Positions 1 to 32,000 of a stretch of DNA of 32,000 bases are shown one piece after another. A program made the position numbers and the translations under genes. The notes below the pieces were generated by a model. That model ran no database searches and had not been told where the DNA came from. It was given only the letters and a program-made list of their open reading frames with translations. Location: the NCBI RefSeq assembly GCF_000016745.1, contig NC_009483.1, positions 1,530,001 through 1,562,000 on the forward strand, in the 5' to 3' direction. Source of the stretch: Geotalea uraniireducens Rf4 (lineage in GTDB: Bacteria > Desulfobacterota > Desulfuromonadia > Geobacterales > Geobacteraceae). Positions within the stretch are counted from its first letter, which is position 1. Each line of letters begins with the position of its first letter.

Positions 1-611
1 CGAAATCGGTGAGTAAAATCGATTTGGATAACGCCGAGAATGCCGTCCACGTGGCAAAAGCAAATCTCGAAGTCGCCCGGAGACAGTACGAGCTCACCAA
101 GGCCGGGGCCTGGATCTATGACATACGCAACCAGGAAAAACAACACCAGGCGCTGACAAAGGCGTACATGGCTTCGGATGCTCTCCTCGCCAAATACATC
201 ATACGGGCGCCGTCAGACGGGGTGATCCTCTCCATAAACGCCGCGGTCGGCAGCTACATATCCCCGCAGGGCACCTATGACACCTATACCCAAGGATCTA
301 CGCCGGTTTTCGTCATGGGGAGCGCGCAGGCGTATGGCGGGGTCAGGTGCTACATCGACGAGATCCTCGTCCACCGCCTGCCGACGCCGGCCCGGCTGAA
401 GTCAAAAATGTTCATCCGCGGCACGGACATCAGCATCCCCCTGGAGTATGTGCGGGTGCAGCCTTATGTGTCGCCGAAGATCCAGTTGTCGAACCAGCGG
501 ACCGAGCGGGTGGACGTGCGGGTGCTGCCGGTCATCTTCAGATTTCAGAAGCCGGGCAATTTTTCCCTCTATCCCGGCCAACTGGTGGACGTCTATATCG
601 GCGAGGAATAA
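1..611 (+). CDS. HlyD-family membrane-fusion (periplasmic adaptor) protein of an efflux pump, C-terminal part; 5' end lies outside the window
   Basis: The frame is open to the left window edge. The translation has a coiled-coil segment followed by beta-barrel motifs typical of HlyD/EmrA adaptors (YIIRAPSDGVILSINAAVGSYIS, LYPGQLVDVYI). An outer-membrane-factor gene follows in the same direction. Confidence 0.8.
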   Translation, partial: KSVSKIDLDNAENAVHVAKANLEVARRQYELTKAGAWIYDIRNQEKQHQALTKAYMASDALLAKYIIRAPSDGVILSINAAVGSYISPQGTYDTYTQGSTPVFVMGSAQAYGGVRCYIDEILVHRLPTPARLKSKMFIRGTDISIPLEYVRVQPYVSPKIQLSNQRTERVDVRVLPVIFRFQKPGNFSLYPGQLVDVYIGEE

Positions 612-706
612 CCCTAACCCCGATGAACGGGATAAGTCCCTTCACGAAAAATTCTTCGCAAAAAACATGCAAATAATTTTTCTAAGGGACTAAGGGGGAA
701 GTCACG

Positions 707-1042
707 ATGGAGATACTGAGTAGTGTCGTCCAAATAATCTGCACGGTCATCAGCGTATTAGGCGCCCTGATTGTCATCTATGGCGTCGTTGAGGCGATCA
801 TCAGTTTTTTGCGGCACAAGCTGTCTGCGGAGAAGAAGGATCAGATAACGGAAAATGAGACGATCCGGCAACGTCTGGGCGCCCATCTCTTGTTGGGGCT
901 GGAAATTTTCATTGCTGCAGACATCATAAGCTCTGTAGTCAGTCCGAACTGGAGCAAGGTGGGGATATTGGCCGCTATCGTCGCCATCCGAACGGTATTG
1001 AGCTATTTCCTGAGAATGGAAGTAAAACAGACACAAGGGTAA
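707..1042 (+). CDS. small integral membrane protein, DUF1622-like
   Basis: 111 aa with hydrophobic N- and C-terminal helices. The motif LLLGLEIFIAADIISSVV...IRTVLSYFL matches my recollection of the DUF1622 signature. A purine-rich SD (AAGGGGGAAG) precedes the ATG. Confidence 0.65.
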   Translation: MEILSSVVQIICTVISVLGALIVIYGVVEAIISFLRHKLSAEKKDQITENETIRQRLGAHLLLGLEIFIAADIISSVVSPNWSKVGILAAIVAIRTVLSYFLRMEVKQTQG

Positions 1043-1140
1043 CCTTTGTGGGAAAATTCATGAAGAAATCGATGTCTTGGTATAGATACGTTTTCAGGGG
1101 AGTCGGGAAAGCAGAGAATGCCGCCAGCCCCGGAACGGGG

Positions 1141-2631
1141 ATGCGGGCACTGATAGTGGTGGGCGGGATAGCGCTCGTCTCGCTTGCCGGCTGTGCCGTG
1201 GGGCCGGACTTTGTCCGTCCCGCGCCTCCCACGGTCGAACAATACACCCACGGGACAGCGCCGACCACGACCATACCTGCCGACGGCCAGACGCAGCACT
1301 TTGCCAAGGGGGCCAGGATCGCCGCAGACTGGTGGCGCCTGTTCAACTCCGCGAAGATCAACGCCGTGGTGCAGGAGGTCATCGCCAACAACCCGAGTCT
1401 CCAGGCGGCGCAAGCGAGCCTGCGCCAGAGTCAGGACAACCTCCGTGCCGGTTACGGTGTATTCTTTCCCCAAGTCGATGCCTCGTTCGATGCCGCGCGG
1501 CAGAAGTTCTCCCCGGCCCGTTTCGGCGGGAGCAATCCCAGCATCTTCAACCTGTTCACCCTTCAGGCCTCGGTCAGCTATGCCCTCGACGTCTTCGGCG
1601 GCGAGCGCCGTGCGGTTGAGGGGTTGCAAGCCCAGGTAGATGTGCAGCGCGCCGCCGTCCTTGGCACCTACCTCACGCTATCGGGCAACGTCGTCAACAC
1701 CTTGATCGCCCAGGCGGCCTACCGCGAAGAGATCAGGGCCACCGAGCAACTCATCGACATGCAGCGGGAACAGGTCGCGATCACCGAAGCGCAGACACAG
1801 GCCGGCACGGTGCCGTACGCGAACGTGCTCAGCCTCCGCAGTCAGCTGGCCGCCGTCGAAGCGACGCTGCCACCGCTCCGGCAAAAGCTCGACCAAGCCG
1901 GGCATCTACTCGCCACCCTGGCTGGCCGTGCACCGGCGCAGTGGGCACCTCCGCAGCTTGAGCTGGCCGACCTCACGCTCCCCCGTGACCTGCCGGTGAC
2001 CCTTCCTTCGGAGCTGGTGCGCCAGCGACCCGATATCCTCGCGGCCGAAGCAGAGCTGCACGGCGCGAACGCTGATATCGGGGTGGCCACCGCGGCACTC
2101 TTCCCGAGCTTTACGCTGAACGGCGGCTACGGCTTCAACAACAGCACCATCGGTAACCTCTTGAAGATCGACAGCAGCTTCTGGAGCCTGGGGGCAAACG
2201 TCACTGCGCCGCTGTTCCGCGGCGGCACGCTCTGGTTCCAGCGGGAGGCGGCAAAGGAGCGCTACCGGCAGTCGCTGGCCGGCTACCGGCAGACCGTACT
2301 CAGCGCCTTTGCCCAGGTTGCCGACACCCTGCGGGCGCTGGAACATGACGCAGAGAGTCTTCACGCCCAGTCTCAATCCCTCGACACTGCGGATGAAGCG
2401 CTGCGGCTGATCCAGGCAAATTACCGGGCCGGCACCGTCAACTATCTGCAGATCCTCATTGCCAACGGTCAGTACCATCAGGCAAAGATCGGCTGGCTCC
2501 GGGCGCAGGCCCAGCGGTTCCAGGACACTGTCGCCCTTTTTGTCGCCCTTGGCGGAGGGTGGTGGAACGCCGAGGAAAAGGCCGCTGCAACAGACGGTCT
2601 GCAAACGTCCGCACTTCCCCCCTCACCCTAG
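1141..2631 (+). CDS. NodT-family efflux outer-membrane-factor lipoprotein (the ORF is open from 1048; the start at 1141 is preferred)
   Basis: Lipoprotein signal peptide MRALIVVGGIALVSLAG|C with the classic NodT N-terminus CAVGPDFVRP. Other family motifs: WWRLFND-like WWRLFNS, LRPDILAAE-like RPDILAAEAELHGANADIG, and C-terminal LGGGWW. Confidence 0.88.
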   Translation: MRALIVVGGIALVSLAGCAVGPDFVRPAPPTVEQYTHGTAPTTTIPADGQTQHFAKGARIAADWWRLFNSAKINAVVQEVIANNPSLQAAQASLRQSQDNLRAGYGVFFPQVDASFDAARQKFSPARFGGSNPSIFNLFTLQASVSYALDVFGGERRAVEGLQAQVDVQRAAVLGTYLTLSGNVVNTLIAQAAYREEIRATEQLIDMQREQVAITEAQTQAGTVPYANVLSLRSQLAAVEATLPPLRQKLDQAGHLLATLAGRAPAQWAPPQLELADLTLPRDLPVTLPSELVRQRPDILAAEAELHGANADIGVATAALFPSFTLNGGYGFNNSTIGNLLKIDSSFWSLGANVTAPLFRGGTLWFQREAAKERYRQSLAGYRQTVLSAFAQVADTLRALEHDAESLHAQSQSLDTADEALRLIQANYRAGTVNYLQILIANGQYHQAKIGWLRAQAQRFQDTVALFVALGGGWWNAEEKAAATDGLQTSALPPSP

Positions 2632-2670
2632 CCCTCTCCTTTAGGCCCGCAATTTGGGTCCACAAGGGGC

Positions 2671-2708
2671 GAGGGGACTTTAAAGCTCCCCTCCCTTGAT
2701 GGGAGGGG
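2671..2708. terminator. two overlapping G/C hairpins between convergent genes (putative bidirectional terminator)
   Basis: GAGGGGA(2671-2677)/TCCCCTC(2687-2693) and CCCCTCCC(2688-2695)/GGGAGGGG(2701-2708) share the central C-rich arm. The region lies between the NodT stop (2631) and the radical SAM stop (2734). There is no clear U tract. Confidence 0.35.
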
Positions 2709-2733
2709 TTGGGGGAGGGTGCAATGTGCGGGT

Positions 2734-4452
2734 TTACAGGTCAAGAACACGGACCTGCAACCCTTTTCCCGGTGCGGAGATATAGACGAAGAGCAGCCGG
2801 ACCGGCACTGGAAGTGGTCGTCTGCTACGGTAGTCGCGGCTGAAGCTCCGGCTGAAGGTCCTCACCTTGCTCCCTTCCGCAATGTCGAGCTCTTTTACGA
2901 GTTCGATGATTTTCCCCTTATCCCCTGCACCTGTTTCCAAGTGTACGCTGTCGGAGAAAAAAGAGGGGAGCCTGCCCGCTGCCGGGTATTCGGCGAGACA
3001 GAAATCGTAGCAGAGGGCGTCCCGGAAGAGCTCCCGTTCTTCTTCGGCGAGGAAATGTCCCGCAAACTGCCGGAACGTCTCGAACAGCCCGGCCTGGGAG
3101 AGGTGCGCTGCTATCTCCCTTTCTTCCCAGAATTGTGCTGCATCATTGAACACAGAGGTGAGAGGCGATTTGTCCGCCAGCACGGCAAGGGAGGCGCCGA
3201 ATCTGCCGCTGTTGTAGAGGAGATCCAGCAGTCTGGAAATGGTCTCGATGCGGCAGATTTCCTCGAAGGAAAGCCAGGGGGTGCGCAGTATCTTGTACGG
3301 CGGGGTGGCGGAATAGGCGTACCCCTCGTCGTCCGCAATCCTCCGCATGGCCGAGCCCTTCAGCACCTTGAGCGGCTCGACCTGGATATGGTGGGGGGAG
3401 ACATCGATCAGGCGCTGGAGGGAGTCGAGAAACCCGTCGAAATCTTCATAGGGGAGGCCTGCCACCAGGTCCAGGTGAATGGTAACGTTTGTGTCGCGGC
3501 AGAGCTTCTCCACGTTTCCGAACAGCTTTTCCAGGTTCGACTTGCGGCCGACCCGCGCCAGGGTTTCCGTACCACCCGACTGGACGCCGATTTCAAAACG
3601 AAAGGTGTCCGGCGGGACCGTGGCGAGCATGGCGAGGTTGTCGTCGGTCAGGAGGTCGGCGGCGATCTCGAAGTGAAAGCGGCTTTGCCGGTTGTTGCGG
3701 CCGATAAAATCCCATATTTCATCGGCGCGGGGTGCGTCGTAATTAAAGGTCCGGTCCACCAGCTTGACGGTCTGTACCCCTGCATCCATGAGGAGCTTCA
3801 GGTCGCTCTTGATGCGGGGCATGGAAAAGGAGCGCACACCCTTCTCCAGGGAGGACATGCAGAAGGCGCAGGAGAACGGGCAGCCGCGGGAGGTCTCATA
3901 ATAGACGAGCGGCTTGCCCAGGTCCACCAGGGAGGCGGCGAAAGGGGAGGGGATCGTATCCAGGTCGGCGATGGAATCCCGGCCGGGGGATGCGATGATT
4001 TCTTCGTCGGCGCGGAAGGTGATGCCGGGAATACTGCCCAGTTGTTGTGTGGTCGAGTGGTTGAGTCGCAACGCTTCCAGCAGTTGCCGGCAGCCGGTTT
4101 CTCCTTCTCCCTTGATGACGCAGTCAACGGCCGGGTTCCGGTCCAGGAGGTCGAAAACGCCGTAGGATACCTCCGGACCGCCGAGGACGACGAAGGTTCC
4201 GGGCCGTATCTGCTTCAGGTCGGCAACCAGCTTCAGGGTCTGTTCCACGTTCCAGATGTAACAGGAAAAGAGCAGCACATCCGCCTCTTCCGCGACGATC
4301 CGCTCCAGGACCCGATCGGCAGGTTCGTTGATGGTGAATTCTCGGATGGTGAGGTCGATCCCTTCGATTTCCTTGCAGGCAGCGGCCAGGTAGGGGAGAG
4401 CGAGGGATGCGTGGATATATTTGGCGTGCAGGGTTGTGAGTAGTATTTTCAT
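2734..4452 (-). CDS. B12-binding-domain radical SAM protein (DUF4080-type C-terminus); the ORF is open to 4536 but MKILLTTLHAKY at 4452 is the likely start
   Basis: N-terminal cobalamin-binding-like fold (ADVLLFSCYIWN...VVLGGPEVSY). Radical SAM cluster motif YYETSRGCPFSCAFC (CX3CX2C). Length is about 570 aa. Confidence 0.85.
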   Translation of the reverse strand: MKILLTTLHAKYIHASLALPYLAAACKEIEGIDLTIREFTINEPADRVLERIVAEEADVLLFSCYIWNVEQTLKLVADLKQIRPGTFVVLGGPEVSYGVFDLLDRNPAVDCVIKGEGETGCRQLLEALRLNHSTTQQLGSIPGITFRADEEIIASPGRDSIADLDTIPSPFAASLVDLGKPLVYYETSRGCPFSCAFCMSSLEKGVRSFSMPRIKSDLKLLMDAGVQTVKLVDRTFNYDAPRADEIWDFIGRNNRQSRFHFEIAADLLTDDNLAMLATVPPDTFRFEIGVQSGGTETLARVGRKSNLEKLFGNVEKLCRDTNVTIHLDLVAGLPYEDFDGFLDSLQRLIDVSPHHIQVEPLKVLKGSAMRRIADDEGYAYSATPPYKILRTPWLSFEEICRIETISRLLDLLYNSGRFGASLAVLADKSPLTSVFNDAAQFWEEREIAAHLSQAGLFETFRQFAGHFLAEEERELFRDALCYDFCLAEYPAAGRLPSFFSDSVHLETGAGDKGKIIELVKELDIAEGSKVRTFSRSFSRDYRSRRPLPVPVRLLFVYISAPGKGLQVRVLDL

Positions 4453-4572
4453 GGGGAAATTGTAGCGGATAGATGGGTGGTTGGCCAGCGAAAGTTGCCT
4501 TTGGAAAGATTGAACCTGGAGAAGATATCCCACCATTAAAATGAAATTCCGAAGAAAGCCCGAGAAATAAAA

Positions 4573-4601
4573 TTGAAAAATTACCCTTTAAGGGTTATAG
4601 T
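4573..4601 (+). promoter_or_regulatory. sigma70-type promoter of mqsRA with a putative MqsA operator palindrome in the spacer
   Basis: -35 TTGAAA (4573-4578), exact 17-nt spacer, -10 TATAGT (4596-4601). The spacer holds the palindrome ACCCT-TTA-AGGGT (4583-4595), which resembles the E. coli MqsA operator ACCT-N3-AGGT. Confidence 0.5.
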
Positions 4602-4606
4602 GAACT

Positions 4607-4906
4607 ATGGAAAAGCGACGTCCCCATTATGACCTCAAGTCGATCCAGGCACAGATGGACTGCATTGAGGCAATGAACCTGACCATGACCGCCCGACACG
4701 GCATCAAAGCGATCGGAATGGCCTTGGGAGATGCGCTGGTGGTAATCAAGAGGCTTTCAATGGGAAATTTTTATAAGGCCATGACAGTTCATGCGGACAG
4801 CAGGGTTTGGCAAGATGTATATCACGCTGAATGGAAAGGAAGGGCCTTGTACATCAAGTTTCAGCGACACGAAGAATTCTTTATCGTGTCGTTCAAGGAG
4901 CGTTGA
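4607..4906 (+). CDS. mqsR: type II toxin MqsR (mRNA interferase)
   Basis: 99 aa. Blocks shared with E. coli MqsR as I recall it: MEKRxPH at the N-terminus, FYKxMT, WQDVY, and IVSFKE at the C-terminus. The toxin gene precedes the antitoxin, the hallmark mqsRA order. Confidence 0.9.
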   Translation: MEKRRPHYDLKSIQAQMDCIEAMNLTMTARHGIKAIGMALGDALVVIKRLSMGNFYKAMTVHADSRVWQDVYHAEWKGRALYIKFQRHEEFFIVSFKER

Positions 4907-4908
4907 TC

Positions 4909-5331
4909 ATGAGTAAACAATGGAACGGGAAAACATGTCCCGCATGTTTTCAGGGAACTTTGGAACATCGGGTGAAACGGACGCAATTTGAGTACCGCAG
5001 CAACATTCTGGAATACGACCAGGAAGGGGCTTGGTGCGGCACATGTGGTGAAGGGATCGTCACTGGAAAAGAAGCGGCTGCCGCTGAATCGTTGCTTGAC
5101 GATTTCATTGCCCGTGTGGACAAGGAAGAGGCTTCCGAACTGGCCCGCATCAGAAAGAAGCTCGGACTTAACCAGAAGGAGGCGGCCATGATCGCCGGTG
5201 GCGGCCACAACGCCTTCTCTCGCTACGAGAGGGGTGAAGCCAGACCCGTTGCCGCTGTAGTGAACCTCTTCCGTCTGCTGGACCGGCATCCTGAGCTGCT
5301 GAACGAATTGAAAAAGCAAAAAGCCGCATAG
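4909..5331 (+). CDS. mqsA: antitoxin MqsA (N-terminal zinc-binding domain plus C-terminal XRE-type HTH)
   Basis: The ATG lies 2 nt after the mqsR stop. Zn ligands CPAC...CGTC. IRKKLGLNQKEAAMIAGGGHNAFSRYERG and LDRHPELLNE closely match E. coli MqsA blocks. The track ORF from 4831 overlaps mqsR and is not the real start. Confidence 0.9.
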   Translation: MSKQWNGKTCPACFQGTLEHRVKRTQFEYRSNILEYDQEGAWCGTCGEGIVTGKEAAAAESLLDDFIARVDKEEASELARIRKKLGLNQKEAAMIAGGGHNAFSRYERGEARPVAAVVNLFRLLDRHPELLNELKKQKAA

Positions 5332-5761
5332 CAGCAGTGTCAGGCTGAAGGCCGAACCAGGCACTTCACTTGATTCCGCTGCGCTCAATAAGTGAGCGCC
5401 GGAGCCGTTGGGAGCATTTGTGACCCTAAAAATTGAAACAGTTTGCGCAGGGGTTGAAACTGTCGGACGTAGTACGCGAGGCAATTCATGAAACCCTTGA
5501 AACCTGCCTGACAACGCGTTCAAACGGACGCGGGAAAAAAGTCCGCGCCGGTTAGCTTTTGATAACTGCTTGATTTTACTCTGCGCCTGCGCGCTGACCC
5601 GCTATGGCGCACAAGCGCATTCTTTGTGGCTTTGCGAGGGACTGCGTTTTTCAAGTTGATTACAGCGTACCCCTCTTCTTCCCCCGCTTTAACCAAAGCT
5701 TTGCCACGCACCCCTGCGTAACTATTGCCGCTTTTTCCGTTTTCTGTTACCCTGCCGTATC

Positions 5762-7099
5762 ATGAAAAGAAAAACATTACCCAAACTCCTCTATGCAGAC
5801 GCAAAGGGAAACATCTTCGACCATCCCTTCCTCACCATGGCCGGCATGAACGGCACGGAGGCGGTTTTACCGGAAGGGGTGGAACTGATCCCGCTCCCCG
5901 AGGACAGTCGTCTCTTCACCATCCCCGACACCCCTCCCATCGCCTGGGACGGGAAAAAGCACGCCTTCGTCACCGTGGAGGAGATCCGGGAAGGGCGGCG
6001 GACGATGAAGGTCCAGGCGGTTTCCGCCTTCATGGCCCCCGGCTACATGCGGACGCTTCTCCCCGCCTGCGACTACGGTAAAAAGAAGGTTCATCTGCCG
6101 CTCTGGTCCTACACCGCCGTGGGGTGGGACGAGGAGACCGAGCGGTTTGTGGTGGCGGCCAGCCGTGTCGATGCCAACGAGAACTGGCTCCCCAAAAACT
6201 ACGACGACCGCAAGCTTGATCCCCTGGTGAGAAAAAGGCTCAAGGAGATGCCCGACAACCGCCTTCTCGAACAGCTGTCCCGCTGCGCCGTTGATTATCA
6301 CTGCTTTGCGGCCAAGAACCTCTTCTTCCGCCGCTGGGAAGCGCCGCTCCCCACGTCGCCGGTCTGCAACTCCCGTTGCCTCGGGTGCATCAGTCTTCAG
6401 CCCTCCGACTGCTGCCCGTCCAACCACGAGCGGATCCAGTTCGTCCCCACACCGGAGGAGATCGTCGAGCTGGCCTTGCCGCACCTGAACGAGGCGCCGG
6501 AGCCGATCGTCTCCTACGGCCAGGGGTGCGAAGGGGACCCGATCATGCAGGCCGATACCATTGCCGAGGCGACGCGCCGACTCAAGGCCGCCACGAGCCG
6601 CGGCACGGTCAACTTCAATTCCAACGGTTCATTCCCCGAGCGGGTCCGCATGCTCTGCGACGCGGGGATGGATTCCATGCGCTTTTCCATGAATTCGGTG
6701 CAGGAAGAGTTCTACAACCGCTACTACCGGCCTGTGGGATATAAATTTGCCGATGTGATGGAGTCGGTCAAGGCGGCCAAGGAGCGCGGCCTCTTCACCA
6801 TGATCAACTACCTGGTGTCGCCGGGGCTTACCGACAGCGAGGCGGAGGTGGAGGCGCTTCTGAGGTTCATCAATGATACCGGGGTGGACATGCTGCAGAT
6901 GCGCAACCTCTCCATCGATCCCGATTTTTACAATGAACGGATGCAGGTTTCCGGTCGGGGAATCGGCATGTACCGGATGCTGGAGCGGGTGAAGCGGGAA
7001 TTCCCCCGCATCCAGTACGGTTATTTCAACCGGACCAGGGAGAACTTCTACCCGGAAGGTCTTGAAACGAGCTGGCCGATCAAGGGGAAAAAACGGTGA
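5762..7099 (+). CDS. radical SAM protein of unknown function with a roughly 200-aa N-terminal extension
   Basis: CX3CX2C motif CNSRCLGC at about residue 203, followed by a TIM-barrel-like region (GQGCEGDP, NFNSNG). 445 aa. Confidence 0.8.
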   Translation: MKRKTLPKLLYADAKGNIFDHPFLTMAGMNGTEAVLPEGVELIPLPEDSRLFTIPDTPPIAWDGKKHAFVTVEEIREGRRTMKVQAVSAFMAPGYMRTLLPACDYGKKKVHLPLWSYTAVGWDEETERFVVAASRVDANENWLPKNYDDRKLDPLVRKRLKEMPDNRLLEQLSRCAVDYHCFAAKNLFFRRWEAPLPTSPVCNSRCLGCISLQPSDCCPSNHERIQFVPTPEEIVELALPHLNEAPEPIVSYGQGCEGDPIMQADTIAEATRRLKAATSRGTVNFNSNGSFPERVRMLCDAGMDSMRFSMNSVQEEFYNRYYRPVGYKFADVMESVKAAKERGLFTMINYLVSPGLTDSEAEVEALLRFINDTGVDMLQMRNLSIDPDFYNERMQVSGRGIGMYRMLERVKREFPRIQYGYFNRTRENFYPEGLETSWPIKGKKR

Positions 7100-7355
7100 G
7101 GTAAGGAGTGATTGGCGGAAAAACGAAGGTCCAGCCGGGAATTTCGGGGGAAGGCCGTCAGCCGTGACTTCGTTCGTTCGGTCGCCGCAGCTGCGGACCT
7201 TGCGCCGTCTCTCGATGTATTGCCTGACTAATCGTTTGCAGACGAAGGTGCTTCCTTCAATCTTTGGCGGGTGTCCGCTCGCCACTGCGGCTCTGTCACT
7301 CACTCCCGAAGCCACGGCAGCCGTTCCCGGAAATGTCGGAAGAACCAAAATGAAG

Positions 7356-7384
7356 CGGGGCCTTCGACAGAATCGAAGGCCCCG
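7356..7384 (-). terminator. rho-independent terminator after the cytochrome c7 gene (possibly bidirectional)
   Basis: Perfect 12-bp stem CGGGGCCTTCGA / TCGAAGGCCCCG with a 5-nt loop. T-rich runs lie on both sides (CATTTTGG on the minus strand, TTTAGTTTTG on the plus strand). Confidence 0.65.
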
Positions 7385-7394
7385 TTTAGTTTTG

Positions 7395-7664
7395 TCAGCT
7401 GCTCTGCTTGTGGCAGTCGCCGCAGTGGCGGAGCGGCCCGGCGCCGAGCTTTTTGTGGCAGCCCAGGCAGAGCTTGTGGGCCGAGTCGTGGTCGAGTTCG
7501 ATGAACCGTGGCGGGCCGTTGTGGCAGTCGCCGCAGGTGAAGTTCCGCCGGTGTTCGATGTGGTTGAAGGTCACGTCGCCGTTGTACGCCTTGAAGACGT
7601 AGGCCGCCTGGGCAACGAACGCGTACGAGAGGATGATGAGCAGCAAAAGAATCGTTTTTTTCAT
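7395..7664 (-). CDS. periplasmic triheme cytochrome c7 (PpcA family)
   Basis: Signal peptide MKKTILLLLIILSYAFVAQA. Three CXXCH motifs (CGDCH, CLGCH, CGDCH) in a mature protein of about 70 aa. KAYNGDVTFNH resembles PpcA KAKNGDVKFPH. Confidence 0.88.
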   Translation of the reverse strand: MKKTILLLLIILSYAFVAQAAYVFKAYNGDVTFNHIEHRRNFTCGDCHNGPPRFIELDHDSAHKLCLGCHKKLGAGPLRHCGDCHKQSS

Positions 7665-7705
7665 GGTATCTGCCGATGGTGTTTTTTCCAGGTAAATGTC
7701 TGGTT

Positions 7706-7734
7706 GTTATAGATAAAAGCTCCGCTAATGTCAA
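7706..7734 (-). promoter_or_regulatory. sigma70-type promoter for the cytochrome c7 gene
   Basis: The minus strand reads TTGACA (7734-7729), a 17-nt spacer, then TATAAC (7711-7706), about 40 nt upstream of the ATG at 7664. Confidence 0.45.
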
Positions 7735-7817
7735 CCAGAACTTCTTTTTTTCAACCTGTTAGCGCAACAGTTCCTCCAACCTGCGCTGGTCGAAACCCTA
7801 GATGGTCCGGTCGAAGA

Positions 7818-7892
7818 TCATGAAGGTCGGCGTTGCCCAATGCTGGTCCGGCTAGTATGAACAAAGTGCGTCATACCGATTAAATTCTTCAT
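7818..7892 (-). CDS. candidate 24-aa small ORF (MKNLIGMTHFVHTSRTSIGQRRPS)
   Basis: Perfect SD AGGAGG (7903-7898) lies 5 nt before the ATG (7892-7890), 35 nt downstream of the acyP stop on the same strand. It falls below the ORF-track size cutoff as an independent start. Confidence 0.2.
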   Translation of the reverse strand: MKNLIGMTHFVHTSRTSIGQRRPS

Positions 7893-7926
7893 GGAAACCT
7901 CCTGTTGCCGATGGATGCAGGATGGA

Positions 7927-8202
7927 CTAATAGGCGATATGGAAGTCGTCGAACTCACCGGTGAACTCGCCCCTCTCCACCTCCACACCGCTGACCCTGG
8001 CACTGCCGGGGCCCTGTCGGCACCAGTCGATGAGCGCCGCCACATCATTCTCTTCCCCTTCGAAGCACCCCGCAACGCTCCCGTTGGGGAGGTTTTTCAC
8101 CCAACCGCTGACATTGAACCGCATGGCTGTCTGCTGCGTGTAGCGGCGAAAATTGACCCCCTGGACCATACCTTTGACCGTTACCATGGCGCGGATTTTC
8201 AT
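7927..8202 (-). CDS. acyP: acylphosphatase
   Basis: 91 aa with the acylphosphatase signature VKGMVQGVNFRRYT and GWVKNLPNGSV. SD GGAGGG precedes the start. Confidence 0.9.
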   Translation of the reverse strand: MKIRAMVTVKGMVQGVNFRRYTQQTAMRFNVSGWVKNLPNGSVAGCFEGEENDVAALIDWCRQGPGSARVSGVEVERGEFTGEFDDFHIAY

Positions 8203-8217
8203 CTGTTCATCCCTCCA

Positions 8218-10411
<2,194 letters not shown>

Positions 10412-10678
10412 TTATAGCACAGCGCGGTGGGCTTTGCAATTTTACATGGAGTATTCCCGGATGCCGGGGCGATTATTTGTGATGGTCAGGCAAATGGTTA
10501 TGAACAACGGAATACCATTGATTTCCGGCATAGTCATTTTTTGCATGTATTTTGAGCTGTTACCTTTAAAGCTGGACGCATCCGATTTACCAAGGTCATA
10601 TCCATTCAAGCATTAAAGTGCTCAAATAAAACCATGTTTTAATATGTATTTCAGGTAGTTATGGATATGGTTCAGAGA

Positions 10679-10694
10679 TGGTATCCTTATTGCT
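10679..10694 (+). promoter_or_regulatory. candidate sigma54 (-24/-12) promoter upstream of the ABC importer operon
   Basis: TGGTATCCTTATTGCT has GG and GC at the canonical 12-nt register (consensus TGGCAC-N5-TTGCW). It lies about 100 nt upstream of the ATG at 10792, inside a 410-bp AT-rich intergenic region. Confidence 0.4.
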
Positions 10695-10791
10695 GATACA
10701 GTTTTATAAAAACGGTAAGTAGATGGAAATTGAATCCATGCTGCCCAAATTATTTGACGCAAAACAACTCAAACAATAGGAGGAAGTATTT

Positions 10792-11901
10792 ATGCAACAA
10801 AATTCGAGAGTCCGAAGAATTATGCAACTCATTATCGGTTTATGCGCAGTAGTAGCGCCTCTAGTGGTGTTCGCCGCTCCGCCGGCAGGCTATCCGGCCA
10901 ACTACCAGAAGATCATCGATGCCGCCAAAAAGGAAGGTAAGCTGGTGATCTACGCCACCACCGACACCAAGGCCGCCGAGCCGATCGTCAAGGATTTCGA
11001 GAGCCTCTATCCCGATATAAAGGTCGAGTACAACGACCTGAACAGCACCGAACTGTATAACCGCTTTATCGGGGAGGCCGCAGCAGGAGGCGGAACCGGC
11101 GACATCACCTGGAGTTCCTCCATGGACCTGCAGGTCAAACTGGTCCTGGATGGACATGCCCTGACTTACAAATCGCCCGAAGCCCGCAAGCTCCCGGCTT
11201 GGGCCAACTGGAAGGACCAGGCCTACGGCACCACCTACGAGCCGATCTCCATCGTCTATAACAAACGCTTACTCAAGGGGGATGAGATACCCAAGTCCCA
11301 CGCCGACCTGGCCAGGGCGCTCGCCAACCCGAAACTCAAGGGCAAGATCGTCACCTACGATCCGGAACGGAGCGGCGTCGGCTTTTCGTACCTGACGCAG
11401 GATCTCAAGAACAACAAGGGGTTCTGGGATATGGCCAAGGCCCTCGGACACTCCGGAGTCAAGGTGTACACCAGCACAGGGGCAATGATGGAGAAGGTCA
11501 GTTCCGGCGAGGCGCTGATGGGCTACAACATCATCGGCTCCTATGCCTTCCTGAAATCCAAGAAGGACCCTTCCATCGGCTATCTCTATCCTTCGGACTA
11601 CACGGTGGTCATGTCCCGCGTCATCTTTATCTCCAAGCACGCCAAGAACCCCAATGCCGCCAAGCTCTGGCTGGATTACCTCCTCTCGGCCAGAGGCCAG
11701 CAGATCGTCTCCGACAAGGCTGACCTGTTCGCCATCCGCTCCGACATCAAGGGCGATACCACCATGGCGAAACTTTCCAAACAGTTGGGCGCCGGCGCCA
11801 AAACGATTCCAATCGGCAAGGAAACCGTTGAGTTCCTTGATCAGAAGAAGCGGCTGGATTTCCTCAAAAAATGGCAGCAGGCACTCGGGACGGTTAAATA
11901 A
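10792..11901 (+). CDS. ABC transporter periplasmic substrate-binding protein, Fe(III)-type (AfuA/FbpA-like, SBP family 1)
   Basis: Signal peptide, then KEGKLVIYATTDTKAAEPIVKDFESLYPDIKVEYNDLNSTELYNR, typical of the iron(III)/thiamine-type SBP cluster. The stop overlaps the next ATG (TAATG). Confidence 0.8.
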   Translation: MQQNSRVRRIMQLIIGLCAVVAPLVVFAAPPAGYPANYQKIIDAAKKEGKLVIYATTDTKAAEPIVKDFESLYPDIKVEYNDLNSTELYNRFIGEAAAGGGTGDITWSSSMDLQVKLVLDGHALTYKSPEARKLPAWANWKDQAYGTTYEPISIVYNKRLLKGDEIPKSHADLARALANPKLKGKIVTYDPERSGVGFSYLTQDLKNNKGFWDMAKALGHSGVKVYTSTGAMMEKVSSGEALMGYNIIGSYAFLKSKKDPSIGYLYPSDYTVVMSRVIFISKHAKNPNAAKLWLDYLLSARGQQIVSDKADLFAIRSDIKGDTTMAKLSKQLGAGAKTIPIGKETVEFLDQKKRLDFLKKWQQALGTVK

Positions 11902-13574
11902 TGAACAAGATGCCCTTATCAAAGATTGCGGTGATAATCCTCACCGCAATCGCGGTCTTCCTGCCCATCGGTCTGCTCTTTTGGCAGAGTTTTCTGGATG
12001 CGCCGTTTTTCCAGCCGGATAAGATGATCGGCCTGGACGCCTACCGGTTCATCTTCGACGACCCGGACTTCAAGCGGGCCTTTCTCAACTCCCTGTACAT
12101 CTCCTGCGGCATGGGGCTGATCGCCGTGCCGCTGGGGGGGCTGTTGGCCTTCCTCATGGTGCGCACCGACCTGCCGGGCCAACGATGGATCGAACCGCTG
12201 TTGCTGATCCCGGTATTCGTCTCGCCCATGATCCTCTGCTTCGGCTACACGGTGGCGGTCGGGCCGGTCGGCTTCATCTCCCTCTGGGTGCAAAATATCC
12301 TGGGAAGCGTGCCATGGAACCTGTATTCCATGACCAGCATCGTCCTCATCGCGGGCCTGTCACACGTCCCCCATGTCTACCTCTACTCCTCGTCGGCCCT
12401 GCGCAGTCTGGGTTCCGACGTGGAAGAGGCGGCGCGGGTGGCCGGGGCCGGGCCGCTCAGGGTAGCCGCATCCGTCAGCTTGCCCATGGTCATGCCGGCC
12501 ATGCTCTACAGCGGCGTGCTGGTCTTTTTTCTCGGTTTCCAGGTCTTCGGGCTGGCCCTGGTCCTGGGCGACCCGGAGGGTCACCTGGTGCTCGCCACCT
12601 ATCTGTACAAGTTGACCAACAAGCTGGGAACCCCTTCGTACCACCTGATGGCGGCCGTGGCCATGTGCATCGTGGCCATCACAATCCCGATGGTGCTGTC
12701 GCAGCGTTTTCTTTTGCGCAATGCCCACAAGTACATCACCCTCAAGGGGAAAGGGGCGCGCCAGCGCACCCTGCCCCTGGGGGGATGGCGCTGGGTGGCG
12801 GCCGGTCTCGTTGCCGCCTGGCTGGCCGTGACCGTGGTCATTCCTATCATCGGCGTCGTCTTCCGCGCCTTCGTAACCAACTGGGGTGAAGGTGTCACCT
12901 TCCTGGAGGCCTTTACCCTGGACAACTTCAGATCGGTCTTCGAGCAGGGCAACCTGATGCGGGGCGTCGTCAACACCATCCTGTTGGGTGTAATCGGCGG
13001 CGGCCTGTCCGTGATCTGCTTCACCTTCATCGGCCTGTCGTCCCACCGCAAGAACAACGGCAGGACAAGACTCCTGGACTACACCGTCATGACGCCACGC
13101 GCCATTCCGGGGCTTCTGGCCGGCCTGGCCTTCCTGTGGGTGTTCTTGTTCTTCCCGCCGCTGGCCCCGTTCCGCAAGACGCTCGTGAGCCTTTGGCTGG
13201 CCTACTCGGTGGTCTGGCTGGCCTACGGCATGCGCCTCGTCAGCACCTCGCTGTTGCAGGTGGGGCCCGAACTGGAGGAGTGCGCACGGGTGACCGGCGC
13301 AACGCCGGGACAGGTCAACCGCCACGTGACCGTGCCGCTGATCAAGTACGGCCTCTTGGCCAGTTGGCTGATGATCTTCATGATCTTCGAGCGTGAATAC
13401 TCCACCGGCGTCTATCTGCTCGGCCCCGGCACCGAGGTCATAGGCTCGCTCATGGTCTCCCTGTGGGGCGCGGGGGCCATCGAAATAATATCTGCCCTGT
13501 CGTTCATCAATATCTTACTGGTCAGCGTGGGGATGGGTATCGCCCTGCGCTATGGAGTGAAACTGCATGACTAG
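11901..13574 (+). CDS. ABC transporter permease, fused two-domain (FbpB/AfuB-like, about 12 TM)
   Basis: 557 aa and highly hydrophobic. Two EAA-loop-like segments (EEAARVAGAGPLR and ECARVTGATPGQ) indicate a duplicated permease domain. Confidence 0.85.
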   Translation: MNKMPLSKIAVIILTAIAVFLPIGLLFWQSFLDAPFFQPDKMIGLDAYRFIFDDPDFKRAFLNSLYISCGMGLIAVPLGGLLAFLMVRTDLPGQRWIEPLLLIPVFVSPMILCFGYTVAVGPVGFISLWVQNILGSVPWNLYSMTSIVLIAGLSHVPHVYLYSSSALRSLGSDVEEAARVAGAGPLRVAASVSLPMVMPAMLYSGVLVFFLGFQVFGLALVLGDPEGHLVLATYLYKLTNKLGTPSYHLMAAVAMCIVAITIPMVLSQRFLLRNAHKYITLKGKGARQRTLPLGGWRWVAAGLVAAWLAVTVVIPIIGVVFRAFVTNWGEGVTFLEAFTLDNFRSVFEQGNLMRGVVNTILLGVIGGGLSVICFTFIGLSSHRKNNGRTRLLDYTVMTPRAIPGLLAGLAFLWVFLFFPPLAPFRKTLVSLWLAYSVVWLAYGMRLVSTSLLQVGPELEECARVTGATPGQVNRHVTVPLIKYGLLASWLMIFMIFEREYSTGVYLLGPGTEVIGSLMVSLWGAGAIEIISALSFINILLVSVGMGIALRYGVKLHD

Positions 13575-14628
13575 CATCGAATTAAGCGTACATGATCTGC
13601 ACGTCACCCTCGGCAAAAATCATATCCTCAAGGGAGTCAGCCTGGATGTGAACAAGGGTGAGATCGTCGCCCTGTTGGGCCCTTCGGGGAGCGGCAAGAC
13701 GACCCTGCTCCGCTCCATCGCGGGGCTGGAACTCCCGAGCCATGGCTCCATCCGCATCGGCGAACAGATGGTATTCGAGTCGGCCAAGAAAATCGAGGTT
13801 TCGGTGGAGAAGCGCTGTCTCGGTTTCGTCTTCCAATCCTACGCCCTCTGGCCGCACCGAACCGTCTACGAGAACGTGGCCTACGGCCTCAAGCTGCGCA
13901 AGGTTCCCGATGGAGAGATCAGGCAGCGGGTCCAGGAGGTGTTGGCCAACCTGGGACTCGGCGATCTCAGCGAACGCCATCCGCACCAGCTCTCCGGCGG
14001 CCAGCAGCAGCGCGTCGCCCTGGCCCGCTCCCTGGTCTACAACCCCCAGGTGATCCTGCTCGACGAACCGCTCTCCAACCTGGACGCCAAACTGCGCGAG
14101 GAGGCTCGCATCTGGCTGCGCCAGTTGATCATCGACCTCAACCTGTCGGCGGTCTGCGTGACCCATGACCAGGCAGAGGCCATGGCCATGGCCGACAAGG
14201 TCGTCCTGCTCAAGGACGGGGTGATCGAACAGGCCGGCACGCCGCAGGAGATGTACGGCGCACCCAAATCCCTCTTCGTGGCCGAATTCATGGGGGCCAA
14301 CAACACCATCAGCGGCCTGGTCACCGATGTTGACGGCGATTCGGCCCGCATCGAGGGGAACGGCTGGGCGCTCCGGGGGAGACTCCGGACGCCGCTGAAG
14401 GCCGGCGACCGGGCAACCGCGGTCGTTCGCCTGGAAAAGATCAAGCTGGCACAGACACCGAAAGAGAACTCCCTTCGCCTGCCGCTCACCGCCTCGGTCT
14501 ACCTGGGGAACACCTGGGAGTACGTCTTCGACCTGGCCGGCGCCACCATCCGCGGTTATGGCAACGAGTTCATGCAGCCGGGCGAGCAGTTGGTGGATAT
14601 CCCGGCAGAGCACTTGTGGCTGTTTTAA
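13567..14628 (+). CDS. ABC transporter ATP-binding protein (FbpC/PotA-like with a C-terminal TOBE-like domain)
   Basis: Walker A GPSGSGKTT, signature LSGGQQQRVALARSL, Walker B ILLDEPLSNLD, H-loop VTHDQ. The start overlaps the permease stop by 8 nt. Confidence 0.92.
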   Translation: MTSIELSVHDLHVTLGKNHILKGVSLDVNKGEIVALLGPSGSGKTTLLRSIAGLELPSHGSIRIGEQMVFESAKKIEVSVEKRCLGFVFQSYALWPHRTVYENVAYGLKLRKVPDGEIRQRVQEVLANLGLGDLSERHPHQLSGGQQQRVALARSLVYNPQVILLDEPLSNLDAKLREEARIWLRQLIIDLNLSAVCVTHDQAEAMAMADKVVLLKDGVIEQAGTPQEMYGAPKSLFVAEFMGANNTISGLVTDVDGDSARIEGNGWALRGRLRTPLKAGDRATAVVRLEKIKLAQTPKENSLRLPLTASVYLGNTWEYVFDLAGATIRGYGNEFMQPGEQLVDIPAEHLWLF

Positions 14629-14655
14629 ACCGATAACAATCGCAGCAAGGATGAC

Positions 14656-14826
14656 ATGACTGTTCCAAAGAATATATTTCTGCTTCGCAGGGGCCGGTCC
14701 GGCAGAGACTCCCTGATCCTCAAACAAAGCGACCTGCCGCTTCGCTTCACCTTTTCCGGCAAGTACTACGTGGTGGAATTGACCCGGAGCGGCAAATTGA
14801 TAATGAAAGCCGAAGAAGTCGCTTGA
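14656..14826 (+). CDS. candidate 56-aa small protein at the 3' end of the ABC operon (MTVPKNIFLLRRGRSGRDSLILKQSDLPLRFTFSGKYYVVELTRSGKLIMKAEEVA)
   Basis: AAGGA lies 4 nt upstream of the ATG. The ORF sits between the ATPase stop and the first terminator. It is below the ORF-track cutoff, and I recognise no family. Confidence 0.35.
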   Translation: MTVPKNIFLLRRGRSGRDSLILKQSDLPLRFTFSGKYYVVELTRSGKLIMKAEEVA

Positions 14827-14872
14827 TCTGAGCAAGCCAGAGCCGTAAGGCTGTTAGCCAGCAATGATTAGA

Positions 14873-14910
14873 GGCGGATCGCGGGGATACCCCGTATCCG
14901 CCTTCTTGCG
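14873..14910 (+). terminator. rho-independent terminator (first of a tandem pair)
   Basis: GGCGGAT..CGGGG-ATA-CCCCG..ATCCGCC bipartite stem (14873-14902), followed by TTCTTGCGTTT. Confidence 0.6.
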
Positions 14911-14944
14911 TTTAAAAAACGGAAAATCAGTAGTGCCTCCTTCA

Positions 14945-14974
14945 ATGGGGGGCAGTACGCTGCCCCCATTTTTT
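14945..14974 (+). terminator. rho-independent terminator (second of a tandem pair)
   Basis: ATGGGGGGCAG-TACG-CTGCCCCCAT stem followed by TTTTTT (14969-14974). Confidence 0.65.
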
Positions 14975-15100
14975 AAGGGAGTTCACATATCTACACATCA
15001 ATGAAAGGAGGCAGGTTCATCTGGCATTGATCGATGCAATTGTCAACCCGTTCAAGTGCAGGAGTGCGCACACGAACACATTTACTTTCAGGAGGTTGTT

Positions 15101-16452
15101 ATGAGACAGAGAAGTCTGATACGAGTTGCTCTTACCTTGGTGGCGGTAAGCTGCATGAGCACAGGGGTATTTGCCATGGAACACGAATTTCACGGTCTGC
15201 TCCGCATCAAAGGGGATTTCACCAATTTCGATCAGGCCGGGGGAAATGACGTCTGGAAAGCCTCTACAAGAGTACCGGCAAACATTCTTTCCCAGGGAGC
15301 TACGGGAAAAAGCTTCTTTTACTCGGAGCAGCGGGCCAGGCTTCTCTATATTGGCACACTGAGTGAAGACGTGAAGGTCGTGACCCAGTTTGAGATCGAT
15401 TCCCGTTGGGGCGATACCTCCCAGTCAACCGCAACGACCCGCAATGTCGGCGGCGCCATGGAAGCCGACCAGGTCAACCTGGAAACCAAGAACGTCTATA
15501 TGCAGTTCAAGGTTCCCTATCTGCCGACAACGGTGAAGGCTGGCATTATTCCATTCGACGACTCCTACAAGGGAGTATTCCTTAACACCGATATCGCCGG
15601 AGCAGTGAGCACAAGCCAGCTGAGAGACAATCTGACACTGACTGCCGGTTGGCTGCGAGGTTATGACAACAAGAATTTTAACGGAGCCGATTCCACAATT
15701 CCGGCGGTAAACAGTTCTTCGGACGGTAAGGGGACTTCCGGTTTCGTTCCCGGCCGCTACTCTCTCGATCTGGCCATCCTGGATCTCAAGTATGCCATGA
15801 GCAAGGAGCTGACAGTGGGCGGTTCCTACTACATGACGTACGATAATCTGACGAACGGCACCAACATTCTGAGCACCGTCGGCCTGAATGCGGCTGCCAC
15901 CTTCGGACCGGCGTCAGTGGACGGCTTCGTGCTCGTTCAGCTTGGTGACAACCCGACCAACAACTTCGGTCGTCCCGGTGCGAAAGTGGCAGCCTTCGCA
16001 GCCAATCTGGGGGGCAAGCTGAAGACCGGCCCCGGTATGGCACGGGCTAACCTCCTTTACTCCTCCGGCGACAACGGCAAGGGAAATGTCACGGCCTTCC
16101 AAGGGGTGAACCAGCTCGGCGACGGCAACGCCACCTCAACCTTCTCGGCAGCCAAGATGACCATGCTGATCACCAACACCAAGTATGCGGCCAATATACC
16201 GACCGTGGCATTATCAACACCGTTTCCAACTACGACATGGGGGTGATGGGCGGTTTCTTCGGCTATGATGTGAATATCGATAAAGTCTTCGGCTCCGCGA
16301 ACGTCGGCGTGGCATCCATAGCCCGTGAGAACCCCTTCAAGCCGAAGAACCAGAAGACCAACGACTTCAACAGCAACTACATCGGCACAGAGGTCAACGC
16401 CGAAATCGGGTACAAGATCAGCGAGAATCTGACCGCCAGCCTGGCTGTGGGA
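15101..16452 (+). pseudogene. outer-membrane beta-barrel porin (Geobacter-type, possibly OmpJ-like) interrupted by a frameshift near 16196-16200
   Basis: SD CAGGAGG precedes the ATG at 15101, followed by signal peptide MRQRSLIRVALTLVAVSCMSTGVFA. Alternating beta-strand pattern throughout. The frame ends at 16246 (..NIPTVALSTPFPTTTWG*), but porin-like sequence continues in the frame shifted by one nucleotide (TDRGIINTVSNYDMGVMGGFFGYDVN...IGTEVNAEIGYKISENLTASLAVG). Confidence 0.6.
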
Positions 16453-17376
16453 CGCAAACTCCCTTCCGGTGAGCGCGAACTTTTTCTGGCCGGCGACCGG
16501 ATCATTCGCTATTACCATCAGGGAACCGAGCTGAAGCAGGTTTCCGAAACAGCAATCGACAAGACGGCAAAGATCCTCGGCATTGACACCGCCGATCTTG
16601 ACGGTGACGGGATCCCCGAAGTCTATGTCACCATAATCGACAGGGAAACACTGGTTTCACAGGTCTATCTGCCGCATGAGGGGAGGCTTGAAAAGATTGC
16701 GGAAGGACTTCCCTACTTCTTCCGGGGGATCGAGGATGATGACAAGGGGAGGAAAATCCTTGTCCAGGAGATGGGGGTAAACGGGGAGTTTTACGGCGGT
16801 GTGCTGGAGCTGGCCAAGACGGGAACGAAGTTCGAAACGAGGAATCCCCGGAAACTCCCCCGGTCCGGTAATCTTTACAACTTCAACTCCTTTTCCGATG
16901 CTGCCGGAAAAGGCTATCACGTGATCATGAACGGTGACGGTTACCTCGTCGTTACGTCCCGGGACGGCAGAGAATTGTGGCAGAGCGGCGAAAAATTCGG
17001 TGGCTCGGACAGATACTACAAGCGGGAAACCCTGGAAGAGAGGACCTCTTTCGGCGACCAGTACCGCTGGTTCTTCCTCGCCCAGCGCATGATCGTCACG
17101 CCGCGGGGAGAACTGCTCGTTCCCAGGAACGACGGGTTTTTCGTCGTGGGTAACCTGCGTTCCTACAAAAAACATACGTTCCATGTTTTACGCTGGACCG
17201 GCTCGCTTCTTGAGGAAAAATGGCGCAGCAGGGAGTACCCGACCTATCTGGCTGATTTCGCCTACGATCCGGAGAGCAGAGACCTGATTCAACTGGAGGT
17301 GATTCAGGGTGTGAGCCTTGTCAGCAAAGGACAGTCGGTGATTTCGGTGAAACGGTTTCCAGAGGGTGAACATTGA
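16237..17376 (+). CDS. chimeric ORF: porin C-terminal strands (to about 16452) fused in frame to an FG-GAP/VCBS-repeat-like protein that lacks its own signal peptide
   Basis: The first roughly 70 aa continue the upstream porin. From about 16495 the sequence changes character (GDRIIRYYHQGTELKQV...IDTADLDGDGIPEVYVT, an FG-GAP-like Ca-binding loop, then a beta-propeller-like repeat pattern). There is no SD or signal peptide at the ATG at 16237. Confidence 0.5.
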   Translation: MGVMGGFFGYDVNIDKVFGSANVGVASIARENPFKPKNQKTNDFNSNYIGTEVNAEIGYKISENLTASLAVGRKLPSGERELFLAGDRIIRYYHQGTELKQVSETAIDKTAKILGIDTADLDGDGIPEVYVTIIDRETLVSQVYLPHEGRLEKIAEGLPYFFRGIEDDDKGRKILVQEMGVNGEFYGGVLELAKTGTKFETRNPRKLPRSGNLYNFNSFSDAAGKGYHVIMNGDGYLVVTSRDGRELWQSGEKFGGSDRYYKRETLEERTSFGDQYRWFFLAQRMIVTPRGELLVPRNDGFFVVGNLRSYKKHTFHVLRWTGSLLEEKWRSREYPTYLADFAYDPESRDLIQLEVIQGVSLVSKGQSVISVKRFPEGEH

Positions 17377-17439
17377 CCTGTAAGCGGGCAATGCTGCAAA
17401 GTTGGCGTGCAACACCACCACATCAAAAGGAGGTTTATT

Positions 17440-17718
17440 ATGAAAAGAATGACCCTGCTGTTCCTGACAGTTTTAGTTGTGTTCGCAACCGTGCCTGCCG
17501 TGTCGCAGGTGACCAAGGAAGAGAAGGACATGTGCCTGCTCGCCTCGAAAAACTGTCTGAACGATGTTGACACGATCCAGAAGCGGATCAGGAAAATCCG
17601 GAACGAGATCAAGAAGGGGAAAAAGGTTTATTCAGCTGAAGAGTTGAAGAAGCTTGAACTGAAATTGCAGGAAGCGAAGTCAATTCTCGACTCGCTGGAA
17701 AATGAAAACAGGCCTTGA
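17440..17718 (+). CDS. small secreted coiled-coil protein, unknown function (92 aa)
   Basis: SD AAAGGAGG lies 6 nt before the ATG at 17440. Signal peptide MKRMTLLFLTVLVVFATVPAVSQ. The mature part is Lys/Glu-rich helical sequence with a CxxxxxxC pair. The track ORF start at 17407 is unlikely. Confidence 0.6.
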   Translation: MKRMTLLFLTVLVVFATVPAVSQVTKEEKDMCLLASKNCLNDVDTIQKRIRKIRNEIKKGKKVYSAEELKKLELKLQEAKSILDSLENENRP

Positions 17719-17728
17719 GCACAGTATT

Positions 17729-17759
17729 GCGGGTGGGAGATCCATTTTCTCCCACCCGC
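17729..17759 (+). terminator. strong hairpin after the small secreted protein gene (attenuator or terminator without a U tract)
   Basis: Perfect 12-bp stem GCGGGTGGGAGA / TCTCCCACCCGC with a 7-nt loop, 11 nt after the stop codon. Confidence 0.4.
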
Positions 17760-17784
17760 GGATCGGCCCCGGGGCTCTGTCACC

Positions 17785-19584
17785 ATGAAGAGAGGTGCAT
17801 TGGGTACTGGAGGCGGACTGGAGCATACAATGCTACATCAGATAATTCACTCGATCAGGTGGTTGCGGTTTCCGGCCACGCTCACCCTGTTCTTTCTCCT
17901 ATTCGCGACGGCTCCCTTCACCGAGGCCTTTGCCGGAGAGAAGACCATCCGCGTCGGTGGCAATCACGACTATCCGCCCTACGAATTGGTCGACAAAAAC
18001 GGTCAACCGGCAGGTTTCACGGTTGATCTGCTTCGGGCAATCGCCGAGGTCATGGGCATGAACGTCGATATCCACCTGGGCGAGTGGGCCAAGAGGCACG
18101 ACGACCTGAAAAACGGCATGATCGATATGACCCTGGGGATGAACAACTCGGAGGAGCGGGACAAGATCTTCGATTTCACCTCGCCCCACACGATTGTCCA
18201 ACAGGCAATCTTTGCGCGCCGGGACTCACCAGTCGTCAGCTCCCTGGAGCAGTTGCGCGGGAAGAAGGTGATACTCCATCGTAACGGGATCATGCACGAG
18301 CGCCTCAGGCAGCTCGGTTTCGAGAAGGATCTGATGTACGCCGATACGCCGGCGGGTTCCCTCCGCCTGCTGGCATCCGGGCAAGGGGATTACGCCGTGG
18401 TTGCCTTACTCCCCGGGATGTATATCATCCGGGAAAACAAGCTTACCAACCTCGTCCCCGTGGCGCGGAATGTGGCCTCGTTCAAGTTTTCCTTCGCCGT
18501 GCGGGATGGAAACACGGAACTGCTCTCACAGTTGAACGAGGGGCTGGCTATCCTTAAAAAAACCGGACAGTACCAGGTGATTTATGACAAGTGGCTCGGG
18601 GTGCTGGAGCCTGCGCGGGTTTCGTGGGAAAAGGTCATTCAGTATGGTGCCATGGTTCTGGTTCCGCTCATGCTTCTTCTCACAGGCACCGTCGTCTGGT
18701 CGCGCACCCTTCAGAAAAAGGTGATCCAGCGCACCGAAGAGCTGGCGCAGGAGGTGGCCGAAAAAAAGCTCGCACTGGAAGAATTACGCCTTCATCAAGA
18801 CAAGCTTATTCAGGCTGATAAGATGACATCACTCGGCATCCTCGTTTCGGGGGTCGCCCACGAAATCAACAATCCCAATGGTCTCATTCTCCTGAACATG
18901 CCGACCCTGAAAGAGGCTTTCCAGGATGCCGAGACGATTCTGGACGGGTATTTCCACGAACACGGCGACTTTGCGTTCGGGGGCATCCCGTACTCACGTA
19001 TGCGGGACATGCTTCCGCAACTGCTTGTCGAGATCAATGAAGGAGCAAAGAGGATCAGACGGATTGTCGACGATCTGAAAGATTTCGCTCGCCTTGATAA
19101 GACCGAATGTCTCGAACCGTTTGATCTCAATGATGTGGTATGTGTAGCAGTGCGCCTAATCGACACTACCATCCACAGTTCAACAAACAGATTTATGATA
19201 ACATGTGCCGACAACTTGCCGAAGGTGCTTGGCAATGCCCAGAGGATTGAGCAGGTTGTGGTCAATCTGATCGTAAATGCCTGTCAAGCCTTACCAAACA
19301 AGACTCGGGGCATTTCTCTCACGACGTATTATGACCGACCGGAGGGAAGCGTGGTATTACAGATAAAGGATGATGGAATCGGCATAGCTCCTGAGCACCT
19401 TTCCCGCATCACCGATCCGTTTTTCACCACCAAACGCGAGTCCGGCGGGACAGGTCTCGGGCTCTCGGTTTCTAATTCAATCATCAAGGACTACGGTGGT
19501 TCACTTGAGTTCGCTTCGACTTTCGGAGTCGGGACGACCGTTACCCTTACCTTGCGGACTATCGAACAGGAGACGCTAAAATGA
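17785..19584 (+). CDS. sensor histidine kinase with a periplasmic SBP-family-3 (amino-acid-binding-type) sensor domain; an alternative start is at 17830
   Basis: N-terminal signal/TM, then IRVGGNHDYPPYELVDKNGQPAGFTVDLLRAIA (SBP_bac_3-like), a second TM, a coiled coil, H-box SGVAHEINNPNG, N-box VVNLIVNACQAL, G1 DDGIGI and G2 GGTGLGLS. Confidence 0.87.
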   Translation: MKRGALGTGGGLEHTMLHQIIHSIRWLRFPATLTLFFLLFATAPFTEAFAGEKTIRVGGNHDYPPYELVDKNGQPAGFTVDLLRAIAEVMGMNVDIHLGEWAKRHDDLKNGMIDMTLGMNNSEERDKIFDFTSPHTIVQQAIFARRDSPVVSSLEQLRGKKVILHRNGIMHERLRQLGFEKDLMYADTPAGSLRLLASGQGDYAVVALLPGMYIIRENKLTNLVPVARNVASFKFSFAVRDGNTELLSQLNEGLAILKKTGQYQVIYDKWLGVLEPARVSWEKVIQYGAMVLVPLMLLLTGTVVWSRTLQKKVIQRTEELAQEVAEKKLALEELRLHQDKLIQADKMTSLGILVSGVAHEINNPNGLILLNMPTLKEAFQDAETILDGYFHEHGDFAFGGIPYSRMRDMLPQLLVEINEGAKRIRRIVDDLKDFARLDKTECLEPFDLNDVVCVAVRLIDTTIHSSTNRFMITCADNLPKVLGNAQRIEQVVVNLIVNACQALPNKTRGISLTTYYDRPEGSVVLQIKDDGIGIAPEHLSRITDPFFTTKRESGGTGLGLSVSNSIIKDYGGSLEFASTFGVGTTVTLTLRTIEQETLK

Positions 19585-20993
19585 GCGAGAATCTTTATCC
19601 GCCCTTTGGTATTCTGCTTGTCGATGATGAGCCGGCATGGATACTTAGCCTCTCTGTCAGCCTTGAACGCTGCGCCGGCATAACCAACATAATTACATGC
19701 ACGGATAGCCGCGAAGTTATAAAGACGATCGAGCGTCAGGAAATCGGACTCGTCATTCTCGACCTCGTCATGCCTCATCTGGGTGGAGAAGAGGTCCTGG
19801 CATTGATCCGCGAACAACATCCCGAGATCACAACCATTGTTATCAGTGGGATGAATCAGCTTGAAACCGCGGTCCGCTGCATGAAGATGGGGGCGTTCGA
19901 CTACTACGTCAAAACAGACGATGAAGACCGGCTGATCAATGGCGTCATGCGTGCGATAAGTATGATCGAACTTAAGCGGGAAAACCGGGAGATGTCCAAC
20001 CGTATTCTCGATGGCAGCCTGAAACATCCGAAAGCTTTTGCCGGCATTGTTACCACCAATCGTGCCATGCATGCCATCTTCGCATACATCGAGGCGGTAG
20101 CCCAAAGCCCCCAGCCTCTCCTGATCAGCGGCGAAAGCGGCGTGGGAAAGGAGCAGATAGCCCAGGCAGCCCACGTTCTGAGTGGTTGCCGGGGGCCTCT
20201 TGTTGCGGTGAACGTTGCCGGACTGGATGATTCTGTGTTTGCCGACACCCTGTTCGGTCATGTACGCGGGGCATTTACGGGGGCGGAGCAGGCACGACGC
20301 GGCATGGTGGAAGAGGCCGCTGACGGAACCCTCTTTCTCGACGAGATCGGTGATCTCAGCATTCCATCACAGGTAAAACTACTCCGCCTCCTCCAGGAGG
20401 GAGAATACTTCCCCCTCGGCAGCGACCGTCCGAAACGGATTAAAGCGCGTGTTATCGTTGCCACCCACCAGGACCTGGCAGCCAAGCAGTCGGCCGGGAC
20501 GTTTCGCCGCGACCTTTATTACCGGCTCTGTACCCACCATATTCAGGTTCCCCCTCTCAGGGAGCGGCAAGAGGATATTCCCTTGCTACTCGACCATTTT
20601 CTCAAGGAAGCCGCCGGCGCTCTTGGCAAGAAGAAACCTACGCCTCCGAAGGAATTGGTGCAATTGCTCGCAACGTACAAATTTCCCGGGAACGTCCGGG
20701 AGTTAAGGGCCATGGTGTATGATGCGGTCAGCATCCATCGAGACAGAATCCTCTCCATGGAATCATTCCTCAAGGCAATCGACAGGCAGGACGGGCAGCG
20801 GATCGAATTATTATCTCCTCCTCAGCGGCATAATCTTTTTGGCGGAATCGAGCGTCTGCCAACCTTCAGCGAAGCCGCCGATCTATTGGTAACTGAAGCG
20901 ATGTCCCGTGCCAATGGGAACCAGAGCATTGCCGCCCGCCTCCTCGGTATTACCCAGTCGGCACTGTGCAAGCGGCTTAAACGGGTCAAATAA
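19581..20993 (+). CDS. sigma54-dependent response regulator (NtrC family: REC, AAA+ and Fis-type HTH domains)
   Basis: The ATG overlaps the kinase stop (ATGA). REC domain with LVILDLVMP, Walker A GESGVGKE, sigma54-contact GAFTGA, Walker B TLFLDEIG, C-terminal HTH GNQSIAARLLGITQSALCKRLKR. Confidence 0.92.
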   Translation: MSENLYPPFGILLVDDEPAWILSLSVSLERCAGITNIITCTDSREVIKTIERQEIGLVILDLVMPHLGGEEVLALIREQHPEITTIVISGMNQLETAVRCMKMGAFDYYVKTDDEDRLINGVMRAISMIELKRENREMSNRILDGSLKHPKAFAGIVTTNRAMHAIFAYIEAVAQSPQPLLISGESGVGKEQIAQAAHVLSGCRGPLVAVNVAGLDDSVFADTLFGHVRGAFTGAEQARRGMVEEAADGTLFLDEIGDLSIPSQVKLLRLLQEGEYFPLGSDRPKRIKARVIVATHQDLAAKQSAGTFRRDLYYRLCTHHIQVPPLRERQEDIPLLLDHFLKEAAGALGKKKPTPPKELVQLLATYKFPGNVRELRAMVYDAVSIHRDRILSMESFLKAIDRQDGQRIELLSPPQRHNLFGGIERLPTFSEAADLLVTEAMSRANGNQSIAARLLGITQSALCKRLKRVK

Positions 20994-21002
20994 CATGGTT
21001 CG

Positions 21003-21043
21003 CAAGGCGTTTTCATGGAGAGCATCGGCATGCGGTGGGTCAC
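21003..21043 (-). other. orphan fragment of ligA (degraded copy of the region encoding [13 protein letters not shown])
   Basis: GAGAGCATCGGCATGCGGTGGGTCAC (21018-21043) is identical to ligA nt 10134-10159 in the same orientation. The flanks remain similar with indels (AAGGCGTTTTCATG versus AAGGCATTTTCCAGT). Confidence 0.7.
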
Positions 21044-22296
21044 TGACTCTTTGCTTTCAATAGCCTGGCTTCCTCTTCGAATAACCCTTGCCATTGTTCG
21101 GCGATGATTTCCCAACGATATGCGGTTTTCCGGCTATTCTCGTAAGCCTTCTGCGCCATCATCTCCCGAAAGTCAGCATCAGCGTACAAGCGTTCCAGAG
21201 CGGAAGCTATGCTTTCGGGTGAGACGATATGGGCTTCGTTGAGAATGCCGGTATTTGTAAGGGTTGTCACCGGCTCGGCCCATTCTGCGGATCCTTGCCA
21301 GAGCTCGATCTGTGAGGTATGCCGGGGCACAATCTGGGCCGCGCAGGTTGCGGCATGCTCAAAGCTGACCAATCCCCAGCCTTCGCCGCTAGCGGTGTTG
21401 ATCCCAACATCGCAGACATTATAAAGCAGGTTCAATCGTTCCGGCGACAGGTCCGGATGGCAGTTTTCGCCGCTCGTCAGAATCAGGCGGTCGGCTATTC
21501 CCAGTGAGTGCGCCAGAATGATGATATTCCAGCCTCGTTCCTCAACCCCCATATGTAGATAGAGTTTGACATTTGCCGGTTTTCCCGCCGCAAAAATGGC
21601 AAACCCTTTCATAGTCAGATCAATTTGTTTCCGTGGCTGGTTGCGATTGGCGTTCAGAACGATAAACGCATCATGCAGTTCCGGTTGTCCCGGGAAGAGA
21701 AGCATGCGTGCCCGCATGCGGCGGGTTTTGCTGTCAAGCTCGTCGCGATCGGGCAGCGGGCGGAATATGTTGCTATCGACACCATGGGGAATTACATCCA
21801 GAAGTGGCCGGGCGAACGTGGAGCTTCGTTTTTGGAGGCGCTCCAGCGTAGCCTCGATTTCCTGTCGCGCATACCGGGTATATACCACATAGCGGGAAAC
21901 ACCTTCCAGTTTCTCCATGAGCTCGCATGTGACCGGTCCCGATTCAACCGGTGAGTAGATTACCACGCGGAAGTTCCCCGGGATTTCTCTCAGGACCCCC
22001 ATGTACCGGGTTTGATATGAGATATCCGACAGTATGAAGACTATGGCCGGCTGCAACTGGGCAATCAGTGCCGGGAGTCGCCCGAACCCATACGGATCTC
22101 CTCCGATGTGCGCCGGGTAAAGCCTCCATGGATAATCGTGCGGATCACCATTATAGCGAAGCGCAAGATGATTAATTGTGAGACGTGATTGAAGGTGTGA
22201 AAAGATGCTGCGGAGCACCCGCGAATAACCCGTTGGAGCCGTTGCCTCGCCAACAATGAGAACCGGGATTTTATCGCACTGATTCCTGGATGCCAT
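21040..22296 (-). CDS. glycosyltransferase, GT4 (group 1) family
   Basis: 418 aa with a GT-B layout. C-terminal-domain EX7E-type motif TASGEGWGLVSFEHAA. Confidence 0.82.
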   Translation of the reverse strand: MASRNQCDKIPVLIVGEATAPTGYSRVLRSIFSHLQSRLTINHLALRYNGDPHDYPWRLYPAHIGGDPYGFGRLPALIAQLQPAIVFILSDISYQTRYMGVLREIPGNFRVVIYSPVESGPVTCELMEKLEGVSRYVVYTRYARQEIEATLERLQKRSSTFARPLLDVIPHGVDSNIFRPLPDRDELDSKTRRMRARMLLFPGQPELHDAFIVLNANRNQPRKQIDLTMKGFAIFAAGKPANVKLYLHMGVEERGWNIIILAHSLGIADRLILTSGENCHPDLSPERLNLLYNVCDVGINTASGEGWGLVSFEHAATCAAQIVPRHTSQIELWQGSAEWAEPVTTLTNTGILNEAHIVSPESIASALERLYADADFREMMAQKAYENSRKTAYRWEIIAEQWQGLFEEEARLLKAKSQ

Positions 22297-22423
22297 ATCA
22301 TTTCCTTCTAAGCTGCCAGATGGTTTTTCCCATGGCGGGAAACCATATGTGACATATCGGGTTCGAACAGGCTAGCTGTTATCGACAATTACATAAGAGT
22401 CTCGGCCGTTACTTTTACTCGCC

Positions 22424-22663
22424 TCAGAGTTCAACACTGGTAGCAACCGTGATGATAGCCCCGGGATCGACATTTTTGAATTCAAAGTAATTCTCATTAC
22501 TTTGGCCTGGAACTACCGGAGAAATCGAGACCGAAAAAACACCCCACTTTTCTTCATAAGGGATATAGGTGTTGTCGCCAGGCAAGATGGTGCCGCAATC
22601 ACCGATTCCTGGTGCTTGCGTACCGTAATACAGTGAACTATTTGTCTTGTTGACTATATTCAT
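22424..22663 (-). CDS. 79-aa hypothetical protein (no signal peptide, beta-rich), probably co-transcribed with the GT4 gene
   Basis: SD GAGGAGG lies 6 nt before the ATG at 22663 (MNIVNKTNSSLYYGTQAPGIGDCGTILPG...). The longer track ORF starting at 22723 has no SD. Confidence 0.5.
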   Translation of the reverse strand: MNIVNKTNSSLYYGTQAPGIGDCGTILPGDNTYIPYEEKWGVFSVSISPVVPGQSNENYFEFKNVDPGAIITVATSVEL

Positions 22664-22760
22664 GGTTACCTCCTCATCTTTTATGAAACGGTTGATGGAT
22701 AGCCGTGCATCAAGCGACGGCAAAATGTACCCCTACGACTTTAAAATCTTAAGTATTGCC

Positions 22761-22776
22761 TGCCGATTAACTGCCA
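22761..22776 (-). promoter_or_regulatory. weak candidate sigma54 promoter upstream of the 79-aa gene and GT4 gene
   Basis: The minus strand reads TGGCAGTTAATCGGCA, with GG and GC in the correct 12-nt register. The -24 half is good; the -12 half is CGGCA rather than TTGCA. It lies about 100 nt upstream of the ATG at 22663. Confidence 0.25.
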
Positions 22777-23191
22777 AGCCAGGATTTCCCGCCATGGAAA
22801 ATTTCAGGTATCCGGATCGTCCGGTCGTAAAGTACGTCCGTGACATAACCGGTTACATCATTGAGAATAATTGAAAAAATTGTGCGATAGAATTGAAGAA
22901 AATAAATTATACAAAACTAATCGTAAAAACAAGATAAAAAATAAACAAATCTAAACCACACCCATTGGTAGGGAGGCAAGGCAGACAGGGCAGGAGAAGT
23001 CGGACCAGGCAGTGCCGATATATTTAATTGACATACAGTTTGTGTGTGATAAAAAAGACCTTGTAGGTCTTGTTGCCGACCCGGGGTTTTTCTTAAGATT
23101 TGTTGAATGGAACTCTTGAGTTGCTGCACAGAGGTGTTAACGTTATTGTGCGCTAATGTTTTGGCTTAACTACGACAAAGGAGGACGTACG

Positions 23192-24232
23192 ATGAAGTGG
23201 AAAATTTCGTGTGGCATCATGGTGTTAATGCTTGCGGGAGGCGTTGCCTGGGGAAAGGACGACATAATGAGCCAGGCCCGGGCAATCTTCAAGCCTGTGC
23301 CGGCAAAGCCTCCGGTTCTAAAGGAGAACCCGTCCACTCCGGCCAAAATAGAGCTGGGGAAAATGCTCTTTTTTGACCCGCGACTATCGTCATCAAACCT
23401 GATCAGTTGCAATACCTGCCATAACGTCGGGCTCGGCGGGGTAGACATCCAGGAGACATCCGTCGGTCACGGTTGGCAGAAAGGCCCGCGTAACGCTCCG
23501 ACGGTGTTGAACGCCGTGTTCAACCTTGCCCAGTTCTGGGACGGTAGGGCAAAAGATCTTGAGGCCCAGGCCAAGGGACCGGTTCAGGCATCGGTGGAGA
23601 TGAACAACAAACCGGAGCGGGTGCTGGAAACCCTCAATAGTATTCCAGGCTATCTGCCGCTATTCAAAAAAGCATTTCCCCGCGACAAGGATCCGATAAC
23701 CTTTGACAATATGGCCCGTGCCATCGAGGTGTTCGAGGCTACGCTCATCACGCCGGATTCCCGCTTTGACCGCTTTCTCAAAGGAGACCGGAAAGTGCTT
23801 GCAGCCAAAGAGCAAGAAGGGTTGAGGCTTTTCATGGACAAGGGGTGCTCTGCCTGTCACAACGGTGTCAATATCGGCGGTACCGGATACTTCCCCTTCG
23901 GAGTCAAAGAGAGCCCTGCCGCCGATGTCCGACCCACGGAAGACCTCGGGCGCTTCAAGGTTACCAATACGGCTGCGGACAAATATGTCTTCAAGTCTCC
24001 ATCGCTCCGCAACATTGAACTGACGCCGCCCTACTTCCACTCCGGCAAGGTATGGAAACTGGGCGATGCGGTAGAGATCATGGGGGCTGCGCAGCTCGGC
24101 ATCACTCTCAACGATGATGAAGCCGGTAAAATCGTGGCGTTTCTCAAGACCCTTAACGGCAAGCAGCCGAAAGTCGTTTATCCGATCATGCCGCCCAATT
24201 CCGATGCCACGCCGAAACCAATGCTGCAGTAG
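23192..24232 (+). CDS. ccpA: di-heme cytochrome c peroxidase (CcpA/MacA family)
   Basis: SD AAAGGAGG precedes the ATG at 23192, followed by a signal peptide. Two CXXCH motifs (CNTCH, CSACH). Family blocks LFFDPRLS, GPRNAPTVLNA, FWDGRA and PSLRNIELTPPYFHSG. Confidence 0.92.
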   Translation: MKWKISCGIMVLMLAGGVAWGKDDIMSQARAIFKPVPAKPPVLKENPSTPAKIELGKMLFFDPRLSSSNLISCNTCHNVGLGGVDIQETSVGHGWQKGPRNAPTVLNAVFNLAQFWDGRAKDLEAQAKGPVQASVEMNNKPERVLETLNSIPGYLPLFKKAFPRDKDPITFDNMARAIEVFEATLITPDSRFDRFLKGDRKVLAAKEQEGLRLFMDKGCSACHNGVNIGGTGYFPFGVKESPAADVRPTEDLGRFKVTNTAADKYVFKSPSLRNIELTPPYFHSGKVWKLGDAVEIMGAAQLGITLNDDEAGKIVAFLKTLNGKQPKVVYPIMPPNSDATPKPMLQ

Positions 24233-24239
24233 CTTACCA

Positions 24240-24286
24240 GGGGAAAGGGCCGGCAAATCTTGGCCGGCCCTTTCCCCGTTTGTTTG
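24240..24286 (+). terminator. rho-independent terminator after ccpA
   Basis: 15-bp stem GGGGAAAGGGCCGGC / GCCGGCCCTTTCCCC with an 8-nt loop, followed by GTTTGTTTG. Confidence 0.75.
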
Positions 24287-24322
24287 ATGCAATTCGCGAA
24301 AAGATAAATTCAAAGCAACGGA

Positions 24323-24799
24323 ATGGAAAAGAGACCAATTATGAAAAAGCCAACCGCTAAAACCGTAATGTACGCGGCATTTGCCGTTATCATCATACTG
24401 GCGGCTATCCAGTTCGTTCCTTATGGTCAGAAACGGAGCAATCCGCCAATCATCAGAGAGCCGGCCTGGAGCTCACCGGCAACCAGAGCCCTGGCCAAAC
24501 GGGCATGTTTTGACTGTCATAGCAACGAAACTGCATGGCCATGGTACAGCCGGGTCGCACCGGCCTCATGGCTTATCCATAGGGACGTCAATGGCGGACG
24601 AAGGGTCTTGAATTTTTCTGAATGGTCGGATGGGATGCGGGAAGGGGAGAATCCGAAAAAAATCAGGGAAGAACTGGTTGAAGGAGAAATGCCGCCGATT
24701 CAGTATACTCTTGTTCACGCCGACTCACGGCTGACAAAGGAAGAACGGCAACAATTGGCGGATGGCCTGGACGCAACCGCTGTGCAAGCGAAGCGCTGA
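24323..24799 (+). CDS. heme-binding-domain (Haem_bd, PF14376-like) membrane-anchored protein; an alternative start is at 24341
   Basis: N-terminal TM anchor, then CFDCHSNETAWPWYSRVAPASWLI..D...G...LNFSEW and EMPPIQYTLVH, as I recall for the Haem_bd family. Confidence 0.7.
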   Translation: MEKRPIMKKPTAKTVMYAAFAVIIILAAIQFVPYGQKRSNPPIIREPAWSSPATRALAKRACFDCHSNETAWPWYSRVAPASWLIHRDVNGGRRVLNFSEWSDGMREGENPKKIREELVEGEMPPIQYTLVHADSRLTKEERQQLADGLDATAVQAKR

Positions 24800-24817
24800 A
24801 TTATCATCATTGACACT

Positions 24818-25345
24818 CTAAAATCCTGTTTCGTCAATTCGTAACAGTCTATGACCTTCAAAAACGGATAGTATTTCAATATTACTCTCCGTTAGCCTGT
24901 CAGCGTTGTCCGGTTTGGTTTTTGCTTACGTCCCGTAGGGACAGAATACTGGTAGCCGGGGAATTCATTCCCCGGTCATCCAGGCGAAATATCATCACGT
25001 CACGTACGTGACGTGGGGAAATATAGCATCTCATCCGGGGGATGAATCCCCCGGCTACATTCGAACGCCCCTAATGGGGCTTAACAACCTTGATGCACAA
25101 ACCAAACCGGACAACGCTGTTAGCCTGTAAACAATTCGATATTTCCTGAATATCAACTCTCTTATGTCGGGATTGGCTATTTCAAGTACAGTCCTGCCCA
25201 TCCGAGGATTATCAGGCAAAGAATCTTCGGCATGTTCAATTAGCTGATCGACAAAAACTGCCGTTCTTTCTGGGCTGTCTTTTGAAATAAATTCTTCAAT
25301 TTCGATTAATTGTTCAAGAGCTTCATTTGTCCATTTTATTTTCAT
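24818..25345 (-). pseudogene. ParE/RelE-family type II toxin gene disrupted near its 3' end by a MITE
   Basis: Residues 1-75 (MKIKWTNEALEQL...FRKYRIVYRL) are ParE-like. After codon 75 the present ORF reads into the element (TALSGLVCAS...). Removing 24901-25128 restores ...YRLTESNIEILSVFEGHRLLRIDETGF*, with the stop at 24820-24818, a canonical ParE C-terminus (99 aa). Confidence 0.8.
24901..25119. mobile_element. 219-bp MITE-like non-autonomous element with 21-bp perfect TIRs and a 9-bp target-site duplication
   Basis: TIR-L CAGCGTTGTCCGGTTTGGTTT (24901-24921) is the exact reverse complement of TIR-R (25099-25119). Direct repeats TTAGCCTGT lie at 24892-24900 and 25120-25128. The interior is packed with palindromes (CCGGGGAAT..ATTCCCCGG, CACGTCACGTACGTGACGTG, CCGGGGGAT..ATCCCCCGG) and has no ORF. 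Confidence 0.8.
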
Positions 25346-25351
25346 TCCGGA

Positions 25352-25636
25352 TTATTCCTTGCTTCTTCTTGCAGCTAGAGCCGCTTTGATTTCATCAGTG
25401 TTGTATGTCCTTCCACTTTCGGCATCTGATATTCCTCTGCCAACAGAATCAAGAAAAGATTTTTTGTACACCAAATCGTCATAGTCATCCGGTGACAATA
25501 GTACTCCGGCCGGCTTTCCATTCTGCGTAATAATCAAGGGATGTCCAGATTTCTGAAGACTTTTGAACCACTTGGAGATGCCTGTCTTAAACTCGGCAAT
25601 TGGAATTATATCGTTTTTGATCGAAATGGTTTTCAT
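25352..25636 (-). CDS. Phd/YefM-family type II antitoxin
   Basis: 94 aa. IPIAEFKTGISKWFKSL...HPLIITQNGKPAGVLLSPDDYDDL is the Phd/YefM fold signature. The stop lies 6 nt upstream of the ParE-like toxin start. Confidence 0.87.
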   Translation of the reverse strand: MKTISIKNDIIPIAEFKTGISKWFKSLQKSGHPLIITQNGKPAGVLLSPDDYDDLVYKKSFLDSVGRGISDAESGRTYNTDEIKAALAARRSKE

Positions 25637-25852
25637 GTGATGGCTCCTTATTTGGATTTATTTATAAGCCATAATGTAGACCACTTTAAAGGCCAAAACA
25701 AGTTTAAATATTCCGGATATAGGTTGATACGCAGCGAGGCGAGGCTTGCTTGATAACATCACGGTAACAGATTGGATACAAAATTACTTGACCTACGAAG
25801 ATCATGTATAGTACGATACATAAGAAATAAGCGGCAGAGCTCGCCGTAAATA

Positions 25853-25926
25853 GGCAATAATGCTAAACCTTCCGTGAGGAGGAGCGGAAAGCTACAGGTC
25901 TCCAGGAGACAGGCAGCCCGGTTGCC
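25853..25926 (+). ncRNA. candidate GEMM-I-like (cyclic dinucleotide) riboswitch aptamer in the leader of the multiheme gene; unverified
   Basis: GGCAA(25853-57)/UUGCC(25922-26) closing helix. GCUAAACC, then hairpin CUUCC-GUGA-GGAGG with a GNRA loop, then AGCGGAAAGCU (compare Vc2 GGCAAACC..GAAA..GACGCAAAGCC). 3' block GGCAGCCCGGUUGCCGA (compare Vc2 GGUAGCGGGGUUACCGA). The second helix is shorter than usual. Confidence 0.25.
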
Positions 25927-26152
25927 GAAATATCCCACGTATACAACCTCCACATTTTTTGTGCACAAAATCTGCTGTGCGCACCCACGTAACAAGAAGC
26001 CATTCACAAGCGTTAAAGCATGCAGTGCTCACGACGATCAAGGTATGTTCCGAGCAAACAACGAAAGGAGTCATGACATAACGGCTGGAAAGCAATTTGT
26101 GAGCAAGTAAACGGTCTGATGCAGACCAAACAGAAATCAAAGGAGATTTTAT

Positions 26153-28486
26153 ATGAAGATTTCCAGTAAGGTATTAGTGCTATTCTTCTTCACCATTGCG
26201 CTTGGAGTCGGCCAGTTGTGGATTTCGGATGCGACTGCACAATCATCGTACTTCACGAGCAGAGGCTGCGTTAACTGCCATGCAGCCCCAACAGTTGCCA
26301 CCTGCAACGGCTGTCATCACCATGGGAATTCATCGTTGAAAGCAGTCACCGACAAGACTTCCTACGCACCTGGGGAGACGGTAACGGCAACCCTCAGCGG
26401 CGGCAGCAGAACCGGCTGGATCAGGGCCATTCTGTATGACCAGAACAACACTCAAGTTGCCGTATCGAACGGGAACGCCAGCGGCATGGGTGGTTCAACC
26501 ACGTTCCCGGCGGCTCTGACCGCATCGGCGCCAACAACGCCGGGCAGCTATACCTGGAAGATGGCCTATTTTGGCAACCAGGATGGCACAGGGACTGGGG
26601 ATGTCCACAGTGAGGTGACTGTCAACACCAATTCATTCACCGTTGCCGCACCACCAGCACCAGCCGACACCACTGCACCGACTGTAAGCACCTTTACCCT
26701 GCCTGCAACCGCCACCAGCCTGAACGTGCCGGTTACCGCATTTACCGCAACGGACAACGTCGGCGTTACCGGTTACATGATCACCCTGAGCGCTACAGCT
26801 CCTTCTGCCGCTTCTACCAGCTGGACTGCTTCAGCCCAGTCAAACGTCACAGCCGCAGGTGCCGGCACGACAACGTTCTATGCCTGGGCCAAGGATGCGG
26901 CGGGTAATGTGTCGCTCTCCAAAAGCGCCAGCGTGAGCATATCGCTGCCTGACACTGCTGCACCGGTAGTTTCTGCCTTTACCCTGCCGGCGACCGCAAC
27001 CAGCCTCACCGTTCCGGTCACAGTATTCACCGCCACGGATAACGTAGGTGTTATCGGTTACTTGGTCACGATGAGTGCCACGGCACCTTCCGCCTCAGCA
27101 ACAGGTTGGACGGCAACAGCACCGGCGAGCGTTACCGCAACAGCTTCCGGCCTTACTCTGTTTTACGCCTGGGCCAAGGATGCAGCGGGTAATGTTTCAC
27201 TTGCCAAGAGTGCCGGCGTGACAGTAACTATTACTACAGCTGACACCACACCACCAACCCTGACCATCTCGGCCCTTGCAAATGGCGCCTACACCAACAA
27301 AGCCACTCTCAACATCAGCGGCAATGCCAGCGATGCAGGCGGACTCCAGTCCGTTACCGTTAACGGCGAGGCAGTTGTTGTCAACCCCGACGGGTCCTTC
27401 AGCGCCGCCCTGACCCTTGCAGTCGGAGCCAATACCGTTACGGTTATCGCCACCGACAAGGCCGGCAACAAGCAGACTGATATCCGTACAATAACCTTTG
27501 ATCCAGCTGCACCGGTTCTCACCGTCTCGGCCCCGGCCGATAACAGCAGCTCAGCCCAGGCGTTCATTACCCTGACCGGCGCTATTAACGAAACCTCTAC
27601 GGTTACGGTCACAGACAACAACGGCAGCCCGCAAGCCGCCATCATCAACGGCAACAACTTTACCGCCACCGCCAATCTGGTGTCGGGCGTCAACACCATC
27701 GTTATCACTGCTGCCGACCTGGCAGGCAACATTACCAGCGCCAAGCGGACAGTAACCTATGACAGCGGCAAGATGACTCTGGCGGTGACCTATCCCAATC
27801 AGGACATTACCACCAGGAATTCGAGCCTGGTCCTCAAGGGCAGCATCGTTGACGCGTTAAGCAAAGTTACCGTTAAAATCACCATGAATGGCCGCACCTA
27901 TACCCCTAAGGTCACTAACGGCGCTTTTTCGCAAAAACTCACCTTCACGAAGGCTAAACAGTATTCCATTACCATCACTGCCAGGGATACGGCCGGCAAC
28001 AGCAGTAGCGTAAGTCGCAACGTGATCTACCGTCCTGCCGAAAAGGGTGACGATGACGACGACAATGACAACGACAACGACAACGGAAGCAGCAACGGCA
28101 GCGGCAGCAGCAACGGCAGCGGCAGCAGCACCAGTCACTCCTTCGGCTGGACTAACCCGAAGAGCAGCCACCCTGATTACGTGGAAAAAAACGGCGTCGG
28201 CAACTGCGTCAGCTGCCACAGCATCGATCAGGCTTCAAAGGGGCAGACGATGAGCTGCTACAACTGCCACGGTAAGAAATGGGATACACCTTCGACTGGA
28301 GGCGGTGATTCCGGCGGCAGCGGCAGCAGCACCAGTCACTCCTTCGGCTGGACTAACCCGAAGAGCAGCCACCCTGATTACGTGGAAAAAAACGGCGTCG
28401 GCAACTGCGTCAGCTGCCACAGCACCGACCAGGCCTCCGAGGGGCAGACGATGAGCTGCTACAACTGCCACGGTAAAAAATGGTAG
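26153..28486 (+). CDS. secreted or cell-surface modular multiheme c-type cytochrome (six CXXCH) with Ig-like repeat domains
   Basis: SD AAAGGAG plus a signal peptide. N-terminal paired motifs CVNCH-7 aa-CNGCH. Two tandem modules of about 95 aa and three further Ig-like modules of about 88 aa (..ATDKAGN.., ..AADLAGN.., ..ARDTAGN..). Asp/Asn and Ser/Gly linker, then two near-identical C-terminal di-heme modules (CVSCH-12 aa-CYNCH). Confidence 0.88.
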   Translation: MKISSKVLVLFFFTIALGVGQLWISDATAQSSYFTSRGCVNCHAAPTVATCNGCHHHGNSSLKAVTDKTSYAPGETVTATLSGGSRTGWIRAILYDQNNTQVAVSNGNASGMGGSTTFPAALTASAPTTPGSYTWKMAYFGNQDGTGTGDVHSEVTVNTNSFTVAAPPAPADTTAPTVSTFTLPATATSLNVPVTAFTATDNVGVTGYMITLSATAPSAASTSWTASAQSNVTAAGAGTTTFYAWAKDAAGNVSLSKSASVSISLPDTAAPVVSAFTLPATATSLTVPVTVFTATDNVGVIGYLVTMSATAPSASATGWTATAPASVTATASGLTLFYAWAKDAAGNVSLAKSAGVTVTITTADTTPPTLTISALANGAYTNKATLNISGNASDAGGLQSVTVNGEAVVVNPDGSFSAALTLAVGANTVTVIATDKAGNKQTDIRTITFDPAAPVLTVSAPADNSSSAQAFITLTGAINETSTVTVTDNNGSPQAAIINGNNFTATANLVSGVNTIVITAADLAGNITSAKRTVTYDSGKMTLAVTYPNQDITTRNSSLVLKGSIVDALSKVTVKITMNGRTYTPKVTNGAFSQKLTFTKAKQYSITITARDTAGNSSSVSRNVIYRPAEKGDDDDDNDNDNDNGSSNGSGSSNGSGSSTSHSFGWTNPKSSHPDYVEKNGVGNCVSCHSIDQASKGQTMSCYNCHGKKWDTPSTGGGDSGGSGSSTSHSFGWTNPKSSHPDYVEKNGVGNCVSCHSTDQASEGQTMSCYNCHGKKW
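26666..27241 (+). repeat. tandem coding repeat, two units of about 285-291 bp (Ig-like modules)
   Basis: The units start at 26666 (DTTAPTVSTFTLPATATSLNVPVTAFTATDNVGVTGY...FYAWAKDAAGNVSLSKSASV) and 26951 (DTAAPVVSAFTLPATATSLTVPVTVFTATDNVGVIGY...FYAWAKDAAGNVSLAKSAGV). Confidence 0.85.
28115..28483 (+). repeat. direct duplication of a 168-bp di-heme module (copies at 28115-28282 and 28316-28483, period 201 bp)
   Basis: By manual alignment the copies differ at only 6 positions. Five of these cluster at 28224-28238 (SIDQASK versus STDQASE) and one lies at 28276. Confidence 0.9.
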
Positions 28487-28533
28487 AAGCATCTGCTTTG
28501 CAGTGGCGATGATCGCTCTGGGAGGAAAACGGT

Positions 28534-28573
28534 AAAAAAGCTGGCAGGGGCGCAAATCCCTGCCAGCTTTTTT
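28534..28573. terminator. bidirectional rho-independent terminator between convergent genes
   Basis: AAAAAA-GCTGGCAGGG (loop GCGCAAAT) CCCTGCCAGC-TTTTTT: an 11-bp G/C-rich stem flanked by an A tract and a T tract. Confidence 0.75.
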
Positions 28574-28732
28574 GTGTGTGCGCCAGGCATGGCGCGTGGC
28601 GCGTAAGCGAACAGGAATCGTACATGAGGCATTGCTCGAAGCCCCATACCATTCAGGCAGGTGCGGCTGTAGATGCGGCGGATATGTGGACCCAAAGGGC
28701 CTAAAGGAGGAAGGTCACGGATATTGAAGTCT

Positions 28733-30649
28733 TCATCTCTTGTCTTGCATGCGATTAAGCTCAACAATCTTTTTTCTTATGATTTCGTCAGGATAAAGGC
28801 GCAGTGCCGCTTCATATTCCCTTTTGGCATCCTGTATCTTTTCTTCCTTGGCATAAAGCTCTCCGAGGCGTATGTGTGCATCCGGGGAAGCGGGCGAGAT
28901 TTTTATTGCAGCAAGATATGCCCACCGTGCGTTGGATAATTCTCCTTTGCCTTCATATACCAGCCCGAGAAATACATGTGGAACGGGATCATGTGGATTC
29001 AAACGCGCGGCAGTCAACAGCTCACTGGCTGCTTCATCGTACATTTTTTGAATGAGCAGGGATTTCCCAAGGTTGATACGTGCGTTTGTATCACTTGGTT
29101 TGAGTCTTATTGCGGTCCGAAATTCCTCAATCCCTGCCCCTGTTTTTCCCTGTTCGAACAGGGCGATTCCCAAGTTGGTATGAACCCTGGATTTTTTTGG
29201 GCTTTTTCTGGCTACGTCGCTCCAGAATGTTACACTGTCCGCCCATATCGTATTTCTTGCCATGCCGGCTGCCGAGAGGCACAAAATGACGGCACTCAGT
29301 GTTCTGAGCGCGACTTTGGATGCAAAGAAAGATTTCCCCGTACGATGGCTGTAGAGAGATGCGATCCCTGCAATGATTGACATGAAAAAGCCTATGGAGG
29401 GGAGATATGCCCTGTGCTCGAAGATAAGGTCGTCGATGGGAATGATGCTTGACTCTACCGACAGGGTGATGAAAAACCAGCAAATACCGAAGGCAATGAT
29501 TTTGAAAAGATGACGTTCGGGAAGACGACGATCCCTTGACCGGTAAAGTACATATATGCCCGTCCCCAGAATCAGCAGAAGGAAGCCGAGGGGCATCAGT
29601 ACCGCGGAACTGAAAAAGTTTTTCTGGAGAGGGTAATCATAATCGAAATTTTGCCCGATCGGCATAACCAGCAACCGGAGATAGGTGGTGATGACGCCGA
29701 ATTGGGTCATCAGGTAGTCCCATGGGGATACACTGCGAAAATTAACCAGGTTTATCGAGTCGATGATGGCGTCGGATTCGTCTGGTTTTGCCAGGGATGA
29801 TAACTCCATGAGATCGACGGGAATAATTGCCATGGTTAACAGAAAAGGAACCAGTCTGGCAATCCTCTTGCCGATGCTCCCGTAAAAGAAGATAAACTCG
29901 AACAGGGTAATAATGACAGGGAGCGTGAAGGCATTTTCCTTCGTTTTCATGGCAAGAATCGCGGCGATAACAGAAATTACGTAACAGGCCGTGCGGGCAG
30001 TTGTCGTCGCGCCAAGCCTGCCTTTCACATACAGGACCAGCGAGCCGAGATAAAACAGGGTGACGAGTGGAGTGAATCGTTGGATGATGTAGGTTACCGC
30101 CTGGGTTTGCAGCGGATGACAGGCAAAAAGCAAAGCACAGAAAAGTGGCAGGTAGCGCAATTTTACCGCAGGAGAATCGCTTTTCTCCTGTTCGTCCGCA
30201 GCCATTGCAGGAGTCTGTAACGAAAGAGAGAGCAGAAGATAGACAAGCAGGGCGTTTCCGATATGAATGATCAGGTTTGCAACATGGTACCCCCGAACAT
30301 CGAGTCCGTGGAGCGCGTAGTTCAGGGCGAAGGTGAAGTAGGAAACAGGCCGCAGGATAAAGTTGTTTTTGATATCAGGATTAATTCCAAGATTAAGAAT
30401 CCGGTCTGTATCGGCGAAATAGCTGAAATCTTTAATGGCAGGGTTATTCACCAAATACAGATAATCGTCAAACAGGAACGGGGTTGTGACGGTGTTGAAG
30501 TATACGAAAAATCCAGCGGCAATAATGAAAACGACATGCACGAAAGGCTCATGCCACAGACTGATGTCGTCGTTTTCCGTTTCAGGCGACGAGGAACGTT
30601 TTTCGCGGTGAATCTTGTTCTTTCCTGGTATTTTGGAAGATTTTTTCAT
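28733..30649 (-). CDS. polytopic membrane protein with C-terminal TPR repeats; TMTC/PMT-like GT-C glycosyltransferase candidate
   Basis: 638 aa. The N-terminal part has about 10 TM segments with an FLFDDY acidic motif after TM1, as in PMT/TMTC-type GT-C enzymes. The C-terminal 170 aa or so are TPR repeats (NLGIALFEQGKTGAGIEEFRTAIRLKP..., AHIRLGELYAKEEKIQDAKREYEAALRLYP). Confidence 0.7.
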   Translation of the reverse strand: MKKSSKIPGKNKIHREKRSSSPETENDDISLWHEPFVHVVFIIAAGFFVYFNTVTTPFLFDDYLYLVNNPAIKDFSYFADTDRILNLGINPDIKNNFILRPVSYFTFALNYALHGLDVRGYHVANLIIHIGNALLVYLLLSLSLQTPAMAADEQEKSDSPAVKLRYLPLFCALLFACHPLQTQAVTYIIQRFTPLVTLFYLGSLVLYVKGRLGATTTARTACYVISVIAAILAMKTKENAFTLPVIITLFEFIFFYGSIGKRIARLVPFLLTMAIIPVDLMELSSLAKPDESDAIIDSINLVNFRSVSPWDYLMTQFGVITTYLRLLVMPIGQNFDYDYPLQKNFFSSAVLMPLGFLLLILGTGIYVLYRSRDRRLPERHLFKIIAFGICWFFITLSVESSIIPIDDLIFEHRAYLPSIGFFMSIIAGIASLYSHRTGKSFFASKVALRTLSAVILCLSAAGMARNTIWADSVTFWSDVARKSPKKSRVHTNLGIALFEQGKTGAGIEEFRTAIRLKPSDTNARINLGKSLLIQKMYDEAASELLTAARLNPHDPVPHVFLGLVYEGKGELSNARWAYLAAIKISPASPDAHIRLGELYAKEEKIQDAKREYEAALRLYPDEIIRKKIVELNRMQDKR

Positions 30650-30766
30650 CGGTTCTCCAGGCGGCCGGTGGCAGAGATAAGGTCATTGCTTTCTGACACC
30701 TATTAGGAGAAAACGCACATTCTCAATGGCAATATTCTGGCTCCAAGTACGAAATTACAATGATTT

Positions 30767-32000
30767 CTACTTGTGTAAATTCATTTGCCATGGCGGCGGC
30801 CAGATTTTGATTGGATAATTATTGTTTGTTCTCCAAATGCTAAGCTCTTCCTTCCATTTTGGCCATGATGGATCATACGAAAAGTTCATCATCACAGGTC
30901 TATATTGAATAAATGAAACAGATAATGACATCAAAACGAGAATAACCGAAACGTAGCTAAAAAATTTAGAAATAGTTTTATCGTTGATAGCACCAACGAT
31001 TAATACCATAATCATTATACTTGGTGCAAAAGTATAGCGAGGTCCACCGGACATATTAACGGAAAACAATGTTGATATTATTGTAACCAAGACTAATGAC
31101 AACATAATTATCTGGGTATCAAGTTGTTTGAATTTTTTGTATGACAATATAGAGATATAGATAATTATTAATAAGCCAAAGCCGGTTTCTATGAAGTCAA
31201 ACTGATAAGATAATATCGATGGGCCAATAACTGTGGACATTATATTACGAACGGCAGCCTCTATTTGTATTACTGATGGAAAGTTAAATATAAAGAGTCC
31301 TAGAAAAGGCGCAGAGAATTCAAATTTAATTAATTTGCTAATCATATAGACCGGGCTGCAGTATACTAAACGTTGTGACAGTCCAGACTCATGCGTTATT
31401 AGTGAATAAGTAAATACACTAATCTGTACCAATAAACAGGCCATTAATATAGCAGTATGTATTATCACCGGTTTAGATTTTGTTTTTATAGCCTTTAATA
31501 AAAACGCTGGTATCATAACGCATGATAAGATACCGGTTAGACCGTTTAGTGCCAGCAAATAGTATTGAGCAATAAGCACTTTACGATTATTAGCATGATG
31601 GTCATAAAGTAAGATCAAAAAAGAGAGAATGCAAAGCCAGTATTGGACTCCTATTGTAGTAACCCAAATTCTTGCATATGCTAAAACTTGAATAAAAAGT
31701 GCAACGGCAAATTTCTTAAATAGTGTATTAAGTATCGGAATATTCCACCAAATAACAACACTTGATACAAATACCTGTACAAAAAATGCTAGATAAGTAG
31801 TTACGTAAGGAGCATAATCAAGCGGAACCATCATTGCAATAGATGTAGCTATACTGTTATAGAGAGTATTATAACCGAATTGTGGAGATAGTAAATTATT
31901 CAACCATGTATGATTGTATGCATAAGAGAAATAGTTAGTTCCTTCTTCAGCCCAAAAACGTGGTTCGATGAGCATCTCTGGTTGACGTATATATGCAACA
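30767..32000 (-). CDS. AT-rich polytopic membrane protein of unknown function (GT-C-like or polysaccharide-related?), 5' end outside the window
   Basis: The frame is open to the right window edge. More than 400 aa with about 10 or more hydrophobic segments; an acidic FWAEEG motif lies near the N-terminal end. Base composition is strikingly AT-rich compared with the rest of the window. Confidence 0.6.
   Translation of the reverse strand, partial: VAYIRQPEMLIEPRFWAEEGTNYFSYAYNHTWLNNLLSPQFGYNTLYNSIATSIAMMVPLDYAPYVTTYLAFFVQVFVSSVVIWWNIPILNTLFKKFAVALFIQVLAYARIWVTTIGVQYWLCILSFLILLYDHHANNRKVLIAQYYLLALNGLTGILSCVMIPAFLLKAIKTKSKPVIIHTAILMACLLVQISVFTYSLITHESGLSQRLVYCSPVYMISKLIKFEFSAPFLGLFIFNFPSVIQIEAAVRNIMSTVIGPSILSYQFDFIETGFGLLIIIYISILSYKKFKQLDTQIIMLSLVLVTIISTLFSVNMSGGPRYTFAPSIMIMVLIVGAINDKTISKFFSYVSVILVLMSLSVSFIQYRPVMMNFSYDPSWPKWKEELSIWRTNNNYPIKIWPPPWQMNLHK

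Follow-up and report, generated by a model that had tools for sequence, protein, structure and literature searches.

A MITE, very probably Chunjie, lies within a phd-parE/relE toxin gene of Geotalea uraniireducens Rf4

The interrupted toxin gene and the inserted element

The DNA analysed here, a 32-kb stretch of the Geotalea uraniireducens Rf4 genome to which we refer as the window, carries a Phd/YefM-family antitoxin gene followed by a parE/relE toxin gene. The toxin gene closes the operon, and a convergent Haem_bd gene lies 18 nt from it. The toxin gene is split by an element without genes of its own, which has inverted repeats at its ends and is flanked on both sides by the same short sequence (Table 1). 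A preliminary description of the locus had read this arrangement as a 219-bp ORF-less MITE with perfect 21-bp inverted repeats and 9-bp direct repeats, and all of its coordinates and sequences were correct on re-check.

Table 1. Features of the interrupted toxin-antitoxin locus (positions are those of the window).
Feature	Position	Strand	Remarks
MITE, Chunjie-type, subfamily A	24901..25119	n/a	219 bp, non-coding; without counterpart in the orthologous loci L017-L021
Target-site duplication, left copy (TTAGCCTGT)	24892..24900	n/a	Single copy in empty-site contigs
Target-site duplication, right copy (TTAGCCTGT)	25120..25128	n/a	Sequence read and scripted check
Left terminal inverted repeat	24901..24925	+	21 bp perfect, 25 bp with one mismatch
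Right terminal inverted repeat	25095..25119	-	Exact reverse complement of the left repeat over 21 bp
Central 20-bp palindrome (CACGTCACGTACGTGACGTG)	24996..25015	n/a	16-bp core kept in all subfamily-A copies; G-to-A in two
Two-hairpin module resembling Acido-Lenti-1 (RF01687)	24929..24975	-	32.8 bits, gathering score 37
Two-hairpin module resembling Acido-Lenti-1 (RF01687)	25035..25081	+	36.3 bits, gathering score 37
Interrupted parE/relE ORF	25055..25345	-	96-aa chimera: 75 native residues and 21 read from the MITE
Orphaned parE 3' end	24818..24891	-	Rest of codon 76, residues 77-99 and stop codon; severed by the insertion
Phd/YefM-family antitoxin gene, intact	25352..25636	-	PhdYeFM 69.1 bits; upstream in the operon, 6-nt gap to parE

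The left end of the element reads CAGCGTTGTCCGGTTTGGTTT, and a scripted check found the two inverted repeats to match at 21/21 positions, or at 24/25 if extended. Both ends start with CAGCGTTGTCCGG (CAGCG...), and the terminal repeat string is CAGCGTTGTCCGGTTTGG. With up to three mismatches allowed, the terminal 21-mer occurs only twice in the window, and it was absent from all 100 dinucleotide-preserving shuffles of the window. That no further occurrence is found in the 32 kb agrees with the earlier statement that the parent IS is not in the window. A repeat finder reads the direct repeat as 10 bp, GTTAGCCTGT, which is possible since the right inverted repeat terminates in G; the symmetry of the ends and the other copies of the element favour a duplication of 9 bp over one of 10 bp.

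The 219 bp are made up of nested palindromes. Folded as RNA, the element reaches -121.2 kcal/mol (z = -10.4 versus shuffles), and folded as DNA -68.1 kcal/mol (z = -10.9); its G+C content is 53%. The only reading frames that cross it are mechanical ORFs of 40-44 aa, and a promoter and terminator scan gave no signal beyond shuffle expectation, the sole terminator-like match being the central palindrome. We also considered a self-splicing element, i.e., an IStron or intron that restores the ORF in the RNA, and rejected it, as the element matches no ribozyme or intron family in Rfam.

Removal of the element together with one 9-mer in silico yields a 99-aa ORF that ends in ...YRLTESNIEILSVFEGHRLLRIDETGF before its stop codon, with its terminus at position 24818. 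The restored protein matches the Pfam family ParE_toxin (PF05016) with 56.3 bits (cut-off 23, E 4.8e-15) over profile positions 1-87 of 89, compared with 47.7 bits over positions 1-71 of 89 only for the present 96-aa protein, and it matches TIGR02385 (RelE/StbE) with 32.6 bits (cut-off 27.9). The scripted check and Pfam thus bear out the description of a ParE/RelE toxin that is given back by deletion of the element and one repeat copy. With matches to both PF05016 and TIGR02385, the toxin is a predicted member of the ParE/RelE superfamily, and may poison gyrase, as ParE does, or cleave mRNA as an interferase, as RelE does. The preliminary description had also counted 75 native and 21 element-encoded residues in the present ORF. 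This count is right, with the refinement that the first of the 21 is read from a hybrid codon that still gives Thr76, so that 20 foreign residues follow.

Alignment with intact homologs shows what these residues replace. The window protein carries the tail ALSGLVCASRLLSPIRGVRM in place of the conserved C-terminus, and the C-terminal block IEILxVFEGHRLL, invariant or nearly so in 26/26 intact homologs, whose identity to the first aligned sequence ranges from about 68 to 99%, is missing only from the window protein. In none of these 26 proteins is the tail read from the element the natural terminus, which would have spoken against a disruption. In an AlphaFold model of the intact toxin, helices span residues 7-23 and 25-41 and strands residues 61-66, 69-76 and 79-87; its pLDDT is low (57) because the alignment is shallow, and the model was used for the order of secondary-structure elements only. 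According to this low-confidence model, the insertion would take away the last long strand and the tail of the toxin, in line with the previously noted loss of a C-terminal strand. A search of solved structures with the toxin returned one weak match only (6x0a, E = 0.0015).

According to the summary in a 2025 study, ParE toxins truncated at the C-terminus lose part or all of their toxicity, possibly via lost stability (PMC11925232). Since the last predicted beta-strand and the conserved C-terminus are replaced in the window protein, the toxin is most likely non-functional, and we regard its inactivation as a strong inference from alignment and model. Certain ParE homologs are non-toxic by nature (PMC11925232), and the intact gene may therefore not have been toxic either. 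The filled allele also bears a private A28T exchange at a nearly invariant alanine.

The antitoxin gene upstream is intact, as described before, and matches the PhdYeFM profile over the interval given in Table 1. As the operon has no gene downstream of parE, and the neighbouring Haem_bd gene is convergent with it, no polar effect of the insertion is expected. The preliminary description had gone further and spoken of domestication of the toxin-antitoxin pair, a part of the reading that we do not retain, as nothing suggests a new function for the remnant or the antitoxin. The locus has the appearance of plain pseudogenisation, in a toxin gene that is dispensable, stands last in its operon and can take an insertion that the cell survives. 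The 96-aa chimera is identical to P0040, a protein of Geotalea uraniireducens that NCBI annotates as an intact RelE/ParE toxin; this entry should be flagged as a disrupted gene.

Empty and filled alleles of the locus

A search with the restored protein identified two 99-aa homologs, P0001 (99% identity) and P0002 (98% identity). The DNA encoding P0002 lies on four metagenome contigs (L017-L020), and that encoding P0001 on a fifth (L021). The gene order Phd-ParE-Haem_bd is common to L017, L018, L019 and L020, and in L017-L019 it continues into a cytochrome c peroxidase gene, as it does in the window. When L017, L018, L020 and L021 were aligned with the window, each showed ACAGGCTAA only once and was shorter at this site by exactly 228 bp (219+9), and L019 encodes the same intact ParE in identical form. 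Thus, the comparison with relatives that retain an uninterrupted parE, suggested as a check of the preliminary description, yielded five contigs with an intact gene and one copy of the 9-mer.

In BLASTN, one of these contigs, L021, agrees with the window at 99.6% identity over the 1688 nt to one side of the site and at 100% over the 92 nt to the other; it represents the same species with an empty site. The filled allele was also found a second time, in a contig from an independent sequencing run (L022) that matches the window with 100% identity across 3053 nt and reaches 29 nt into the MITE before the contig ends; hence the structure of the insertion holds in separately sequenced DNA. Empty and filled alleles in independent contigs indicate that the insertion is real, recent and polymorphic. 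The more distant orthologs, such as L018 with flanks ~95% identical to the window, are all empty, indicating that the empty site is the ancestral state.

Transposition of a MITE into parE with a 9-bp duplication, the core of the preliminary description, predicts orthologous empty sites that differ by exactly the observed 228 bp, and we consider it proven as far as sequence allows. Alleles at 99.6-100% identity further point to recent movement of Chunjie (see below) in natural populations and provide a clean strain marker.

The MITE family, its cargo and a candidate transposase

The terminal 21-mer is present in identical form in 16 stretches of Geobacteraceae-type metagenome-assembled genomes and in 21 metagenome contigs. 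The copy scan covered metagenome-assembled genomes and metagenome contigs, and the Rf4 source genome was not among the stretches returned. All 21 metagenome loci from the scan are MITEs or solitary ends. One copy, in L040, agrees with the window copy at 218/219 bases and occupies an unrelated site within a contig of 140 kb, where the duplication ATTATATTA flanks it. Together with the window copy and related copies it belongs to a subfamily, A, of eight distinct sequences at seven insertion sites, which are 219 bp long, or 236 bp with a 17-bp internal duplication. Other members have only the ~25-bp ends in common and differ in their cores: the elements of subfamily B measure 170-251 bp and contain CCCCTCC/GGAGGGG hairpins, and short forms of the family measure 96-107 bp.

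Across all subfamilies, perfect 9-bp duplications flank the element at about 10-11 further sites, L040 among them (GATCGTTGT, GGATGAAGG, CGCCTCCTT, ATATTTTTT, ATTATATTA, AAACATATC, GCTCTGAAT, ACAAGGATC, AGAAAAAGC and GGTTTTTAA). One duplication is imperfect, with a single mismatch (AGG(G/A)TTATT), and at least four copies, in L010, L015, L036 and L042, have none. Chunjie-type elements with the same ends are thus found spread across Geobacteraceae.

A MITE named Chunjie was reportedly described from Geobacter uraniireducens Rf4, i.e., the same organism, by Chen, Zhou, Li and Xu in 2008 (Genetics 179:2291). Passages on Chunjie in later reviews give it a length of 178-235 bp, with inverted repeats of 21 bp, direct repeats of 9 bp and an RNA fold of about -98 to -130 kcal/mol. 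They count 38 full and 57 partial copies and note that several copies overlap with protein genes (PMC3184786; PMC10969869). One published copy, NC_009483:2632106-2632324, is exactly 219 bp long (PMC6042816). The window element agrees with these passages in its length of 219 bp and its lack of coding content, in its inverted repeats, which are perfect over 21/21 positions, in the 9-bp direct repeat that occurs twice in the window, and in its folding energy as RNA, which lies within the published range. It differs in base composition from Chunjie as characterised in one review, which in the passage concerned terms Chunjie A+T-rich, in contrast to the 53% G+C of the window copy.

As the size, the 21-bp repeats, the 9-bp duplications and the folding energy match Chunjie, the family is not new. 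By these matching descriptors, the window element is very probably Chunjie, which fits a MITE family already known and published for G. uraniireducens in 2008, with the insertion as an ordinary event. In these later papers on Chunjie, the insertion in parE, the transposase family and Acido-Lenti-1-like modules are not mentioned. A text search, covering a collection of papers with later accounts of Chunjie, gave no mention of the inverted-repeat string.

Within the window element, the two modules that resemble Acido-Lenti-1 both have Rfam E-values of about 1e-6 and retain the UGA loop and the GGCUA linker, with scores just below the gathering score. The counterpart of the plus-strand module (25035..25081) in copy L010 reaches 43.4 bits, above the gathering score of 37; the scan of 22 related loci gave no other match that does so. 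In L010 and L005, two hairpin pairs persist through double changes that compensate each other, G-C to U-A in the right module and C-G to U-A in the left small hairpin, and the local hairpins are kept even where the complementarity between left and right is lost. Acido-Lenti-1 has been reported only from Acidobacteria and Lentisphaerae, as a likely trans-acting candidate small RNA that is found at times near group II introns (Weinberg et al. 2010), and in Lentisphaera it lies within ~200-nt tandem repeats (flanking sequences of Weinberg et al. 2010).

The window modules share with RF01687 a ~46-nt two-hairpin motif with the conserved UGA loop and GGCUA linker and scores at or near threshold, whereas, unlike the described loci, they are inverted relative to each other and belong to a MITE, in a genome of the Desulfuromonadota. 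Other subfamilies share the inverted repeats and have quite different cores; the modules are therefore cargo of one subfamily and not part of the mobile machinery. That they are true Acido-Lenti-1 members is possible, though we consider it doubtful. If they were, mobile or repetitive DNA would carry Acido-Lenti-1 as a structured module in at least three phyla, a Chunjie-type MITE would be interchangeable structured cargo between 25-bp transposase-recognition ends, and such MITEs would seed hairpins into transcripts, here into the 3' end of a toxin-antitoxin mRNA. The resemblance is a new and cheap lead on the nature of an orphan Rfam motif.

Among the 37 repeat-bearing loci, we found no full-length autonomous IS with these inverted repeats. 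One locus, L011, has an identical 25-bp end, which is followed at a distance of 110 nt by an ORF (P0121) of which only the N-terminal ~160 aa are intact. A word-indexed protein search with this ORF returned two matches only, while an exhaustive HMMER search identified 929 relatives of its N-terminus, many of them ~760 aa long. When five relatives of ~750-800 aa were scanned, all five contained DruA/DUF4338 and Tnp_DNA_bind domains; Dimer_Tnp_Tn5 was also detected in three of them and DDE_Tnp_1 in one. P0131 matches NCBIfam NF033590 (IS4 family transposase) with 381.8 bits. There are at least 3012 such DruA-Tn5-type proteins, and the contigs that encode them are mostly 2.4-3 kb long, as expected for collapsed IS copies. 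The DruA/DUF4338 domain has been described as GNAT-like (PMC10853773).

The relatives also resemble the L011 locus in layout, with 54-107 nt between the end of the element and the start codon compared with 110 nt in L011. L045 holds a relative that is a 2363-bp IS with Tn5-like CTGACT ends (CTGACTATT...) and a duplication of 9 or 10 bp. The relative IS in L046 has 54-nt inverted repeats and is without a clean duplication, and is therefore uninformative on duplication length. Transposases of Tn5/IS50 and IS10 characteristically make 9-bp duplications, in agreement with those of the MITE. Ten DruA-Tn5 transposase relatives were also compared by tblastn with every locus retrieved, and the truncated L011 gene gave the sole match. 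Judged by these data, a Tn5/IS50-like transposase of the IS4 family that bears a DruA/DUF4338 domain at its N-terminus is a slightly favoured candidate for the mobiliser of the family, held with limited confidence because the assignment rests on one decayed copy. The link between the inverted repeat and a transposase of the DruA/DUF4338-Tn5 type provides a new lead on the enzyme that moves Chunjie.

Alternative explanations and comparison with known systems

The hairpin modules raise the question whether the element might be one or more Acido-Lenti-1 structured small-RNA genes instead of a transposon, with its position in parE reflecting an RNA function. Their scores of 36.3 and 32.8 bits against RF01687, with matching UGA loop and GGCUA linker, the 43.4-bit module of L010 and the two hairpin pairs kept by compensatory changes in L010 and L005 would be consistent with such genes. 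However, the modules lie inside a unit that is bounded by inverted repeats and duplications, is present or absent as an exact 228-bp block and turns up again at unrelated sites between new 9-bp duplications, and other subfamilies combine the same inverted repeats with quite different cores. The remaining copies tested all score under the gathering score, and an RNA role of the cargo would still leave the insertion unexplained, which makes a small-RNA gene in place of a transposon very unlikely.

Tn5 and Tn10 can be excised precisely between their 9-bp repeats, a process that inverted repeats stimulate. The element could be a reversible switch, in which replication slippage excises the palindrome precisely and restores the toxin, and the empty alleles would be revertants. 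Such a switch would account for the coexistence of filled and empty alleles at 99.6-100% identity and for the exact restoration of the frame when the element and one repeat are removed, but the more distant orthologs (L018, with flanks at ~95%) are all empty, and neither excision footprints nor mixed alleles within one sample are in evidence. Moreover, the private A28T exchange at a nearly invariant residue suggests drift over maintenance, and we give the switch only a slim chance. The probability of an assembly or sequencing artefact, e.g., a chimeric join or a collapsed repeat, is close to nil: short-read assemblers do break at the element, as seen in L022, which stops 29 nt inside it, but the same junction is present in this independent run, the 140-kb contig L040 contains a whole, almost identical copy between duplicated 9-mers of its own, and the window was taken from a complete genome of 5.1 Mb.

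We therefore favour, with a probability of about 90%, a recent and polymorphic insertion of a Chunjie MITE in the phd-parE/relE toxin gene by a DDE transposase acting in trans, which most likely left the toxin non-functional. In this model, a copy of the MITE would have entered codon 76 of the chromosomal toxin gene by a cut-and-paste reaction, with the transposase supplied in trans and the 9-bp target TTAGCCTGT duplicated. The last predicted beta-strand of the toxin and its conserved C-terminus would thereby have been swapped for 20 unrelated residues, most likely giving a non-functional toxin, and the upstream antitoxin would have remained untouched. The event would be recent and polymorphic in the natural population, and the moving enzyme of the family is probably IS4-family and Tn5/IS50-like with a DruA/DUF4338 N-terminus.

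The conceptual weight of this insertion is small, as disruption of dispensable genes, including toxin genes, by MITEs and IS elements is routine. The added value of the analysis is modest and consists in the correction of an annotation, the spread of the family in Geobacteraceae, a candidate transposase family and a near-threshold link to an Rfam family.

Comparison with known systems shows that the operon resembles other type II Phd/YefM-ParE/RelE pairs that have decayed by insertion, with an antitoxin-first arrangement of two genes, a 6-nt gap, matches of either gene to its Pfam and TIGR families and the toxin gene as a survivable target, and nothing about the window operon is unusual compared with such pairs. 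Like IS50/Tn5 and IS10 of the IS4 family, the element has a 9-bp target duplication and short terminal inverted repeats, and the N-terminus of the L011 ORF, the sole ORF adjoining this repeat, is homologous to that of Tn5-type transposases matching NF033590. In contrast to Tn5, whose ends begin with CTGAC or CTGTC, the ends of the window element begin with CAGCG, and, unlike those of IS50/Tn5, the candidate transposases are ~760 aa long and carry the DruA/DUF4338 domain as an extra N-terminal domain. Similar to Correia of Neisseria, ERIC, RUP and Nezha, the element is small, multicopy and strongly folding, has inverted-repeat ends and a target duplication, and is documented by empty versus filled sites. 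Yet in contrast to these four families, the members of this one share only ~25 bp at each end, and their cores are interchangeable.

A modular family of MITEs

Comparison of related loci showed that the MITE family is modular. The same ∼25-bp ends enclose unrelated cores at L002, L004, L008, L014, L032, L036 and L041, as well as at L001, L009 and L042. CCCCTCC/GGAGGGG hairpin cores are found in MITE forms of 187–251 bp, and the short forms span 96–107 bp. Most of these unrelated-core MITEs have their own 9-bp target duplication, with none clear at L009, L036 and L042. Length also varies at a single insertion site, marked by the duplication CGCCTCCTT, which holds either a 219-bp or a 236-bp version (L023, L025–L027, L033 and L038 versus L031). 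The two versions differ by a 17-bp internal duplication in the small left hairpin, indicating that the members of the family owe some of their differences in length to changes that postdate insertion.

The 170-bp copy in L015 (∼78–247) is flanked by TGATCCCCTTTATCC and GGATAAAGGGGATCA, which are reverse-complementary to each other rather than direct repeats. This suggests that the copy was inserted into another palindromic repeat or is part of a longer composite element.

The interrupted parE gene and its surroundings

In the filled allele, i.e., the window and the identical L022, residue 28 of parE is Thr (codon at 25262–25264, minus strand), and the closest empty alleles and >90% of homologs carry Ala at this position. 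Thr28 may reflect drift following inactivation. The 96-aa chimeric product of 25055–25345 on the minus strand (P0040) carries the NCBI name of an intact type II RelE/ParE family toxin, and the gene needs to be treated as disrupted.

A 777-aa ORF lies between a TPR gene on one side and the toxin-antitoxin pair on the other. The ∼95% identical contig L018 has ∼410 nt where the window has ∼2.8 kb, indicating that the gene represents a strain- or species-specific indel; it is present in L021 and L022.

Chunjie-type ends were also seen near other toxin-antitoxin genes. In L003, on the same contig as L035, a homologous Phd/ParE pair that is intact lies ∼0.8 kb away from a short element, and in L043 (2208–2829) a solitary end has a FitA-like antitoxin ORF on one side and a CopG/BrnA-like one on the other. 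Such proximity may be due to chance, since Geobacter genomes carry many toxin-antitoxin loci.

DruA–Tn5 transposases and hairpin modules

At least 3012 proteins are transposases of ∼760 aa in which an N-terminal DruA/DUF4338 domain, termed GNAT-like (PMC10853773), is fused to a Tn5-type IS4 transposase. Most of these fusions are carried on contigs of 2.4–3 kb, and no description of them as an IS group was found in the literature searched. The L045 copy is an IS of 2363 bp with the ends CTGACTATT and a duplication of 9 or 10 bp.

Features and their coordinates (RF01687 gathering score, 37 bits; both window modules fall under it)
Feature	Location	Strand	Details
DruA/DUF4338–Tn5 transposase family	L011 4487–5376
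DruA/DUF4338–Tn5 transposase family	L044
DruA/DUF4338–Tn5 transposase family	L045 1447–3809
DruA/DUF4338–Tn5 transposase family	L046 1394–3973
Internal hairpin module	window 24929–24975	−	Rfam RF01687 Acido-Lenti-1, 32.8 bits
Internal hairpin module	window 25035–25081	+	Rfam RF01687 Acido-Lenti-1, 36.3 bits
Equivalent module in MITE copy	L010 2864–2909		RF01687, 43.4 bits, exceeds gathering score
777-aa ORF	window 26153–28486	+	Glucodextranase-B and Ig-like domains; two near-identical C-terminal CxxCH cytochrome repeats

The two hairpin modules of the MITE in the window are inverted relative to each other. Acido-Lenti-1 is an orphan Rfam family reported only from Acidobacteria and Lentisphaerae, where its published flanks place it partly within tandem repeats of ∼200 nt.

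Follow-up and report, generated by a model that had tools for sequence, protein, structure and literature searches.

A six-haem variant of the Gmet_0292 family of Ig-repeat cytochromes, with candidate tethered haem domains, downstream of a GEMM-I-type riboswitch

Introduction

Geobacter relies on extracellular cytochromes to hand electrons over to minerals, electrodes and partner cells, and among these proteins the packed haem wires are the most studied. In the nanowire cytochromes OmcS, OmcE and OmcZ the haems form a continuous, close-packed chain, both inside each subunit and from one subunit to the next. PgcA of G. sulfurreducens (GSU1761) is instead an extracellular cytochrome with 'hemes on a string' that works by tethered diffusion (PMC11520253; PMC5732950). 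It is a lipoprotein whose three mono-haem domains are joined by (PT)x linkers, it is processed from 57 to 41 kDa (PMC5732950), and in 2024 it was described as the first electron-transfer protein with redox centres nanometres apart on flexible tethers (PMC11520253). The number of its haems varies between species, and its gene lies under a GEMM-I riboswitch. In Geobacter, GEMM-Ib riboswitches govern extracellular cytochrome, pili and polysaccharide genes, cGAMP has been tied to reducing particulate Fe(III) oxide, and an A20G change switches selectivity to c-di-GMP (PMC6456294).

Here we analyse a 32,000-nucleotide stretch of DNA from Geotalea uraniireducens Rf4 (hereafter the window) that encodes a putative six-haem cytochrome. 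Like PgcA, the window protein has haem domains parted by low-complexity linkers and no packed chain. Unlike PgcA, it has no lipobox, it bears di-haem modules (beads) on Gly/Ser/Thr linkers, and a folded rod of six domains lies between its two haem-bearing ends. With OmcS, OmcE and OmcZ, it would have in common that these are extracellular c-type cytochromes of Geobacter.

Results

The window protein (Table 1) has six CXXCH motifs, starting at aa 39, 51, 685, 702, 752 and 769, which contain all 12 of its cysteines; 20,000 shuffles of the same sequence gave a mean of 0.0025 such motifs and never more than one. In the AlphaFold2 model of the full protein, six beta-sandwich domains span aa 58-630 with 10-residue-block mean pLDDT values mostly of 80-96, apart from short low-confidence loops in the first domain, while both haem ends and the linkers are of low confidence. 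The module list of the first-pass annotation could be recovered in full by Pfam, NCBIfam, alignment, AlphaFold2 and sequence reading, and the Pfam and AlphaFold check that it had proposed matched known beta-sandwich families and returned the six domains confidently. Its statement that the haems sit only at the two ends also stands, with 633 residues between the end groups, as does the contrast that it drew with packed nanowire cytochromes: the window protein has this haem-free gap and 130 aa per haem overall, whereas packed relatives of its beads have 26-35 aa per haem. A PDB sequence search with the window protein matched neither OmcS, OmcE nor OmcZ, and we saw no sign of polymerisation.

Table 1. 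Features of the locus in window coordinates (aa, residues of the encoded protein)
Feature	Coordinates	Strand	Basis and details
Sigma-70-like promoter, weak candidate (TTGACC, 18 nt, TACGAT)	25788..25817	+	consensus scan, 9/12 matches
GEMM-I-type cyclic-dinucleotide riboswitch aptamer	25853..25930	+	RF03167 covariance model match
Remnant expression platform	25931..25962	+	T-run 25955-25960 kept, terminator stem lost
Ribosome-binding site AAGGAG	26140..26145	+	7 nt before ATG, direct sequence reading
Six-haem Ig-repeat cytochrome CDS, Gmet_0292 family	26153..28486	+	777 aa, intact, ATG start
Sec signal peptide, aa 1-29	26153..26239	+	hydrophobic core, ATA|QSS as predicted signal-peptidase I site
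N-terminal di-haem peptide, aa 30-57	26240..26323	+	CVNCH, 7 aa, CNGCH, HH
Ig-like head domain, aa 58-165	26324..26647	+	AlphaFold2, eight strands, block mean pLDDT ~70-94
Two FN3-like/OmpL47-type S/T/A-rich modules, aa 166-264 and 265-360	26648..27232	+	NCBIfam, PDB sequence match
Three Glucodextran_B/Big_13 beta-sandwich modules, aa 361-628	27233..28036	+	Pfam PF09136, PF19077
Low-complexity linker, acidic then Gly/Ser, aa 629-659, AEKGDDDDDNDNDNDNGSSNGSGSSNGSGSS	28037..28129	+	AlphaFold2, homologue comparison
C-terminal di-haem bead 1, aa 660-710	28130..28282	+	H662, H673, CVSCH, 12 aa, CYNCHGKKW
Disordered inter-bead linker, aa 711-726, DTPSTGGGDSGGSGSS	28283..28330	+	pLDDT <50 in both AlphaFold2 models
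C-terminal di-haem bead 2, aa 727-777	28331..28483	+	protein's end, ...CYNCHGKKW

An exact look-up in public assemblies gave no record of the window protein. Searching with the window protein retrieved 709 family matches, among them Gmet_0292 of G. metallireducens GS-15 (ABB30537.1 / WP_011365648.1), and Gmet_0292 and its homologues are 55-86% identical to it over the shared part. The genera represented are Geobacter, Geomonas, Geomobilimonas, Pelotalea and Desulfuromonas. These proteins have in common with the window protein the signal peptide, the CXXCH pair, H57, H152 and the Ig head, as well as an acidic tail behind a rod of FN3-like and Glucodextran_B modules, and in several cases a GEMM-I leader. 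Gmet_0292 and most members have two haems and end at the acidic tail, whereas the window protein has two extra beads and six haems. At its core the family combines signal peptide, N-terminal di-haem head, Ig-like rod and acidic tail, to which di-haem beads are optionally added at the C-terminus, in 0-6 copies across the family. The proteins of the family are 531-1224 aa long, and at two loci (L004 and L005) the middle domains are swapped, as would suit a spacer of variable length. The window protein is thus no one-off: it is a rare form within a family that is very common and in which most members have the two N-terminal haems only. No literature citing the Gmet_0292 accession numbers was found, and the gene itself appears as one entry in a transcriptome table; a survey of Desulfuromonadia cytochromes makes no mention of Ig-like or non-haem domains.

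As is usual in the family, the signal peptide is followed directly by two CXXCH motifs. Its A27-x-A29 pair is nearly invariant in an alignment of 57 homologues and, on reading the sequence, it contains no Cys that could form a lipobox. In the same 57-sequence alignment C39, C42, H43, C51, C54, H55, H57 and H152 are invariant. The motif pair occupies equivalent positions in about 100 of 120 homologues among the matches listed, with start-to-start offsets of 9-12 residues (4-7 residues between motifs). The additional invariant histidines H57 and H152, together with the Ig-like head, are also hallmarks of the family, and H152, which lies within that head, is inferred from sequence to be a candidate distal haem ligand. 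With respect to haem ligation, every Cys falls in a CXXCH, H43, H55, H57 and H152 are invariant, and each bead has four conserved His.

The rod is of the adhesin type, in agreement with the stalk-like middle of the first-pass annotation. Its two S/T/A-rich modules (~96-99 aa) are identical to each other at 68 of 99 positions; they match NCBIfam NF047446 with 53.4 bits (cut-off 40), a PDB sequence search aligned aa 176-259 with the chitinase A1 FN3 domain (1k85, E 0.002), and their AlphaFold2 block mean pLDDT is ~79-96. The three modules that follow (block mean pLDDT 76-95) match Pfam PF09136 in three stretches (E 2.2e-34) and PF19077 (E 3.5e-13), and the rod also passes NCBIfam Ca_tandemer (59.5 bits, cut-off 50). 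As in the family, compared over 15 homologues for the tail, these Glucodextran_B modules end in NVIYRP and an acidic tail. Foldseek with aa 58-630 matched the tandem-Ig extenders GhpA, SiiE and the RTX-adhesin extender 6xi3, as well as S-layer proteins, with E-values of 5e-16 to 1e-9 that indicate a common fold, at 23-24% identity to the rod for SiiE and 6xi3. These extenders and S-layer proteins are without haem, whereas the window protein is without a type I secretion signal or RTX repeats.

Beyond the rod, an Asp/Asn part precedes a Gly/Ser part in the linker of aa 629-659, and it is at this position that homologues without C-terminal haems stop, in the acidic tail NVIYRPxxDDHDDD. AlphaFold2 gives pLDDT below 50 over aa 633-667, residue 639 excepted. 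The two 51-residue beads are identical at 49 of 51 amino acids and 164 of 174 nucleotides, and Tandem Repeats Finder describes the region as 1.8 copies of a 201-nt period with 96% matches. Their pattern, H-x10-H-x11-CXXCH-x12-CXXCH, is kept in 47 two-module segments and fits a bis-His di-haem unit: neither the second His nor either CXXCH varies, and at least 90% retain the first His. When the two beads were modelled with the 47-sequence alignment, the beads reached pLDDT 70-80 (bead 1 about 70-77) and the linkers stayed below 50. Bead-bearing full-length homologues all terminate in CYNCHG(K/Q/R)(E/K/Q)W. Linkers rich in Thr and Pro occur only in P0051 and P0057, those of the window protein being Gly/Ser/Thr.

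Structural comparisons of the beads gave little. Foldseek, run on the two-bead model with E up to 10, matched no PDB structure, and PDB sequence searches with the full protein, the N-terminal head, the C-terminal region and the bead profile yielded only the FN3 match and matches at the level of haem motifs. The likeness of the bead to the latter half of the small tetrahaem cytochrome 1m1p is at E ~0.1-0.5 only, and Pfam PF14537 scores 20.6 bits on the window protein, under the gathering threshold of 25; a homologue fragment close to it, P0121, has a precomputed PF09699 match. The beads are nevertheless anything but isolated in sequence. A word-based search with the C-terminal region gave nine matches and missed known bead-bearing homologues, and we used a full HMM search instead. 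The distribution check suggested by the first-pass annotation, run with this profile, retrieved 857 representative proteins with E down to 1e-104, while near copies occur in 2 of ~185,000 species genomes (a collection that leaves out the window's own genome). The bead is not unique: hundreds of multihaem cytochromes are built from it as their repeat unit, including giant packed ones with 6-66 haems, and it is also found appended to unrelated non-haem stalks (P0133, P0143, P0183). In packed cytochromes such as P0130 (33 haems), P0137 (66) and P0138 (24), the repeat HPxGW...H...CXXCH...CXXCH is common with the bead, many likewise finish in SC(Y/F)xCHGxxW, and units recur every 53-66 residues without linkers, at about 28-32 aa per haem, whereas the window protein carries two of them, strung on disordered linkers where its haem-free rod ends. 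For these packed bead-repeat cytochromes, PDB sequence search detected no solved structure.

Set against PgcA itself, the window protein has the flexible linkers (aa 629-659 and 711-726 with pLDDT <50, beads 70-80) and lacks a lipoprotein signal, (PT)x repeats and homology of the haem domains; the PgcA chain is absent from its PDB sequence matches, with no homology detected.

Missed by the first-pass annotation, a cyclic-dinucleotide riboswitch upstream of the gene is the strongest clue to function that we have. The aptamer matches RF03167 (clan CL00126) over the full model (1-80) with 38.4 bits and E 1.6e-7. The gathering score is 59, and a scan of the window at Rfam gathering thresholds gave no riboswitch match. 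It is the weakest scoring aptamer in the set of family leaders; that of the Gmet_0292 leader (L001/L002) reaches 41.4 bits with RF01051, above the gathering score of 35. GEMM-I aptamers also lie upstream in four of the eight other distinct loci (L001/L002, L010, L012 and L013), with two in tandem in L012 and compensatory changes in the first aptamer hairpin across loci, and none was detected in four of the nine distinct loci (L003, L004, L005 and L011). The association of a GEMM-I riboswitch with the Gmet_0292 family is a new result.

The window leader differs from its relatives in two respects. Five homologous leaders contain a hairpin AGCCGGG...CCCGGC of -22.7 to -24.4 kcal/mol, ending at a U-run, which sequesters the aptamer's 3' strand, and in these relatives the gene would stand behind a GEMM-I cyclic-dinucleotide ON-riboswitch. 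The window leader folds with -8.2 kcal/mol and has lost the terminator hairpin, with none at its U-run. In the model alignment the window aptamer has G20, A47 and C92, the c-di-GMP-type triad (numbered by our own mapping onto the Vc2 structure), whereas cGAMP-type aptamers have A20; among the homologous aptamers position 20 is A in four and G in one. With G20 and without a terminator hairpin, expression of the window gene may have escaped dinucleotide control. The promoter candidate lies 36 nt upstream of the aptamer, a position that fits a riboswitch leader.

Neighbours of the gene differ among the window, L001, L003, L010, L011, L012 and L013, without any conserved operon partner and without an adjacent secretion or partner gene that the loci examined have in common, and no C-terminal sorting signal was found in the protein. 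Genes for a CCP_MauG di-haem peroxidase and a Haem_bd protein lie 2-3 kb upstream of the CDS. We discarded a functional link to them: they are not conserved across loci and a ParE/Phd pair stands in between. For the membrane/TPR protein encoded downstream we considered a role as a glycosyltransferase of the Ser/Thr-rich rod, but its N-terminal part has no Pfam match.

Discussion

We propose that the window protein is a Sec-exported, probably extracellular six-haem variant of the Gmet_0292 family, an adhesin-like stalk with haem domains tethered in the manner of PgcA. Built from sequence, structure prediction and analogy, this reading has in our judgement about an even chance of being right. 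All six CXXCH sites would bind bis-His haem c, to judge by conservation, and the protein would be released to the cell surface or the matrix, where rod and acidic tail would give reach and adhesion to a mineral, a matrix polymer or a partner cell. From the typical size of such domains, the six beta-sandwiches would span roughly 20 nm. Electron tunnelling is limited to roughly 1.4 nm. A rod of such length lies far beyond this limit, electrons could not pass along it, and the haems at its ends would therefore have to exchange electrons by collision with other carriers. By analogy with PgcA, for which tethered diffusion has been shown experimentally (PMC11520253; PMC5732950), the C-terminal beads would diffuse on their tethers and act as relay or reductase domains. 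As most family members have two N-terminal haems only, the beads are dispensable for the function of the family, and a layout with haems at both ends cannot be its core mechanism. We count against the reading as a whole that the Pfam cytochrome match falls below threshold, that the bead model has no PDB match, that gene context changes from locus to locus, that four of the nine distinct loci gave no riboswitch, that the window aptamer scores under the Rfam thresholds and that no sequence relationship with PgcA was detected. In favour of export are the conserved AxA site of the signal peptide and the localisation column of a published table, which lists Gmet_0292 as 'Outer membrane/surface' (PMC10470525).

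A rival reading takes the protein for a mainly structural adhesin or matrix protein, in which the haems would act as a structural clamp of the head domain or as docking sites, not as a relay. Docking would attach it to cytochrome conduits in the outer membrane or to cytochrome filaments, the beads being extra docking sites. Adhesin-type beta-sandwich makes up most of the mass, most members have just two haems, beside the mature N-terminus, members that lack beads have a conserved acidic tail, and riboswitches of the GEMM class also govern pili and polysaccharide genes (PMC6456294). Yet the bead is the unit that builds packed electron-transfer cytochromes of 6-66 haems, and its multiplication to as many as six copies is better accounted for by extra redox capacity than by extra docking; we find this explanation unlikely, if worth keeping in mind. 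The location itself may also be questioned, the protein being then a periplasmic redox sensor, spacer or enzyme partner, for example, and not a surface protein. It carries a Sec signal peptide only, with no recognisable signal for outer-membrane targeting or secretion, and the CCP_MauG and Haem_bd genes are close by. But these neighbours are not conserved elsewhere and between them and the CDS lies a toxin-antitoxin pair, while the Glucodextran_B, Big_13 and Ca_tandemer domains, the riboswitch regulon and the published placement of Gmet_0292 at the outer membrane or surface (PMC10470525) point outside the cell, and a periplasmic role seems improbable to us.

In yet another scenario the stalk would be a carrier for secretion or retention, and the beads, cut in their linkers, would be freed as small soluble or mineral-bound electron shuttles. 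Each bead is indeed flanked by disordered acidic and Gly/Ser linkers, Geobacter is known to process secreted cytochromes, as in the maturation of PgcA from 57 to 41 kDa (PMC5732950), and short bead-only proteins exist in metagenomes (P0127, P0129, P0134). Several short bead-only records, however, are probably fragments, coming as they do from contigs of ~1 kb, and the locus has neither a linked protease gene nor a conserved cleavage motif; such a pro-protein is in our view quite improbable.

If the tethered-haem reading that we favour is true, bead-bearing variants would be a second, independent case of tethered haem domains, here on a folded rod. A more speculative extension, and a real long shot, is that in the Geobacter matrix the molecules assemble head to tail or into a lattice, with the N-terminal di-haem head of one meeting the tethered beads of the next in a redox-conducting scaffold. 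Such a scaffold would provide defined spacing and bead-to-head electron hopping without filaments; evolution would tune rod length and bead number, and cyclic-dinucleotide signalling would set production.

The Gmet_0292 family is widespread in Geobacteraceae, has never been studied and often lies behind the riboswitch class of pgcA and omcS. Its members vary naturally in the length of the rod (531-1224 aa) and in the number of beads (0-6), which, with an orthologue in the genetically tractable G. metallireducens, makes the tethered-haem idea directly testable. For that orthologue, Gmet_0292, a comparison involving G. metallireducens-Methanothrix co-culture showed transcripts raised 2.08-fold (PMC10470525).

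A rare variant of a large cytochrome family

The cytochrome gene is uninterrupted, starts with an ATG preceded by AAGGAG, and encodes a protein of 777 amino acids whose exact sequence has no entry in the public gene index. The six CXXCH motifs claimed by the first-pass annotation are all there (starting at residues 39, 51, 685, 702, 752 and 769) and account for every one of the protein's twelve cysteines. Shuffling the sequence 20,000 times gave 0.0025 motifs on average and never more than 1, so that their count is not due to chance. The module order proposed at that stage was reproduced too: Pfam recognizes three Glucodextran_B domains (E 2e-34) and Big_13, NCBIfam models for OmpL47-type and Ca_tandemer repeats both score over their cut-off, and the stretch 176-259 is similar to chitinase A1's FN3 domain. 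Identical positions number 68 of 99 between the two Ser/Thr/Ala-rich modules and 49 of 51 between the two C-terminal ones (164/174 in DNA, as a 201-nt tandem repeat). With a 57-sequence alignment as input, AlphaFold2 predicts that residues 58-630 form six beta-sandwich domains, the non-haem middle described earlier, with a mean pLDDT per 10-residue block of mostly 80-96. The domain list is thereby confirmed, with short low-confidence loops in domain 1 and low confidence for the linkers and both haem ends. Foldseek matches this rod to GhpA, SiiE, an RTX-adhesin extender and S-layer proteins.

The window is a piece of chromosome from a member of the Geobacteraceae; the LigA it encodes shares 85% identity with its counterparts in Geotalea daltonii FRC-32 and Geotalea sp. 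SG265, and 97% with proteins from metagenomes. Our homologue search returned 709 proteins, and those with a name all come from Geobacter, Geomonas, Geomobilimonas, Pelotalea, Desulfuromonas, or unnamed Geobacteraceae or Desulfuromonadales. The homologue in G. metallireducens GS-15 is Gmet_0292 (ABB30537.1), located between the DUF2169 gene Gmet_0291 and nrfA (Gmet_0294); our literature search found no paper studying it. Among the best 120 of the 709 matches, about 100 have only the N-terminal CXXCH pair; in 11 it is joined by C-terminal di-haem modules, which number 1, 2, 3, 4, 5 or 6. The protein therefore represents a rare form of a cytochrome family that is large, already annotated and uncharacterized, and its unusual C-terminal module is a common haem building block.

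The invariant columns of the 57-sequence family alignment include C39, C42, H43, C51, C54, H55, H57 and H152, and the AxA site for signal peptidase is nearly invariant, so that the core of the family is a di-haem head, made of the N-terminal di-haem peptide and the first Ig-like domain. H57 directly follows the second CXXCH and H152 lies inside the first Ig-like domain; judging from their conservation, they are likely the distal ligands of the haems of the head. Where C-terminal haems are missing, the final Glucodextran_B module is followed by NVIYRP and an acidic, His-rich tail that closes the protein; in our protein the corresponding acidic stretch runs on into a Gly/Ser linker and then the di-haem modules, which we call beads. 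Family proteins span 531-1224 amino acids, and two relatives have other beta-sandwich repeats in place of the FN3-like modules; the rod is thus the part of variable length, and the beads an optional appendage. Directly upstream of the gene for a 772-amino-acid, two-bead relative (locus L005), a 216-amino-acid ORF encodes a signal peptide, a CXXCH pair and the Ig head only. This ORF codes for a head protein in its own right, or else for a truncated paralogue.

A mobile haem module

The bead follows the pattern H-x10-H-x11-CXXCH-x12-CXXCH-G-K-x-W. In 47 two-unit segments the second His and both CXXCH are invariant and the first His is conserved in at least 90%, a pattern that fits two bis-His haems per ~50 residues. 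When predicted with a deeper alignment, each bead reaches a pLDDT of 70-80 and the 16-18-residue linker between them stays below 50. The bead fold found no match among solved structures; by sequence, matches to these were at the level of haem motifs, where the bead weakly resembles the second half of the small tetrahaem cytochrome.

Close copies of the module are scarce. Among ~185,000 species, represented by one genome each, close copies occur in only two: a 717-amino-acid protein of a Geobacter MAG, with one bead, and the 772-amino-acid protein of Geobacteraceae GWC2_53_11, with two. In contrast, when 1.84 billion representative proteins were searched with a profile, 857 came up at E <=0.001, many with 10-31 matching stretches. 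The module is hence not restricted to our protein, and its rarity stands for close copies only. Most of the 857 are packed multihaem cytochromes with 6-66 haems, one per ~26-50 residues (26-35 in the most packed), whose units repeat every 53-66 residues without a linker. Beads also occur on other non-haem stalks, where low-complexity linkers keep them apart and an acidic tail often comes after them: in the secreted proteins P0133 and P0143 the stalk consists of Cys- and Asp-rich repeats, and in P0183, also secreted, of other Cys-rich repeats. These occurrences make the bead a mobile building block, and what seemed an unusual module is a common one in a new position. A non-haem stalk bearing tethered di-haem beads may be a recurrent design, as these three proteins illustrate.

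Possible control by a cyclic-dinucleotide riboswitch

An Rfam scan of the 516-nt leader revealed a full-length match to the GEMM-I clan of cyclic-dinucleotide riboswitches (38.4 bits, E 1.6e-7), with a promoter-like site just 5' of it. Because this score is under the curated Rfam thresholds, we examined the leaders of relatives. That of Gmet_0292 is over the RF01051 threshold (41.4 versus 35 bits), and aptamers also precede the family gene in the two-bead member at locus L010, in Pelotalea chapellei and, twice in tandem, in Geomonas subterranea. No GEMM-I aptamer was found at E <=0.01 in L003, L004, L005 or L011; the place directly 5' of the family gene is taken by a transcription-factor gene in L004 and L011.

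The aligned homologous leaders have a terminator in common (AGCCGGG...CCCGGC and then a U-run; -22.7 to -24.4 kcal/mol) and use the 3' strand of the aptamer as its 5' arm, which is the classic layout of an ON switch. The stem is present in five homologous leaders (L001, from the Gmet_0292 locus, L010, and those of Geomonas and Pelotalea). Our leader has kept the U-run but is missing the 3' arm of the terminator, and no hairpin forms there (-8.2 kcal/mol), which suggests constitutive read-through. This loss recalls the mutations weakening the terminator in the leader of pgcA, which were selected in the laboratory for faster oxide reduction (PMC6456294).

Many genes for cytochromes, pili and polysaccharides in Geobacter are preceded by GEMM-Ib riboswitches. 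Riboswitches of this type with A20 sense cGAMP, linked to the reduction of particulate Fe(III) oxide, and A20G turns their selectivity to c-di-GMP, linked to electrode biofilms (PMC6456294). By our own mapping to Vc2 numbering, position 20 (the nucleotide just 5' of the first internal helix) carries A in four homologous aptamers; ours and one of the two from Geomonas carry G. The tandem leader of Geomonas could therefore integrate cGAMP and c-di-GMP signals. About 50 nt 5' of our start codon, TGGAAAGCAATTTGT loosely resembles, by eye, a sigma-54 promoter; it has GG-N10-GT, where GC would be expected in place of GT.

A proposed tethered redox protein

The analysis establishes the architecture of the protein, the conservation of all its putative haem ligands, the adhesin-like rod, the predicted disordered tethers and the regulatory company of its family; our proposal goes further. 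The protein would be exported, then released to the cell surface or matrix, and bind six haems, two of them on a short peptide at the mature N-terminus, as proposed for the core of the family. Its site of action would be where the cell meets minerals, matrix or partner cells. Electron tunnelling in proteins is limited to ~1.4 nm, and six beta-sandwich domains should span, as estimated from typical domain size, on the order of 20 nm. Electrons hence cannot pass down the rod, and each end must trade them with other carriers by collision. As most relatives lack beads, the basic role of the family must rest on head, rod and acidic tail, and what the beads contribute would be extra redox capacity at the distal end.

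The resemblance of the rod to adhesins and S-layer proteins brings to mind another reading, in which the protein might be mainly an adhesin or a component of the matrix, and its haems structural or used for docking. The beads, joined by a linker predicted with low confidence, may also be clipped off and released as shuttles. Finally, the protein carries a signal peptide but no lipobox, and it may stay periplasmic.

Among characterized systems, the closest working model for our proposal is PgcA, a Geobacter cytochrome in which flexible linkers join haem domains, electrons move by "tethered diffusion", and the last domain is the mineral reductase (PMC11520253; PMC5732950). The likeness is functional only, with no sequence homology, and the absence of a lipobox sets our protein apart, as do its di-haem beads compared with the mono-haem domains of PgcA. 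We rate it as belonging with the extracellular Geobacter cytochromes under cyclic-dinucleotide control that have tethered haem domains. The system is testable, thanks to the riboswitch link, a natural series of rod lengths and bead numbers, and a tractable orthologue.

Gene neighbourhood

The cytochrome gene stands alone: none of its neighbours recurs at six other family loci. A ParE/Phd pair of low G+C content lies between the upstream haem-protein genes and the riboswitch leader, and those haem-protein genes are not conserved beside other family members. Further upstream, the porin-like protein following the ABC importer is partially similar to a Desulfovibrio-type outer-membrane porin. Of the two ORFs convergent with the cytochrome gene, one (48% G+C) encodes a multi-pass membrane protein of 638 amino acids that has TPR repeats at its C-terminus and a membrane part matching no Pfam family; the other (34% G+C) encodes 402 amino acids, for which no family was found. 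The two may form a surface-glycan island that was acquired, conceivably with a link to glycosylation of the cytochrome's Ser/Thr-rich rod. In Geomonas subterranea, the downstream neighbours of the family gene are GT87 and GT2 glycosyltransferases. At L010, some 1 kb upstream of the family member, a cold-shock protein gene has a leader that resembles the cspA thermoregulator (E 3e-8, under the Rfam threshold).

Coordinates of the features discussed, in the window unless a locus is named
Feature	Position	Strand	Remark
ABC importer (binding protein, fused double permease, ATPase), then porin-like and FG-GAP repeat proteins	10792-17376	+	
Sensor kinase with solute-binding domain, and sigma-54 activator	17785-20993		after FG-GAP gene
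MauG/MbnH-like di-haem peroxidase gene, then mono-haem Haem_bd (PF14376) gene	23156-24799	+	CCP_MauG, E 2e-59
ParE toxin / Phd-YefM antitoxin pair	25055-25636	-	40-41% G+C versus window average of 54%
GEMM-I clan match	25853-25930		
U-run without terminator 3' arm	25931-25962		
Loosely sigma-54-promoter-like site	26092-26106	+	
Six-haem cytochrome gene	26153-28486	+	
Two ORFs convergent with cytochrome gene	28733-31975	-	
Terminator stem, L001 (Gmet_0292)	9830-9870		
Head-only ORF, L005	3381-4031		
cspA-thermoregulator-like leader, L010	3825-4188		
Tandem aptamers, L012 (Geomonas subterranea)	4502-4577 and 4696-4771		one with A at position 20, the other with G
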